This document shows positions 1 through 64,000 of a stretch of 64,000 bases of DNA, piece after piece. Origin of the DNA: Pseudonocardiaceae bacterium (lineage in GTDB: Bacteria; Actinomycetota; Actinomycetes; Mycobacteriales; Pseudonocardiaceae); NCBI GenBank assembly GCA_050699715.1, contig JBOHFR010000009.1:28941-92940 (forward strand), written 5' to 3'. The notes beneath the pieces were generated by a model that worked only from the letters and a program-made list of their open reading frames with translations, was not told the DNA's origin and made no database searches. Every line of letters starts with the position of its first letter. Positions within the stretch are counted from its first letter, which is position 1. The position numbers and the translations under genes are program-made.

Positions 1-933
1 GGGCCACCAGATGATCCGCTGCGCGTTGCTCATGAGTGGCTGGTCAGCGACTCGTCCACTGTTGTGCAGTTGCGTACTGGTCGACGGGTTGGCGCAATGC
101 TCGCAGCTGGGCTAGAAAATCGAGTGATCGAGCTGCGTCACTTAGATGACACGGTCGGCGGAGGCGATCTTTTCCCTGTAGTGAGCAAAGAACTATCGGA
201 GGCTCAAGGGGTTGTCCGTTCTGCCAGCTATACCGAAAATGTTGGGCGGCGGTTGTTGGCTGTCGTCGGAGAGTTGGCCCAGCTTACTGGATGGGTGGCT
301 AGTGACGCGGGACGGTATGCTGAGGCACAGCAGGTCTATCTCGATGGGGTATCCGCCGCGCAGGGTGCGGGTAACCGTCCGCTCGGGGCTCAGCTTCTGT
401 CGTCGTTGAGCTACCAGATGGCCAACGTGGGAAAAGCGCATGACGCGGTTTTGCTGGCACGGTCTGCCGTCACCGGAGCCGGGGATGCCTCACCGGTTGT
501 CCGAGCCTTGCTGTTGGAACGGTTGGCCTGGGCGAGCGCCAGAAGTCGAGATCATGTGTGCGCACGGCGTGTCTTGGACGCGGTGGACGACGCATTCGAG
601 GGTCGGTCGCCGGGAATTGCTGAACCGGAATGGGTTTACTGGCTCGACAGAGGCGAGATCGATGTGATGGCTGGTCGATGCCTGATCGAACTCGGCAGCC
701 CACATGCGGCGGCACCGTTGCTCGCGCGGGCCATCAGCTCGTACAACGCCAATCGCGCCCGGGAAATAGCATTGTACCTGTCGTGGCTTGCGGAAGCATA
801 CGCAAGAGCAGGAACTATTGATGCTGCACGAGACGCGCTTACCCGGGCTTGTAAAGCCGCACAAGGAATAAACTCTGTCAGACTCCATTTGCGCATTAAC
901 CACGTTGGCATCCTGCTCCCCCACGAGGGCTAG
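1..933 (+). CDS. XRE-type regulator, C-terminal helical-repeat (TPR-like) region; 5' end lies off-window
   Basis: The frame of ORF 64..933 stays open back to base 1. The helical-repeat C-terminus has the same architecture as the complete HTH-TPR proteins at 30523..32076 and 52892..54454. Confidence 0.55.
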   Translation, partial: GPPDDPLRVAHEWLVSDSSTVVQLRTGRRVGAMLAAGLENRVIELRHLDDTVGGGDLFPVVSKELSEAQGVVRSASYTENVGRRLLAVVGELAQLTGWVASDAGRYAEAQQVYLDGVSAAQGAGNRPLGAQLLSSLSYQMANVGKAHDAVLLARSAVTGAGDASPVVRALLLERLAWASARSRDHVCARRVLDAVDDAFEGRSPGIAEPEWVYWLDRGEIDVMAGRCLIELGSPHAAAPLLARAISSYNANRAREIALYLSWLAEAYARAGTIDAARDALTRACKAAQGINSVRLHLRINHVGILLPHEG

Positions 934-935
934 CG

Positions 936-3900
936 TCAGGGCCGTTCGTCGATGAACTCGAGCCGCAGCTCGCGGACGCGCTCGTCGGACGAGAGCTGGT
1001 AGAGGCTCACGATCAGGTCGAACACCGTCGGCAAATACCGCTGCGCCGGCCGAAAGTCGGCATAGACCCGCCCTTGCAGCAGTGGCGGGAATGCGGACAC
1101 CGGGGTCCCATCCAGGAGTACCGGCAGGACGCTCTCCTTGTCGGCCTCGGAGCCGATCATCCGATTCCCGATGAGGTCACCCTCCGCGGCCGCGACGAAG
1201 GCGCCCATCGGTTGATCGTTGTTGTACTTGGTGCAGTAGAGCGGCGTGCCTATCACGATGACTCGGTCGGCGCTGGCGATAAGCTCCACGAAACGGGGCA
1301 CGCTCGCGCCGATGCGGGTGTTCTCCCACCGGTCAAGTACCACGGTGATCCCCGCCTTGCACAAGTCAGCGGCGAGTTCGTACTCCACCCAGCGCTCGTG
1401 GCGCTTGTCGCCCCAGGCGTAGCTGATGAAACAGTCCGGAGCCGGGATCCTCTCCTGCATGACATAGGTCTTGAGCCGGAACAACACCTGCTCGAACCGC
1501 GACCGCTGGCTAACTGCCTGGCACTGAGTGTCACGGTCGGCGGCTTGCGCCCGGGTGAGCTCGATCGGGGTATCAGTCGCAGGCAGCGTGACCTGCTGCC
1601 CGCATTGCGGGCAGAACGCGTGATGTGCGCGATCGGCGAGTCGCTCCCGCACCACGGCCCGGTTGAGCTGGTGACCGTTGGCGCACCACACCGCCTCGTA
1701 GCGACGGACGGTCAGGTCGCGGCGGGCCAGGAAGGTCTCGAACAGGCTCTGGAACAAGGTCCGAATCGGCGTCCCCACGGTGGCGCCGAAGTAAAGCACG
1801 AAGTCCAGCTCGCCTTCGCGCTCGGCTTCTTTGCGCAGGCCGCACACCAGACCGTCACCCACGACGTAACGGGCGTGGTCGCGCCACTGGTTGGTCCGGG
1901 TGAACGTGCGAGTGTACCCCAGCAGCACCACCAGGACGCGTAGACGTTCTCCACCGCACCGCTCACCGTGTACGCGGCCCCCTCGTCGATGGGCTGCTCA
2001 TCGGAAACCACCGGTTTCTTGAGGTTGATGAGCTCCGGAAAGACCAGATAAGAATGCACGGTGAGCGGATCGGTCTCGCGAAAGCAGACCGAGTGCGCCA
2101 GAAACATCACGATCGCCGAGTCGAGCAACACCTCGCGCTCCTCGGCCGACAGCTGCGCAAGCTCCGGGAAATGGTACCCGCTAGTGAGTACCTGCTGTTC
2201 CTCCAGCGCACCCAAACCTCTCGGGTTGCGCCGCGCTTCCAGGACTATCGACGCGGTGAGATTGTTCAGCAGCACCGGAGCGAGCAAGATCCGCGGTTCG
2301 CCGCGTGAGGTGTGCAGCTGCGCGAGATAACCATGGTTCGACAGGTGCCGCACCGCGGTCAGCAGCTCGTCGTCGGTGAACTCGGTAGCGGGATACTCCG
2401 GCTCCAGGCGGGCCCGGAGTTCGGCAGGGCTGAAAATTGCCTTCTCGGGGGTCGGCGCCTCCTTGAGTTCCCACACAAAGTTCTTGATGCGCTTGAAGGT
2501 CTGCGTGGTGACCGTCGTCGGCCGCTTGTCCCAGCGGATCGCCGCGCGCATCCGCTTGACCAGCTCGTCCAGACCATCGCCGCGCAGCGCGCTGGTGGCC
2601 ACGTACCCCGCGATGCCGCGCTCAGCGCAGAACGCCTCGATCTCCTCGGTGGCCAGCCGCGGCACACCGCGATCCCCGCGAGCCGCGACCAGGATGATCG
2701 GGCGATCCCGCCCGAGCTGGCGCAGCCAGTACTCGACGCCACGCAGCGGGTCGTCCCCGTGCGTCGGGTCGAACAGAACCAGGGCCAGGTCGGCGTCATC
2801 CAGGTACAGGGCATGGATCAGCCGATAGTCGGGCTGCCCGGCGAGGTCCCACAGGATGGCCTCGCGCTTCGTTCCGTCCGCTCCGGTACCGCCGAGCTCG
2901 TCGAGCAGCCAGAACTGCTGGCCGTGCGTCGAGGCGTGCTCAACGAACTCGCTGTGGGCAAGCCGCCACCCCAGTCCGGTCTTGCCCACACCTGACTCAC
3001 CGACGAGCACGATCTTCGCTGTCGTGTAGCTGACGCTGGGTGTCGCGGAATGCGCGAGCAGGCGGTCGACATCGAGCTCCCACAGGTGCACAACGGAACC
3101 GTAACGGGGCTTACTGGACCCGACCGCCGCCAAGATAGGCAGATGTGGGTGGAACGCGACGCTTTGCATCCAATCGCTTGAAGCGAATGCAGGCAGGACT
3201 GCCCTGCATCGTCCACTCTGGGTCTCCCAGAGTCGCACGGTGCCGTCAACACTATTCGACGCGAGCACCCGACCATCACCGGAAAACGAAAGAGCCAGCA
3301 CCTCCCTGGTGTGACCCTCAAGGATCGAGACGGTGCTGCCCGTGGCCACATCCCACAATCTGATGGTGCGATCAAAGCTCGCACTAGCCAGAATCCCACC
3401 TCCCGGATGGAAGGCGACAGACGTGACCGGCTGCGAATGCCCGTCGAGCGCGCGGAGGCGCTGTCCACTCGGGATCGCCCACAGCCTGACTGTCCCGTCG
3501 TAGGCGCCTGCCGTCGCGAGCATGCCACCTTCACCGTCGAAAACCATGCCGAGAATCAAGCTGCCGAGTTCGGTGATCCGGCATAGCATGGAGCCGGTGG
3601 ACAGTTCCCACAGCGTGACGACGTTCCGGTCGTTAACGCTCGCCAAGATGCAGCGGTACGGACTGAATGCGAGGTCGTGGCATTCACCGCTGGCGAGTTG
3701 GTCGCGCAACTTTCCGGTGTCCACGTTCCACAGGCTTGTGCCACCGCTGCCCGTAGTGGCGAGGATGCGCCCATCCGGATCAAAAGCCGCAGCGAACACG
3801 GACTCGCCCCGGTCGCCGATGGTACGCAGGCATACGCCGGAATCGGTGTCCCAAATGCGGACCGTGCCGTCCTTTGACGGTGTCGCGAGCAGGCGCCCGT

Positions 3901-3988
3901 CTGGCGACCAGCCGATGCGCCCGATCGTCTCTTCCTGGCTAGCCAAGGTGCGCAGCAGCCGCACACCGTCCGGCAGCTGCGTCGCCAT
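936..3988 (-). pseudogene. WD40-Roc-COR-TIR (ROCO-type NLR-like NTPase), split by a 1-nt frameshift near 1935
   Basis: ORFs 1712..3988 and 936..1931 read as one protein across '...GAVENVYAS|(L)VVLLGYTRTF...'. N-terminal WD40 blades ('GTVRIWD', 'TIRLWD', 'TVRLWE'). Roc GTPase G1 'GESGVGKTG' and G3 'WDLAGQ'. COR region. C-terminal TIR/SEFIR-like 'CFISYAWGD...DRVIVIGTPLY'. The tail of the upstream ORF after the junction is low-complexity out-of-frame sequence. Confidence 0.75.
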
Positions 3989-4273
3989 CCCCGAATGCTA
4001 ACCGCGACGCGAGTACCGGACGGTCAAGGCTCCGTGGCGATGGTGGTCCAGCACTGTGGTCAACGACACCACCGAGCGTGGGATGTGGGGCACGCCAGGG
4101 CGGGGCGAAGGTCGAATGGCCGGCCCTTGTGGCACCGACCGGCTAGGGCGGGGTCTGGCCCGGCTGCGTGTGGGCAGGTCCTGCCTGTGGATCGAGTCCC
4201 AGTTGTGGACAACTCGGGGGTCCGGGGGCTTGGCGAGTAGCCGCGACGTGGGGCTGGGGGCAGGCTGCGGGCC

Positions 4274-5137
4274 ATGGAGGAGTTGGACGCACCGCTGCGG
4301 GGATCGCTGGCCGTTGCCGCTGGGCTGGTGACCAAGAGTCAGCTGCGCGGTCCCGGATTCCGCAGGCTGTTTCCGGACATCTACCTGCCGGCGCACCTCG
4401 CTCCGACACTGGCCATGCGATCACGTGGCGCGCACCTGTTGGTCGCCGGGCATGGTGCGCTGGCTGGCTATTCCGCGGCGGAGCTGCTTGGCGCCCGGAT
4501 CGCGCCCCGCGACGCGGACGCCGAGGTGACGTCGGGCCGTGACGTGCGGGAGTGCCGCGGGCTGCGGGTGCACCGGGAGCGGCTTGCCGACGACGAGGTC
4601 GAGACGGTGGCCGGGCTGCTGGTCACCTCCACGTTTCGCACCGCATACGACCTGGCCCGCTGGTCGACCCTCGTGGAGGGCGTCGTCGCAGCCGACGCGC
4701 TGGGCCACCTCGGGCGGTTCGGGCCATCCGCGCTGCTCAAGATGGCAGATCGCTACCCCGGGGCGCGGTGGCGCGGCAGGGTTGCGCTGGTTGCCGAGCT
4801 GATGGATCCGCGCGCGGAGTCCGCGATGGAAACCCGGTGCCGGGTGTCCCTCATGCTGCGCGGGCTGCCCCGCCCCGAGCTGCAGTACCGGGTGCGCGAC
4901 GAGCTCGGAGAGCACGTGGCCCGGCTGGACATGGCCTACCCGAGCGCGCGAGCCGGCATCGAGTTCGACGGAGAACACCACCAGAACACCCCGACATTCC
5001 GGGCCGATCTGGCCAGGCACAACCGGCTCGCCGCCCTGGGCTGGACTGTGCTGCGCGCCAGCGCCCCCGACGTGCTGCGCAACCCGGACCGCTTCGCCGC
5101 CCAGGTCCGCGCCATACTCCGCCAGCGCGCCGCCTGA
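4274..5137 (+). CDS. DUF559-like endonuclease-domain protein (AbiEi-like N-terminus)
   Basis: N-terminus 'GLVTKSQLRGPGFRRLFPDIYLP' and C-terminus 'DMAYPSARAGIEFDGEHH...LAALGWTVLR' match the pattern of actinobacterial DUF559 proteins. Confidence 0.6.
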   Translation: MEELDAPLRGSLAVAAGLVTKSQLRGPGFRRLFPDIYLPAHLAPTLAMRSRGAHLLVAGHGALAGYSAAELLGARIAPRDADAEVTSGRDVRECRGLRVHRERLADDEVETVAGLLVTSTFRTAYDLARWSTLVEGVVAADALGHLGRFGPSALLKMADRYPGARWRGRVALVAELMDPRAESAMETRCRVSLMLRGLPRPELQYRVRDELGEHVARLDMAYPSARAGIEFDGEHHQNTPTFRADLARHNRLAALGWTVLRASAPDVLRNPDRFAAQVRAILRQRAA

Positions 5138-5150
5138 CCGCGCTGCGTGC

Positions 5151-5233
5151 GCCGAGTTCGACAGGAGAGCTGCTCCGCCATGATCGAACAACTCTCCTGT
5201 CGAACTCGGCGACAGTAGAGTTGATCACAAACA
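5151..5233 (+). repeat. Palindromic intergenic repeat, copy 1 (about 19-bp stem plus conserved tail)
   Basis: GCCGAGTTCGACAGGAGAG...CTCTCCTGTCGAACTCGGC followed by GACAGTAGAGTTGATCACAAACA. A near-identical copy sits at 10346..10428. Lies between convergent stop codons. Confidence 0.8.
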
Positions 5234-5250
5234 GGGGGACGTCTGCGGGG

Positions 5251-5826
5251 TTAGGGCTCTGTGGCGATGCGCTGCACTACGGGTTGGAGGTCTTGGGCGT
5301 GCATGGCGTGCAGGAAGACGGCGGCGACGCGGTGGTGGCGGTCCAGCACGATTGTCAAGGGGACCACTGAACGCGGGGTGTGGGCCAGCGCGAACAATGT
5401 GCGGCCGGGTGGGTCGAAGATTGACGGGTAGGTCAGGCCGAAGTCGCGGGCGAAATCCGCTCCGGCGTCCCGGGCGTCACGCACGTCGATCCCGAGGAAC
5501 TGCACGCCCTGGCTCGCCGTCGCATGGGCGACCCGAACCAGGTCGGCGGCCTCGGACCGGCACGGCCCGCACCACGAGCCCCAGACGTTGAGCACCACCA
5601 CCTGGTTGGGGTAGCCCGCCAGCGACACCGCCGTCCCGGGTTCGGTGAGGCTGTCCCCGGACAGCTCGCCGACGGTGCCCCGGGTGGCCGGCGGGTCGTA
5701 GAAGATGTTGGTCTTCCCGCCGGGTGAGACGAACTCGAAGGTGCCACCACGGGCCACCGCGCCCGTTCCCGTGGCGCAGCCGACCAACAGCAGTGCCGTG
5801 ACCACAGCGACCAGCGCCCGCCTCAT
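5251..5826 (-). CDS. TlpA/ResA-like thiol-disulfide oxidoreductase lipoprotein
   Basis: Lipobox 'LLLVGCATG'. Thioredoxin active site 'WCGPC'. Start taken at the internal Met 'MRRALVAVV' of ORF 5251..5913. Position after hemL and the phosphatase matches Rv0526. Confidence 0.8.
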   Translation of the reverse strand: MRRALVAVVTALLLVGCATGTGAVARGGTFEFVSPGGKTNIFYDPPATRGTVGELSGDSLTEPGTAVSLAGYPNQVVVLNVWGSWCGPCRSEAADLVRVAHATASQGVQFLGIDVRDARDAGADFARDFGLTYPSIFDPPGRTLFALAHTPRSVVPLTIVLDRHHRVAAVFLHAMHAQDLQPVVQRIATEP

Positions 5827-6434
5827 TGCCGGCTCACCGCAGGTTGGCTGTACACCACGTCGATCAGTGCCGCTTCGACGAACACCAGGCTGGTCAACGA
5901 CGCCAGCGCGCACCGCCGGCGCCGCGGGTCGTGCCAGAGCCGCCGCCCGGTCAGCTGCCGGATCACCACGCAGATCGGCAGCTGATGGGACACGCAGACC
6001 GCTTCATGCCCGGCGGCCTGCTCGCGGGCCCGGTGCACGGCGGCGAGCATCCGGGCCGCGATCTCCCGGTACGGCTCACCCCAGGACGGCCGGAACGGGT
6101 TGCGCAGCTTGGGCCAGGACCGCGGATCGCGCAGCGCTCCATTGCTGACCGACACTCGGGTGCCCTCGAAGACATTGCCCGCCTCGATCAGCCCGTCGTC
6201 GGTGGCTAGGCCCAGGCCGTGTCTCGCGGCGATCGGCGCCGCGGTCTGCTGCGCCCGCAGCAACGGCGAGGCGACCACGTGCACCACGTCATAGTCCCCC
6301 AGGTGCGCCGCGACCCGCTGCGCTTGGCGCAGGCCAACGTCGGAGAGCCAGAAACCGGGGAGCCGGCCGTAGAGGATCCCCCCCGGATTGTGCACCTCGC
6401 CGTGGCGCAGCAGATGGACCACGGTTCGGCTCAT
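5823..6434 (-). CDS. Histidine phosphatase (phosphoglycerate-mutase-like) family protein
   Basis: N-terminal 'LLRHGEV' (RHG motif). 4-nt overlaps with both neighbours. Rv0525-like position. Confidence 0.8.
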
Positions 6435-7747
6435 GCCCGCTGCTTTGGCTCGAGGGTCTGGGCGGCGGCCCGGGCGGCGTGGGGCAGCGCCGCGGCGATC
6501 ACCTCAAAGGCCTCGGTGTCCAGTGCCGCGGAGACGAACCAGGACTCGAACGCACTGGGCGGGGCGTAGACGCCGTGCTCGAGCAGCGCGTGGAAAAACG
6601 CCGGGAAGCGCCAGGTCTGGGTGGCTTGCACCCCGGCATAGTCGCGCACCGCCGCGGCGGTGTCGGTGAAGAACACGCTGAGCAGCGAGCCTGCGGTCTG
6701 CACCAGATGCGGCACGCTCTCGGCGTCCAACGCCTGGTCAACCAGCCCGGCCAGGCGGGTGGCCGCAACATCCAGCCGGGCGTAGACCTCCCGGTCGGCA
6801 GCCCGCAGGGTGGCCAGCCCGGCGGCCACCGCCACCGGGTTCCCGGACAGCGTGCCCGCCTGGTACACCGGCCCGGCCGGCGCGAGGTAGGCCATCAGCT
6901 CCGCAGCACCACCAAACGCCGCAGCCGGCAGCCCGCCGGACATCACCTTGCCGAAGGTGTAGAGGTCGGCGCTCACCCGCTCGAGCCCGAACCAGCCCGC
7001 GGCCGAGACCCGAAACCCGGTCATCACCTCGTCCAGGATCAGCAGCGCCCCGTGGGCGTGGCACAGCTCCCGCAGCGCGGCGTTGAAGCCGGGATCGGGG
7101 GGTACCGCACCCATGTTCCCGGCGGCCGCCTCGGCGATGACGCAGGCGATCTCGGTACCTCGTTCGGCGAACAAGGCGCCGACCGCGTCGAGGTCATTGT
7201 AGGGCGCGACGATCGTGTCGGCGGCCTGCGCGCCGGTGACGCCGGGGCTGCTGGGCAGCCCCAAGGTGGCGACGCCGGAGCCGGCGGCGACGAGCAGCGC
7301 GTCGACGTGGCCGTGGTAGTGCCCGGCGAACTTGACCACCCCAGGGCGCCCGGTGATGCCCCGGGCCAGCCGGATCGCGCTCATCGTCGCTTCGGTGCCC
7401 GAGTTGACCAGGCGGAGCTGCTCGACCGGGGGGACCCGGCGGACGATTTCCTCAGCGAGTTCGATTTCCCCGATGGTGGGAGTGCCGAAGGACAGCCCCC
7501 GGGTGGCGGCCGCCCGGACCGCATCCACCACCGCAGGGTGCGCGTGACCCAGGATCATCGGCCCCCAGGACGAGACCAGATCGACGTAGCGGTTGCCATC
7601 GGCGTCCCACAGGTAAGGCCCCGCCGCTTCGACCATGAACCGGGGCGTGCCACCGACCGCGCGGAAGGCCCGCACCGGGGAGTTCACCCCGCCGGGGATC
7701 ACCGCGCTGGCCCGGTCAAACAATCGGGCCGACTCGGTGGCGCTCAC
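6431..7747 (-). CDS. hemL: Glutamate-1-semialdehyde 2,1-aminomutase
   Basis: '[25 protein letters not shown]', '[15 protein letters not shown]', 'DEVMTGFR...FGKVMSGG'. GTG start chosen at '[10 protein letters not shown]'; the longer ORF 5' extension is Arg-rich and looks non-coding. Confidence 0.9.
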
Positions 7748-7989
7748 CCGAGCCGGCCTGCGCCGCGCGCGCGGATCGCTTCGCGCCCAGCGACGAGCAG
7801 CAGGATTCCCGCCAGGGTGGCAGCACCAGTGGCGGCCGCCCACCAGCTTCCCTCGATCCGACTGAGCGCGACACCGCGACGCATCGTGACGTGCACGCCG
7901 CGATGCCAACACCACCAGGCAAGCCCGGCCAGCACGACGGCGGCCAGCACCTCAACCACGGCGACCAGGACCGGGAAACGGGAACGCAC
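7744..7989 (-). CDS. Small membrane protein (two hydrophobic segments)
   Basis: 81-aa ORF whose TGA overlaps the hemL GTG (GTGA coupling). Hydrophobic '[22 protein letters not shown]'. Confidence 0.45.
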
Positions 7990-8075
7990 TCACCCACCTT
8001 GCCAGTGAACGGCGACACTCCCGGCGCCACCCCAAGCCCGCGCTGGCCGTCTCGCGGATCAGGCAACAGCCGCGC

Positions 8076-8303
8076 TCACCCCAGCCATCGCAGCACGGTG
8101 TTGCACAACGCCGTAGCCCCCTCCTCATCAAGCGCGATCACGCATTCGCCGGTCACATGCGGATCGAGCACGATCGACCCGCCCTGCATGCTCACCAGAA
8201 GGTTGGCGAAACCGATCGGTCCCCGGTGTACCCCGCAGGTCGCCGGTATCGCCTTGCGACGGCGCTTGTTCGGACCGTCGGTGTAGTAACTGTGCCAGTT
8301 CAT
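8076..8303 (-). CDS. Small conserved hypothetical protein (paralog of 48923..49138)
   Basis: 75 aa. Shares 'RKAIPATC.(V/L)HRGP(I/M)GFANL(L/M)VS...VLDPHVTG.C...(W)LG' with the 71-aa ORF at 48923..49138. Confidence 0.55.
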   Translation of the reverse strand: MNWHSYYTDGPNKRRRKAIPATCGVHRGPIGFANLLVSMQGGSIVLDPHVTGECVIALDEEGATALCNTVLRWLG

Positions 8304-8411
8304 GATGATCTCTTTCCTCGATGGTGTGAGAGCCAGTCATCAGCTGCGCGCCACATCACCATAGCACCATGGCGACATGGTTGCTATGCTTGAGGCATCA
8401 GCACAACCAGT

Positions 8412-8442
8412 GAGGCCCCCGGCTACCCGCTCCGGGGGCCTC
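8412..8442 (-). terminator. GC-rich hairpin downstream of the GntR gene
   Basis: GAGGCCCCCGG-CTACCCGCT-CCGGGGGCCTC: an 11-bp perfect stem starting about 10 nt after the stop at 8453. Confidence 0.5.
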
Positions 8443-8452
8443 GGGGAGGGAC

Positions 8453-9211
8453 TCAGGTAAGGGGAATCTCGTACTCCAGGCGGTTTCGATCACCGCCGAG
8501 GACCATCACGTGCACCTCGATGGGCCGGTCGTCGTCGGAAAGCACCGTGTGCACGACACAGAAGACCGGCGTGCCGGTTGGCAGGCGCAACGCTCGTGAC
8601 TCATCAGACGTCGACGTCCGGGTGTACACCACGTCGTGCGCACGCCGGGGCGGGTAGCCGAGGGCAAGCAGGACAGCACTAGCACCACGAGGGATCTTGC
8701 CGACCTCCATGATGGGGCTACCACGCACCAGCTCGGTTGGGTAGTACGACTCGACCAGCTCGACGGGCTCATCGTCCAGGAGCATCACCCGCTTGCGCAG
8801 CACCGCCGCATCGGGCAACCTCAGGCTGTCAGCTACGTCCTCCGGGGGCTCGACCTCCCCGACGAACGTGATCTGCTGGGTAGCCCGGCGACCCTCTTTC
8901 GCACCCTCGGTGGTCCACCGATCCCGCTCGCCCTCCGGGGGAACGGACAGATACCGCCACGGCACCTCAGGCCACGACCGCTTGGTGCGGACGAAGACAC
9001 CTCGACCAGGAACACTCTGCACCAGACCCTCAGACGCCAAGGTCCGAACCGCGCGCTGCGCCGTGGAGCTGGCAACCTTGAACCGATCCATGATCATCGT
9101 GTTGGACGGGATCGGGTCACCAGGACCGAGCGCACCGGACTCGATCTCGGCTCGCAGCGCATCCGCAACCTGCCGATACGGTGAGCGCGGATCACCAGGA
9201 TTGACCATCAT
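8453..9211 (-). CDS. GntR-family transcriptional regulator (HutC/UTRA type)
   Basis: wHTH 'PYRQVADALRAEIESGAL...IPSNTMIMDRFKVASSTAQRAVRTLASEGLVQSVPGRGVFV' plus a C-terminal UTRA-like region. Confidence 0.85.
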   Translation of the reverse strand: MMVNPGDPRSPYRQVADALRAEIESGALGPGDPIPSNTMIMDRFKVASSTAQRAVRTLASEGLVQSVPGRGVFVRTKRSWPEVPWRYLSVPPEGERDRWTTEGAKEGRRATQQITFVGEVEPPEDVADSLRLPDAAVLRKRVMLLDDEPVELVESYYPTELVRGSPIMEVGKIPRGASAVLLALGYPPRRAHDVVYTRTSTSDESRALRLPTGTPVFCVVHTVLSDDDRPIEVHVMVLGGDRNRLEYEIPLT

Positions 9212-9814
9212 GACTCCCTACTACAGCCGCCCATTGTGCTGCGCGGCCGCAGACGCTGCGCGGTCGCCGCTGTCCGTGAACTCGACGTCACCGACGTTTG
9301 TGGGCCGTTTTGCGTAGTTCTTGTCGAGTTCACGGCTCTGGTGCCTCGCCGGTCCGGACGTGGGGGCTCGGCTCGCGTGGCTCGTCTCCCATCCTAGGAC
9401 CATGACAGCCAGGCGCCATGGTTCCGTGGGCACCCCAGGGGCACCGGCTGCCCCTTACCGGCGCAGAGCGGCCACGTCCGCACCGAACTGACGATCCCGC
9501 CATGCACTTCCAAGATCACAGGAGGAGTGGACACCGGCCGGTGGTGGTGGCACGGTGGCTCCGAGGGAGCAGTTGCCCGAGCGCTCGGTGTCACCGCCGC
9601 CACGCGGGCGGGACATTTCGGGTGGCGTGCACGAGAGCGGGTGAGCATGGGCAGACACGACCAGACCCGAGCTGGGGGACAGCCCAGCAGCGATGACCGG
9701 GACGACCAGGATAAGTGATCGAGCGCAGCACGCGCACCGGGACCTGGCCCAGCGGTTGGGCGACCGGTTGGGGTCGTCCTCACCCCCTGGGGATCGACCT
9801 TCGAGAACAGCGCG

Positions 9815-10309
9815 TTGCTGCGCCTGACCGTCGAGCAGGCCGGCGCGGCGGTCGGCTTCATCGTGGACTGGGCCAGCTTCATGCGGCTGCGGGCGCAACG
9901 GCCAGTGATTCCCACCGAGCCCGACGATTTCGACATCAGCGCCGAGCTCGACCACACCGACGTCGACCTCGCTGACCTGCTGGGCGAGCACGCCCGCTTC
10001 AGCATCGGCCTACACGTGCCCGACTGCCGGCTGTCCTGGGACCTGGGCGAGGACGGCTACCTGTCCACCCTCTGGCTGCTCGCGCCCGACTCCTGGGCCT
10101 GCGTCCACGACACCACCGTCCGCCAAGCCGGAGCACGCCGACTGTTCGACGAAGTGCTCAGCGCCTACACCTGGTGGCAGCACGCCGGGCGCCGCGACCG
10201 CGACCAGTACGGCGTCACCATCACCGTCGAGGGCCAATCCGTGTGGCTCGATAACCCAACACGGCCCATCACACCACCAGCGACCAAAGCATGTCCCATA
10301 AATCACTGA
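9815..10309 (+). CDS. Hypothetical protein
   Basis: 164-aa ORF with host-like codon bias. No recognisable motif. Start uncertain. Confidence 0.4.
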   Translation: MLRLTVEQAGAAVGFIVDWASFMRLRAQRPVIPTEPDDFDISAELDHTDVDLADLLGEHARFSIGLHVPDCRLSWDLGEDGYLSTLWLLAPDSWACVHDTTVRQAGARRLFDEVLSAYTWWQHAGRRDRDQYGVTITVEGQSVWLDNPTRPITPPATKACPINH

Positions 10310-10345
10310 ACGAGAAGACAGCCCGATCTTGGGTGCGCTGAGCCC

Positions 10346-10428
10346 GCCGAGTTCGACAGGAGAGCTGTTCTCGGGCCTCCCAACAGCTCTCCTGTCGAAC
10401 TCGGCGACAGCAGAGTCGATCACACACA
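10346..10428 (+). repeat. Palindromic intergenic repeat, copy 2 (24-bp perfect stem plus conserved tail)
   Basis: GCCGAGTTCGACAGGAGAGCTGTT-ctcgggcctccc-AACAGCTCTCCTGTCGAACTCGGC followed by GACAGCAGAGTCGATCACACACA. Lies between convergent stops (10309 and 10463). Confidence 0.8.
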
Positions 10429-10462
10429 AGCTATTGCGTTCTCCTGGGTTGGGGCAGGGAGC

Positions 10463-13400
10463 TCACGGGCATGGAGGGCGGTACGCCAGGTCGGGCAGGA
10501 AGCGGTCCCATTCGCTCTTGCTGATCGCGGGCCATGCGATGGCGCAGATTCGGGCGGCAACACTGTCGACGTTGGCGTCCCACAGTCGCGCGGTGTTGTC
10601 ACCGCTGGCGGTGGCCATAGTGCGCCCGTTAGGACTGAAGGCTACCGAGAAGACGGCGTTGGTGTGACCGGTGAGGGAGCCCAGTGACGTGGGATGGTAG
10701 GGGTTGCGGACATCCCACAGCCGCGTGGTGTGGTCGTCGCTGGCGGTGGCCACGGTGTGCCCGTCCGGACTGAACGCCACCGAACGGACGATGTTGGTGT
10801 GGCCGGTGAGGGTGCCCAGCGGGCTAGGACGGTGGAGGTCACGCAGATCCCACAACCGCGCGGTGTTGTCGAAGCTGCCGGTGGCCACGGTGTGCCCGTC
10901 GGGACTGAACGCCACGGAGTCGACGCCGTTGGTGTGGCCGGTGAGGACGCCCAACGGGCTAGGACGGTGGGCGTCGCGGACATCCCACAACCGCGCGGTA
11001 TGGTCGACGCTGCCGGTGGCCAGGGTGTGCCCATCGGGGCTGAAAGCCACCGCGTAGACGGTGTTGGTGTGGCCGGTGAGGATGCTCAGGGAGCCCGGAT
11101 GGTAAGGGTCGCGGACATCCCACAACCGCGCGGTATGGTCGACGCTAGCGGTGGCCACGGTGTGCCCGTCAGGACTGAACGCCACCGAGCGGACGTAGCC
11201 GGTGTGGCCGGTGAGGGTGCCCAGCGGGCTGGGACGGTGGGGGTCGCTGACATTCCACAGTCGTGCGGTGTGGTCGTCGCTAGCGGTGGCCACGGTGTGC
11301 CCATCGGGGCTGAACGCTACCGAGTCGACGCCGTTGGTGTGGCCGGTGAGGATGCCCAGCGGGCTGGGACGGTGGGGGTCACGCACATCCCACAATCGCG
11401 CGGTGCTGTCGACGCTGGCGGTGGCCAGGGTGTCCCCGTCGGGACTGAAGGCCACCGAGCGGACGATGTTGGTGTGGCCAACCACGATGGGTCCAGGAAG
11501 GTCCCACAGCCGCGCGGTGTTGTCACCGCTGGCGGTGGCCACGGTGTGCCCGTCGGGGCTGAAAGCCACCGCGTAGACGGTGTTGGTGTGGCCGGTGAGG
11601 GTGCTCAGCGGGCTGGGACGGTGGGGGTCGCTGACATCCCACAGTCGTGCGGTGTTGTCGTAGCCGCCGGTGGCGAGGGTGTGCCCATCGGGGCTGAAGG
11701 CCACTGACAAGACGTAGCTAGTGTGGCCGGTGAGGGTGCTCAGCGGGCTGGGACGGTGGGGGTCGCTGACATCCCACAGTCGTGCGGTGTTGTCGAAGCT
11801 GCCGGTGGCCAGGGTGTGCCCGTCGAAGCTGAAGGCCACCGAGCGGACGGTGTTGGTATGGCCGGTGAGGATGCTCAGGGGCGTGGGGTGGTGGAGGTCG
11901 CTGACATCCCACAACCGCGCGGTGTTATCGACGCTGCCAGTGGCCACGGTCTGCCCGTCGGGGCTAAAGGCCACCGAGTAGACCGCGTTGGAGTGGCCGG
12001 TGAGGGTGCTCAGGGGCGTGGGATGGTGGGGGTCGCTGACATTCCACAGTCGCGCGGTGTTATCGACGCTGCCAGTGGCCACGGTGCGCCCGTCCGGGCT
12101 AAAAGCCACCGAGTAGACCGCGTTGGAGTGGCCGGTGAGAATGCCCAGCGGGCTGGGACGGTGCGGGTCACGCACATCCCACAACCGCACAGTGCTGTCG
12201 ACGCTGCCAGTGGCCACGGTGCGCCCGTCCGGGCTAAAAGCCACCGAGCGGACCGCGTTGGTGTGGCCGGTGAGAATGCCCAGCGGGCTGGGACGGTGCG
12301 GGTCACGCACATCCCACAGTCGCGCGGTGTTATCGACGCTGCCAGTGGCCACGGTGCGCCCATCCGGGCTAAAAGCCACCGAGTAGACGGGGCTGGTGTG
12401 GCCGGTGAGTTGGGTGGCGTAGGGGGTGGCGAAGGTATTAAGCAGACTGCTGCGGGCTTCTGTGGTGGGGGCAAGCTGGTAGGCGGCCAGACCAAGTTGG
12501 GCGGCCAGGGCCGGGTTTGCTGCACGTAGCTCCATGGCCTGTCCCACGACTTGCCGTGACACCGCGACATCCCGTTGTCGCACTGCGGCACGTTGCTGGG
12601 CGAAGGCGAAACCAGAGGCAACCACAGCAAGGACCAGCAGGACTGACAGGACAGTCACCGCACGTCCCCGCCGGTAGCGATCCCGGCGGATGCTGAGCCG
12701 CAGGAAGGCCCGCGCCGTCGGGCTGAGCTCGACGCGATCGGTGACCAGCTCATGGGCCTGGAGGTGGGCGCCGGTGTCGGCTACCGTGGCGGCAAGTTGC
12801 CCACGTTCCCACAACCGGCCCGATGGTCGCCCCTCGTCGTCCCATTCGGCGGCGGCCTGCTCGAGCAACCGGCGCGCCCGCAACGCCGACACATTGGCGG
12901 TGATCGCCTGGGCCAGCGGTGCCCAGGCGGACAAAAACGCCTCGTGGGCCACCCCCACGACCACGCCGCTGTGGTCCGTATCGGTGATCAGCAGCCGTCG
13001 TGTGACGAAAGGTTCCAGTTCGGCGACCACGGGATCGGGCAGCTCACCGCGGTTGAGCCGCCATCGGGTGGGACGGCCCTGTTCATCGACGGTGACCAGC
13101 CGAAGCAGCCCGGCAATGACCTGCTCGCGACCACAACCCGCAGTGTCGATCGCGGCGGTGAGGGCTTCGTCGGCCTGACGGGTCAGTGCACCTTGCACCC
13201 CGCCGAGCTCGTCGTACCGTGCGGTGGACAGCTGTCCCCCACGGCGGACTCCCTTGGCGAGCTGGGCCAGAGTGAACGCCAGCAGCGGGAGTGCCTCTCC
13301 GGTGTCGGTGTCCGCGACCAGCCGGGCGACTAGGTGGTCCTCAACGTCGATGCCGACCAACCGGGCCGGCCCCTCGATCACCAGGTGCAGCGCCTCGCGG

Positions 13401-14500
13401 TGCAGCGGCCGCAAAGGGTAGATGCTCGTGGCCAAGGTGGCCAGGTGCGAGTCACCGAGCAGGCGGTCGAGGAACTCCGGGCGCACGGTACCCACGACCC
13501 GCACCGGACCGGCCAGTGCCGGACGCAGCAGCGCGGCGAACCGAGCCCGCGCGGCTGGCGCCGTCTGAGTGAGCAGCTCCTCGAACTGGTCCACCACGAC
13601 CAGCAGGTGTCGCAACGGACCGCCCGGGTTCGCCAGCAGCAGCTCGTCGGCAACTCCCACCAGACCGCAGGTGGCAAGCTGATGGCCTACCTGGGCAGGC
13701 GTCCAATCCAGGTCGCTGCGCCGTGCGGCGACGGTCAGTTCCCGGGCCAATGCCGCGATGGGATCGGCTCCCGGCAGGATGGGCGGCAGTGTCAGCCAAG
13801 CCGGCTCCTCGGCCATCACATGCAGCAGCCCGGCCCGGACCAGCGAGGACTTGCCGCACCCTGAGGGACCGACGACGAGCAATACGGCCGCTTTGGCCTG
13901 CTCGGCGGAGGATCGCAGCAGCTCAGCGAGTTCCCCCGTCTCGTCGTCTCGGCCGAAGAACACCTGATGCCGCCCGACGTCGAAGGGCCGCAGCCCCGGG
14001 AACGGGGACCGATCGTCCGGCCAACCGAAACCCCCGGCGGCATCGACCCGGCGCAACGCCTCGCCAAGCGCGCCAGGGACAGCTGCCGGATTCCGGGTCA
14101 GGTCAAGACGCTGCACATCGGCCAGCAGCGGATGGACAACTCCCGGCTCGGCCAGTATCGGAATGACCCGAGTTCCCCGCGACTGAGCGATCGCCACTTC
14201 AGCGGTGCACCAGGTGGACACCAGATAAGCTGAGGTCAGGACACACACCACCGCGTCGGCTGACCGCAACCGCTCGTGGAGCCGCACGCGCCACTGCTCT
14301 CCGGCAGCGATTCCATCCCGCAGATCCGCAGCCAGGAACACCTCGTGGCGACCGTCCTTGAGCCACTGGAGCACCTGGCGGGCCAGAGCTACGTCCTCGC
14401 TCGCGTAGCTGACGAATACCTCGGCCACTGCCCCTCCCCCGCCCAGTGTAAACAGACACCAGGCCATGCCTCCACGCAGTGAGACGTCGGTGAGTGGCAC
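10463..14500 (-). CDS. TIR-STAND NTPase-TM-WD40(x14) NLR-like protein
   Basis: TIR 'VFVSYASEDV...WCTAEV'. Walker A 'GPSGCGKSS'. Walker B-like 'LLVVVDQFEEL'. One hydrophobic helix 'AVTVLSVLLVLAVVASGFAFA'. Then 14 WD40 units. The start may be the internal Met at 14467. Confidence 0.9.
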   Translation of the reverse strand: MPLTDVSLRGGMAWCLFTLGGGGAVAEVFVSYASEDVALARQVLQWLKDGRHEVFLAADLRDGIAAGEQWRVRLHERLRSADAVVCVLTSAYLVSTWCTAEVAIAQSRGTRVIPILAEPGVVHPLLADVQRLDLTRNPAAVPGALGEALRRVDAAGGFGWPDDRSPFPGLRPFDVGRHQVFFGRDDETGELAELLRSSAEQAKAAVLLVVGPSGCGKSSLVRAGLLHVMAEEPAWLTLPPILPGADPIAALARELTVAARRSDLDWTPAQVGHQLATCGLVGVADELLLANPGGPLRHLLVVVDQFEELLTQTAPAARARFAALLRPALAGPVRVVGTVRPEFLDRLLGDSHLATLATSIYPLRPLHREALHLVIEGPARLVGIDVEDHLVARLVADTDTGEALPLLAFTLAQLAKGVRRGGQLSTARYDELGGVQGALTRQADEALTAAIDTAGCGREQVIAGLLRLVTVDEQGRPTRWRLNRGELPDPVVAELEPFVTRRLLITDTDHSGVVVGVAHEAFLSAWAPLAQAITANVSALRARRLLEQAAAEWDDEGRPSGRLWERGQLAATVADTGAHLQAHELVTDRVELSPTARAFLRLSIRRDRYRRGRAVTVLSVLLVLAVVASGFAFAQQRAAVRQRDVAVSRQVVGQAMELRAANPALAAQLGLAAYQLAPTTEARSSLLNTFATPYATQLTGHTSPVYSVAFSPDGRTVATGSVDNTARLWDVRDPHRPSPLGILTGHTNAVRSVAFSPDGRTVATGSVDSTVRLWDVRDPHRPSPLGILTGHSNAVYSVAFSPDGRTVATGSVDNTARLWNVSDPHHPTPLSTLTGHSNAVYSVAFSPDGQTVATGSVDNTARLWDVSDLHHPTPLSILTGHTNTVRSVAFSFDGHTLATGSFDNTARLWDVSDPHRPSPLSTLTGHTSYVLSVAFSPDGHTLATGGYDNTARLWDVSDPHRPSPLSTLTGHTNTVYAVAFSPDGHTVATASGDNTARLWDLPGPIVVGHTNIVRSVAFSPDGDTLATASVDSTARLWDVRDPHRPSPLGILTGHTNGVDSVAFSPDGHTVATASDDHTARLWNVSDPHRPSPLGTLTGHTGYVRSVAFSPDGHTVATASVDHTARLWDVRDPYHPGSLSILTGHTNTVYAVAFSPDGHTLATGSVDHTARLWDVRDAHRPSPLGVLTGHTNGVDSVAFSPDGHTVATGSFDNTARLWDLRDLHRPSPLGTLTGHTNIVRSVAFSPDGHTVATASDDHTTRLWDVRNPYHPTSLGSLTGHTNAVFSVAFSPNGRTMATASGDNTARLWDANVDSVAARICAIAWPAISKSEWDRFLPDLAYRPPCP
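10570..12410 (-). repeat. Tandem ~132-nt coding repeats (14 near-identical WD40 blades)
   Basis: Unit 'GHTxxVxSVAFSPDG(H/R)T(V/L)AT(G/A)SxDxTARLWDVxDPHRPSPLxxLT' recurs 14 times. The mirrored repeat is also visible in the antisense shadow ORFs. Confidence 0.85.
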
Positions 14501-14679
14501 AGGTCATGCCTGGGGGTGGCTCTCATCGTTGTCACATCAGCGGCTCGTGAGGATCCTGGAGGAGGGATTCAGGATTCGTTTCTCGGCCGAGTGCGGTTGC
14601 TCGCCGACGGTGCGTGCCACAATGATCAGAGAGGAGAATGTGCATGTCCGCGCCGTCATCGACGCAGGCCAAGTGTGTG

Positions 14680-15318
14680 ATGCGCAAACTTCCGCACGTC
14701 ACGTTGCTGTTCTGGATTGTGGAGATCGTCGCCGTTACGCTGGGGGAAACCTCCGGAGACTTGTTGGGAATCACCCTCAAGATCGGCTACGTCGCCACCG
14801 CGTTGATCTTTCTCGCGTTTTTTCTGGTCGTCGTGGTAGCCTAGGTCACAGCCACACGGTTCCATTCGGCCCTATTCTGGGCGGTGGTCCTGGGTACCAG
14901 CATGGTCGGTACCGATCTCGGATTTCTTGAACCGCAGGTTCGGTCACGGCAGCGCCCAACACGGAATCGGTTACGCGTGGGGTGCGGTCATCCTCACCAG
15001 CATCTTGGCGATCGTCTTTCTGGTGTGGTGGCGCACGGGGCAGACCTACAACGTGAAGAACATTGCCACCCGCAAGACCGGCCTGGGGTTCCGCAACGCC
15101 TTTTTCATCATCGCCGGGATCATACTGGTGATCGTGACCGCGCACTACCTGACCAGCATCAACGGCATGGTGCTGTTCTGGCTGACGTTCATCCTGACCC
15201 GCCCGTTGGCGGCAGCCGGGGCGACTCGTTGACCAAACCGGTGGACGAGGCAGCCTGGGCTGGGGCACGGTGGGATGTCCGCTGCCACCCGCTGGAACTG
15301 CTTGCGTTCCCCGCATGA
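14680..15318 (+). pseudogene. Decayed membrane protein (COG4705-like repeat membrane protein)
   Basis: 'MRKLPHVTLLFWIVEIVAVTLGETSGD' ends at a TAG (14842). Homologous-looking segments continue in two other frames ('WAVVLGTSMVGTDL', 'LFWLTFILTRP', 'GDSLTKPVDE'). Confidence 0.5.
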
Positions 15319-15336
15319 CCAGGTAACCTAGCGGTC

Positions 15337-15492
15337 GTGATCACTTTCGGCATCATCTTGCTCATCGTGGGGCTCCTGATCCATAGCCCGGTTCTGTGGA
15401 CCATCGGGATCATTCTGGCAGTGATCGGGGCGATCCTGGCCCTGCTCGGCGCCGCCGGGCGCGCCGTGTTCGGCCGACGACATTACTGGTGA
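15337..15492 (+). CDS. Small two-helix membrane protein (51 aa, GTG start)
   Basis: 'VITFGIILLIVGLLIHSPVLWTIGIILAVIGAILALLGAAGRAVFGRRHYW' resembles small membrane proteins widespread in actinomycetes. Below the ORF-track length cutoff. Confidence 0.45.
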   Translation: MITFGIILLIVGLLIHSPVLWTIGIILAVIGAILALLGAAGRAVFGRRHYW

Positions 15493-15495
15493 CAC

Positions 15496-15972
15496 TCACG
15501 AGGTGCGCGGTTGGAGCAGTGTCTTGATCATGCCGCCGTAGACACCGCTCAGCGAGATGGTGCCGCCGCGACGGACCAGCTCGATCGCCGTGTACAACGC
15601 CGCGAGCCGGTCGATGCCGACGGTCGTCATCAGCTTTTCGGCGACCCCGTCAGGCAGCAGTGAGGTTAGTTGGTGAGCGAGTTTGCCGACCGGGGAGCCG
15701 TGGGCTTCCATGCCCACCGCGTCGATCACGGCCTCCGGGCCCCGCCCGCCGGTGAGACCACGCGCGATCTCGGTAAGGTCTTTGCCGTAGGTTTCCAGAT
15801 CGATTGTTCTCACGCCGTGGTCCTGAGCGCGGCGCAGCCGCTCGGGCACCAGATCGATGCCGATCACGTTGTCAATGCCGTGGTGTTGAGCGATGCGGGT
15901 GCACATGTCCCCGATCGGGCCCAGGCCCAGCACCACCAGGCTGCCGCTGGGCGGGACATCAGCGTATGCCAC
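15496..15972 (-). pseudogene. Zn-dependent alcohol/formaldehyde dehydrogenase fragment (cofactor-binding domain only)
   Basis: Rossmann 'VVLGLGPIGDM' and 'GGTISLSGVYGG' are present. The N-terminal catalytic domain and the C-terminal end are missing. Confidence 0.6.
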
Positions 15973-16828
15973 GGCTTGCCAGGCAGTACTCGGTGATGCT
16001 CGCCGACGAGTACGGGCGCGCGAAGTTCTCCGGCAACGTGAACCCGAGCATCCGCCCCAGCCCGATGGCCATGTCTGAATAGCCAGAGAAGTCGAAGTAC
16101 AGCTGCAACGTGTATCCGATTGCCCCGAGCCAGGCGTTCGCGGTGGTCATCTGGTCGGCTGGGGTGGCGAAGCAGGCGTCCACCATAGGCGCGAGTGAGT
16201 CCGCGATCACCACCTTCTTGGTCAGCCCGAGGGCGAAGCGTGGGAATCCGGTGGCGATGTCGTCCAACCGGTGGCTGCATGGCTGGGTGAGCTGATCCGC
16301 AATCTCCCGGTAGCGCACGATTGGTCCCGCGACCAGCTGGGGGAACATCGCGATGTAGGCGACGAATGGGATCTTCTTGCGCAGTGCCCGGCGCTCGCCA
16401 CGGTAGATGTCCACCACGTAGGAGATGTGGTGGAACGTGTAGAAGGAGATTCCGATCGGCAAGGTAAGCGAGACGGTGGGCAGATCAAGCCCAGTGAACG
16501 ACGCCAGCCTGGCGGCCTGCGCGCTGGCGAAACCAGCGTACTTCCAGATGACGAGGACCGCGACGTCGAAGACAATAACGCCGATCAGGATCCGCCGACG
16601 CCGCTTCGGTTCGGGCTCCCCGCCGTCGGGTTGCACCGCCGGACCCACCACGTAATTGACGACCATGCAGGCCAGCAGCAAGAGTGTCGCCGGGCCCGCA
16701 CCCACCGCGTAGAAGACCAGGCTGGCGGCCGCCACGATGCCGTTGCGCCAGCTGCGGGGCGTGACCAACACGGCCGTGAGAACAGCCGGCAGGAAATACC
16801 ACAGGAACATCGGGCTGGCGAAGGACAT
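15959..16828 (-). pseudogene. MBOAT-family O-acyltransferase (AlgI/DltB-like), 3'-truncated
   Basis: 'FYTFHHISYVVDIYRG', 'FPQLVAGPIVRY', 'YSDMAIGLGRMLGF'. Homology stops at '...SITEY' about where 'WRRWH' is expected, and runs straight into the ADH fragment. Confidence 0.65.
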
Positions 16829-16933
16829 GGCAGCGGCGCAGCCTAGCGACGGGCCACCGAGTCCCGGCGGCCCGGGCGGGCCAGCCAGCCCTGGGACAGC
16901 GCGGCGGCGTGCGAGGCTCTACCATCGGTAGCT

Positions 16934-17098
16934 ATGCACTTCATCATGGCGCAAGCTGGCCTTCTCGCCGCCGAGTTCGAGGCCCGGGGTTTCCTCGCGG
17001 GTGTCGGGAAGACCATCCTCGTTTTGATCATCATTCTTGTCGCCATCGGGGGATTGATCGGGTTCTCGGTGGCTCGCAGGTTCGGCCAGCGCAGGTAG
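16934..17098 (+). CDS. Small membrane protein (54 aa)
   Basis: ATG ORF 'MHFIMAQAGLLAAEFEARGFLAGVGKTILVLIIILVAIGGLIGFSVARRFGQRR' with one TM helix. Below the ORF-track cutoff. Confidence 0.35.
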   Translation: MHFIMAQAGLLAAEFEARGFLAGVGKTILVLIIILVAIGGLIGFSVARRFGQRR

Positions 17099-17161
17099 GC
17101 GCATAGCGGCCCGGTGAGCAGGGGAGGTCAAGCAGTCGTCGATGACGGGCTCCCGATAAGG

Positions 17162-17535
17162 TCAGCAGCGAATCACCGGCACGGACCTTCCTGCCGCGCT
17201 GACTAGGCGTGCAATGTCCTGGGGATCGCTGGTGAGGATGCGATCGCCGGGGTACGCAACCAGCACCAGCGTGGCGTCGATCGGGTCCTGGGTGCCCTCC
17301 TGGCCGATCAGTACCCCGGCTGCTCTCCCCGTCTCGTCGTGGACCGGGCGGACATCGACGCCCCGAAGCAGCCGCGCCTGACGCCCCTGGGGTCACGCCA
17401 CACCTGGGCTACGACGATCGCGTTGCTGCGAAGCTCCATACCGTTCCGCTGCGCCACCCGTAGCCGAGCGATCACCGCCCGATCATCGCGCTCCACCGCC
17501 AGGAACGCGCCCGCCTCGAGAACGAGTACGCTCAC
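17162..17535 (-). pseudogene. PIN-domain (VapC-like) toxin, frameshifted near 17390
   Basis: 'VLVLEAGAFLAVERDDRAVIARLR...NAIVVAQVWRDP' continues in another frame as 'QGRQARLLRGVDVRPVHDETGRAAGVL...DPIDATLVLVAYPGDRILTSDPQDIARL'. The 374-nt span is not a multiple of 3. Confidence 0.6.
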
Positions 17536-17672
17536 TCCGCCGAATCTGCCGCCCGCAGTCCGAGTTCCCGCTCGGCCTGCTCCAGCTCCGCAGCGGTGAA
17601 GGCTCCGTGCTCGCGTTCCCACTCGTCCAGATACTGTTCGAGAGCCTCGGCGCGGAGTTTGCTGGCAGGCAT
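17532..17672 (-). CDS. Putative type II antitoxin (46 aa)
   Basis: 'MPASKLRAEALEQYLDEWEREHGAFTAAELEQAERELGLRAADSAE'. Its TGA overlaps the toxin GTG (GTGA). Confidence 0.5.
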   Translation of the reverse strand: MPASKLRAEALEQYLDEWEREHGAFTAAELEQAERELGLRAADSAE

Positions 17673-17699
17673 TACAGTCGAGCCCAAGCCATGAGACCG

Positions 17700-18560
17700 T
17701 CACCGGCCAGGTTTCGGCGATGTGCTCCCGCTGCTGCGGGGTGTCGGCGTGGTTGCGGCCGAGGATGACGGTGTGGCGTGGGAGCACCGGTACCGGGGAG
17801 CAGCCGGATCGAAACCAGCGACCCGCTCGCAGGTGGTGATGGACCCGTCGGACTCCTCGACTGTCCAGCTCACCGGCGGCTCACCCCGGAGACCCTGGTC
17901 CCCTTTGGCGCCCTGGCATTGGGTGGGTTGAGCCAGACACGGAGCAGACTTGCCAGGCGCTCCCGGGTCACCCTGAGGTCCACGCAGTCCCTGGGCGTTG
18001 GCCGCGAGGTAGGCCTGCACCGCTGCGGTGAGCTGTTGGGGGGCCGGCCCTACGGGTGGCGGGGGCAGCTTGGCCAGTGCTGCCGCGATGTCCCCCTGGA
18101 TTTGCGTGGGAGTGCGCTCCACGCTGGACTCACGGGCGATCTTCGCCGCGACCTGGGCTGCGGACGACGCGGCGAGCACCTGGGAATCCGGCGCGGTCCC
18201 CAGTGTGGGGATTGCGACCGGTGTCAAGCCGCGGCGGGTGAGTTCGGCGTTGGCTTGGACCCCGAGATCGTGGGCGCTCTGCGCGAGCCGCTGAATGCTC
18301 TGCGCTTCAGACTGGAACAGGGCCGCGTTCGCCTTGTCAAGTTTTTCGTGATCCGAGAACCTGCTGGCAAGCAGCGCCAGCGGGGCGCCAATCAGCACGG
18401 ATGTGATCACCGAGGCCACCACCGCAGCCCGGAAGTAGGCCCGTCCTTCACGCCTGATCTCCTGCCGCGCGACCTGCGGGGCAACGTGGGCCGTTCGCGT
18501 AATGGAATCCCGCAGTTGGTCCAGGCCCTGGGTGAGCTCATCCACGCTGGTCATGGGCAT
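17700..18560 (-). CDS. Membrane-anchored hypothetical protein with a short collagen-like G-X-Y stretch
   Basis: TM 'AVVASVITSVLIGAPLALLA'. 'GLRGPQGDPGAPGK...GAKGDQGLRGEP'. Confidence 0.5.
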   Translation of the reverse strand: MPMTSVDELTQGLDQLRDSITRTAHVAPQVARQEIRREGRAYFRAAVVASVITSVLIGAPLALLASRFSDHEKLDKANAALFQSEAQSIQRLAQSAHDLGVQANAELTRRGLTPVAIPTLGTAPDSQVLAASSAAQVAAKIARESSVERTPTQIQGDIAAALAKLPPPPVGPAPQQLTAAVQAYLAANAQGLRGPQGDPGAPGKSAPCLAQPTQCQGAKGDQGLRGEPPVSWTVEESDGSITTCERVAGFDPAAPRYRCSHATPSSSAATTPTPRSSGSTSPKPGR

Positions 18561-18786
18561 CCGTCATCTGCATCACCTCGAGCTGTCTGATACGGGTCTG
18601 CAGGTCAGCAAGCGAGGACTGGACTATCATCACTAACTTCACAGCCTCACTGGCCAGTTGCGCAATCGCCGCGGACTCCGGCGATTCGGGGGTGGCCCGG
18701 CCTGATGTGAACCGCTCCACGACCAGCGGACCAACCAGAGCCGTGACCACAACCCCACCCAGGGAAATCACCGCGATAGTGATCAT
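18538..18786 (-). CDS. Small membrane protein
   Basis: Internal Met 'MITIAVISLGGVVVTALVGPLVV' of ORF 18538..19014. The upstream ORF extension looks non-coding. Confidence 0.4.
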   Translation of the reverse strand: MITIAVISLGGVVVTALVGPLVVERFTSGRATPESPESAAIAQLASEAVKLVMIVQSSLADLQTRIRQLEVMQMTDAHDQRG

Positions 18787-18875
18787 CAGCCACGGTGGCC
18801 CAAGAACCTCCGCAGTGCTTCCAGTCTCCACCCCTGCTCCGTTTCGCGGCCAAGAAGGAACAGCCCGGCCAGCCC

Positions 18876-19310
18876 CTAGCCTGAGAACGCGGGGCCCGAG
18901 AAGGTGGGAACCTTGCCGTTCTTCACTGCTTGGTGATTTAATTCCCAAGCGTTCAGCACAGTGAGCGGCAGGCGGCCACGCTCGTTGACACTGTGACCGT
19001 TCTGCTTGGCCCACTCGCGGATGGCCTTGAGCGTATCTCGGTTATAACCGCTGCTCGCAACACCACCGTTGCCTTTGCTGGCTCGCCGACCAGTCGAACG
19101 GTCGGCGCCATGAACGTTCGGGCGCCGCGCACTGGTCTTGCGAGCAGCCGCGACGTAACGGGCCAGGTTGTCACGAAGCTTGGCGGCGTTGTCGTCGGCC
19201 AAGTCGATCTCGTACGTGACACCCTCGAGCGCGAACTCGACTGTCGAAATATCCTCAGCTTCCTCGCCGGTGAGGTCATCGATGAGGGTGACGATGGTCT
19301 TCTGAGCCAC
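18876..19310 (-). CDS. lsr2: Lsr2-family nucleoid-associated protein
   Basis: 'VAQKTIVTLIDDLTGEEAEDISTVEFALEGVTYEIDLADDNAAKLRDNLARYVAAARK' and C-terminal 'IREWAKQNGHSVNERGRLP'. GTG start preceded by AAGGAG. Confidence 0.85.
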   Translation of the reverse strand: MAQKTIVTLIDDLTGEEAEDISTVEFALEGVTYEIDLADDNAAKLRDNLARYVAAARKTSARRPNVHGADRSTGRRASKGNGGVASSGYNRDTLKAIREWAKQNGHSVNERGRLPLTVLNAWELNHQAVKNGKVPTFSGPAFSG

Positions 19311-19453
19311 AGTTACAGAGTCTCCTTGTCGGGAGGAAGACGGCATAGGAACAACTGCCGTGCCGTGAACGCTGACCGCAATAAGATACACACTGCTCGG
19401 CGATGCGAGTCCGCGACATGCCGAAAACGCCAGTTTCACCTCTCCCGAGCGCT

Positions 19454-20455
19454 TCAGCCGGCGCGACGTGAGCGCGCCACCTCGGCGAGCACAACACCGG
19501 CGGCGACCGACACGTTGAGCGACTCGACCGGCCCCACCATGGGTATCGACACCGCGACGTCACAGGTTTCGCGGACCAGCCGGGACAGCCCGTGCCCTTC
19601 TGAACCGAGGACGAGCACTAGGGGGCCGGTGGCCAGCGGGAAAGCATCCAATGGCATTGCGCCGCCAGCGTCCAGGCCGACCACCATCACACCGGACGCG
19701 GCGACATGCTTGAGTGTGCGCACCAGATTGGTGACCCGAGCCACCGGCAGGCGCGCGGCCGTACCCGCCGAGGCCCGCCAAGCCACCGCAGTCATCCCCG
19801 CCGAGCGCCGTTGCGGGAGCACCAGTCCGTGCGCGCCGAACGCGACGGCGCTGCGGACCACCGCACCTAGGTTGCGCGGGTCGGTCATCCCGTCCAGCGC
19901 GACCAGCAACGGCGGCGTCCCGGACTCCCGCGCGCTCACCAGTACGTCCTCGACAAGCGCGTACTCATACGGCGGCACCTGCAGCGCCACTCCCTGGTGC
20001 AGCGCACCCCCGGCCAGCCGATCGAGGTCAGCCCGGGGCACCTCGAGAATGGACAGCCCGGCATCGGCGGCCAACCGTACGGACTCGCCGACCCGGTCGT
20101 CGAGGTCCACTCCGATGGCCACCTGCAGCGCGGTGGCCGGCACCCCGGCGCGCAGGCATTCCAACACCGAGTTGCGACCAAGGACGGTCTCCCCCGGCTC
20201 GCTACCACCGCGACGGCGGGCTGCGGCGGCCGGGCTGGGTGCGCGCTGCCCTGGATGCCGTGGAGTGGACTGGCGCTGGGCAGGGCTGCCCTGGGTGCCT
20301 TGACGTTGGGCCGGATGGCCGGGCCGCAGCTCGGCGGGCGGTGTGGCGCCGCGACCATGCAGCCCCTTGGATTTTTGTCCGCCGGAGCCGACGACGGCGC
20401 CTTTCTTGGTGCCCGGCTTGCGCATAGCACCCCTACGCGCAGAGTTACCAGCCAT
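19454..20455 (-). CDS. rlmB: TrmH/SpoU-family 23S rRNA 2'-O-methyltransferase (RlmB-like) with a basic N-terminal extension
   Basis: SpoU motifs '[20 protein letters not shown]', '[11 protein letters not shown]', '[13 protein letters not shown]'. Rv3579c-like position next to cysS. Confidence 0.85.
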
Positions 20456-21848
20456 GAGCTCCACTCCCCTTGCCCGTCCACACCGGACCATCGGGGGTGT
20501 CCTCGACGGCGATCCCGGCCGCCAACAGCTGATCACGCACCGCGTCGGCGGTTGCGTAGTCACGACGGTTGCGCGCCTCGGCACGCTCGGCGAGCAACCG
20601 GTCCACCAAAAAAGCCAGCGCCGCCGACGCGGCGTCTGACCCCGACGTCGAGCGCCACTGGTCAGCCAGCGGGTCCAAGCCCAGCACGCCGGTCATCGCA
20701 CGCACCGAACCGGCCGCGCCTAGCGCCGCCAAGTGGTCCCCAGCGTCCAGCGCCGCGTTGCCTTCGTGCACAGTGGCATGGACCGCAGCCAGGGCTGCCG
20801 GCGTACCGAGGTCATCGTCCATTGACCCGACAAACTCAGCGCACCAGCCGCGTGGCTCCGGCACCCCGCACCGCTCGCGCACTCGGTGCACAAACGACTC
20901 GATGCGCCGATAGGCTACCACCGCCTCGTCCAGCGCACCGTCGGAATACTCGATGGCAGACCGGTAATGCGCGGCAATTAGATAATAGCGCAGCTCTACG
21001 GCACGGACTCGGCGCAGGGTGGCCGGGATGGACAGCGTGTTGCCCAGCGACTTGGACATCTTCTCACCAGACATCATCACCCAGCCGTTGTGCAACCAGT
21101 ACCGGGCGAACCCATCACCGGCAGCGCGGGACTGCGCCCGTTCATTCTCATGGTGCGGGAAGACCAGGTCCAGCCCGCCGCCGTGGATATCGAACTCCGG
21201 GCCAAGGTAGGTGGTGGCCATCGCGGAGCATTCCAGGTGCCATCCGGGGCGGCCCGGTCCCCACGGCGTCGGCCAGGATGGCTCGCCGGGCCGGGCACCC
21301 TTCCACAGCGTGAAGTCCCGGGGATCGCGCTTGCCCGACGCGGCGGACTCACCCTGGCAGACCTCGTCGGGACGCTGCCCCGACAGCGAGCCGTAGTCGT
21401 CCATCGTGGCCACCGCGAAGTAGACATCACCCCCCGCAGCGTAGGCGTGCCCCCGGTCGATCAGCCGCGCCATCAGCTCCACCATCTGCGGAACATGGCC
21501 GGTAGCGCGCGGCAGCACCGACGGCGCCAGGCAGCCCAGCGCCGTGTAGGCGTCCTCAAACGCCCGTTCGTGCGTGTACGCCCATTCCCACCACGGCCGG
21601 CCCGCCTCGGCGGACCGGGTAAGGATCTTGTCGTCGATGTCGGTGACGTTGCGCACCAGCAGCACGTCGTGGCCGGTGGCACTCAACCAGCGACGCAGCA
21701 CGTCGTAGTTCAGCGCCGACCGCACGTGCCCGATGTGCGGGACGCCCTGCACGGTGGCCCCGCACACGTAGATCGACGCCGTGCGGGGTCGCAGCGGGAC
21801 GAACTCCCGCAGGCCGCGTGTCGCGGTGTCGTACAGGTGCAGGCTCAC
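20445..21848 (-). CDS. cysS: Cysteine--tRNA ligase
   Basis: '[15 protein letters not shown]' (HIGH) and 'KMSKSLGN' (KMSKS). Confidence 0.95.
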
Positions 21849-21905
21849 GACGTGATCGTAGAGCGTGGCTTGTCAAGCCCCACGATCAATACCCGGTCAC
21901 CGCCG

Positions 21906-23255
21906 TTACGCTTCGGCGGTGGGTCGGACTAGCAGCGCCTGACCAGCAGCGGATGTGCCGGTCAGTAGGGCCTGCTCTGCGGCGGGTTCCAGACCGGCCC
22001 GCAGGCCGAGAGAGATGATCTCCTCCGTGCAGATACCCTTCTGGAAAGTCCCCTTGGCCGCACTCGACCAGTAGCCGTCCTGGTGGGAAGACCAGTTCGC
22101 TGAGGCAGCTCTTGGGTCGATGTCAGCGGGTGATCGGGTGACGACAAGCAAATAACCACCCGGACGTACGAACTGGGCGGCGTGCTGCAGGGCTTGGATG
22201 CGTTGCCAGGGGTCGGGCAGGACGTTGAGCACGAAGATGTTGGCGACCAAGTCATACTGACGATCTTGCTTGGTGGTCCAGCCGAAGCCTGGGTGCGGGT
22301 CCCAGCCATCCGCATCCAATCCAGCAGCCCGATAATGGTCGACATCGCTGCCGCGCCCGCAACCGTGGTCCAGGACACTAGCAATGCCAAGCCGGGGTAC
22401 GAAGACATCGACGACGGTACGGGCGAACGGGGACGGACGAACGCGGCTCATCGCGGTCTTATGCGGTTGACACTCGGAACGGGTGAACAGGGCGCGGTCA
22501 GTCGGCTCGGGCAGCAGCGCGAACAGGGCTTCTCGATCCTCCACGGCGACGGTGTCGAGCGTGACCGGGACGTCCATGAGAATGCCGGAATGGTCGGTGA
22601 ATGCCTGCTCGCCAGCGCGAGTGGAATGATCGTATCGGACGTTGACCATCGGAAGCAGGTGACCGGGAACCAGAGCGAGGTCGCACCGAAACCGGCTGCG
22701 CAGGCCTGACCGTTGACGCTCAATAGTGAACTGCGGAGTCTCGGTGGCGGTAGCGTCGGCGAGGCCGTTATCAACCAATAACTCGGCGAACGGTTTGCGA
22801 TCTATGGAACTGTTGAAGTTGCTGGGCCGTCCGTTGTTGAGGCCGTCAACCGGACGAGGGGCGAGGTTGAAGTCTCCGCAGGCGAGTATAGGCCGTCCGT
22901 TTTCGACGGCAATAATCTCCTGGAATCGGCAGAGCTGGCGGCGACGAGAGGTAGCCGAGCGGCAGTCGAGGTAGGTGTTGTACGCCACTAGCCAGCCTAG
23001 TTCCAGGCGTTGGACGAAACTTTCTAGTCGGGAAACCGGTGGGATGGGGACCTGTTCTGCGCTCCAGCAGAAAAGGTCCCCATCTCCGCCGACTGACCTG
23101 TAGGCGGCCAAGTTGACCGCAGTACGGTTCACTGGCTTCCACGGCTCCTGGGCGACCAGCACATCCACGTGGTGGTAATGCAGCCAAGCTGTGAGTTTTG
23201 CTCGTGCGGCGGGGTTGCCAAGGCGCTTGTTGAGGTTTATTGAGGCTAGGCGCAC
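21906..23255 (-). CDS. Fusion protein: EEP (ExoIII/APE1-like endonuclease/exonuclease/phosphatase) domain + SAM-dependent methyltransferase domain
   Basis: EEP motifs 'INLNKR', 'VLVAQE', 'GDFNLAP', 'FTDHSGILMDV'. C-terminal MTase motif I 'VLDHGCGRGSD' and 'VRPGGYLLVV'. Confidence 0.7.
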   Translation of the reverse strand: MRLASINLNKRLGNPAARAKLTAWLHYHHVDVLVAQEPWKPVNRTAVNLAAYRSVGGDGDLFCWSAEQVPIPPVSRLESFVQRLELGWLVAYNTYLDCRSATSRRRQLCRFQEIIAVENGRPILACGDFNLAPRPVDGLNNGRPSNFNSSIDRKPFAELLVDNGLADATATETPQFTIERQRSGLRSRFRCDLALVPGHLLPMVNVRYDHSTRAGEQAFTDHSGILMDVPVTLDTVAVEDREALFALLPEPTDRALFTRSECQPHKTAMSRVRPSPFARTVVDVFVPRLGIASVLDHGCGRGSDVDHYRAAGLDADGWDPHPGFGWTTKQDRQYDLVANIFVLNVLPDPWQRIQALQHAAQFVRPGGYLLVVTRSPADIDPRAASANWSSHQDGYWSSAAKGTFQKGICTEEIISLGLRAGLEPAAEQALLTGTSAAGQALLVRPTAEA

Positions 23256-23271
23256 AAAATCTCCTCGTCAA

Positions 23272-24273
23272 CTACAGAGTAACAGCGGTTCCCGATCGGA
23301 CTTCCTCGTCGAATGCGTTCCACAACAAGTTGAGTGGATGCGTCGGCGTATATTGCTCCCGCTCGCCCTTGCGGGCGAACACGCCGGTGACCAGTTCAAG
23401 CATTGGATCGAAGTCTTCGGCGAACGCAACGAGTCGAAAGTCAGAACCGCCGGGGAGTCGCCCTTCGACGGCCGCTCGCCCGATAGCCTTAGAGACGATC
23501 ATGCATCCGTATATCATTCCAGAGCGTAGTAGCGCCAGGCCATAGTAGATGTCGTCGATAGTAGTCGCGATAGTCAATTTGTTGCGAAAGTCACTACCGT
23601 ACCAACGCGAAAGAAATTCCACAATCACACCGCCGGACGGGATCACGAGCGGGGCCGACGGCAGTTTTTGTCGCCCGACCGCATTTGCTGCAAGCTCTCG
23701 CCGGGGCAAGTTCGTCAACAGTGCAAGTCCTTCACGATGCCATTCGAGGAAATCGTACTGGCCAAGAAATTCGAGACTTCCAACCGCTGAGGCGAACCCG
23801 CCGCACATCAGGTCAACCTCCTTGGTGTCCAGTCGAGTGAACGTATCTTTGGTGCGCACGTGCACTATTTTAAGTTCGATCTCACGGGACTGGAATTCAT
23901 TACTAACACGTTGCCATACCCGACTTAAGAAATCCAGGGTGAACTCAGTGGTTCCTACCGAAATTGTCTGCCCCAGACGGCGCCGGGCGCCGTCTATTGA
24001 TGATTTCCATGCGGTCAGGGTAGTACGGGCCAATTCGACGAACTGCCATCCGGACGGTGTGAACAGGAATTGCTTGCCACGTCCCTGCTTGATTACCAAC
24101 TGCTCTCCGCACATTTTCCGGAAGCTGCGGTTGAGTGTATCCAGCTGCTTTTGCACGCTGGACTGCTCTCGGCCTAGCACCCGGGCCGCGCTGAGAGCCG
24201 AACCGGTCTCGGCCACCAGTACCAGGGTGCGCAGCTGATCGAATGTGGTCTCCAACAGTCCCGCGCCGACCAT
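23272..24273 (-). CDS. LysR-family transcriptional regulator
   Basis: 'FDQLRTLVLVAETGSALSAARVLGREQSSVQKQLDTL' HTH. Start taken at 'MVGAGLLE'. Visibly AT-richer than its surroundings. 16 nt upstream of the nuclease-MTase gene and divergent from the 24503+ operon. Confidence 0.8.
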   Translation of the reverse strand: MVGAGLLETTFDQLRTLVLVAETGSALSAARVLGREQSSVQKQLDTLNRSFRKMCGEQLVIKQGRGKQFLFTPSGWQFVELARTTLTAWKSSIDGARRRLGQTISVGTTEFTLDFLSRVWQRVSNEFQSREIELKIVHVRTKDTFTRLDTKEVDLMCGGFASAVGSLEFLGQYDFLEWHREGLALLTNLPRRELAANAVGRQKLPSAPLVIPSGGVIVEFLSRWYGSDFRNKLTIATTIDDIYYGLALLRSGMIYGCMIVSKAIGRAAVEGRLPGGSDFRLVAFAEDFDPMLELVTGVFARKGEREQYTPTHPLNLLWNAFDEEVRSGTAVTL

Positions 24274-24502
24274 CTCGACCCCGCCAAGGTGCGGCGTGCT
24301 CGTCAACCTATCGTCCTTTACCAACTCCGCACCGCCTTCTTTTCCGGTGACAAAATATTCGATCAAACATTTGAAGTGCACCAGATCACAGTTCCAGTTG
24401 GAGCCACCTCTAGATGTTCGACAGCACATCTAGACGCCTGAAACTTGATCAGGGAATATTTGACCATGGGCTCACCAACCTACGCGGACGGAGGTGGAGC
24501 GG
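24274..24502. promoter_or_regulatory. Divergent promoter/operator region between the LysR gene and the Dcd-like operon
   Basis: Inferred only from the divergent LysR-target arrangement. No operator identified. Confidence 0.35.
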
Positions 24503-25462
24503 ATGTGGACAGCGGGCGTGCCCACAAAGCTGATTGACTCCGGCGACGTCGGCTGGCCGAAACAGTCGATCACGTGCCAGCTGCGGCTGCTGGGCGGTTC
24601 GGGCCGCAACGGCAACGGCATGACTTCCGACGTCGATGCGACCACGCAGCGGGTGGTGGTCCTCACCGAGGAGGCTAGGGTGCCCAAGTTGATGATCCAT
24701 TCCGGCGGCAGTGTGAAGAGCGGCGCATACTACCGTGGCGGTAACAGCTTCCCGATCTGCCCGATCGAACCTCACGCTGGTGCCCTGACGACCGCTGGTC
24801 GAGCGGTCATTCCACTCGAATCCGCAAGCCGATTCACTACCCAACGCATAACCTCAAGATGTACAGAACAGCTGAAACAAGCACTGGAGACGAAGAAGAT
24901 GTTTTTAGACGAATTGGCAGTGCGGTCGCTCATCAACGAAGGCAGGCTAGATTGGGGCGGTGAGCTCCGGCGTGATTCCCTCCTGTTGACCCTCGGCAAC
25001 CGGTTGCAGTCAATGGCGCACCGCCCGCCAGCGGTGGTGGACCTGACTGATCAGGACCAGATTGACGCGATCTATGGCGAGACCCTGGTCGGATGGCATT
25101 CTTTCACCCTGCGACGCGGTGAGCTGGCACTCTTCCACGCGGATCACTCGGTGGCGCTCCCGCGTAGCGTGGGCGGGTTCATCGGCGGGTTGAGCCACAT
25201 GGCGAGGCTCGGTCTCACGGTGCATCTGGACACGCCTATCGTCGATGCCGGATTTCACGGAGTACTGACCATCGAGATGTTCAATGCAGGCCCGTCCGAC
25301 GTGATCCTTCGGCCGGGGATGCCGGTCGCGAAGGTACTCCTGTACCGCGTCGGCGACGGTGCGCTCGTTGAGCCGTATCACCACGTTTTCTACGGAAACG
25401 AAGAGCACCTCGGAAGCAAATACGCGTCCGAGTTCTTCTCGGCGCCCGCCACGGAGGGGTGA
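24503..25462 (+). CDS. dCTP deaminase/dUTPase-fold protein with a ~130-aa N-terminal extension of unknown function
   Basis: C-terminal 187 aa are Dcd-like ('GGLSHMARLGLTVH', 'DAGFHGVLTIEMFNAG', 'VAKVLLY'). The upstream in-frame 135 codons have strong third-position GC bias over about the first 85 codons. GGAGG lies 8 nt before the ATG at 24503. Alternative start: ATG 24899 (GGAGA RBS). Confidence 0.65.
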   Translation: MWTAGVPTKLIDSGDVGWPKQSITCQLRLLGGSGRNGNGMTSDVDATTQRVVVLTEEARVPKLMIHSGGSVKSGAYYRGGNSFPICPIEPHAGALTTAGRAVIPLESASRFTTQRITSRCTEQLKQALETKKMFLDELAVRSLINEGRLDWGGELRRDSLLLTLGNRLQSMAHRPPAVVDLTDQDQIDAIYGETLVGWHSFTLRRGELALFHADHSVALPRSVGGFIGGLSHMARLGLTVHLDTPIVDAGFHGVLTIEMFNAGPSDVILRPGMPVAKVLLYRVGDGALVEPYHHVFYGNEEHLGSKYASEFFSAPATEG

Positions 25463-25463
25463 A

Positions 25464-26087
25464 GTGATCGACTGCGCTTTCTGCGATGAGTTCGCCCAGC
25501 CGACCGAGGCGACCTGGATCGTGGCTCGCACGCAGGGCCGGGTGGTTCTCCCGACGATCGGCTGCCTCACCCAGGGCTACCTGCTCTACATGCCGCACGA
25601 GCACACGCTCGCGTTCGCCGATCTCGACGACGCGGAACTGCACGAGTGCGAGCAGGACATCGACAGCCTGCGCAGCGCATTGGCCGACCGGTACGGTCCG
25701 ATGATCGTCGCCGAGCACGGCCCGCGGGAGTGCGACCTCGGAGCGGGCTGTTGTGACCACGCACACATGCATCTGATCCCGGTGCCAACCCCGGATCGGG
25801 TAGTCGGGGAGTACTTCGAGATCGGGGGGCCGACAGAACCGTACCGGACGCTGGCGGAGTGCCTCGCCTCCGTCGATGAGGCCTACGTGTATGTCTCACC
25901 AGCGCCTACAGAGCACTACATTCGGCCGGCGACGGAGTTTCCCCGGCAATGGGTGCGTCGGGTGTGCGCGGATATTTACGGCAAGGCGTCCCAATGGGAC
26001 TGGCGCGACCATCCCTTCGACCTGGAGCGCCAGCGGACGTACGATGCACTGATCGGAATTCCACTGCTGCCGTCCCGGATACCTTGA
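25464..26087 (+). CDS. HIT-superfamily (histidine triad) nucleotide hydrolase/transferase-like protein
   Basis: 'CAFCDE' N-terminus and triad 'HAHMHLIPV'. GTG start 1 nt after the Dcd-like stop, with GGAGGGG upstream. Confidence 0.65.
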   Translation: MIDCAFCDEFAQPTEATWIVARTQGRVVLPTIGCLTQGYLLYMPHEHTLAFADLDDAELHECEQDIDSLRSALADRYGPMIVAEHGPRECDLGAGCCDHAHMHLIPVPTPDRVVGEYFEIGGPTEPYRTLAECLASVDEAYVYVSPAPTEHYIRPATEFPRQWVRRVCADIYGKASQWDWRDHPFDLERQRTYDALIGIPLLPSRIP

Positions 26088-26986
26088 TGCCTGGCATCTG
26101 CGATGCACCTCCGACCCTCTCCCTGCTCACCCCGGAGGAGAGCAGAGAAAGGGCACGGGACCGGCGATGGCCAAAATGGTCGACGCAGTGCTTTATGCAT
26201 TCCCTGGGCCTGGCCGTCCTGGACGCATGCCTGATAACGCCCGACGCCGCGCTACAGCTCGCTGACGCCGTCAAGGCGTTCGCGCGGCTACACGACAGCG
26301 CGGCGGTGATGATCCGATCCGACGGGGGAATGGAGACCACGGAGTACCGGCGAGGCGGCCACACCCTGACCGTGGAACAGGCGGTCGAACACGCACACGA
26401 TTTACTGTCGCACCGTCGAGCCGTCCTGCTGATGGAACCGACGAACCGGTTCACCAACAGGCTGACCGCGATGATACGGATCGATCGTGAGGCGCCTCAC
26501 GGCGAAACCGGGCAGCTGACAATCGAGGTGCTCGGCCCCGGATACGACCTCGCCGACCTGGCCAGAAGCGGTGTGCAGCCGCACGCTCGGATTGAGGTCC
26601 GCAACATCGACTGGGACCGGCCGGAGGCCCTGTGGCCACAGGACGTCTTCGCCACCGTGGTGGATGCGTCCGTGCCGGCCAGACTCGAGGCAAGGCTGGA
26701 CTTCATCGGCGCGCACTGCCTACCGGGGCAGGCGGCGGTCGACAAAGTCACCCGCGTCGAGCACGCCCGGATCTGGTTGTTGGAGCGGGGGTACGGCGAG
26801 CTTTTCGAGCCTTTCGACCTGACGTCCGCCCTGCGGCACCTACCCGACTGGCACCGGGACGCGTTCTCGATCGCAGCTGGCATCCCGCAGGTGGGGTGGA
26901 CCTGCGTGGCGACTGGCTGGTCCGATCTGGGCGACGGCCGCAATGTCTACTGGGACATCATCGATGGAAGAAACAAATATGGCTGA
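26087..26986 (+). CDS. Hypothetical protein; weak resemblance to the nucleotide-binding (ATP-grasp) half of PEP-utilising enzymes
   Basis: ATG overlaps the HIT stop (TGATG). 'VMIRSDGGMETTEYRRGG' and 'AVLLMEPTN' loosely recall PPDK_N 'VAVRSSA...FAG' and 'AVLVQxMV'. This is not a confident domain call. Confidence 0.55.
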   Translation: MPGICDAPPTLSLLTPEESRERARDRRWPKWSTQCFMHSLGLAVLDACLITPDAALQLADAVKAFARLHDSAAVMIRSDGGMETTEYRRGGHTLTVEQAVEHAHDLLSHRRAVLLMEPTNRFTNRLTAMIRIDREAPHGETGQLTIEVLGPGYDLADLARSGVQPHARIEVRNIDWDRPEALWPQDVFATVVDASVPARLEARLDFIGAHCLPGQAAVDKVTRVEHARIWLLERGYGELFEPFDLTSALRHLPDWHRDAFSIAAGIPQVGWTCVATGWSDLGDGRNVYWDIIDGRNKYG

Positions 26987-28172
26987 CATGACTGAGGCGC
27001 AGCAGCGCAGGGCTCTTTACTTCGACTATCAAGCAACCACTCCGGTCGACCCCGGTGTTGTGGCCGCGATGCTGCCGTTCTTCACGGATCAGTTCGGCAA
27101 CGCGGGCTCGCGCCACAGCTACGGCACGGCTGCGGCGTTCCATGTTGCCGCGGCGCGGCAGCGGGTCGCCCAGCTCATCGGGGCGCTGTCCCCGGACGAG
27201 ATCGTCTTCACGGCGGGTGCTACCGAGAGCAACGCCACGATCATCCGGAATGTCTTTGCCGCTGCGGAACGGGCCCACTTCGTCACGACCGCGATCGAGC
27301 ACCCATCGGTGCTGGGTCCGGCCGCCGAGCAGGCACGGGTCGGGCACGAAGTCAGCTACCTCGCGGTCGATCGTCAGGGGCGGGTCGACCCGGTACAGGT
27401 CGAGTCCTTGATCCGTTCGGAGACGAGACTCGTGTCCGTCATGCACGCGAACAACGAGGTCGGGACGATCCAGCCGCTTGCCGACATCAGCCGCATCACA
27501 CGTGCCGCAGGCGTCCTGTTGCACGCCGACCTGACGCAGACCGCCGGTGCTCTCGAGGTGGACGTGCAGGAGCTGGGGGTAGACCTTGCTTCCTTCTCCG
27601 CACACAAGTTCTACGGACCGAAGGGCATCGGCGCCCTGTATGTACGCAGAGGATGCAGCCTAGGGAAGGGGCCGGGCAGGACCGAGTCGGCGCTGCGCCC
27701 CGGGACCCTGAACGTGCCGGGCATTGTCGGCATGGGCACCGCCGCCGAACTGGCTGTAACGCGGAGGTTGGCCGACAGGATCCACACAGGGACCCTGCGG
27801 ACGCGGTTCGCGGAGGCATTGTTGGCCGCGATGCCGGACGCGTTCGTGAACGGCCACCCGACGGAGCGCATCCCGGGGAACCTGAGCGTCACCTTCCCCG
27901 GCATCGAGGTGGACGAGGTGCTGCGAGCCGACCCGGGCCTTGGCCTGGCGATGGGCTCGGCCTGTACGTCGGGCCGGACGGAACCTTCGCACGTCCTACT
28001 GGCCCTGGGCTTGTCCCGGACGCTCAGCCGCTCGACGCTGCGCATCGGATTCGGCCGGGCAACCGAATGGGACGACTGCCACGAGTGCGTGGAGCGCCTG
28101 GTGCCCCTGCTGATGAGATCCCGGTCCAGATCCCGCGCCGGCGAGGAAGTGTCCACCGGAGGGGCTAGATAG
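26979..28172 (+). CDS. Cysteine desulfurase (class V aminotransferase, IscS/NifS-like)
   Basis: 'YFDYQATTPVD', 'FTAGATESN', PLP-Lys 'SFSAHKFYGPKGIGALYV', catalytic loop 'GSACTSGRTEPSHVLLALG'. Start overlaps the previous stop by 8 nt. Confidence 0.85.
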   Translation: MADMTEAQQRRALYFDYQATTPVDPGVVAAMLPFFTDQFGNAGSRHSYGTAAAFHVAAARQRVAQLIGALSPDEIVFTAGATESNATIIRNVFAAAERAHFVTTAIEHPSVLGPAAEQARVGHEVSYLAVDRQGRVDPVQVESLIRSETRLVSVMHANNEVGTIQPLADISRITRAAGVLLHADLTQTAGALEVDVQELGVDLASFSAHKFYGPKGIGALYVRRGCSLGKGPGRTESALRPGTLNVPGIVGMGTAAELAVTRRLADRIHTGTLRTRFAEALLAAMPDAFVNGHPTERIPGNLSVTFPGIEVDEVLRADPGLGLAMGSACTSGRTEPSHVLLALGLSRTLSRSTLRIGFGRATEWDDCHECVERLVPLLMRSRSRSRAGEEVSTGGAR

Positions 28173-28202
28173 CGTGTTCCTATCGGTCGAAGGGCTGGTG
28201 AC

Positions 28203-30047
28203 GTGACCCAGTATTCGGGGCTACTCCGCCTCTCTGGATGGTGCACGAGCCGTCACCCGATAAGCGGGAGCCTGGATCTGACCGGACGTTTCACTGCCGG
28301 TCCGCTCAGACGTGACGTCGCTGACTGGCTGGCGATGGAGCCGCTGAGTCTGCTGGCGGCCCGGCACCATGACGCTTGGGAGCAACTGGCCGAGCTCGCG
28401 AACCGACTCGAGCGAGAGCGTCGCGCTCCGGTGGAGTTCGAGTTCGAGCTGACGAAGGACCATGCCTGGCCTACCCGCGTCCGCAACGCGCGGATGCAGC
28501 CGCTCGCGTACGTCGCGGCGATACATGATCTCGTGCGCACCGGCGTCATGTCCCCGAGCGAGGCGGTGCTCGCGGTAACCCCGGAGCAGGTACGGGCCTG
28601 TCTGACCCCGACCGTCGTGCCGACCGCCGACGGCCTGCTCGGCGTGGGGCTCGGCGTCTCACCGGGTGCTGGGTCCGGCCGGGTGGTCTTCAGCTCGGAC
28701 GAGGCGAGCCTAGTCGGTGGTCGCTGCGTACTAGTGGTCGGCGACTCACGGCCGGAGGATTTCGGTGCTAGAAGGCATCTTGCGGGTGTGGTCGCGTTGC
28801 GCGGCGGTGCGACCTCGCATGCCGCAGTCGTGGCGAAGGGTCTCGGACTGCCGATGATCGCCGGGCTCCGGGACGCCGTACTGGACAGTGCGTCCGAGGT
28901 GCTCCGGATCGGCGGCCGTGCGGTATCGCGCCTCGACGTCGTGACAATCGACGGGAGCCAGGGGCATCTCTACACGGGCAGCGCCACCGTGACCGATGGC
29001 TCGATGACACCAGCCCTCGCGGAGCTCATCGGATGGGCTGACCAGCCTCGGATGATCCAGGTGCACGCGAACGCCGACAGCGGCGAGGATGTACGCACGG
29101 CGAAGAAGCTGGGCGCCTCTGGGGTTGGACTCTGTCGCCTTGAGCACGTTCTCGCGGCCGGAGGAGGAACCGCTCAGCTTCGGAAGGTCTTCGCGCACAA
29201 GGATCCCGCGGCACGCACCCGTGTGGTCGAGGAGGTGACGCGGCTCCTCACAACTCTGCTCACCGATGTCCTGCTGGCGGCTGACGGCGTACCGGTCACC
29301 GTCCGGCTGCTGGACGTTCCGCGCCACGAGCTTGTCAATGGTTCGGTCGGCGAGACCGACCCGACGGCCGGAATCGGTGAGGTCAATCCGATGATGGGCA
29401 CCCGGGGTGTGCGCGACTTCCTGATCAACGCCGACCTGGGTGTCGCGCAGGTGGCCGCCATCGCGCGGTCCTGCCGAGCGGTCGCGGAGCTGGGTCTACC
29501 CACAGATGTCCGAATCCTGGTGCCGATGGTCGGCTTCAGCGAGGAGTTCCGGCGAGCGAGGCAAGTCGTCGAGTACGTCTTTGAGCGGGAAGCGCCCGGT
29601 GGCCGAGCCTCCCCACCTGCCGTCGGCTGCATGATCGAGGTTCCCCGGATCGCGCTCAACGCGGCCGAACTCGCTGCAGACGCCGACTTCCTGTCGATCG
29701 GCAGCAACGACCTGACGCAGTTCACGCTGGCCGTGTCCCGCGACGACGCCGAAGCCGGCTTCCTCGGCTCCTACGTCCGCGACCAGGTGATCACCGTGAA
29801 TCCCTTCGAGTGCCTCGATCGCGAGGGCGTCGGGCGCATCCTGCGCATCTGCATCGACGAGGCGCGGGGCGCGCGACCAGATCTCCCGATCGGCCTGTGC
29901 GGGGAGCACGCCAGCGACCCGGCGTCGGTGGAATACCTCGTGTCCCTGGGATTGGACTCCCTGTCGTGTTCGCCGCGACAGGTACCGCTGACCCGGTTCA
30001 GCGCCGGCCGCGCCACGCTCATGCAGTCGATGACCTCGCCAGACTGA
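28203..30047 (+). CDS. PEP-utilising enzyme (PPDK/PEP-synthase-like) lacking most of the N-terminal ATP-grasp domain
   Basis: Swivel phospho-His domain 'GGATSHAAVVAKGLGLPMIAG'. TIM-barrel motifs 'GVGLCRLEH', 'VTVRLLD', 'NPMMGTRG', 'GCMIEVPR', 'LSIGSNDLTQF', 'GLCGEHASDP'. Only the last subdomain of the nucleotide-binding domain is present. The start could be the Met at 28335. Confidence 0.85.
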   Translation: MTQYSGLLRLSGWCTSRHPISGSLDLTGRFTAGPLRRDVADWLAMEPLSLLAARHHDAWEQLAELANRLERERRAPVEFEFELTKDHAWPTRVRNARMQPLAYVAAIHDLVRTGVMSPSEAVLAVTPEQVRACLTPTVVPTADGLLGVGLGVSPGAGSGRVVFSSDEASLVGGRCVLVVGDSRPEDFGARRHLAGVVALRGGATSHAAVVAKGLGLPMIAGLRDAVLDSASEVLRIGGRAVSRLDVVTIDGSQGHLYTGSATVTDGSMTPALAELIGWADQPRMIQVHANADSGEDVRTAKKLGASGVGLCRLEHVLAAGGGTAQLRKVFAHKDPAARTRVVEEVTRLLTTLLTDVLLAADGVPVTVRLLDVPRHELVNGSVGETDPTAGIGEVNPMMGTRGVRDFLINADLGVAQVAAIARSCRAVAELGLPTDVRILVPMVGFSEEFRRARQVVEYVFEREAPGGRASPPAVGCMIEVPRIALNAAELAADADFLSIGSNDLTQFTLAVSRDDAEAGFLGSYVRDQVITVNPFECLDREGVGRILRICIDEARGARPDLPIGLCGEHASDPASVEYLVSLGLDSLSCSPRQVPLTRFSAGRATLMQSMTSPD

Positions 30048-30100
30048 GTGGCCGGTGTGGCCGGCTACGTTCCGCTGTCATCCTGCTACTCTCCGCCGCC

Positions 30101-30451
30101 ATGACGAGTGGCACGAGCATGCGAGGGAAGCTGGTACGTGACCGGATTCCGGAGATTATCCTGCAGGCGGGGCTCATCCCCGTCATCGAGACCGCGTCAC
30201 CGGAGGACTACGGCCGGTACGTGCGCGCGAAGCTGGAGGAGGAGCTTGCGGAGTACCTGAGTTCCGGGGACGTGGCCGAGGTGGCCGACCTCGTCGAGGT
30301 CTGCTTCGCCGCTGCGGCGCTGCACGGTGTCGGTCAGGACGAGTTGCTGGCGATCGCCCGGGACAAGCGACAGCAGCGCGGTGGCTTCGAGGATCGGCTC
30401 GTGTGGCTGGGGAACCTACCGGGCGATCACGAGCCGCCAGCCGGATCGTGA
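30101..30451 (+). CDS. All-alpha MazG-like NTP pyrophosphohydrolase (COG4997-type house-cleaning enzyme)
   Basis: 'KLVRDRIPEII', 'KLEEELAEY', 'EVADLVEV', 'RGGFEDRLVW'. Start is the ATG at 30101 or 30119. Confidence 0.7.
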   Translation: MTSGTSMRGKLVRDRIPEIILQAGLIPVIETASPEDYGRYVRAKLEEELAEYLSSGDVAEVADLVEVCFAAAALHGVGQDELLAIARDKRQQRGGFEDRLVWLGNLPGDHEPPAGS

Positions 30452-30522
30452 CGAACCCTGGGCGACGATACGCGGCAGGGCCAGCTCACGTAGATTGACG
30501 CCGTATCGGGAGTTGCGGCTGT

Positions 30523-32076
30523 TCAGCTGCTCGGACCGGAACTGCCGGGCCGCCAGAGTGGCGCGGCGATTGGCCTGAGTCCATGCGCTTCCAGCTGGGC
30601 GTCGAGTGTCGTGACGGCGGGGGTGCTTTTCCAGGGTTGCATCAGAGCCCGGACGGCGTGGATTCTTGCTGTGAGCCGTGGGGAGAGGCTCGCGAATCTG
30701 GCCACGTCACCGAGCACCCGCGCGGCCTCGGTGATCTCCTTGGACAGCACGAGCCCGTGGCCCAGTCTCACCTCACAGAATGCGCGGTCGTGCACATAAG
30801 GGGTGCGCTCGTACCACGCTAAAGAATTGGTCGCGGCTTCGACGGCCTGCCGTGGCTTGCCCAGCAGTGAGAGAAATTTGCTGCGGTCCCTGTCTAGCGC
30901 GCCCTCGTTCACCCAGTACGCCAGTGACTCGGGGGCACCCGCAGTTGCACTGGCGAGGAACTCCTGAGCTCGTGCGCACGCAGCCATACACGGCCCGAAT
31001 TGGCCGTCTAGCGCATAGGCCTCGGCGGCTTGCAGTTCGGCGAAGGCTTTAAGCCGGACGTCGTCGGTGCGCGCGGCCAGGCTGCGGGCAGCGGCGGCGG
31101 CGTCCAGCGCGGCGGGCGTGTCCCCGCGCTCGAATGCCGCAAAGCTTGTCCAGCACGCCGCGTAGGCGGCCGACGCCGGGTTGCGAGCGTCGTGACCAGC
31201 TCGGCGGGCGCGCTCGAAATAGCGTGTGGCCCCGTCAGGGTGGCCCATATCCAGGAAGTAGCCACCGATTGTGGTTGCCATATTGCTGTCCACCGTGTTC
31301 AGCGACCTGCGCAATCCTTCCGGGCAGCCCTTAAGCAGACGACGCACAACCCCATGCTGCGCAACGACCGTGTCCAGCACCTCACACGGCCCGAGTGTGT
31401 CTTCTTGACGCTTGCAATGGGCCAGCGTGGTCGCCAGGTTGTTCACCACATGGGGGTCTACCCGGTGCGGCGAGTCCACAGCCTGCGCCACCCGGTTGCA
31501 CTCGTCGGCGTCCAGGCCAGACAGGCCCATGGTCGCCAGTGCTAAACGGGCGACCCGCAGCGCTTCGCGACGACCCAGGGACCGCGCCAATGTCGCGACC
31601 ACCTCCCGCATTAACTCCTCGGCTACTTCACCGTCCACACCCATCGTCTCCGGCCACGCGCCGCGCCGGCTGCCCTGGCCGCGCTTCCACACAGCATGCG
31701 ACGGTGCGGGCGAGGCCCGGAGGGCGTCCGCGCCGGCCTGCGCCGCTGCTTGCCGCGTTTGGCGCTGGTGGGTGCGCCACCGACCACGGTAGTCCTGTTC
31801 AGCCTGCGCCAGCGTGGTGTGCTCGGTCACCAGGGCACCGTCAGCGCGGCACACGTCGTCGGTGATCTTCCACTGCTTCCCGGGCATCCCGCGCGTGCCG
31901 TGCTCGACCTTCGAGATCGTGGTCCGGGTCCGACCGAGGGCCTGAGCCAGCTCGGGTTGCGAGACCCCGGCCGCGTGGCGGTAGGTGGCCAGGTGCAGAC
32001 CCAGGCTCCGCCGCAAGATCGCCAACCGCGCCCGGTCAGCCGTCAATTCCCCCGTATCGACCGTCATGGCCGTCAA
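30523..32076 (-). CDS. XRE-family HTH regulator with a TPR-like C-terminal domain
   Basis: 'LATYRHAAGVSQPELAQALGRTRTTISKVEHGTR' HTH plus a long helical-repeat C-terminus. Confidence 0.8.
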   Translation of the reverse strand: MTAMTVDTGELTADRARLAILRRSLGLHLATYRHAAGVSQPELAQALGRTRTTISKVEHGTRGMPGKQWKITDDVCRADGALVTEHTTLAQAEQDYRGRWRTHQRQTRQAAAQAGADALRASPAPSHAVWKRGQGSRRGAWPETMGVDGEVAEELMREVVATLARSLGRREALRVARLALATMGLSGLDADECNRVAQAVDSPHRVDPHVVNNLATTLAHCKRQEDTLGPCEVLDTVVAQHGVVRRLLKGCPEGLRRSLNTVDSNMATTIGGYFLDMGHPDGATRYFERARRAGHDARNPASAAYAACWTSFAAFERGDTPAALDAAAAARSLAARTDDVRLKAFAELQAAEAYALDGQFGPCMAACARAQEFLASATAGAPESLAYWVNEGALDRDRSKFLSLLGKPRQAVEAATNSLAWYERTPYVHDRAFCEVRLGHGLVLSKEITEAARVLGDVARFASLSPRLTARIHAVRALMQPWKSTPAVTTLDAQLEAHGLRPIAAPLWRPGSSGPSS

Positions 32077-32242
32077 CCCTAGAGGGTGGCACGCGGGGTG
32101 GCAGCCCGATACGGGTCACCTCTCCCGCCACTCTGGCCACAACTGCCACAGTTCGCCATGCACCTGGTGCCGGGCCGCCGCGACAAACCCATGAGAGAGG
32201 CGGCGGGCGCGGACGGAAGCAACGACTGCTTGTGACCGCCGG

Positions 32243-32707
32243 CTACGCACGCATGAGCAGCACCGTTGCCACGGCGGCGATGCCCTCGCCGCGGCCGGTC
32301 AGCCCGAGGCCGTCGGTGGTGGTGCCGGATACCGAGACCGGCCCGCCCAAGGCGTCGGACAGCACTCGCTGCGCCTCGGCCCGGCGGCTACTCACCCGCG
32401 GCGCGTTGCCGATCACCTGCACCGCGCCGTTACCCACCACCCAGCCCTGGACGGCCAACCTGGTGCGTACCTCGGTGAGCAGGTCGGCGCCGTGCGCGCC
32501 GGCCCACCGCTGCTCGCCGGTGCCGAACACCGCACCGAGGTCGCCCAAGCCAGCGGCGGACAGCGCGGCGTCGCACAACGCGTGCGCGGCGACGTCACCG
32601 TCGGAGTGCCCGGCGCAACCTGGTAGCCCGGGCCAGTGCAGCCCGGCGATCCAGCAGTCCCGGCCAGCTTCCACCGGGTGCACGTCGGTGCCGATCCCGA
32701 CCCTCAT
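32243..32707 (-). CDS. ispF: 2-C-methyl-D-erythritol 2,4-cyclodiphosphate synthase
   Basis: '[10 protein letters not shown]', '[15 protein letters not shown]'. ATGA overlap with ispD. Confidence 0.9.
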
Positions 32708-33396
32708 GCCTGACCGGCGGCGCTCGCGCCGGCCACCGCCGCAGCGACCACAAGATCGAACGGGGTGGTGATTTTCATGGCGTGCGGGTGGCCTGGCACC
32801 GTGGTCACGGACACCCCCAGCGCCTCGACGAGCCCGGCGTCGTCCGTCACTGGACCGGATGGTAGCTGGTGAGCCCGCCATAGCAGGTCCCCGGCGAACC
32901 CCTGCGGGGTCTGCACCACCCGCAAGGCCGCCCGGTCCAGAGTGCCCACAACGCGACCGTGGGAGTCCACCTGCTTGATCGTGTCGACCACCGGCAGAAC
33001 TGGCACCACTGCCCGCTGACCGGCGAGTACCGCGTGCACCACCGCGTGGATCACGCTGACCGGGGTGAGGCAGCGGGCGGCGTCGTGCACCAACACCACC
33101 TCGGCGTCGGGCACGGCGTTCAGGGCCGCCCGAACCGAGTCGCGGCGGTGCACTCCGCCAGTGACGATCCGCACCCGGCCTCCGCCCTCGGCGACGGCTG
33201 CTCGGGCCTGGTCATGGTGTTGCTCACCGACCGCAACTACCACGACCTCGACACAACCGGAGGCCAGCAAACTCTGCACGCAGTGCCAGAGCAGCGGACG
33301 GCCAAGCAGCGGCACAAAGGCCTTGGGTATTCCGGCCGCCAACCGCAGGCCCTGCCCGGCAGCCGGCACCAGTGCCGCGACCCGGGGGCGGGACAC
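32704..33396 (-). CDS. ispD: 2-C-methyl-D-erythritol 4-phosphate cytidylyltransferase
   Basis: '[12 protein letters not shown]...PKAF', 'VLVHDAAR', 'VVDTIK', 'VQTPQGF'. Confidence 0.9.
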
Positions 33397-33443
33397 TGGT
33401 GCCGGCGACGTCGTCGGGACGCTGCGACTAAGGTGGCTGGGAC

Positions 33444-33932
33444 TCAGGAAGCTGCGGCGAGAACCTCGTCGAGTAGCACCTCGGCGTTGTCCTCATTGGT
33501 ACCCTCGGCGAGGGCGAGCTCGCTCACCAGAATCTGGCGGGCCTTCGCGAGCATGCGTTTCTCACCGGCCGACAGACCCCGATCGCGCTCGCGCCGCCAA
33601 AGATCCCGGACCACTTCCGCTACTTTGTTGACGTCGCCCGAAGCGAGCTTTTCCAAGTTGGCCTTGTATCGCCGCGACCAGTTCGTCGGCTCCTCGGTGT
33701 GGGGAGCGCGCAGCACCTCAAAAACCCGATCGAGGCCTTCTTGGCCGACTACGTCCCGGACTCCGACGAATTCGGCGTTGGCAGCGGGAACACGGACGGT
33801 AAGATCACCCTGGCTGATCTTGAGGACGAGATATTTCTTCTCCTCCCCCTTGATCACTCGAGTCTCAATGGCCTCGATGAGAGCGGCACCGTGGTGCGGG
33901 TAGACGACGGTCTCTCCGACCTTAAAAACCAT
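33444..33932 (-). CDS. carD: CarD-family RNA polymerase-binding transcription regulator
   Basis: '[25 protein letters not shown]', 'NWSRRYKAN'. Confidence 0.95.
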
Positions 33933-34199
33933 GTGTCTTCTGCCCCTTTCGCTGCCCCAAGGCTACCACGTCCGGAAATCACGGTGCGCGGGGTAGGTAG
34001 CGCCACGTAGAGCGTCGTCGCAGGTCAGAGGATCCGACCACAGGCCGACACCAGGCGAGGCGGTGCTCCGCAGCTCACGGTCACTCCACTATGGACCTGT
34101 ACCGGAGAGCCGGGCGCTCCCAGGCTCTGTGCCTACCGAGTGCCTACCGAGTGCCTACCGATGGGCCGGCAAGATGGGCCTGTCGGATACGCTTCGCCG

Positions 34200-34751
34200 A
34201 TGCGGGTCTCCCTCACCAGCGCGAGCGCGGCGGCTCGCATCGTGGCCTGCTGCGCCGCCGCGCTCGCGCTGGTCGGCTGCGGTGCGGGCCAGATCACCCA
34301 GACCGATCGCCAGGTGGCCGCCGTTGACGGGGCCTTCGGTAACGCCGGAAATGCCATCGCGCTGCGCGAGGTGCTGATCCCTTACCCACACGACCAGCAG
34401 GGCACCTACCCCGCCGGGTCGGCCGTCCCGATGGTGCTCACCATCATCAATCAGGGAGATAGCGCCGACGAGTTGATCGCCGTGACCAGCCCAGCGGCCA
34501 GCCAGGCACTGGTGCTGGGTACCACGCAGATTCCGCCCGGCACCACCGTCACCAGCACGGCCGGTACCCTCCCTTCCAGGAGCGAGCCGACCAGCCCGCT
34601 GGTCGTCGGCGAGCTGCGCGTCGTGCTCTTCACCACCAGGCTGCTGCACGCTGGGCTGAACACGCCGGTGACATTCCAGTTCCGCAAGGCTGGCACGGTG
34701 ACCCTGTCGGTACCCATGGCGGCCCCGCCGAACTCGGCCAGTCAGGCCTAG
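34200..34751 (+). CDS. LpqE-like lipoprotein
   Basis: Signal peptide/lipobox '[11 protein letters not shown]'. Sits between carD and radA as lpqE does in M. tuberculosis. Start taken at 'MRVSLTS'. Confidence 0.7.
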
Positions 34752-34813
34752 CCCCAGGCGCCGGTTTGGGGACCCAGCCGAATTGTCAGGGTGGGTGGAT
34801 AGCGTGCCGCACC

Positions 34814-36196
34814 ATGGTGAGACTAGCCGCGAACGACCGGAGCACCCACCGCTGTGGTGACTGCGGCCATGAGGTCGCCAAGTGGGTGGGTCGGTGCCCA
34901 GAGTGCCACACCTGGGGCAGCGTGACAGCGCACCGGCCACCACCGGTGACGGCGGTCGCGGCCGGTGCGCCGTCGGCCCCGGCCCGTCCGATCTCCCAGG
35001 TCGACCTGCACTCCGCGCAAGCCACCGCCACTGGGGTGGCCGAGCTCGACCGGGTGCTCGGCGGCGGTCTGGTTCCCGGCGCGGTGGTGCTGCTGGCCGG
35101 CGAGCCCGGGGTCGGAAAGTCCACCCTGCTGTTAGAGGTCGCACACCGCTGCGCGATGGCCGGTCGGCGCGCGCTCTACGTGACCGGCGAGGAGTCCACC
35201 GGCCAGGTCCGGCTGCGGGCGCAGCGCACCGGAGCGCTGCATGACGAGCTGTTTCTCGCCGCCGAGTCCGACCTCGCCGCAGTGCTCGGGCATCTCGACG
35301 CCGTCGATCCGGGCCTGTTGATCGTCGACTCGGTGCAAACCATGTCCTGCGCTGGCGTCGAGGGCAGCCCAGGGGGAGTGTCCCAGGTCCGCGCGGTGGC
35401 CAGCGTGCTGATCAGCGCCGCCAAGCAACGCGGGCTGCCGGTGGTGCTGGTCGGGCACGTCACCAAGGACGGGACGGTGGCCGGGCCCCGGGTGCTGGAG
35501 CACCTGGTCGACGTGGTGCTGCAGTTCGAGGGCGACCGGCACTCCACGCTACGGATGGTTCGCGGGATCAAGAACCGGTTCGGGGCCGCCGACGAGGTCG
35601 GCTGCTTCGAGCTCACCGATGAGGGCATCATCGGCTTGCCCGACCCGTCCGGACTTTTTCTTACCCACCGCGACGGCGCGGTGCCCGGTACGGCGGTGAC
35701 GGTCATCGTGGAGGGCAAACGGCCGTTGCTGGGCGAGGTCCAGGCGTTGGTCGCCGAATCCGCCCTGGCCAACCCCCGCCGCGCGGTGAGCGGCCTGGAC
35801 TCATCCCGGGTGGCGATGATCCTGGCGGTCACCGAGCGCCGAGGGGGCGTGCGGTTGGCGGGGTCAGACGTCTACACCGCGACGGTGGGCGGGATGCGTG
35901 TGGTGGAGCCGGCGGCCGATCTCGCCGTCGCGCTCGCCGTCGCGTCAGCGGCCGGTGACCTGCTACTGCCCCCGCACACGGTGGCGATCGGAGAGGTCGG
36001 GCTGGCCGGAGAGGTCCGGCAGGTGACCGGGCTACGCCGACGCCTGGCCGAAGCCGCCCGGCTGGGCTTCCGGCACGCGCTCGTTCCCCCAGACAGCGCC
36101 CCAGACAGGGCCCCAGACGGCGGTACCCCACCGCCCGGGATGCGCCTGCACATGGTGGCCGACCTCGGGGCGGCGCTGCGCTGGCTGCGCCCGTGA
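34814..36196 (+). CDS. radA: DNA repair protein RadA
   Basis: Zn-finger '[18 protein letters not shown]'. Walker A 'GEPGVGKST'. 'KNRFG'. Lon-like C-terminus. Confidence 0.95.
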
Positions 36197-36228
36197 ACGG
36201 CGCTACCAGTCAAAGATCCGCGCTACGG

Positions 36229-36456
36229 CTATCGTGGCGCGCGTGACACAGCACCCTGTCGCCGCCGCTCGTCACAGCTTCGCCAGAAGGTCAGTGGCGC
36301 GTGCTGCCGACCCGTTTCGACGCCCGCGATGGTGCTACGGCTGTAGGGCAGCTTGTGGGCAAGGCTCCGCTGGGTCTCGCCCGCTGCTTGACGGCGGGCG
36401 GCAAGCTGAGCACCGAGAGCCAGACGAGCCTGGTTGACCACGTGACCGTCTCGCAC
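36229..36456 (-). pseudogene. Truncated XRE-family HTH fragment
   Basis: 'LGAQLAARRQAAGETQRSLAHKLPYSRSTIAGVETGRQ...FWRSCDE' then ends. The C-terminal sensor part seen in the paralogs is absent. Confidence 0.45.
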
Positions 36457-36856
36457 GGTGATCCGCGTCCCTCCTGGATTCCGGGTGGTTGGTTAGCGGA
36501 TTGTCGCAGGCCGCAGGGGTTGGTTGCCGACCACACAGCCAACCATGTCGGATTCCTCATGGCCCCAGGGCCGGGCTGAGCACTCCAGCTGGTGCGGCGT
36601 CCTTCACCTCGTGAGGACGTGTCCCCCACTTACCACCAGTCCGGCCCCCTCCCCGGTCCTGGGTGCCACCCAAGGAAGACGACTCGCGGACAGGCTCGTG
36701 GAGAGCGCGTGGAGCACGACGGCCATCAACCTAGCCCCTACCCACCGAGATCAACCCGCGATCATCCCAGCCACCAGGCAACCCCACCACGGTGACGATG
36801 CCGATGAACAGGGCCAGCGCGCGGTGGCCACGGCGCCCAGCCCTACCATCGGGCGC

Positions 36857-38164
36857 ATGTCGCCGGTGTCTCGTGGACGTACGAGCAAGGGCAAGAAGAG
36901 TAAGACCACCTCCGGCCTGGGGGGTGCCGCGCACCATCGCGCCGATGGCATGCAGGCAGCTCAAGGGCGATCGGTGTTGACGAGGATGCAGTCGCTGCTG
37001 CTGGGTCCGCCGCAGCGGCCAGCGTGGTTCGATTCCTCGATTAAGGCTGTCTTGGATCGGGCTGGTGTCGTAATGGCGGCGCGGGGGCCTCGGGAGCTGG
37101 AACAGGCGACGGCGGAGCTGTTGGGCGCCGAGCTGCACCGCGTCCTCAGGGACGAACGCGAGGGGATGTGGTTCAGCTGGTGGTTCGAGGAGCTCACGGC
37201 GGCCGCGACGGCTCGGATCCGGGAACAGGTGGGCAGCCGGGACGGCGGGTGGGGGCCAGCGTGGCGATTGCTGCACGGTCTCACCTCGATCGGGTCACCG
37301 GCGCTGGCGTCTATAGCGCGCAGCGCGTTGGACCGGGTGAGGAAGGAGTTGCGGGGTGATCCGGTGGTGCGCCAGCAGCCGGACTGGTTACGGCAGCTCG
37401 CGCGGATCACGGCCACCGGTGAGGTGTGGGAGATGCGCGACGCGTACGGCACGCGCATCGCGCTGATCGCTGGTTTCTGCTATCCCGGTGGGGTGGACCG
37501 CTCGGTGTTCCTGTTCGATATCGACGCGTGCGGGATCATCGAGATCGCCTATGCGGGTGTCTTCGACGACGTGGCGCAGGCGGCCACCGCGTGGCGAACG
37601 CTGGTGGGTGATACAGCGGACAGCGCCCAGCCAGAGCGCGTCAAGACGGCGGAGCGCTTGGTCTGCCTCGTGCATTGCGATTCCGGAGAGGACATTCTCA
37701 AGGGAACCGAATCGCGGACGGTGATGGATAACTGGTTCCGGGCGCGTCGCCGGATCCACGATCTCGCGGATGCGCTGCGGAAGCGGGGAATGCCACTGCC
37801 GGCGGCGCGATCGTTGTACCGTAACCTCGACACGGATTCGATGGCAGCGGAATTCACCGACTGGTATGCGCGCCGGCACGGTAGCGAACCCGATCCGGAG
37901 GTCGCCGGTGCGCTGGCAGAGGAGTGGATGGAGGGGGCGCTGCCCGACACCTGGCATGCGGTCTCGCCGCATCGAGTTGAGTTCCAGCTCACGTTGATCA
38001 ACGATTGGATCTCTGATGATCCGATCACCGTCGGGGCGAAGGCACTGTTGCCCGAATGGGTGCGGTGGCACGGTGAGCAAGCCGGCCTGCCCGAGCACCT
38101 TGTCGACCGTGGGGTCGCTGTCGCCGCAGGCGGCGTCGCTCGTGTCACTCAGCGTCTCGACTGA
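36857..38164 (+). CDS. Conserved hypothetical protein
   Basis: Start at 'MSPVSRGRTSKGKKSK' inside ORF 36524..38164. Coding-like bias throughout. No motif recognised. Confidence 0.55.
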   Translation: MSPVSRGRTSKGKKSKTTSGLGGAAHHRADGMQAAQGRSVLTRMQSLLLGPPQRPAWFDSSIKAVLDRAGVVMAARGPRELEQATAELLGAELHRVLRDEREGMWFSWWFEELTAAATARIREQVGSRDGGWGPAWRLLHGLTSIGSPALASIARSALDRVRKELRGDPVVRQQPDWLRQLARITATGEVWEMRDAYGTRIALIAGFCYPGGVDRSVFLFDIDACGIIEIAYAGVFDDVAQAATAWRTLVGDTADSAQPERVKTAERLVCLVHCDSGEDILKGTESRTVMDNWFRARRRIHDLADALRKRGMPLPAARSLYRNLDTDSMAAEFTDWYARRHGSEPDPEVAGALAEEWMEGALPDTWHAVSPHRVEFQLTLINDWISDDPITVGAKALLPEWVRWHGEQAGLPEHLVDRGVAVAAGGVARVTQRLD

Positions 38165-38235
38165 CACGGGGAGAACTTCGGCCACCCGTTCGAGCATCAG
38201 CGTGCCGATTAATTGGGGCGCGTACAATCCACACG

Positions 38236-39180
38236 ATGGAGGACATCGTGGTGCTGCATTACCCCAGTGTGCGATATCCTAACTGGCGGTTGTTATGCGA
38301 AGCCGCGCGGCGCCGTGGTATCCAGCTCACGACGTGGGAACCCCACCGGCTTCAGGTTCACTGCATGGACGGGTGGATCTCGGGCTGTTATGACGGCAAG
38401 CCGGTACGACCGGAAATCGTCCTGCACCGTACAGTCGCGGCATTTCAAGGAATCGTGATTCCAGTGTTAAAAATATGGACATCCGAAGAGACCGTCGTCC
38501 TGAACGAGCCGGACGCCGCGTATCACTCGAGAGACAAGTTGTTGACTTATCTCGCGTTGCATCGCGCCCAGGTACCGATCGTGCACACGGTCGCTTTCGT
38601 TGAGCCGAGCGAAGAGGCCATGCGGCCTCTTGCGGATCATCGGGGCGTGATCCTGAAGCCAGCTCATGGGGTTCGAGGCGAAGGAATCCGCGCTTTTGGG
38701 TCGACGGGTGAGCTCTTAGCGGCCTGGGAGGATGATCTCGAACGGCAGTCTCCTGTGTCACTCGCGAGGGAGCACTACGTTGCCCAGCCTTTAGTGGGGG
38801 GAGGCGGCCGCGACGTGCGCGCTTTCGTGGTGGATGGCTCCTGTGTGGCATTAATGCAGCGCCAAGCGGCTCCCGGCGAGGTCAGGGCTAACCTCACGCT
38901 TGGCGCAACCCCTACCCAGCTTCCGCTAGATCACCCGGCCGCATCGACTGCGGTGGCGGCAGTGGAAGCCTGCCGACTTGACTATGGAGGTGTCGACCTG
39001 ATCGAGGACGACGACGGAACCGTTCGGGTCCTAGAGGTTGACGCGTGGGCTGGCTTCGCGGGTATTTCCGCCGTGACCGGCGAGGACGTCGCGGGCGCCA
39101 TACTCCAACTCGCCGTGACGCGCCGGCTCGGCGGCCCACTGGGAGGCCCGGGAGGCCGACTGGGAGACACAGCCACATGA
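38236..39180 (+). CDS. RimK-family ATP-grasp ligase 1
   Basis: 'DKLLTYLALHRAQVPI', 'VILKPAHGVRGEGI', 'GRDVRAFVVDG', 'GGVDLIEDDDGTVRVLEVD'. AT-richer than its surroundings. Confidence 0.8.
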   Translation: MEDIVVLHYPSVRYPNWRLLCEAARRRGIQLTTWEPHRLQVHCMDGWISGCYDGKPVRPEIVLHRTVAAFQGIVIPVLKIWTSEETVVLNEPDAAYHSRDKLLTYLALHRAQVPIVHTVAFVEPSEEAMRPLADHRGVILKPAHGVRGEGIRAFGSTGELLAAWEDDLERQSPVSLAREHYVAQPLVGGGGRDVRAFVVDGSCVALMQRQAAPGEVRANLTLGATPTQLPLDHPAASTAVAAVEACRLDYGGVDLIEDDDGTVRVLEVDAWAGFAGISAVTGEDVAGAILQLAVTRRLGGPLGGPGGRLGDTAT

Positions 39181-40052
39181 CGCTTGGCATCGCGCGCAAC
39201 CCCTATGCCACGAACGTGCCTACCCGGCTTGCTGAAGCGGCCGCCGAACGTGACATTCCCGTCCGGGTTATCGACCTCCCGACGCTCACCGTCAACATCA
39301 GCGTAAACGGAGAGGCGGTGGTCCGCGACGCGGTGGGTGTTATCGACATTACCAGCCTTGCTCCTTATCTGCTTTTCGGGCACCCGACAGCGGTACACGC
39401 CTTTCGCATACTCTCCCGGCGAGCGTACCTGCAGAACCCGGTAGATAGCGTATTGACAGCGGACGATAAAGCGGCGACAGCGGTACAGTTGGCGCACGCC
39501 GCACTGCCTCAGGTGCCGAGCACTATCTGCCCACTTGACTTGGAAAACGCGCTCACGGCGGCCGGAGAGATTCAGTACCCGGTGGTTATCAAGCGCACTC
39601 ACGGGGCACAGGGTCGATGGGTTCGTCGCTCCGAAAATGCCGCCGCCCTGACGTGGGCCTTTCATGAACTTAAATCCGAGGGGCCTGGGGCGCTGATCTT
39701 ACAACCGGAGGTTACCGAATTCCACGGGCGCAGCATTAGAGCCGTGATAACAGGTGGGCATTTACTGGCGGCGACGCTACGGACAGCCGCCGGAAACGAG
39801 TGGCGAAGCAACATCGCGGGCGGAGCAACGCAGCATCCTGTCGACTTGACACCGAACGAGCGCACGTTGGCTGAGGATGCGGCCCGAGTTCTTGGGCTTG
39901 GCCACGCCGGAATCGACATTGTGCGAACGGCGCGTGGCCCGCTCATCCTTGAGGTGAACTCTTGCCCCGACTTTACGAGCATGCTCCCCTACTTCGGCGA
40001 GGATCTTACCCGAGCCGTGCTGTTGTCATGCCTACCAGCGGCAAGCGGATAG
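39177..40052 (+). CDS. RimK-family ATP-grasp ligase 2
   Basis: ATGA overlap with ligase 1. 'DKAATAVQLAHAALP', 'VVIKRTHGAQGRWV', 'GRSIRAVITGG', 'WRSNIAGG', 'GIDIVRTARGPLILEVNSCP'. Confidence 0.8.
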   Translation: MTLGIARNPYATNVPTRLAEAAAERDIPVRVIDLPTLTVNISVNGEAVVRDAVGVIDITSLAPYLLFGHPTAVHAFRILSRRAYLQNPVDSVLTADDKAATAVQLAHAALPQVPSTICPLDLENALTAAGEIQYPVVIKRTHGAQGRWVRRSENAAALTWAFHELKSEGPGALILQPEVTEFHGRSIRAVITGGHLLAATLRTAAGNEWRSNIAGGATQHPVDLTPNERTLAEDAARVLGLGHAGIDIVRTARGPLILEVNSCPDFTSMLPYFGEDLTRAVLLSCLPAASG

Positions 40053-40312
40053 CCTCTTCTCCCGCGACAGCCCTCGGTGTGCGCGGCCCCGGGCCTGAGA
40101 ACGTTCCTGAGACAGGGCTGTCTGTACGGGCGCCACGCCGATATGCAGCCCGGGCAGGGGGCTGCCTACTATTCGCGAAAACGTGCAACAACACGTCATT
40201 TCGTGTGATCTGGGGCGGGTATCGGCCTCGCTGGAGCCAGGCTGTGACTGCGGCCACGGCGGCGGTGTCCGCCCGTCGAGGTCTTGCCGGGCACCCTACA
40301 CATCCGCTAATA

Positions 40313-40328
40313 TCGAACACATGTTCGA
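40313..40328. promoter_or_regulatory. Perfect actinobacterial SOS (LexA) box-like palindrome
   Basis: TCGAACACATGTTCGA matches TCGAAC-N4-GTTCGA exactly. No obvious SOS gene lies next to it. Confidence 0.4.
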
Positions 40329-40375
40329 ATTTGTTCGGATGGGTCCCCACCGTCACTCGCCGCGAGCGTGGCGGC

Positions 40376-40573
40376 GGGCACGATGATCGAGACCACAACA
40401 CCGCACGCAACCTGGCCGCGCTCGCCGACCAGGCCGTCTCGGGCGAGTTGCGCCCTGACGTGAAACAGCCCGCTGGAAACCCACATCAGACCGCCCTCGG
40501 CGGCACCGGGTACTGCCGCAGGAAGACTCAGATCATGAGTCAACGTCGCCCCCGCGAGGTGGCAGCTCCATGA
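40376..40573 (+). pseudogene. C-terminal remnant of an IS200/IS605-family TnpB (OrfB) gene
   Basis: 'GHDDRDHNTARNLAALADQAVSGE...' resembles the RuvC-III/C-terminal tail of TnpB proteins. No upstream part remains. Confidence 0.45.
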
Positions 40574-40717
40574 GACGTTGTGACACGTTTCGAGGAACGG
40601 TTCGCCGATCACGCACGTCACGAGCCTCGGCGGCGGTAGGTTCTGCATCGACACGGTTCCACGGCCGCCCCGTCCCCATCCTGCCAGAGTCACAGCCCTA
40701 CGAGCCGAAAGTTCACG

Positions 40718-42040
40718 ATGAGCGCTGACTTGCCCGCTGACTTCTTCACCAAGCCGGTCTCCGAGGTCGACCCCGAGATCGCCGAGGTGCTCGCGGCCGA
40801 GCTCTCCCGCCAGGAGCACACCCTGGAGATGATCGCCTCGGAGAACTTCGTGCCGCAGGCCGTCTTGGACTGCCAGGGCTCGGTGCTCACCAACAAGTAC
40901 GCGGAGGGTTACCCAGGCCGGCGGTACTACGGCGGTTGCGAGCACGTCGATGTGGCTGAGCAGCTGGCCATCGACCGGGCCAAGGAGCTGTTCGGGGCCG
41001 AGCACGCCAACGTGCAACCGCACAGCGGCGCCTCGGCCAACGCCATCGTCTACAGCGCGCTAATGGAACACGGCGACACGTTCCTGGGGATGAAGCTCGA
41101 TCATGGCGGGCACCTCACCCACGGCATGCAACGCAACTTCTCTGGGCTGTACTACACCGTGGTGCCCTACGGGGTGGACCGGGAGACCTCCCGGGTGGAC
41201 ATGGACGAGGTTGCGCGGCTGGCGAAGGAGCACCGGCCGAAGATGATCCTCGCCGGCTGGTCGGCCTACCCTCGCCAGCTCGACTTCGCCCGCTTCCGGG
41301 AGATCGCCGATGAGGTGGGCGCCTACCTATTCGTCGACATGGCGCATTTCGCCGGCTTGGTCGCCGCCGGTGAGCATCCCAACCCGGTACCCCACGCCGA
41401 CGTCGTCAGCACGACGATCCACAAGACGCTAGGCGGGCCGCGCAGCGGGATGATCCTCTGCAAGGAGGAGTTCGCGAAAAAGATCAACTCGAGGACGTTC
41501 CCAGGCTGGCAGGGCGGCCCGCTGATGCACGTGATCGCCGCCAAGGCGGTCGCGTTGAGGATCGCCGCGTCGGAGGAGTTCCGGGAGCGCCAGCGGCGCA
41601 CCCGCGCTGGCGCCCACGCGCTCGCCGAGGAGATGCTCAGCGGCGGGCTCACCGTGCTCACCGGCGGCACTGACGTCCACCTGGTCATGGCTGACCTGCG
41701 GGAATCCCCGCTGAATGGGCGCCAAGCCGAAGACCGGCTCGCCGCGATCGGGATCACCGTTAACCGCAACGCGGTGCCCTTTGACCCCCGACCGCCGGCC
41801 GTCGCGTCCGGCCTGCGGATCGGGACCGCCCCGCTGGCCACCCGGGGCCTGCAGGAAGACGACTTCCGCGAGATCGGAAAGATCATTACTGACGCGCTCA
41901 CCGGCGATCTGGACGACGCGGAGCGGGCGTCGCTGTGCGAGCGCACCCGGGCACTGGCCAAGCGCTACCCGTTGTACCCACAGCTTGCACCCAGTCCCCC
42001 AGCGCTCAGCTCCCCAACACCCAGCCCCGAAGGACGGTGA
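40718..42040 (+). CDS. glyA: Serine hydroxymethyltransferase
   Basis: '[39 protein letters not shown]', '[14 protein letters not shown]'. Confidence 0.95.
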
Positions 42041-42045
42041 CATCC

Positions 42046-43251
42046 ATGCCCAACGGACCCCTGCACCTGTTCATCCCCGGTCCGACCAATGTCCCGGACG
42101 CGGTGCGCCGCGCCATGAACGTTCCGATGCAAGACCACCGGGCACCGGATTTCCCTGAGCTGACCCTGCCACTGTTCGCCGACCTGAAGAAGATCTTCGC
42201 CAACGAGACCGGCCGGGTGTTCCTGTACCCGTCCTCTGGCACCGGGGCGTGGGAGGCGGCGATCAGCAACACCCTCAACCGGGGCGACCGGGTGCTGATG
42301 TCGCGTTTCGGCCAGTTCTCCGACCTCTGGGCCAGCATGGCGCAGCGGCTGGGCCTGGACGTGATCTGTGTGGACCGGGAGTGGGGTGAGGGCGTCCCGC
42401 TGGAGGACTATGCGCGCCACCTCGCCGAGGACAACACCATCAAGGGCGTCTTCGCCTGCCACAACGAGACGGCCACCGGGGTGACCTCCGACATCGCCGG
42501 TGTCCGGCGGGTGATGGACGCGGCCGGCTCGGATGCGCTGTTGTTCGTCGACGCGGTGTCCTCGCTGGCGTCGATCCCGTTCGAGCAGGAGGCCTGGGGC
42601 GTCGACCTGGCGGTGACCGGCTCGCAGAAGGGCTTGATGATGCCCCCGGGGCTGTCGATGCTCGGAGTCAGCGCCAAGGCGGTGGAGGCGCACAAGTCAT
42701 CCACGATGCCGCGCTGCTACTTCAGCTTCGAGGACATGCTCAGGACCAACGACCTCGGCTACTTCCCCTACACCCCGCCCACACCGATGCTGCACGGCTT
42801 GCGGTGCTCGCTGGACCTGCTGTTCGCCGAAGGCCTGCCGCAGGTGTTCGCGCGCCACCACCGGCTCGCCGAGGGGATCCGTCGCGGGGTGAGCGCGTTG
42901 GGCTTGTCGCTGTGCGCGCTGGATCCGCGGTGGTACTCCGACACCGTCACCGCGATCCGCACCCCGGAGGGCGTGGACGCCGCAGAGGTCTGCCGGATCG
43001 GCTTCCACCGCTACCGCACGTCGTTCGGGGGCGGCCTGTCCAAGGTGGCGGGCATCGTGTTCCGGATCGGCCATCTCGGCGATCTCAACGAGGTGATGTG
43101 CCTTGCCGCGCTGGCCAGCGCGGAGATGTCGCTGGCCGACGCCGGGGCCAAGGTGGAGCTTGGGGCCGGTGTCGCGGCGGCCCAGGACTACTACCGCAGC
43201 GCGATCACCACGCTGGAGGCCGAGGCGGGCCCCCGAGGAGGAACCAGGTGA
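42046..43251 (+). CDS. sga: Serine--glyoxylate aminotransferase (class V)
   Basis: 'LFIPGPTNVPDAVRRAM', 'NETATGV', PLP-Lys 'TGSQKGLMMPPGL'. Flanked by glyA and malyl-CoA lyase. Confidence 0.85.
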   Translation: MPNGPLHLFIPGPTNVPDAVRRAMNVPMQDHRAPDFPELTLPLFADLKKIFANETGRVFLYPSSGTGAWEAAISNTLNRGDRVLMSRFGQFSDLWASMAQRLGLDVICVDREWGEGVPLEDYARHLAEDNTIKGVFACHNETATGVTSDIAGVRRVMDAAGSDALLFVDAVSSLASIPFEQEAWGVDLAVTGSQKGLMMPPGLSMLGVSAKAVEAHKSSTMPRCYFSFEDMLRTNDLGYFPYTPPTPMLHGLRCSLDLLFAEGLPQVFARHHRLAEGIRRGVSALGLSLCALDPRWYSDTVTAIRTPEGVDAAEVCRIGFHRYRTSFGGGLSKVAGIVFRIGHLGDLNEVMCLAALASAEMSLADAGAKVELGAGVAAAQDYYRSAITTLEAEAGPRGGTR

Positions 43252-44201
43252 GCCACACCCTGTACCCGATGCGCCAGCCCCGGTTGCAACGCAGTGAGCT
43301 CGCGGTGCCGGGATCGAACACCAGCTTCATCGACAAGGCCGCGAAGAGCGCGGCCGATGTCGTGTTTCTCGATTTGGAGGATGCGGTAACCCCCGGTGAC
43401 AAGGAGCGGGCCCGCCGTACTGTCATCGAAGCGCTGCGTGACATCGACTGGGCAGCCACAGGAAAAACCGTGTCGGTGCGGATCAACGGGCTGGACACCC
43501 ACTACATGTATCGCGACGTCATCGACGTGATGGAGCAGGCAGGCGACCGGGTGCACACCATCCTGGTGCCCAAGGTCGGGGTGCCGGCGGATCTGTACTG
43601 CGTGGAAACCCTCATTAACCAGGTGGAGCAGGCCAAAGGTTACCCGAACAAGGTCGGTATCGAGGCACTGATCGAGACCGCGCTGGGAATGGCGAACGTG
43701 GAGGCCATCGCGAGCAGTCCCGGCCGGTTGGAGGCGCTGCATTTCGGGGTGGCCGACTACGCGGCGAGCAACCGGGCCCGCACGGTGAGCATCGGTGGCC
43801 TGAACCCGGATTACCCCGGTGATCAGTGGCATTTCGCGCTGTCGCGGATGATCGTGGCCTGCCGTGCCTACGGACTACGCCCGATCGACGGCCCATTTGG
43901 CGACTTCTCCGACCCCGATGGCTACCGCGCCGGGGCCCGGCGGGCGGCGGCGCTGGGCGCTGAGGGTAAGTGGGCGATTCATCCCAGCCAGATTGAGCTA
44001 GCCAATGAGGTGTTCAGCCCGCCCAAGGCTGAGCTCGACCGAGCCCAGCGCATTGTCGAGGCGCTGGCCGAGGCTGCGGCGCAGGGCAAGGGTGCCGCGG
44101 CGGTGGATGGCAAGATGATCGACGCAGCCTCGGAGCGGATGGCCCAGACGGTGATCGCATTGGACCAGGCGATCCGGGCCGCAACCACCAGCCGGGCCTA
44201 G
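43248..44201 (+). CDS. mcl: Malyl-CoA lyase (HpcH/HpaI / CitE-like)
   Basis: Long identity runs with the remembered Methylobacterium extorquens MclA: '[10 protein letters not shown]', '[14 protein letters not shown]', 'PKVGVPAD', '[15 protein letters not shown]', 'FGVADYAAS', '[23 protein letters not shown]', '[17 protein letters not shown]'. GTG start overlaps the sga stop. Confidence 0.9.
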
Positions 44202-44217
44202 ACTAGAGGGGGCGAGC

Positions 44218-45396
44218 ATGGACATCCACGAGTATCAGGCCAAGGAGATCCTGGCCCGCTTCGGGGTCCCCGTCCCCCGCGGCGGCCTGGCCTACAGCCC
44301 CGAACAGGCATCCTACCGGTGCACCGAGATCGGCGGGTCGGCCTGGGTGGTCAAAGCCCAGGTGCACACCGGTGGCCGCGGTGGCGCCGGCGGGGTGCGG
44401 CTGTGCCACTCCGACCGTGCGGTGCAAGACGTCGCGAGCGACATGTTCGGCCGGCGGCTGGTCACCCGGCAATCCGCGCCGCGGGGCAAGCTGATCTACC
44501 GGGTGTACGTCGAGGAGGCCACCGACATCGCCCGCGAGTTGTACTTCGCGGTCGTGCTGGACCGTCGCATCGAGCGGGTGTGCATCATCACCTCGGCCGA
44601 GGGTGGGGTAGAGATCGAGGAGCTGGCGGCCGCCAAGCCTGAAGCGCTGGTGCGCACGACGATCGACCCCGCGGCGGGCTTCCTGGAGTTCCAAGCCCGG
44701 GAGATCGCGTTCGCGCTGGGCCTGCAATCGGCGCAGATCGCCGAGGCCAGCAGAATTTTCCGGCGCGCGTACCGGGCTTTCCGAGACCTGGACGCCACCA
44801 TGCTGGAGATCAACCCGCTGGCTGTGACGGGCACGGGCGGCATCGTCGCGCTGGACGCCAAGATGTCCTTCGACGACAACGCGCTGTTTCGCCACCTCGA
44901 CATCTCCGAGCTGCGCGACCGCAGCCAGGAGGACGCCAGGGAGAGCCACGCCGCCGACCGCGGGTTGGCCTACGTCAGCCTGGACGGCGACATCGGCTGC
45001 ATGATCAACGGCGCCGGCCTAGCGATGGCGACCATGGATATGATCAAAATCGCGGGCGGGCAGCCGGCGAACTTCCTGGACATCGGTGGTGGCGCGTCGC
45101 CAGAGCGGGTGCTCAAGGCCTTCCGCGCGGTGCTGCGGGACGACAAGGTCAAGACGATGTTGATCAACATCTTTGCCGGCATCAACCGCTGTGACTGGGT
45201 CGCCGAAGGCATCGTGGCCGCGTTCAAGGAGATCGACGTCAAGATCCCGGTGGTGGTGCGGCTGGCCGGCACCCACGTCGAGCGGGGACAGCGGATCTTG
45301 CATGACTCCGGACTGCCCATCATCACCGCGGGCACCCTGGCCGAGGCGGCCCACAAGGCCGTCGCCGTCGTGGGCACCGTCGGTGCCAGCGCCTGA
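44218..45396 (+). CDS. mtkA: Malate thiokinase (malate--CoA ligase) beta subunit
   Basis: SucC-like fold, closely parallel to the remembered M. extorquens MtkA ('[10 protein letters not shown]', 'MLEINPL', '[15 protein letters not shown]', '[18 protein letters not shown]', '[15 protein letters not shown]'), in a serine-cycle context. Confidence 0.85.
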
Positions 45397-45438
45397 GCTG
45401 TCTCAGAGAGGCTCGCTAGAAAGGTCCGCTAAAAGGCT

Positions 45439-46374
45439 ATGGCCATCCTGATCGACGAGCACACCCCCGTGGTGGTCCAGGGCATCACCGGCCGCATCGG
45501 GCGCTTCCACACCGAGGAGATGATCGACTACGGCACCAACGTGGTCGCTGGCGTCACCCCGGGCAAGGGCGGCGAGCGCGCGCTGGACCGTCCGGTGTTC
45601 AACACCATGAAAGACGCCGTGGCGCAAACCGGGGCAAGCGCCTCGATCGTGTTCGTGCCGCCCCCCTTCGCCGCCGACTCCATCATGGAGGCCGCCGACG
45701 CCGGGATCCGGTTCTGCGTCTGCATCACCGATGGCATCCCGATGCAGGACATGATGCGGGTCAAGCGCTACATGCGCCGTTACAAGGCCCAGGGGCGGAT
45801 GACGCTCACCGGGCCCAACTGCGCGGGCACCATCTCACCCGGGCGGGCGCTGCTGGGCATCATGCCCGGGCACATCTACCTGCCCGGACGAATCGGGGTG
45901 ATCGGGCGCTCGGGCACGCTGGGCTACGAGGCCGCGTCCCAGATGAAGGCGCTAGGCATCGGTGTGTCTACCTCGGTCGGCATCGGCGGCGACCCCGTCA
46001 ATGGCACCTCATTCCGCGACCACCTGGAACTGTTCGAAGCCGACCCGGACACCGACGCGGTGGTGATGGTGGGCGAGATCGGCGGGCCGCAGGAAGCCGA
46101 GGGCGCCGACTACGTGCGCGATCACATGACCAAACCGGTGATCGCCTACATCGCCGGGCTGTCCGCCCCCAAGGGCCGCAAGATGGGCCACGCTGGCGCG
46201 ATCGTGTCCGCCGTAGGGGAATCCGCCCAGGAGAAAACGGAGATCCTGGCCGCCGCCGGCATCACGATGGCACCCAACCCGTCGTGCATCGGTGAGACCG
46301 TGGCCCAGGTGCTCGCCGAGCATGGCCTGCCGCTGGAAAACCAGTCTGAGCCTCTGGAGGATCGCCGTGGATGA
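45439..46374 (+). CDS. mtkB: Malate thiokinase alpha subunit
   Basis: '[18 protein letters not shown]', '[16 protein letters not shown]', '[11 protein letters not shown]', '[10 protein letters not shown]', phospho-His region 'MGHAGAI'. Confidence 0.85.
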
Positions 46375-47335
46375 ACCCCTCATCATTGTCACCCGGCGCT
46401 GGCCGGCCCCAGTCGAGGAGCAGCTGGCGCGGCGCTTCGGCCACGTCCGGCTCAACAGTGACGACGTGCCGCTCGGGCCCGACGGGCTGCGCGCCGCGCT
46501 CGAGCAGGCCGACGTGGTGCTGCCCACTGTGTCCGACCGGCTGGGCGCCGAGCTGTTCGACGGCGAGCTGCGGACTAGGTTTTTGGGCAACTTCGGCGTC
46601 GGCTACAACCACATCGACACCGAGGCCGCCGCCAAGGCCGGGATCGTCGTCACCAACACCCCGGGGGTGCTCACCGACACCACCGCAGACACCACGATGA
46701 CCCTGCTGCTGATGGTCGCCCGACGGGCCGGTGAGGGGGAACGCGAGGTCCGCGCCGGACGCTGGACCGGCTGGCGCCCCACCCACATGATGGGCGCCGA
46801 CATCACCGGCAAGACGCTGGGCATCCTGGGCATGGGCCGGATCGGGTTGGCGGTGGCCCGCCGAGGGCACTTCGGCTTCGGCATGCCGGTGGTCTTCTAC
46901 GACCCGGTCGACATCAAGCCCGACCACGGGATCCCCGGCGCCCGCCGGGTCGGCACCGTCGAGGAGGTGCTGGCCCTCGCCGACTTCGTGTCGCTGCACA
47001 TGCCCGGCGGCGGCGGGAACGCCCACCTCATCAACGCCGCAGCGCTGGCCCGGATGAAGCCCACCGCGTTCCTGATCAACAGCGCCCGCGGCGATGTGGT
47101 CGACTCCGCCGCCCTGGTTGAGGCACTGCGATCCGGCACGATCGCCGGCGCCGGGCTCGACGTCTACGAGGACGAACCCGAGATCCCGCAGGCGCTGCTC
47201 GAGCTGGACAACGCCGTGCTGCTACCGCACCTGGGCAGCGCCACCCTGGAGACCCGCACCGCGATGGGCCTGCTCGTCCTGGACAATCTGCAGGCCTTCC
47301 TGGAAGGCCGTGAGCCCCCCTGCCGAGTGGCCTGA
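46367..47335 (+). CDS. hprA: D-2-hydroxyacid dehydrogenase (hydroxypyruvate/glyoxylate reductase)
   Basis: 'GILGMGRIGLAVARR', 'LINSARGDVVD', 'GAGLDVYEDEP', 'LPHLGSAT'. GTG start overlaps the end of mtkB by 8 nt. Confidence 0.8.
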   Translation: MDEPLIIVTRRWPAPVEEQLARRFGHVRLNSDDVPLGPDGLRAALEQADVVLPTVSDRLGAELFDGELRTRFLGNFGVGYNHIDTEAAAKAGIVVTNTPGVLTDTTADTTMTLLLMVARRAGEGEREVRAGRWTGWRPTHMMGADITGKTLGILGMGRIGLAVARRGHFGFGMPVVFYDPVDIKPDHGIPGARRVGTVEEVLALADFVSLHMPGGGGNAHLINAAALARMKPTAFLINSARGDVVDSAALVEALRSGTIAGAGLDVYEDEPEIPQALLELDNAVLLPHLGSATLETRTAMGLLVLDNLQAFLEGREPPCRVA

Positions 47336-47605
47336 TGCCGCCGATGAACGACGAAGCCCTATCTCCTTGACCTGGATATCCGCGCAGACCACCCGTACTC
47401 GGGGTGTTGCGTTCACTACGTGCAGGGATAATAGCTCTCTGTGCACGATTTACCCTCATGAGCGTATGGAATCTTCCCCATTCAGACTAAAAAGTGCCCG
47501 GTTTACCCTAATATTTTTTACTCTGGGTATGACATTCTCGATCTGGCTGGACGCACGCGAGGGCAACCAGCACACTCTGCTCAGTGACGATCCGCGAGCT
47601 GACCG

Positions 47606-48880
47606 GTGATTGATCCGCCCACGCTGTTGCGGGCGATGTTTGACGCGGCGGTGGCGGCGGCGGATCCGCTGCAGCGGGTGGCGCCCTTCCTGCCGGCGCG
47701 GCCACCCGGGCGGGTGGTCGTGGTCGGTGCCGGCAAGGCATCAGCGCGGATGGCGCAGGCGGTCGAGCGGTCCTGGGACGGCCCGTTGAGCGGGCTCGTG
47801 GTGACCCGCTACGGGCACGCGGTGCCGTGCTCACGCATCGAGATCGTGCAGGCGGCGCACCCGGTGCCCGACGCCGCAGGCGAGCGGGCCGCCCGCCGGA
47901 TCCTGGACCTAGTATCCGGGCTCGGTGCGGACGACCTAGCGCTGGCGCTGATCTCCGGTGGCGGCTCGGCCCTGCTGACGCTGCCCGCGCCGGGGATCAC
48001 CTTGGCTGACAAGCAGGCGATCAACACGGCGCTGTTACGGTCCGGGGCGTCGATCGGGACGATGAACCTGGTGCGCAAGCACCTGTCAGCGATCAAAGGC
48101 GGGCGACTCGCAGCGGCGGCGTTCCCGGCTGCCACGGTGGGCCTGCTGATCTCCGATGTGCCCGGTGACGATCCCGCCGTCATCGCCTCCGGGCCCACCG
48201 TGGCGGAGGCGTCCACCCCGGCGCAGGCCCTCGCGGTGCTGGTGACCTGCGGCGTGCCGGTGCCACCGGCGGTGCGGACGCACCTGGAGAGGCGGGCGCA
48301 CCTGGAGAGCACGGCGGGCTGCCCGGGGCCCGACGACCCGCGGCTGGCCCGCGTCACCAACTACGTGATCGCCGCCCCGCAGCAGTCCCTGCAAGCCGCC
48401 GCAGCGGTGGCCCGCCAAGCCGGGGTGACCCCGGTGATCCTGAGCGACTCCCTAGAGGGCGAGGCCCGCGAGGTCGGCATCGTGCTGGCCGGGATCGCCC
48501 GCCAAGTGCGCCGCCACGGCCAGCCAGCGCCCGCGCCCTGCGTGCTGCTCTCCGGCGGCGAGACCACCGTGACCGTGCGCGGCACCGGCCGAGGCGGCCG
48601 CAACGTCGAGTGCCTGTTGTCGCTGGCCCTGGCCCTGCGCGGGGAATCGCGCGTGCACGCCATCGCCTGCGACACCGACGGCGTCGACGGGGTGGAACAG
48701 GTCGCCGGGGCGCTCATCGACCCCGACACCCTGCGCCGCGCCGAACAGCTCGGGGTGAACGCCGCAGCAGCGCTGAACAACAACGACGGGCACGGGTTCT
48801 TCGCCGCGCTAGGCGATCACGTCGTGACCGGCCCCACCCTGACCAACGTCAACGACTTCCGCGCCATCCTCATTACCTGA
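47606..48880 (+). CDS. gck: Glycerate 2-kinase (DUF4147/MOFRL, GckA/TtuD type)
   Basis: 'VVVVGAGKASARMA', 'ISGGGSALL', 'RKHLSAIKGGRL', 'LLSGGETTVTV.GTGRGGRN', 'DTDGVDG'. Confidence 0.8.
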   Translation: MIDPPTLLRAMFDAAVAAADPLQRVAPFLPARPPGRVVVVGAGKASARMAQAVERSWDGPLSGLVVTRYGHAVPCSRIEIVQAAHPVPDAAGERAARRILDLVSGLGADDLALALISGGGSALLTLPAPGITLADKQAINTALLRSGASIGTMNLVRKHLSAIKGGRLAAAAFPAATVGLLISDVPGDDPAVIASGPTVAEASTPAQALAVLVTCGVPVPPAVRTHLERRAHLESTAGCPGPDDPRLARVTNYVIAAPQQSLQAAAAVARQAGVTPVILSDSLEGEAREVGIVLAGIARQVRRHGQPAPAPCVLLSGGETTVTVRGTGRGGRNVECLLSLALALRGESRVHAIACDTDGVDGVEQVAGALIDPDTLRRAEQLGVNAAAALNNNDGHGFFAALGDHVVTGPTLTNVNDFRAILIT

Positions 48881-48922
48881 GGCAAGCAGCTAGCCACGCC
48901 TGGTTCAGCCCAGCCACTGTGT

Positions 48923-49138
48923 TCAGCCCAGCCACTCGGTCAGCACGTCGCGGAGCGCACAGGCCGCAGCCTCGTCGAACGTGATGAGGCAGGAGCCGGT
49001 GACGTGCGGGTCGAGCACGAGCTTCCCGTCGATCAGGCTCACCATCAGGTTGGCGAAACCCATCGGACCCCGGTGCAGCTCACACGTTGCGGGTATGGCC
49101 TTGCGGGGAGGGCGGGCTGGCCATCCTTCGCTGGTCAT
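48923..49138 (-). CDS. Small conserved hypothetical protein (paralog of 8076..8303)
   Basis: See 8076..8303. 71 aa with the shared core 'RKAIPATCELHRGPMGFANLMVS...LVLDPHVTGSC'. Confidence 0.55.
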   Translation of the reverse strand: MTSEGWPARPPRKAIPATCELHRGPMGFANLMVSLIDGKLVLDPHVTGSCLITFDEAAACALRDVLTEWLG

Positions 49139-49516
49139 GGGACACCGACCTTTGCCAGTCTGCGGCTGGTGCTCGCCGCCACCAGATCACCCTGCCGGTG
49201 GGATCGCTACTGGGCGAGCGCTGCGCCGTTGGCACCGCTGGACGGGTCTCGTCAAGCAGGTCACGGTGGTGTGTCAAGCGAGCGACAGTCAGGTTTGTCA
49301 CCGGTGTCCCCGCTAACCTCACGGCATTTTGTGCCCAAAGAGGAGTTTAGCTCCTGTCAGGCTACCCACCTCAGTTCCTGGCTGAGCGGGGCAGCCCCTG
49401 GCGACTCTGAGTACGCCGCCGAGCTCGCGGTGGGCGCCACCGCCCCACGCTCCGGGCTTCGAGGGCCGTCGAGCATCTCTGCCGTCCCGGCCCCGACAAC
49501 CTCAGCCCGCTCGACC

Positions 49517-49711
49517 CTACTTGAAGAACGGTCCCTGACCGAGGACGCAACCGGGCCCAAAATCAACATCGGGGTCCCCGCAGGATGGCGCTGAGGAGTT
49601 GGCACCACCTACCGGAGGCCTCTGATCAGCGGCAGCCACGCCGGCACCAGTAACAACAACCCCACCCAGCACAGCAACGACTGCCAGAAAACGAACAATG
49701 ACTCCTCGCAC
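49517..49711 (-). CDS. Possible small secreted protein (64 aa, GTG start)
   Basis: Signal-like 'VRGVIVRFLAVVAVLGGVVVTGAGVAAA' followed by a Cys-containing tail. Confidence 0.3.
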   Translation of the reverse strand: MRGVIVRFLAVVAVLGGVVVTGAGVAAADQRPPVGGANSSAPSCGDPDVDFGPGCVLGQGPFFK

Positions 49712-49879
49712 GGTGTCCCCCCACGTCCAGTTGTCGGTGAACCGTTGCCCTCGCACACCACCCACCGCAGCAGCGCACGGGCCAAGTGCCCCAGGCCGCT
49801 TGACCGAGCGGTCCAACCCCCCATCGCAGCAACGATCCTACCCGGTGTATCGGGTACGGCCGTGAACTGTTACCGACAG

Positions 49880-50200
49880 CTACTCGGCGCCGTACTGGAA
49901 AACCCCGGGGTTGTCGTGGGAGGTGGGGTCGCCAGTCCGCAGGGTGGCAACGCAGCGCGCCAGCGGGTCGTCTTCGGTGTTCTGCAAGGCGGGTGGGGCG
50001 AAACGGCGGGTGAGGAAGCCGACCAGGTCGAGCGGGTCGGGCCCGGAGTCCAGCAGCGCGATGAGCTCATCACGCTCGTGCAGGGCGACGGGTTCGATGC
50101 CTCCGAAGATCTGTGTCGTGTCACCGGCGGGCACGACGCGGGCGCACACCAACGCGCCCGCCGTGAACGCCTGACTGGCCGTCCACTCCCGGACCTGGTA
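49880..50200 (-). pseudogene. 3' fragment of an unknown gene truncated by the IS6 element
   Basis: The coding-like reading frame runs into the IS left inverted repeat. The N-terminal part of ORF 49880..50293 lies inside the IS and is spurious. Confidence 0.4.
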
Positions 50201-51079
50201 GAGCACTGTCAACTTGGTTGCCTGCCTTGTGGCTGGGAGGATCGCCGGGGTGCTCGCGGTGGGGTGGGAGGGGCTGGGCTTGGTGGGGGACAAGGCACCG
50301 TCCTACACGGGGTTTCGCTTCCCGGTGGAGATCATTAGCCACGGTGTGTGGCTCTACCACCGGTTCCCGCTGAGCCTGCGCGAGGTGCGGGAGATGATGC
50401 TGGAACGGGGCGTCGTGGTCTCCCACGAGACGGTGCGGCAGTGGTGTGCGAAGTTCGGGCAGAGCTACGCCAACGGGCTGCGCCGCCGCCGGCCACGCTC
50501 CGGGGATACGTGGCACCTTGACGAGGTGTTCATCACGATCAACGGCAAGCGTCAGTATCTGTGGCGGGCGGTGGACCAGCACGGGACCGTGCTGGACATT
50601 CTGGTCACCTCCCGGCGGGACGCCAAGGCCGCGACCAGGTTCTTCCGCAAGCTGCTGCGGGGGTTGCGGTCCGTGCCTCGGGTGCTGGTCACCGACAAAC
50701 TGGCCAGCTACGGGGTGGCTCATCGGCGGTTGACGCCGGGGGTGGAGCACCGTCGGTCGAAGTATCTGACTAACCGGGCGGAGAACTCTCACCAACCGAC
50801 CCGGCAGCGCGAACGCGGGGTGAAACGCTTCACCTCAGCGGGGCACGCGCAGCGGTTTCTGTCCGCGTTCAGCGGGATATCACCACACTTCCGGCCCCGT
50901 CTCACCTGCTCCACGCCGAGGAATACCGACGCGAGATGGCCCACCGCTTCAGTACCTGGAACGACGTCACCGGGCTGACCACCGCAGCCTAAACCACCGA
51001 CAGGACCAGACCGCCCCCTCCTCAACCACGCACTGAATGATCACCACCGCTCGTCAGACCGAACAAGTTGACAATGCCC
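50201..51079 (+). mobile_element. IS6-family insertion sequence (~879 bp)
   Basis: Terminal inverted repeats GAGCACTGTCAACTTGGTT (left) and GGGCATTGTCAACTTGTTC (right, reverse complement), IS26/IS6100-like 'GGCACTGT' ends. Single transposase gene. No 8-bp target duplication visible. Confidence 0.8.
50214..50992 (+). pseudogene. IS6-family DDE transposase with a C-terminal frameshift near 50895
   Basis: 'FRFPVEIISHGVWLYHRFPLSLREVREMMLERGVVVSHETVRQWCAKFG', 'WHLDEVFITINGKRQYLWRAVDQHG', 'LVTDKLASY'. The expected tail 'HLLHAEEYRREMAHRFSTWNDVTGL' is in another frame after a C-run. Confidence 0.75.
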
Positions 51080-51119
51080 TCCTCCCCGTTGAATGATCAC
51101 GAAAGCAACTTCAGGTTCG

Positions 51120-51338
51120 TCATTCATCCGTCTCGGCTATCTTGACAATGCTCACATCCGCTAAGGGCATGCCGGTCCGCACCGCTACCATCGCGGTCGC
51201 ATAACGGTCATCTATTATCTCTCCGCGTGGAACGTCCACTTTCAATTCTCGGTGCCGATCATGTGGATGTTTACCGTTCTTGTACACAATGGTCCTGGCG
51301 ACCAGCCCTCTATTCTTCTTGCTCTTGGTGTGTTTCAC
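51120..51338 (-). CDS. Small basic hypothetical protein in an AT-rich patch
   Basis: 72-aa ORF 'MKHTKSKKNRGLVARTIVYKNGKHPHDRH...'. Local GC is far below the window average. Confidence 0.4.
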   Translation of the reverse strand: MKHTKSKKNRGLVARTIVYKNGKHPHDRHRELKVDVPRGEIIDDRYATAMVAVRTGMPLADVSIVKIAETDE

Positions 51339-51643
51339 GTGGATCTCCTAGGAATTGTCAACCGGATGCCGGGAATCGGTTGGCCGAGGACTTCGGTCAC
51401 GGGGGTTGGGGCACCCGGCATGGGGGCGGTTACCAGGTCACGACCTCGTTGAGCACGTCGAGTGCGCTGCCCTCCACCAGTCCATTCCCGGGGACGATCA
51501 GTGATGGTGTTCGCTGACGCACGGCCACGCGGTGGTGGCTGAGTCCCGCGATGTGGATGATGTCCGTGTGGGGCGGCGACGTGCGGTGTGGTGGGGGTGG
51601 GCCACGGCGGGGCCAGGGGTTCCCGGTCCCGCTGTGGGTGGGC

Positions 51644-52162
51644 TCAGGGCACCCGCCGCCGTGCCTGTGGTGTGGTGGCCGCGGGGGATGGCGAGGGGGT
51701 GAGTCCCCACTGGAGGGCTGCCTGGGTGCGCAGGCGCTCATCGGAGTGGTGCAGCCAGTGGTCCACCTCGAGGTACACCGCGCAGCTCTGGCGGCGGCGC
51801 CCGATCACCGAGCCCGGTCGGCGGCAGTGGCGGCAGCGGCCGCGCCGATCGATCGGGTGGGCCATCAACAGCGCGTACAGCGCGCCCGCGAACCGGCATT
51901 GCAGCGAGTTCAGTCCCTCCGCAGCGCCTAGCCCGGCCTGCACACCCTCGCGCAGGATCCGGCGCAGCGCCGTGTACACAACCCCGTAGATGACCTGGTC
52001 CGCTGAAGGGCTGGGGCGGCTCACTGGCGTCACGCCGCCACCGTCTGCAATGCCGTCGTCGCGGAGGGGGACAGGATCGGCTGCGGTGAGTCGCTCGTGA
52101 CGGTCTTCGCGTGGTGGTCGTGTGTCATGGTGGTCGGTGGTGCGGCTCGGGTGCTCACTCAC
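51644..52162 (-). CDS. Hypothetical protein (Cys/His-containing C-terminal half)
   Basis: 172-aa ORF. 'GRCRHCRRPG...CAVYLEVDHWLHH' suggests a small Zn-binding element. No family recognised. Confidence 0.35.
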   Translation of the reverse strand: MSEHPSRTTDHHDTRPPREDRHERLTAADPVPLRDDGIADGGGVTPVSRPSPSADQVIYGVVYTALRRILREGVQAGLGAAEGLNSLQCRFAGALYALLMAHPIDRRGRCRHCRRPGSVIGRRRQSCAVYLEVDHWLHHSDERLRTQAALQWGLTPSPSPAATTPQARRRVP

Positions 52163-52891
52163 CGTTTCCTCCTGTCCAGCTTGTGGCTGTGGGGTGTGCT
52201 GCCTGATCGGCGGGTCATGGGGCCACCTCCTTGGGGACTCGCGTTGGTGGCTTTGTTGCGGGGTGATGCCCGTGGCTGCCCGTCAGCGTGGTGTAGATCA
52301 CGGGTGGGTGGGTCCCGGCGCGGACGGGAGCATGTCCCCGATCATCGCGGTCGTGCTGACGTGGGCACGCGGGTAGCGCGTCTCGTTGCCGCGCCCGCCC
52401 GGGCAGGGCTGCCGTCGGGCGGCGGGTCCAGTCCCGCACTGCCACGTCGTGGGGGTGGGCGATGTGCGGGAACGCGAGAACTGTCTGTGTCGTCAGCGGT
52501 AAGCCGAGCAGTCGGGCTGCATTTTGATCAACTACGGTTGGTCGTTACCCGCTCTGACCAGGGGAGACCGTCCACCATCTCCCGACGGGCAGGTGCGGTG
52601 GGGTTGTTTGTGGGTGGTCAATCACGCCACGGCGCGGTATCACCGAGACGCGCGGCGACATCTGTGGGCGTTGCTGCTTGTCGCTGCCCACTGTTGATCA
52701 TGGGTGTCGGGGTTCCGAGTGAACGGGAACTTCTCCCCGCCCACCAGGACCCCGCTGACCTGGGTTAACAGATCACTGGGGGCGGAGAACTTCCCGGTGA
52801 CACGGCCGCTGAGCTGCCGTACCTGACCGGCCGGGAGCTACCGTGGTGCGGCGGATTCGTTACGGCAGGCAAACGTCATGGGGGGTGGGCG

Positions 52892-54454
52892 ATGCCCAGG
52901 AAAGCGGGACATTCCGCGAAAGCCGAGCGTGATCAGCTACGCGACCGCCTGCGTGCCGTGGGGTGCTCAGTGGCGCAGATCGCCGCGGAGATGAGCCGCC
53001 GGCTCAACCTACGGCCCCGGCTGGCCTGGCGGCTCGCCCTGGACTGGCCGCAGTGGAAGCTGGCCCAGCGGTACAACACGCTGCACCCCGGAGCCCGGCT
53101 CTCCGATCACCGGGTCAGTGAGTACGAAAACTGGCCCCACGGTGGCGCCCCACCCAGCCTGCGCTACCTCGCCAGGTTGGCCGTCACCTATGGTCACGGG
53201 TGCACAGTGTCCCAGCTGGTGGACGCCGATGATCTGGAACAGTTCACTCCGGCGGATCGCTGCCTGCTCACCTCGTCCCCGGGCGGGTCCACAGCCACCA
53301 CGATCACCGCCCTGGCGCGGACCACACCGGCAGACCACGCCGACCCCGATAAGATGCCTGGACACCGGAGCGGTGACACTGTCTCTATCCGGGGCAGCCG
53401 GCGGATCGTGCGCTGTGACGCGCGTGGTGTGCCGATCCGCGAGGAGGTTATCATGGCAGCCGAGGAATCCGCCCAGTTCCATCGCTGGAGCGCCACTACC
53501 AACGTCGATGACGACGTGCTCGAGCAGATGACCGCCGACGTGGCCGAGCTAGCTTGGCGCGAGCAGGTCGACCCGCCCGCCACCACCTTCGCGCGCCTGC
53601 TCGGCGCCCGGGATGACGTGTTCCGCCTGATCGCGGGACGCCAGCAGCCTCGCCACACCACCAGCTTGTACAAGATTGCCGGGCAGATCTGCGGCATGCT
53701 GTCCATCGTCACGTTCGACCTGGGGCATCCGCACGCCGCGAACACCCATGCCCGGACCGCACTGCACTGCGCCGAGGTGTCCGGTCACACCCCGTTGCGG
53801 GTGTTCATCCGTTGGTCCCAGTCCACTATGGCGTACTGGGACGGTCGCTACGACGAGGCCGCTCAGCTCATGGAGTCCGCCCTGCCCGATGCCACCAGCG
53901 GCACCACCTTGCTACGGCTGGCCAGCCAACAGGCTCGCATCAGCGCTGCCCGTCAACAATCCGACGAGGTCAGCCGGGCACTGGCGCTCGCCACGTCCGC
54001 CCCCACCGAGCGCACCTCCGACGAACCAGGCGTGCTTGGTTTCGACGCTGGGATGGCCGCCTGTTACGCCAGTGAAGCCCACTACGCGCTCGGCGGCACG
54101 GAGCATTTGGACGCTGCTGTGGACTGGGCGCGAATCTCGCTGGACGAGTTCACCGCTGAACCGCAGCCCAAAGCCCAGTACGTCGCCACCGCTCGCTTCG
54201 ACCTCGCCCTCGCCCACCTGGCCCGAGGTGACCTCGACGCGGTCAGCGAGCACCTCGCCTCCGTGCTGCGCGCCACCCAGGCTGAATACCGCACGGTACC
54301 GATCATCGGCCGGGCCCGCGCCCTGAACACCCTGCTGGCCCAGCGGCTCGACCTCACCTCCAGCGCTCTGACCGCTCTGCGTGATGACCTCAGCGAGTTC
54401 TCCACCCACCCCGCCCCCACCCCGGCAGGATTGGAGCCAGATCCCACCACCTGA
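52892..54454 (+). CDS. XRE-family HTH regulator with a TPR-like C-terminal domain
   Basis: '[36 protein letters not shown]...[12 protein letters not shown]' plus a long helical C-terminus. Same architecture as 30523..32076. Confidence 0.8.
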
Positions 54455-54484
54455 CTCACCGCTGACGCCGAAGGGGATTCCCGT

Positions 54485-54967
54485 ATGCCTGTGCAGGTCG
54501 CGGTGTGTGGACCCCGCCACTGCACCGAGGAGGACACCACCCACGCCTACGAGGTGGGACGCTTGCTCGCCAGGGCGGGTGCCGTCGTCATCTGCGGCGG
54601 CGGCACCGGCGTCATGGCCGCTGCCGCCGCCGGAGCCCGCGCCGAGAACGGCCTCGTGATCGGCATCCTCCCGCACGACACCGCCGAGGACGCCTGCCCG
54701 GACCTCTCCGCGGTGATCGTGACGAACCTGGGCGAGGCCCGCAACGCGGTCATCGTCTGGTCCGCCGACGCCGTCATCGCCATCGGCGGCTCCTGGGGCA
54801 CCCTGTCCGAAATCGCCCTCGCCAAACGACGCGGCACCATCCCCGTCATCACCCTGGGCGGCTGGACCATCCTCACCCACAACGGCACCCCACTGCCGGA
54901 CCCGACCACCCCCGCCGCCACTGCGCAACAAGCAGTCGATCTTGCCCTCGCCGCCGCGCGCAGCTAA
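54485..54967 (+). CDS. LOG/TIGR00725-family (SLOG Rossmann) protein
   Basis: 'VICGGGTGVMAAAAAGA' and 'AIGGSWGTLSEIALA' (GGGxGxM and PGGxGTxxE-like motifs). Confidence 0.75.
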   Translation: MPVQVAVCGPRHCTEEDTTHAYEVGRLLARAGAVVICGGGTGVMAAAAAGARAENGLVIGILPHDTAEDACPDLSAVIVTNLGEARNAVIVWSADAVIAIGGSWGTLSEIALAKRRGTIPVITLGGWTILTHNGTPLPDPTTPAATAQQAVDLALAAARS

Positions 54968-55742
54968 GCCCTACAGCCGCGCGATCGGCGCGCGGTAATC
55001 CCAGGTGGATCCTGCCGACCAGTCTCAGCTCGGAAGCAGTACGGCCAAGTCGTGAGTCGGAGACCACCGCCCGACTCCACCGCTGAACGGAAGGGAGGCC
55101 TGCGGCGCGGGTCGACACCAGAGCCAACCAGCCCGCCGAAACACCGCTCATCCAGGTAGTCCAGCAACGCCGCGTTCGCCAACGACGCACGGGACCCGCC
55201 CGGAGTCTCCCGCAGCGTGGCGCACTCGCCCAGGCAGCCTCGCGCGGGAAACGGAATCGTCCCCAGCACGACAGGACGGTCAGCCCACACCCGTTCATCG
55301 AGCTGGCGCAACAACCACACAGGAGTGAAGCCATGAACATCATCGACCCGCAAGCAAACCGAGACCATACCCACAGCCTCCCGCATAGCCCGCCTACCAC
55401 GGCGGCCTGCAGCGCGACCTGGGCTGGCTGCCCGAGCAGATCGGTGACGGTGAGGCAGTCAACGAGGGCAACCTCGTAAACGACGCGCCCGACCGGCCAC
55501 GTGAGACGGCGGAGGACCGCGAGCAGCGCCGCAGTCGATAAGGTCCTGGACCCCTGCGGTCGAAGGAGACGCGCCAGCCTTCTCCGGCGGGCTGGGTACG
55601 GATCAAGCATCCGAGAGCGCAACGCCGCGCGCGTCCGCGTTCACCCACCGCACGACACCGTCACCGAGTCGAAGGACCAACCGGGAAAATCTTCAAAGTC
55701 GATCTTTGATCTTCTTGTCCAGGTCGTTGACCTGGTGTTTTG

Positions 55743-55815
55743 TGGGCCGCCTGGGGCTCGAACCCAGAACCGACAGATTAAAAGTCTGCAGCTCTACCCA
55801 TTGAGCTAACGGCCC
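55743..55815 (-). tRNA. tRNA-Lys (anticodon UUU)
   Basis: Hand-folded cloverleaf. Acceptor GGGCCGT/GCGGCCC. D-arm GCTC-AATGGGTA-GAGC. Anticodon stem GCAGA/TCTGT with loop CTTTTAA. T-arm CTGGG-TTCGAGC-CCCAG. CCA not encoded. Confidence 0.9.
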
Positions 55816-56064
55816 CGCGCACTGATCGTAGCTAACGCGGCATCGCGGCTTGTGGGAGGTAGACGGTAACGGGTGGACAAGGTTCCTCGGGCTGCCGAGT
55901 TCGCGGCGGAAGCCCGGTTAGGGCTCGTTCAGGTGGGGGCCGGACAGCGGCCTGGGCTGTGCGCGGGCCGCGCATGCCGTGGTCTACCCGCATGCGCTCG
56001 AGCTTGACCCTGGAGCACGGACACCTGAGCTGAGGCGGCTGGTGCCACCGGGAAGGATGTTGCT

Positions 56065-56565
56065 GTGCCTGCTCCTCACCCTGCTAAGTTCCTTCGGAGG
56101 GTGGTCAAACTTGCTCGCCTGGGCGGGCAACCAATCGTCATGTTGGCGAAACAGCTCTCGATCAGCGAGCCGTGTCTGTGGAAGGGGATGGCTCAGGCCG
56201 ACGCTGATGAGACACACATGCCCGATAGCCTAATCGCTGGACGAGAACACGGGAGTGTCAGACGAAGTCTCCGTCACGGGACTCACCGTATACGAGTAGT
56301 CACGAGTGGTCATCGCGGCGCGAAGGGACCGATTGTCATGAGGGATGTGTTCCTCGAAGTGGGCGGTTACGAGGCTCGCGATTTCGAGCGATGGTCGGCA
56401 ATTTCCGCTATCACGAAGTTGCTGTGGAACGGGTTCGACGTGAGTGCGACACAGGTCCGCGTTGAACCGTGCCGGACCGTGCCTGACGCCCCCAACGAGA
56501 CCATCGTGATCGACAATGAGGACGGAGACGCCTGGAGGGCGCCGTGCGTACACACTGGCACCTGA
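56065..56565 (+). pseudogene. Debris: IS3-family OrfA-like HTH fragment followed by a GHKL-ATPase-like N-terminal fragment
   Basis: 'PAKFLRRVVKLARLGGQPIVMLAKQLSISEPCLWKGMAQAD' (IS3/IS911 OrfA-like). 'AISAITKLLWNGFDVSATQVRVE...IVIDNEDG' (Bergerat-fold N-box-like). Neither part is complete. Confidence 0.4.
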
Positions 56566-56777
56566 GATCCCGCGCGGCAACGGTGAGGCGAGGCCCAAAC
56601 CTGTTCGTGCTCAGCGGCCCCCACACGGGAGTCTGCGGCGAGAGTCGTCGGCAAGAAGGCGGAACCCGTGCCAGGGCAGAGGCGCCGCGTCCCGCGCCGG
56701 GACGCATCGATCGCGTGTGCTCTCCGGATGGACTCGTCGTCGACCGGCCTCAGGAAAAAAGAAATGATGAACTGACC

Positions 56778-57740
56778 ATGTCGCGGCTAGTATTTGTTCA
56801 TGGCATCGGCGGGTCCCGGGATAGCGACCGCGAGTCCTCGTCTTAGCTTGATGCCCTGCTGGAGGGAGCTCGTCGAGCTGGTCACTCGCAGTGGGTCTCC
56901 GCTGTGGAACGCGGGTTCGGGCCTATGATCCGATTCGCCAACTATTCAGACCTGTTCTCCGCACCACAGAGCCAGGGTGGGGGCGCCGAGGAGCTCGATG
57001 AGCGAGAGGCGGAGATTCTCACAGGCCTCCTGCTGGAAGCAATAGACGTGCAGGCGATCCGGGCCTCTGAAGAGCCGATACGGCGCAGGCTGGCGCACGC
57101 TCGCGCGGAGTTGCAACTCGACGGGCAAGCGCAGGGAGCGGGAGACCTTGTCCGGCGTGCGATCAACGCGGCCACGACACTCATGGGCATCGGCCCCCTG
57201 CGGCGCGGTGGTCAATGGATCGCTGGTCAGTTCCTGGTCGGTGAGTTGGCCCAGGTGGCCCGCTATCTCGCCCGTTCCGAGCAAGATGAGTTTGGACAGA
57301 CGCTTGATGCCCAGATCCGGGGGCGGGTGAGCGAAGCGTTCGGAGACGCTCCGCTGATCATCGTCGCCCACTCGCTGGGAACAATCGTCTGTTGGGAAGC
57401 TCTGCACCACTATGCGGGTATCGTATCTCTGTTCGTGACGCTCGGTTCCCCGATCGCCTTACGGACGGTGGTGCTGCCCCGGTTAGTACCAAGCCCGCCC
57501 AGCACGCCGGAGTCGGTCAGGAACTGGCTGAACTTTTGGGACCGGGACGACATCATCGCCGCGCGTCCTCACCTGGAGGCAGACATCGCTCCCAACTCCC
57601 TCTACGTAGTACCGAGGACAGCGCGGGTGGACTCCGACGGGCTCTGGGTACACACCGCCACCAAGTACCTGACCCAGACCAGCGTCGCTGGGCCCATCGC
57701 TGAGGCACTGGGTCGAATTGACTCCGGGGGCCAGAATTGA
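56778..57740 (+). pseudogene. Alpha/beta-hydrolase (lipase-like) with an in-frame TAG at 56844..56846
   Basis: 'MSRLVFVHGIGGS' is in the same frame as ORF 56904..57740 and separated from it only by the TAG. Nucleophile elbow 'LIIVAHSLGT'. The stop overlaps the next gene's start (ATGA-type, 57737). Confidence 0.6.
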
Positions 57741-59062
57741 GCGATAGGCGGCACCTGCTCGTCGTTGCTGTGCAGTGCAGGGCGGAGCAGGAACTGGCAC
57801 GGTTGGCCGAGGCCGCCGGTGGCCTTTGTTCTGTGCTCATTGACGAGACGCTCGGCGCCTGCAAGCCCGGGTTGCCTGATGGCAGGGTGATTCTGTCCGG
57901 GGAGGATCTCACCGCGGATGACATCAATGAAAAGGTACGCATCGCAATCCGACACGCGGGTGAGAATGACGCCACCCTGGTGCTGGCATTCCTCGGTCAC
58001 GGCTTTGTTCCTGGCCAGGTACCGACGCTCTACCTGATGGCTCCTGAGTCGGCGGCCTCGAGCGGTGACTACGCCACCGTGGAGCACTTGGCGCTGTGCT
58101 ACCCGGTGAGCGATGGCACCTGTCGGACCCAACTGGCCAGGTTCGTGGTGGCGTTGGCAGTGGAAGCGGGCCGGGATATCGAGGCCCAGGAGCTGAGGGA
58201 GTGGGCAACCTCGGTCGAGGGGATCGTGGAGCTGAACAACGCGGTCGAGGCGCTGCGGCAACGCGACGACGTCCGGCGAGTTCGCCTCATCGTGAGTCTG
58301 CACGTCTCGTTAGCCGGTGACTGGCCCGACACGATCGTCGCCTGGCTGCTTCACGCTGGCAAGATGTATGAGCGGACGGAGATCCCGTGTGAACCAGACA
58401 AGCTGGGGGTAGAAAGCGCACTCATTGATGCGGTCGACTGGGCTGAGGACCATGCGAGGAAGCTCGGGCTGATGTTGCGGCACGTAGACGTGGCCGTCCC
58501 GACGGCGCTCCTTCTCCGGTGGCGACCGGAGGAGGTCGCCTATGTGCAGCGGCTGGGTCTAGAATACGAAGTCGTCACTCGATGGAGCGATCGACTCAAG
58601 CGATCAAAGGCGATGGCCCGGGCGATCAACCACGCAGCCAGACGGCTCGCCGAGATCGCCGCATGCGCAACGGTGGCGCCAGTGGACTGGCTGGACAGTC
58701 ATGACCTGGCGGACCTTGCTCAACTGCGAGACCAGCTCGTCAACGGTAGATACAGCAAGGCGCTCGCTCTGGCCAGCCGCCCTCGCGACGCTGAGGACCT
58801 GATGGCACTCCTGCTCACCCACTCGCCAATTGTGCTGTGGCCGCATGTCGTGGATGAGTTTCCTGAGGAGAGGCGCGGCTGCTTGGCGACGTGCTGGCAC
58901 CGCATGCCGGGGGAGTTTCTCACCATGTACCGGATGCGGTGGCGCGATGAACCCACCGGGGACGCTGGCGACCTACGGGCAGTGTGGGACGACGAGGACT
59001 GGCTCAACTTCTGCCGTTCCTTCCAGTACGGAGAGTCAGCGAACTCAGGGAGTACGTCATGA
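57737..59062 (+). CDS. vWA-MoxR-associated protein (VMAP-like): caspase-like N-terminal region + VMAP-C-like C-terminal region
   Basis: N-terminus 'HLLVVAVQ...ATLVLAFLGHGF' (caspase/CHAT-like beta-alpha pattern with a GHG; catalytic Cys not identified). Position and overlaps (4 nt each side) tie it to the MoxR and vWA genes. The family call is from memory of published in-silico descriptions. Confidence 0.6.
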   Translation: MSDRRHLLVVAVQCRAEQELARLAEAAGGLCSVLIDETLGACKPGLPDGRVILSGEDLTADDINEKVRIAIRHAGENDATLVLAFLGHGFVPGQVPTLYLMAPESAASSGDYATVEHLALCYPVSDGTCRTQLARFVVALAVEAGRDIEAQELREWATSVEGIVELNNAVEALRQRDDVRRVRLIVSLHVSLAGDWPDTIVAWLLHAGKMYERTEIPCEPDKLGVESALIDAVDWAEDHARKLGLMLRHVDVAVPTALLLRWRPEEVAYVQRLGLEYEVVTRWSDRLKRSKAMARAINHAARRLAEIAACATVAPVDWLDSHDLADLAQLRDQLVNGRYSKALALASRPRDAEDLMALLLTHSPIVLWPHVVDEFPEERRGCLATCWHRMPGEFLTMYRMRWRDEPTGDAGDLRAVWDDEDWLNFCRSFQYGESANSGSTS

Positions 59063-60024
59063 GCTGGAGTTCTCTTTACCAGGGCGATGGGGAGCCGCGG
59101 GATGTGCAGCTACCGGAACCACCGCCGTGGCGAACCTTCCCGAGGCCATCTCTGGGCAGGGTCTTTCAACCGCCCGAAGGGTTGGTAGACGCCGTGAACG
59201 CGGCTCTGTGCTTGCGTCGCCCGATGTTGATCACAGGTGTTGCGGGGTCGGGCAAGTCCACGGTCATCGAGTCGGTGGCCGAAGAGCTCCAGCTGGGAGC
59301 GGTACTGCGTTGGCATGTCACCTCGCGCAGTACCCTAGACGACGCGCTGTACCGCTACGACGTGCTCGGGCGCATCCACGCTCAGCAACTGGATCAGGCA
59401 ACCGGAACTCACAGCGTTCTCGGCGGCCCCCATGCTCGCCCTGCCGAAGATATAGGGCCCTTCCTGCAGCTTGGCCCGCTGGGAACGGCGCTGGTGCCGA
59501 CGCCGCGACCTAGGGCGTTGCTGGTCGACGAGATCGACAAGGGTGACCTCGACTTACCCAGCGATCTGCTCGAAGTGCTTGAGCGTGGCGAGTTCGAGGT
59601 CCGCGAGCTAGCCCGCTATGAGCAGGAAGAGGTCGCCGTCCGGGAGTGGGGCAGCGACCGACGGCATGTGCTCAGAAGGGGCCGGGTCCAGTGCACCGAG
59701 TTCCCCTTCATTGTGATGACAAGCAACGGCGAGCGAGATTTCCCCCCACCGTTCCTGAGGCGTTGTATCCGCTTCAGCATGCCAGCACCCACCTCCAGCA
59801 TGATCACCCGAGTCGTCGAGGCTCATCTGAGCCAGCATGTGACAGATGGTGGCCCGATGGCCGATCTGGTGGAACAGTTCATGCGGCGCATTGAAGGACG
59901 CCAGCAACTCGCGGTCGACCAGCTGCTCAACGCGGTGTTCCTGCTAAGCGGGGACGAGGCACCCCAAGGGCACCAACGTGAACGGCTCGTTGAGAGCCTG
60001 CTGCGCGAGTTGTCCCGTGCCTGA
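59059..60024 (+). CDS. MoxR-like AAA+ ATPase
   Basis: 'LPEPPPWRTFP' N-terminus. Walker A 'GVAGSGKST'. Walker B 'LLVDEIDKGDLDLPSDLLEVLERGEFEV'. 'FIVMTSNGERDFPPPFLRRC'. Confidence 0.85.
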   Translation: MSWSSLYQGDGEPRDVQLPEPPPWRTFPRPSLGRVFQPPEGLVDAVNAALCLRRPMLITGVAGSGKSTVIESVAEELQLGAVLRWHVTSRSTLDDALYRYDVLGRIHAQQLDQATGTHSVLGGPHARPAEDIGPFLQLGPLGTALVPTPRPRALLVDEIDKGDLDLPSDLLEVLERGEFEVRELARYEQEEVAVREWGSDRRHVLRRGRVQCTEFPFIVMTSNGERDFPPPFLRRCIRFSMPAPTSSMITRVVEAHLSQHVTDGGPMADLVEQFMRRIEGRQQLAVDQLLNAVFLLSGDEAPQGHQRERLVESLLRELSRA

Positions 60025-63000
60025 AAACATCGAGTCGCTGGTCGGCTGGCTGAGGGAGTTCGACCGGCGGCTGGACGCTACGGCGATCGCGGACACGCTC
60101 TGGCTCTCGGCAAGTATGCTCGCTGCAGGCCTGTCCGCCGCGACCCCCCTTCCGCCGAGGACCGGGACTCACTGGCAACCGGACTTATCGCGACATCTCG
60201 AGCGGAAACTGCTGGAGCCCTCCAGGAGGCTGCACGACATCGCCCTGACCAGGAAAGATCCAACCGGTGCCCGGCGTGGGCTGCCGGTGCAGGCTCCGAA
60301 GGGACGGCCACTCTCCAGGCAGCTGGATCTCTCGCGGTCACTGCGCCCGTTCAAACGGCCGTGGCCGGTCGGCCTTCGATCCGAGATCGACCTCAACGCC
60401 ACTGCGAGGCAGTACGCCCGTACCCACAGGCTGATCCCCGTGTTCCGGGCCGCCCCTGAACACTGGTTCGGCGCGGACGTTGTGGTCGACGATTCGGCGT
60501 CGATGACGATCTGGGACGATGCCGTTACCGAGTTCACCCAACTGCTGCACCGGCTCGGCGCATTCCGGACTATCCGCTCCTGGCAACTCACAGTGCAGGG
60601 CTCAACCGCAAGCCTGCGAGACCTACGCGGTGATATTCGTCAACCAGATCAACTCCGTTCGGCTGATCATCGACGCGTCATCCTCGTACTGTCGGATTGC
60701 TCGTCCGACGGGTGGTTCACGTCGGCGCCTTGGCAGATCCTGAGGAGGTGGGCGGAGTCAACGTCGACAGCGCTGATTAGCCCGCTGCCGATGAAACTCT
60801 GGGACCGAACTGGCCTGGATCTGCCGGCTGTGAGAGCAGGCCCAGGCTTACCCGGCTGCCCCAACGTCGGCCTCCGATACCGGCTCCCGGTGCTGTTGCA
60901 CGATGCCGCCCATAAAGGCCAGCGTTGGGTACCGCTGCCAGCTATGGCTTTGACGCCCCACTCACTGGAGCGTTGGGCGGCGACGTTGATGCGGGCCGAC
61001 CCCACCGGTTGCGACGTGTTGCTCATCCCGCCGGCGGGTCGGTTGTCTGACGCTGACAACGTGTCCGAGGACGTTTCCGACGATCCGGTCGGGCCTCTGG
61101 ATGGTCACGAACGTGTCAAGACATTCCGGCTGACCGCCTCATCGACGGCAGTCCGACTCGCGACCCTCTGCGCGCCACTCACCCAGGTGAGCCTCCCCGT
61201 TCTCGAGATCATCGGGCAGACACTGGTGCCCGAAGCCACCACGGTGGACTTGGCCGAAGTCATCCTGAGCGGCCTGTTCACTGTCTCCAACCCAAACGGG
61301 CACACAATGTTGGGCTTTCGCGACGGTGTGCAGGCCGCGCTGCAGAAGATGCTCATAGCTCCCGAGGCGTGGCGAACCTATGAGACCCTAAGCCGCTATG
61401 TCGCTGAAAACGTCGCCCCGAGGGGAAGGTTCACCGCGCTGGTGGACGACCCAGTAGGTGAGGGGCAAATCTCCGTTGCATTGCGGCCGTTTGCCGAGGC
61501 ATCGCATGACGTGCTCCGCCTTCTCACCAATACTGCTCCTGTAGTTGCGACTGCTCCTGTGGTTGCGCCAGCGGCACCCACCTCACCACCTGAGACAACG
61601 GAGACGCCGCAGGTCGTGGTCAGGGGCCCGCGCCAGGCGGCACAGCTGGTTACGTTGCCTAAGACATCACAGGTTGCGGTCAGGGGCCCGCACCGGGCAT
61701 CGCTGGTCACGCTGCCCAAGATGCCGCACGGTGATCTGATGGCGCCGGTGCTCGATGACCCTCAGGTGCCCGAGCGCAAGCGGCTCTGTCCGAATCCCGA
61801 CTGCCGCCCTCAACCAAGCCGGGCCCGCAACGGCCGGCCCGGCTTGGTTGAGGGCTTCTGCTCGCGATGTGGGACTGAGTACTCTTTCCGGCCGCTACTG
61901 CCGCCCGGAGCGCTGATCCACGACGGCCAATTCGAGGTAGAGGGCGCGATAGCCCACGGTGGGCTCGGCTGGGTGTACCGGGCCTGGGATCGTCGGGTTC
62001 AGCGCCAGGTGGTGCTCAAGGGCCTGATCAACCCCGAAGACCCGGACACCCGCCAAGCTGCAGTCGCCGAGTTGGCCGCGCTGGCCAAAGCCACCCACCC
62101 GAACATCGTCACCGTGCACACCGTAGTCCGCCATCCCCACCCACTCACCGGACACGATGTCGACTACATCGTGATGGAATGCCTCAGCGGCAAATCACTC
62201 AAGCAACTGCGCGAGGAGCGCCCAGACAGCGATCCTTACCTGCCGGTGGATCACGTCTGCGGGTTTGCGCTCATGGTGCTGGCCGCGCTAGATCACCTGC
62301 ACGTGCAGCTTGGCCTGCTGCACTGCGACGTGTCTGCGGACAACGTGTTCCACTCCACCAGCGGTGTCAAACTGATCGACCTCGGGGCGGTCCGCCGCAT
62401 CGACGACTGGGACAACCTGATCATATGGGGGAGAACTGGCTACCAGGACCCGGACATCACCACCCACGGCCCCTCGGTCGCGACCGATCTCTACAGCGTC
62501 GCCCGGATGATGGCCATCCTCAGCTTCCCCTTCCCAGGATTTTTCGACGACGAGCCAATTCCAGGCCCAGATGAGGTGGAGCTGCTGGCGCAGCACCCTT
62601 CCTTCGCCAGACTGCTGCGCCACGCGACCAACCCCGGCCCCCAGCACCGGTTCACCTCCGCCGCGGACATGGCAGAACAGCTCGAAGGTGTGCTGCGAGA
62701 GATCCGCGCGGTCCAGGAGAGCCGACCGTTCCCCGCCGCCTCGACCCTGTTCGGGCCAGAGCTACGGGTAGTAGGGGCCGATCCGGCCACCTTCCCCACC
62801 GAGGCCCCGGACCCAGTCGCCGCAGCGCTGGCCCTGCCCGACCCCCAGGTCGATCCCACCGATCCACACGTCAGTTTGCTGGCCACGATCGGTGCGGAGA
62901 ATCCTCATGAGGTCGAGCGGGTGCTGGCTTCGTTGCCCGACCCGTCGTTGGAGACGCGGTTGCGGGTGGTGCGCGCCCGGATCGAGCTGCGCCATCCCCA

Positions 63001-63457
63001 TACCGCCAACGACCTCGACGCGCTAGCCCATCAACAACCGGATGACTGGCGGGTCGACTGGTACCAAGGGCTGCACTCGCTAATCGGCGGCCACGTCAAC
63101 GACGCCCGCCAGCACTTCACCGCTGTCCTTGACGCGATACCGGGAGAAGCCGCGCCCAAACTAGCCCTAGCACTATGCGCGGCCCGCGAGGGTGCCCCTG
63201 AGTTTGCCGCGCAGTACTACGCGAGCGTGTGGCGAACCGACCAGTCCTACGTGAGCGCCGCGTTCGGGCTCGCCCGCGCTCGGTTGGCCCTCGGTGACAT
63301 TGCTGGCACGGCCGCCGCGTTGCAGACCGTACCGGCGAACTCCCGCTACGCCATCCCGGCCCAGCTGTGCGCGATCCTGGCCCAGGCCCGTGGATACACC
63401 ACCGGGCAACCCCCGTCCCCGACTTCTTCACCGCCGCCGAGCAACTGTCCACCCTAG
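60017..63457 (+). CDS. vWA (MIDAS) domain fused to a PknG-like rubredoxin-Ser/Thr kinase-TPR module; reading frame breaks near 63410
   Basis: vWA: 'VVVDDSASM' (DxSxS), 'VILVLSDCSSDGW'. Rubredoxin-like 'CPNPDC...CSRCG'. Kinase nearly collinear with the remembered M. tuberculosis PknG ('VVLKGL', 'YIVMECLSGKSLK', 'KLIDLGAVRRI', 'GPSVATDLYSV', 'RFTSAADMAEQLEGVLREI', 'FTAVLDAIPGEAAPKLALA', 'AAFGLARARLALGD'). GTG start overlaps the MoxR stop by 8 nt. Confidence 0.85.
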   Translation: MPENIESLVGWLREFDRRLDATAIADTLWLSASMLAAGLSAATPLPPRTGTHWQPDLSRHLERKLLEPSRRLHDIALTRKDPTGARRGLPVQAPKGRPLSRQLDLSRSLRPFKRPWPVGLRSEIDLNATARQYARTHRLIPVFRAAPEHWFGADVVVDDSASMTIWDDAVTEFTQLLHRLGAFRTIRSWQLTVQGSTASLRDLRGDIRQPDQLRSADHRRVILVLSDCSSDGWFTSAPWQILRRWAESTSTALISPLPMKLWDRTGLDLPAVRAGPGLPGCPNVGLRYRLPVLLHDAAHKGQRWVPLPAMALTPHSLERWAATLMRADPTGCDVLLIPPAGRLSDADNVSEDVSDDPVGPLDGHERVKTFRLTASSTAVRLATLCAPLTQVSLPVLEIIGQTLVPEATTVDLAEVILSGLFTVSNPNGHTMLGFRDGVQAALQKMLIAPEAWRTYETLSRYVAENVAPRGRFTALVDDPVGEGQISVALRPFAEASHDVLRLLTNTAPVVATAPVVAPAAPTSPPETTETPQVVVRGPRQAAQLVTLPKTSQVAVRGPHRASLVTLPKMPHGDLMAPVLDDPQVPERKRLCPNPDCRPQPSRARNGRPGLVEGFCSRCGTEYSFRPLLPPGALIHDGQFEVEGAIAHGGLGWVYRAWDRRVQRQVVLKGLINPEDPDTRQAAVAELAALAKATHPNIVTVHTVVRHPHPLTGHDVDYIVMECLSGKSLKQLREERPDSDPYLPVDHVCGFALMVLAALDHLHVQLGLLHCDVSADNVFHSTSGVKLIDLGAVRRIDDWDNLIIWGRTGYQDPDITTHGPSVATDLYSVARMMAILSFPFPGFFDDEPIPGPDEVELLAQHPSFARLLRHATNPGPQHRFTSAADMAEQLEGVLREIRAVQESRPFPAASTLFGPELRVVGADPATFPTEAPDPVAAALALPDPQVDPTDPHVSLLATIGAENPHEVERVLASLPDPSLETRLRVVRARIELRHPHTANDLDALAHQQPDDWRVDWYQGLHSLIGGHVNDARQHFTAVLDAIPGEAAPKLALALCAAREGAPEFAAQYYASVWRTDQSYVSAAFGLARARLALGDIAGTAAALQTVPANSRYAIPAQLCAILAQARGYTTGQPPSPTSSPPPSNCPP

Positions 63458-63747
63458 AACTTGACGAATGGCAGCGCGAGCAGGCAATCGCGGAAGTGCT
63501 CGAAACCGTCCTGAGCTGGGAGGACGCGGGCCGACCGTGGTCAGCGAGGACAACCACACCGATCCCGGCCACCCTGTTCGGCCACCCCTTCAACGAGCAC
63601 GGCGTGCGCGACCGGCTGGAGTCCGCCTACCGCAAGCTCGCTCAGCTAGCTCCCACCAAGGAGCAACGGATCCGCTTCGTCGACCAGGCCAACGACTGCC
63701 GCAACCGGCGCACCTTGAGGAGCGCCTGGCGCAGGATCTGGAGCTAG
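63400..63747 (+). pseudogene. Out-of-frame C-terminal continuation of the PknG-like gene
   Basis: ORF 63367..63747 encodes 'ATLFGHPFNEHGVRDRLESAYRKLAQLAPTKEQRIRFVDQANDCRNRR'. This matches the PknG C-terminal end ('ILGFPFTSHGLRLGVEASLRSLARVAPTQRHRYTLVDMANKVRP'). The shift coincides with a C5 run at about 63410..63414. Confidence 0.7.
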
Positions 63748-64000
63748 CGCAGTCAGCGGGGTCACGGTACACCCGCGCCGGCCGCTGGAGGCCCCATCAA
63801 GTTTTGGCGAGGTACAGTCGGCCCACGTCGCAGAAACCAGGACCCGAGCGCCAGACGCCGGGCTCCGATCGGGCTCCGCAGTTTTGTGCGAACCCGACAC
63901 TGCCCGGCACCAGGCGACACTCGAAACCAGCGTGCATGGCCGCTGACCTGCACTAACCGGCCCTCACCACCGCTACCCGACACCACGCGACACTTGGCGC

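Follow-up and report, generated by a model that had tools for sequence, protein, structure and literature searches.

The window, a 64,000-nt stretch of DNA from the MAG of an uncultured Pseudonocardiaceae bacterium, harbors four plus-strand genes between positions 56778 and 63747, in the order hydrolase, VMAP, MoxR and vWA-X, where X is a C-terminal module that varies among relatives (NB-ARC in L003, NACHT-GerE in L006). A preliminary description of the sequence had reported co-directional open reading frames with overlaps of 4 to 8 nt, and we found exactly these: consecutive genes overlap by 4, 4 and 8 nt (TTGA at 57737-57740, ATGA at 59059-62 and GTGCCTGA at 60017-24), with G-rich Shine-Dalgarno-like runs just 5' of genes 2 and 3. 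Whether the genes are co-conserved elsewhere had been left as a question. The same order and stop/start overlaps occur in the 94%-identical relative L001, in L003/L004 and in L006, and the start of gene 4 8 nt ahead of the MoxR stop is kept in L003 and L006. Because L003, L004 and L006 are independent relatives, we regard the operon design as conserved rather than due to chance. In the relatives' loci that we examined, the vWA gene was consistently linked to caspase-VMAP and hydrolase genes.

Table 1. Positions of the genes, domains, lesions and flanking features in the window.
Feature	Position	Strand	Basis
tRNA-Lys (anticodon UUU)	55742..55815	-	ARAGORN
Upstream leader, shared with L001	56186..56777	+	blastn, 94% identity from 56186 onward
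Gene 1, alpha/beta-hydrolase pseudogene	56778..57740	+	Abhydrolase_1, 32.8 bits
In-frame nonsense codon TAG, codon 23 of gene 1	56844..56846	+	TGG (Trp) in L001
Gene 2, VMAP remnant, 441 aa	57737..59062	+	VMAP-M2, 55.7 bits
Deletion junction, 705 nt in frame (235 codons)	58047..58053	+	blastn against L001
Gene 3, MoxR-type AAA+ ATPase, 321 aa, apparently intact	59059..60024	+	AAA_5
Gene 4, vWA::PknG fusion, 1243 aa after frameshift repair	60017..63747	+	ORF calls, profiles
vWA / SAV_2336 N-terminal domain of gene 4	60230..61414	+	NF041121 (SAV_2336_NTERM), 318.6 bits
18-nt tandem duplication, TAPVVA x2	61532..61567	+	TRF
Diverged tandem duplication of PknG N-terminal segment, 60 + 57 nt, ~77% identity	61604..61720	+	alignment with N-terminus of standalone PknG P0140 and L001 translation
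pknG-derived DNA, nearly whole ORF, without pknG flanks	61672..63711	+	84.5% nt identity to L007
PknG-type rubredoxin / zinc-ribbon, four Cys (CPNPDC ... CSRCG)	61700..61900	+	PF16919 (PknG_rubred), 50.3 bits
Protein kinase domain	61934..62707	+	Pkinase, 75.5 bits; 2PZI alignment, 351 bits
PknG TPR domain, over two reading frames	62732..63708	+	PF16918 (PknG_TPR)
Frameshift, 1-nt deletion in C-rich run	63405..63412	+	alignment with L007, L008, L009

Left of position 56186 the window and L001 diverge, and L001 positions 1-2625 had no blastn match in the window; the leader travels together with the operon. We looked in this leader for a sigma-70-like promoter and found none. The tRNA-Lys gene points its 5' end at the operon, and gene 1 begins 963 nt away, in keeping with the distance of about 1 kb reported earlier. 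The operon had also been placed on an island among IS debris. Profile searches gave no support for such debris beside it, the one recognizable transposase being an IS6/IS240 ORF at 50214..50978. There was no second copy of the tRNA-Lys 3' end within the window, and the operon is situated 5' of the tRNA. An island or IS setting is weakly supported.

Lesions in the hydrolase and VMAP genes

Gene 1 carries an HG motif in VHGIGG (56796) and a nucleophile elbow, AHSLG (57366), and is predicted to represent the alpha/beta-hydrolase partner of the caspase-VMAP. Caspase-bearing VMAPs are always neighbored by such a gene (Kaur et al. 2020, PMC7159879), so the hydrolase as first cistron, which had been put forward as new, was already described. 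The nonsense codon, previously noted as a lesion, was borne out by comparison with L001.

Gene 2 is shortened. It matches only positions 146-214 of the VMAP-M2 profile. What remains is ~100 aa from the start of the caspase-like domain, including the His of LGHGF (57992), together with the final third of VMAP-M2 and the C-terminal region. Its VMAP homologues (n=76) are nearly all 620-705 aa long, and full-length relatives measure about 676 aa. By blastn, window 56186..58050 corresponded to L001 2626..4492 and window 58050..61759 to L001 5197..8894. The missing 705-nt segment, kept in all 70+ homologues, encoded the catalytic Cys motif of the caspase, which reads IIDTCTAA in relatives, as well as roughly two thirds of VMAP-M2. 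The deletion was overlooked in the earlier two-lesion count.

The idea that mending two lesions would restore the operon fails, because gene 2 would still be without the caspase Cys and about two thirds of VMAP-M2. We find it scarcely credible that the lesions arose in assembly and that the living organism has an intact operon. The sequence does come from a MAG, and the frameshift in gene 4, a single-nucleotide loss within a C-run, is seen in one assembly, but the TAG and the 705-nt deletion recur identically in two independent assemblies, a Logan contig (L002, 5 samples) and a second NCBI MAG contig (L083), and a clean in-frame loss of 705 nt is unlike a base-calling error.

The claim that the VMAP protein is caspase-like held up at the level of the family. 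An AF2 model of the homologue P0065 (pLDDT 89) had MALT1, legumain, separase, caspase-8 and SAVED-CHAT as its top Foldseek matches, P0065 matched the caspase_w_EACC1 profile (E=2.8e-12), and the caspase His and Cys are conserved to at least 90% among 59 VMAP homologues. On this evidence the family has a caspase fold. As to VMAP-type domains in gene 2, VMAP-M2 was detected; the Pfam VMAP-C profile had no direct match to gene 2 or P0065. That profile matched 4 of the 59 members of the family, and comparing profiles with a single VMAP-C protein gave no significant result.

A PknG module behind the vWA domain

Gene 3 contains Walker A (GVAGSGKS at 59236), Walker B (LLVDEID at 59518) and sensor-1 (VMTSN at 59713) motifs. 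Its AAA_5 score of 23.5 bits is just above the cut-off of 22, and its assignment to MoxR, as first proposed, follows from this marginal score together with the gene context. With the MoxR from L015, where the system is of the canonical trypsin-VMAP-C type, the protein shares 46% identity; matches in the PDB were weak, to midasin AAA modules.

The vWA domain of gene 4 scored well above the NF041121 cut-off of 200, and its MIDAS motif (DDSAS, 60488-60502) is intact, as had been claimed. Its AF2 model (pLDDT 81.5) matched most closely the NorD vWA domain of the NorQD complex (Foldseek E=5e-5), then the MDN1 MIDAS and CMG2 vWA domains.

PknG is a metabolic regulator; in Mycobacterium and Corynebacterium it is encoded in a glnX-glnH-pknG operon, and its substrate is the FHA protein GarA/OdhI. 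The preliminary description had proposed a fusion of the vWA protein to a PknG-like rubredoxin-kinase-TPR module, and the PknG_rubred, Pkinase and PknG_TPR profiles bore this out. Like the PknGs of these genera (PDB 2PZI, 4Y0X, 7MXB), the module has an N-terminal tail, a four-Cys rubredoxin, which aligns to that of M. tuberculosis PknG (2PZI), a kinase and a TPR domain. It shares with 2PZI the G-loop (AHGGLGW), the beta3 Lys in VVLKG (62009), the catalytic Asp and Asn, and DLG (62375). Unlike them it lies behind a vWA domain and outside glnX-glnH, has a duplicated N-terminal segment, and in the catalytic loop (HCDVSADN, 62321) has Ser in place of Lys. This substitution is a clade trait common to the standalone PknG parents. 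Since the Lys is absent, the catalytic competence of the fused kinase is uncertain.

PF16918 positions 1-241 matched in frame A (182.8 bits) and positions 253-339 in frame B (69.6 bits). The frameshift claimed near 63410 reads as a 1-nt deletion relative to three pknG homologues (CAACC-CCCG, site ~63409). Only the window assembly covers the site, L002 ending at 61748 and L083 at 62454. Given the C-run and the single MAG assembly, it could be an error.

The module is 83-85% identical over 99% of its length to the standalone proteins P0140, P0141 and P0143 from related MAGs, of which P0143 is encoded in a glnX-glnH-pknG operon. At the DNA level the match spans L007 10186..12226, and pknG in L007, which sits in a Sensor_actino-SBP_bac_3-pknG operon, spans 10001..12235. 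These comparisons indicate that the module was captured recently from the lineage's housekeeping PknG and copies it almost in full.

Another reading is that MoxR-vWA serves as a dedicated chaperone for the assembly or regulation of a second PknG in nitrogen/carbon metabolism and plays no part in conflict. Pairs of this kind, such as NorQ/NorD, act as maturation chaperones, NorD is the closest structure to the vWA domain, and PknG regulates metabolism, in line with the operon context of P0143. Our operon, like NorQ/NorD and other MoxR-vWA chaperones, couples an AAA+ ATPase to a protein with a MIDAS, but it differs from them in partners and gene context, and PDB searches gave no sequence-level relation to them. 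Moreover, members of the SAV_2336 N-terminal family carry WD40, NB-ARC, TIR, CHAT, helicase and FGE-type C-termini, the C-terminal module is swapped among close relatives, the linkage to caspase-VMAP and hydrolase is constant, and the genes were dispensable enough to decay in the window. We regard this reading as very improbable.

Rarity and age of the fusion

A phmmer search with gene 4 against 1.84 billion representative proteins gave 98,062 matches. Each of the best 150 aligned to residues 1-~560 or ~500-1139, never to both. The best scores among these 150 were 577 bits (PknG only) and 514 bits (vWA only); a genuine fusion would be expected to score near the sum of the two. In 185,579 species genomes, 75 loci were matched, every one of them to the PknG part alone. 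Neither set contained a further vWA::PknG fusion, which is known from a single lineage.

At the joint, blastn homology to the NB-ARC-fused relative L003 stops at ~61548, inside the 18-nt duplication, beyond which L003 continues as a P-loop (GLGGVGKTQLA). The duplication marks the joint of an effector swap. The second, diverged duplication (VRGPR.A.LVTLPK) occurs in the window as well as in L001, and the L001 reading frame is open across the vWA/PknG joint. The fusion is older than the window/L001 split (dS ~0.1), on the evidence of the joint, beyond which none of the intact strain's assemblies extends. Relative to L001, in which genes 1-3 are intact, dN/dS was 0.25 for gene 1, 0.22 for gene 2, 0.08 for gene 3 and 0.49, the highest of the four genes, for the N-terminal part of gene 4.

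The fusion might be a neutral accident, in which a duplicated pknG landed in an already failing conflict locus and the kinase that it brought was never put to use there. Its restriction to one lineage in the above searches, the two verified lesions and one probable lesion of the window copy, the dN/dS of gene 4 and the duplications at the joint, typical of illegitimate recombination, would all fit. However, the intact genes and open joint of L001, with dN/dS of 0.08-0.25, argue that the fusion existed in a system under purifying selection. The captured segment is also in frame and trimmed almost exactly to the pknG ORF, and private substitutions in the kinase module are not in excess (4 at columns invariant in 60 homologues, not above several standalone PknGs). 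On balance we consider an accident unlikely.

The locus is thus very probably a caspase and hydrolase VMAP system whose effector slot holds a captured PknG. The window copy itself is a relic, with a stop at codon 23, a loss of 235 VMAP codons that took the bulk of the presumed sensor region, and probably a frameshift in the TPR domain.

A different role for the captured PknG would be that of bait, to which invader proteins directed against the host's PknG signaling bind and thereby trigger the MoxR-vWA-caspase machinery. Plant NLR receptors carry integrated domains, and the bait reading follows the same logic; we know of no actinomycete-phage protein aimed at PknG. The module is a near-faithful copy of a housekeeping regulator, with its regulatory N-terminal tail duplicated, and it stands where the close relative L003 has NB-ARC. 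The catalytic-loop Lys is missing, and most vWA-borne kinase domains look catalytically dead and are probably non-enzymatic (Kaur et al., PMC7159879). But the fused module took over the lack of the Lys from its standalone PknG parents, and it is no peculiarity of the fusion; the published model puts the sensor in the VMAP middle region and the effector at the vWA C-terminus (PMC7159879). Bait is therefore a quite unlikely role.

Comparison with known systems

VMAP-type MoxR-vWA ternary conflict systems were predicted in silico by Kaur, Burroughs, Iyer and Aravind (eLife 2020; PMC7159879), and the locus fits them, as first suggested, belonging to the subtype with caspase and alpha/beta-hydrolase. 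It shares with caspase-VMAP systems (PMC7159879) a MoxR AAA+ ATPase, a vWA protein whose C-terminal effector varies, a caspase-like N-terminus with VMAP-M2, an adjoining alpha/beta-hydrolase gene, an actinobacterial host and effector swaps among close relatives. Unlike those systems it has a whole PknG as effector, and in the window a nonsense codon is present and the caspase Cys is gone, along with the greater part of VMAP-M2. Kinases are the commonest macromolecule-modifying effectors on actinobacterial vWA proteins (PMC7159879), so the novelty lies in the type and origin of the kinase and not in its presence. The words "PknG" and "rubredoxin" occur 0 times in that paper, which together with our protein and genome searches upholds the claim that the PknG fusion is new. 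The locus is a new effector variant of a class still known in silico only. PADLOC, which was to be checked, had no model for the operon components and returned generic kinase matches only.

The preliminary description knew of no experimental work. For the VMAP class this stands, as we found no experimental function for any VMAP system in the literature searched. It does not hold for the sister class: in the threat-sensing Esr pathway of Schaalia odontolytica, MoxR-vWA acts through a Ser/Thr kinase on phosphorylation of an FHA protein, as shown experimentally (bioRxiv 10.64898/2026.09.08.750141). Both are actinobacterial MoxR-vWA systems tied to a Ser/Thr kinase, and PknG's FHA substrate parallels the Esr output. 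Unlike our operon, Esr is a system of the beta-propeller class that uses EsrA as its surface sensor, has its kinase, phosphatase and FHA proteins on separate genes, and lacks VMAP, caspase and hydrolase.

Modeled on the scheme of Kaur et al. 2020 (PMC7159879) and, by analogy, on Esr, the intact form, as in L001, might work as follows. The VMAP middle region would sense an invader-derived cue, upon which a MoxR hexamer would, with ATP, remodel the vWA-VMAP complex via the MIDAS site. Remodeling would switch on the caspase-like peptidase and its hydrolase partner, and the peptidase could release or unmask the PknG module, possibly by a cut in the Arg/Lys-rich duplicated linker. The module could then act on the FHA-type substrates of the resident PknG (e.g. 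GarA/OdhI), by phosphorylation or by titration, and so rewire central metabolism. We put forward these sensing, activation and target steps tentatively, as a possible course of events.

Other vWA-kinase fusions also have a SAV_2336-type vWA domain followed by a Ser/Thr-kinase-like domain and sometimes TPRs: P0006 is vWA-Pkinase-TPR_12/TPR_10, and P0056 and P0061 are vWA-truncated kinase-BTAD-HAD. The inactive kinase plus HAD form has been described (Kaur et al., PMC7159879). Unlike gene 4, these three have kinases that are not PknG-like, with neither rubredoxin nor PknG_TPR. The identity of 83-85% to housekeeping PknG marks its capture as separate from, and much more recent than, the origin of these other fusions.

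A degraded VMAP-type MoxR-vWA operon

The locus is a real VMAP-type MoxR-vWA ternary operon of the caspase and alpha/beta-hydrolase kind, and the copy in the window is a pseudogenised relic. The overlapping four-gene arrangement proposed in the preliminary description was borne out: an alpha/beta-hydrolase (gene 1), a VMAP remnant (gene 2), a MoxR AAA+ ATPase (gene 3) and a vWA::PknG fusion (gene 4) are encoded in one direction, with ribosome-binding-like G-rich runs ahead of genes 2 and 3. The window comes from the MAG of an uncultured Pseudonocardiaceae bacterium, and NCBI proteins MGH3865619, MGH3865621 and MGH3865631 lie on a 97,145-nt contig. The same gene order and type of overlap were called independently in two metagenome relatives (L003 and L004, VMAP 75% identical), a Lentzea genome (L006, 57%) and a Logan contig from a closely related strain (L001, ~94% nucleotide identity), and because they recur independently in relatives we consider the operon a conserved design and not a product of chance.

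Coordinates of features in and around the operon (window positions unless another contig is named)
Feature	Position	Detail
Segment of lowest G+C	22001-26000	0.59-0.615 vs ~0.68
IS6/IS240-family DDE transposase ORF	50214..50978	122 bits
NsdA-family/TIGR00725 pair	52892-54967	between IS6 element and tRNA-Lys
tRNA-Lys(UUU)		963 nt upstream of operon, 5' end toward operon
First segment shared with L001	56186..58050	L001 2626..4492
Operon, genes 1-4	56778..63747 (+)
Nonsense codon, gene 1	56844	TAG, codon 23; TGG in L001
Gene 1/gene 2 junction	57737	TTGA, 4-nt overlap
Gene 2 ORF	57737..59062
Second segment shared with L001	58050..61759	L001 5197..8894
Gene 2/gene 3 junction	59059	ATGA, 4-nt overlap
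Gene 3/gene 4 junction	60017	GTGCCTGA, 8-nt overlap
Joint scar 1	61532..61567	18-nt tandem duplication
End of homology to L003	61548
NB-ARC P-loop of L003	L003, about 6030-6452
Joint scar 2	61604..61720	diverged tandem duplication
Segment homologous to pknG of P0143	61672..63711	84.5% nucleotide identity
Contig ends of relatives	61748; 61759; 62454	L002; L001; L083
Imperfect palindrome	61806-61855	50 nt, 88% self-complementary
Catalytic loop	62321-62344	HCDVSADN
Probable frameshift, gene 4	about 63409	1-nt deletion, CAACC-CCCG
C-terminal tail	63712-63747	NRRTLRSAWRRIWS*, 12 residues
PknG paralogue and VMAP system of L015	L015, 9818-19265	convergent, ~2 kb apart

Gene 1 encodes an alpha/beta-hydrolase (Abhydrolase_1, 32.8 bits; motifs HG and AHSLG) and is broken in the window by the TAG. 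As in L001, L003, L004 and L006, the hydrolase gene of the window stands directly upstream of the VMAP gene and overlaps its start. The hydrolase had been put forward as a novel first cistron, and this we withdraw, since Kaur et al. (2020; PMC7159879), who defined the VMAP ternary systems, found caspase-bearing VMAP always adjoined by an alpha/beta-hydrolase gene; such a gene is expected for the subtype and is present at this locus.

Gene 2 matched the Pfam VMAP-M2 profile at 55.7 bits (cut-off 27.7), with only profile positions 146-214 left, so that a VMAP-type domain is found in this protein as foreseen. The domain is complete in the full-length homologue P0065 (145 bits) and in 59/59 homologues, and it was present in all 76 gene 2 homologues, nearly all of them 620-705 aa long. 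The VMAP-C profile (PF20028) gave no match to gene 2 or P0065 at E<=10 and recognised 4 of the 59 family members that could be aligned, with E=1.5e-10 at best; hhalign of the family against one bona fide VMAP-C protein returned a non-significant E=0.054. P0065 is 92% identical to gene 2, and its AlphaFold model has a mean pLDDT of 89.3. Foldseek with the N-terminal domain retrieved MALT1 paracaspase, legumain, separase, caspase-8 and SAVED-CHAT, and NCBIfam caspase_w_EACC1 matched residues 11-200 (E=2.8e-12). The family has a caspase dyad of His (LGHGF, H77) and Cys (IDTCxA, C128), each at least 90% conserved. Gene 2 of the window kept the His motif and lost the Cys motif with a 705-nt deletion, which leaves the dyad incomplete.

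Gene 3 is a small AAA+ ATPase whose marginal AAA_5 score, 23.5 bits, only just clears the cut-off of 22; it has the motifs of Walker A (GVAGSGKS) and Walker B (LLVDEID) and the sensor-1 N. It shares 46% identity with the MoxR encoded by a textbook trypsin/VMAP-M7/VMAP-C system on L015, an Actinomycetota MAG contig. The N-terminus of gene 4 is a SAV_2336_NTERM domain (318.6 bits, cut-off 200) whose MIDAS motif, DDSAS, is intact, as had been read from the DNA. PDB sequence matches of gene 3 were weak, to midasin, and since PDB sequence searches with the MoxR and vWA parts gave nothing useful, a fold comparison was needed. The AlphaFold2 model of the vWA domain (pLDDT 81.5) most resembled the vWA of NorD, as seen in the NorQD complex (E=5e-5), followed by the MDN1 MIDAS and the CMG2 vWA. 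With AAA_5, SAV_2336_NTERM plus MIDAS, and VMAP-M2 all matched, the assignment to VMAP ternary systems (MoxR, vWA and a third protein) holds.

The proposed check against defence catalogues did not place the locus: the core components matched no anti-phage system model in PADLOC-DB v2, a collection that has no models for them. Genes 1 and 2 had no match there, gene 3 matched mad8 at 17.5 bits only, and gene 4 matched the generic kinase models PD-T4-6 and mad6. A scan of viral contigs with the VMAP family produced no match, and hence no sign of a phage-borne system.

The kinase of gene 4 is a captured PknG

The C-terminal part of gene 4 matched PknG_rubred (PF16919, 50.3 bits), Pkinase (75.5 bits) and PknG_TPR (PF16918, 182.8 + 69.6 bits, the signal being split in two by the frameshift), which confirmed that the vWA protein is fused to a PknG-like rubredoxin-kinase-TPR module. 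Gene 4 aligned to the M. tuberculosis PknG structure 2PZI at 351 bits, and the rubredoxin-like four-Cys module N-terminal to the kinase (CPNPDC ... CSRCG) aligned to the Cys pairs of 2PZI. The rubredoxin-coding region also contains an imperfect palindrome.

Over 99% of their length, the C-terminal 669 residues were 82-84% identical to standalone PknGs (650-750 aa) of Pseudonocardiaceae MAGs, of which P0140 is the closest; a multiple alignment put the identity at 83-85%. One of these, P0143 (83% identical), is encoded in a Sensor_actino (GlnX-like)-SBP_bac_3 (GlnH-like)-pknG operon, and homology between the two genes ends with the ORF ends. Because the module of gene 4 follows a vWA domain and its flanks share no homology with those of pknG, while P0143 has the glnX-glnH-pknG setting, the module is a captured paralogue and not the housekeeping orthologue. 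We regard it as very improbable that the four genes form a housekeeping chaperone-kinase unit. Near the ancestral pknG stop, a 2-nt difference has turned NRSWR/T* into the present tail. In L007, the contig encoding P0143, pknG is followed by another gene, and a few bases past the ancestral stop in the window retain a likeness to the beginning of that gene.

The vWA homologues bear WD40, NB-ARC, TIR, CHAT, helicase, FGE or kinase C-termini. Of the vWA relatives whose C-terminus is known, L003 is the closest (~78% nucleotide identity). It is homologous to the window up to the joint and continues beyond it into NB-ARC, which places an effector swap point within ~50 nt. In L003 the NB-ARC P-loop occupies the position of the window PknG. 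Two scars mark the joint, one a short tandem duplication and the other a duplication of the PknG N-terminal segment. L001 has the second scar as well; the fusion is therefore older than the split between the strains and coexisted with intact genes 1-3. Against this history stands the reading of the fusion as a neutral chimera within a dying locus, which the decay of the window copy brings to mind and which we think unlikely.

A mis-join into a resident pknG was rejected, as two other assemblies span the joint and pknG homology ends at the ORF ends. Short-read contigs of two strains, L001 and L002 (a Logan contig), end 11 nt apart just inside the pknG segment, and that of a second NCBI MAG, L083, ends in the kinase domain. 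These breaks hint that the genomes may hold another pknG, close in sequence to the first, at which the assembly graphs are interrupted.

The kinase retains the beta3 Lys, alphaC Glu, catalytic Asp, Asn and DLG Asp. In its catalytic loop (HCDVSADN), Ser stands in place of the Lys of 2PZI (YNDLKPEN). Ser or Ala in place of this Lys (D[LV]S/AxDN) was found in ~100 of 107 close standalone homologues, while distant PknGs retain DFKPDN. Post-fusion decay of the kinase was thereby ruled out as the cause, and Lys-to-Ser is a clade trait. The clade concerned (P0140-P0250, PknGs of Pseudonocardiaceae MAGs) has D[LV]SADN vs DFKPDN or DLKPEN elsewhere, and one copy sits in a glnX-glnH-pknG operon; from this motif, housekeeping PknGs of the clade may be weak kinases or may use another mechanism. 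The fused module has four private substitutions at columns invariant in 60 standalone homologues, and several standalone PknGs show as many or more.

The fusion is rare

When 1.84 billion cluster representatives were searched exhaustively with gene 4 by phmmer, 98,062 matches were obtained. The best 150 of these covered either residues 1-~560 or residues ~500-1139, none both, and the best scores were 577 bits (PknG only) and 514 bits (vWA only), where a real fusion would be expected near the sum. A word-indexed search returned 63 vWA relatives with varied C-termini, 0 of PknG type. The 75 loci recovered from contigs of 185,579 species genomes, a set that does not include the source genome, all had the PknG part only. 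The vWA::PknG fusion, claimed as new from the outset, is thus unmatched among the best 150 phmmer matches, the 63 vWA relatives and the 75 loci. Metagenome contigs scanned with the junction peptide and then by vWA-tail alignment yielded 0 confirmed loci, in a collection evidently without the JGI contigs L003-L005, which do show the pattern. Other vWA-kinase fusions were found, none PknG-like: P0006 carries a generic kinase with TPR_12, and P0056 and P0061 carry a truncated kinase, BTAD and HAD.

On L015, a PknG paralogue without glnH context lies near a trypsin/VMAP-M7/VMAP-C-MoxR-vWA(DO-GTPase-like) system. Being convergent with that system, and the only such case among the 75 PknG loci, it was set aside as probably a chance neighbor.

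Lesions and selection

Of the two lesions first proposed, the gene 1 nonsense codon stood. The frameshift near 63410, read by comparison with three pknG homologues, is probable; the window assembly alone reaches that site, and an assembly error may account for it. A third lesion had been overlooked: comparison with L001 revealed an in-frame loss of 705 nt (235 codons) from gene 2, which took with it the Cys motif of the caspase and roughly two-thirds of VMAP-M2. The TAG and this deletion both recur in L002 (five samples) and L083, each 100% identical to the window, and that assembly artefacts mimic the lesions is scarcely credible.

Between the window and L001, dS was ~0.1, and the dN/dS values were 0.25 (gene 1), 0.22 (gene 2), 0.08 (gene 3) and 0.49 (N-terminus of gene 4). 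The genes had thus been subject to purifying selection through most of the divergence, and their decay is recent.

Possible output of the fused module

The classical PknG substrate, GarA/OdhI, is an FHA protein. By analogy, a kinase-to-FHA output of the fused module is plausible, because the Esr relay, in which MoxR-vWA acts through a kinase, ends in an FHA protein too. This relay was demonstrated by experiment in a September 2026 preprint (bioRxiv 10.64898/2026.09.08.750141), where a Schaalia beta-propeller-type MoxR-vWA module signals to a Ser/Thr kinase and from there to an FHA protein.

In the account of Kaur et al. (PMC7159879), the macromolecule-modifying effectors on vWA components of actinobacteria are most often S/T/Y kinases. 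These derive from PASTA- or beta-propeller-linked kinases by two or more acquisitions and are for the most part catalytically disrupted; proteolytic release of effectors is considered possible. PknG and rubredoxin are absent from that text, and our literature search retrieved no publication connecting PknG with vWA or MoxR and no experiment on any VMAP system. Kinase effectors of VMAP systems were already described, whereas the PknG-type effector at this locus is new, and its origin is datable and mappable.

Established here are the domain identities, the conserved operon, the captured origin of the kinase with the joint of the swap, the lesions, and how rarely the fusion occurs. For the intact ancestor we infer, tentatively and at every step, a possible mechanism. 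An invader cue would be sensed by VMAP-M2, and the vWA-VMAP complex would be remodelled by MoxR. The caspase-hydrolase pair would then be switched on and the PknG module freed or unmasked, perhaps at the duplicated Arg/Lys-rich linker, whereupon it would disturb PknG-GarA signalling and so central metabolism. As a rival to this mechanism, an integrated decoy guarding PknG signalling seems improbable to us.

A broader proposal, which is speculative and rather unlikely, is that the fused PknG served either as a bridge from a caspase-gated MoxR-vWA immune switch to the cell's own PknG-GarA (FHA) metabolic checkpoint or as an integrated decoy for PknG signalling. As a bridge, it could be a releasable kinase or pseudokinase by which central metabolism is shut down or rewired upon infection; as a decoy, it could guard PknG signalling against invader interference. 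If either were true, a regulator at the core of metabolism would have been taken over, as an almost exact copy, by a bacterial immune system, and the fusion would be a single-polypeptide counterpart of the Esr relay.

Among predicted immune or apoptosis-like systems of bacteria, the VMAP ternary systems make up one of the largest families, and their outputs are guesses because no VMAP system is known to have been tested experimentally. A barely diverged PknG on a vWA protein is an output with known biochemistry (a solved fold, a likely FHA substrate in GarA/OdhI, and understood metabolic consequences), which would make the activation logic of the class directly assayable. The locus also offers a clean, datable effector swap: at a single joint marked by duplication scars, NB-ARC was exchanged for PknG, and a conflict system took in a housekeeping gene. 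Its value is limited in that the window copy is dead, the fusion is known from a single uncultured lineage, and kinases had been described as effectors before.

Genomic surroundings and mobility

The operon had been read as lying on an island near tRNA-Lys, among IS debris. The 64-kb window contains no second copy of the tRNA-Lys 3' end, and the operon faces the 5' end of the tRNA, so the placement at the 3' end and the direct repeat of a tRNA-integrated island are not seen. The small ORFs that separate the tRNA from gene 1 showed no sign of a transposase in profile scans, and the IS debris reading was dropped; an IS6/IS240-family transposase ORF is the sole clear mobile-element gene near the locus. 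In L001 the operon and a leader of ~590 nt adjoin an rve_3 transposase in DNA otherwise unrelated to the window, and these different surroundings indicate mobility.

The G+C content of the locus is 0.63-0.65 vs ~0.68 in its flanks, in a window that is patchy in G+C. The lowest stretch of the window may be another acquired segment. Between the IS6 element and tRNA-Lys lie genes for an NsdA-family TPR-like regulator (520 aa, NF053720, 84.8 bits) and then a TIGR00725/SLOG cluster-4 protein (160 aa, 136 bits).
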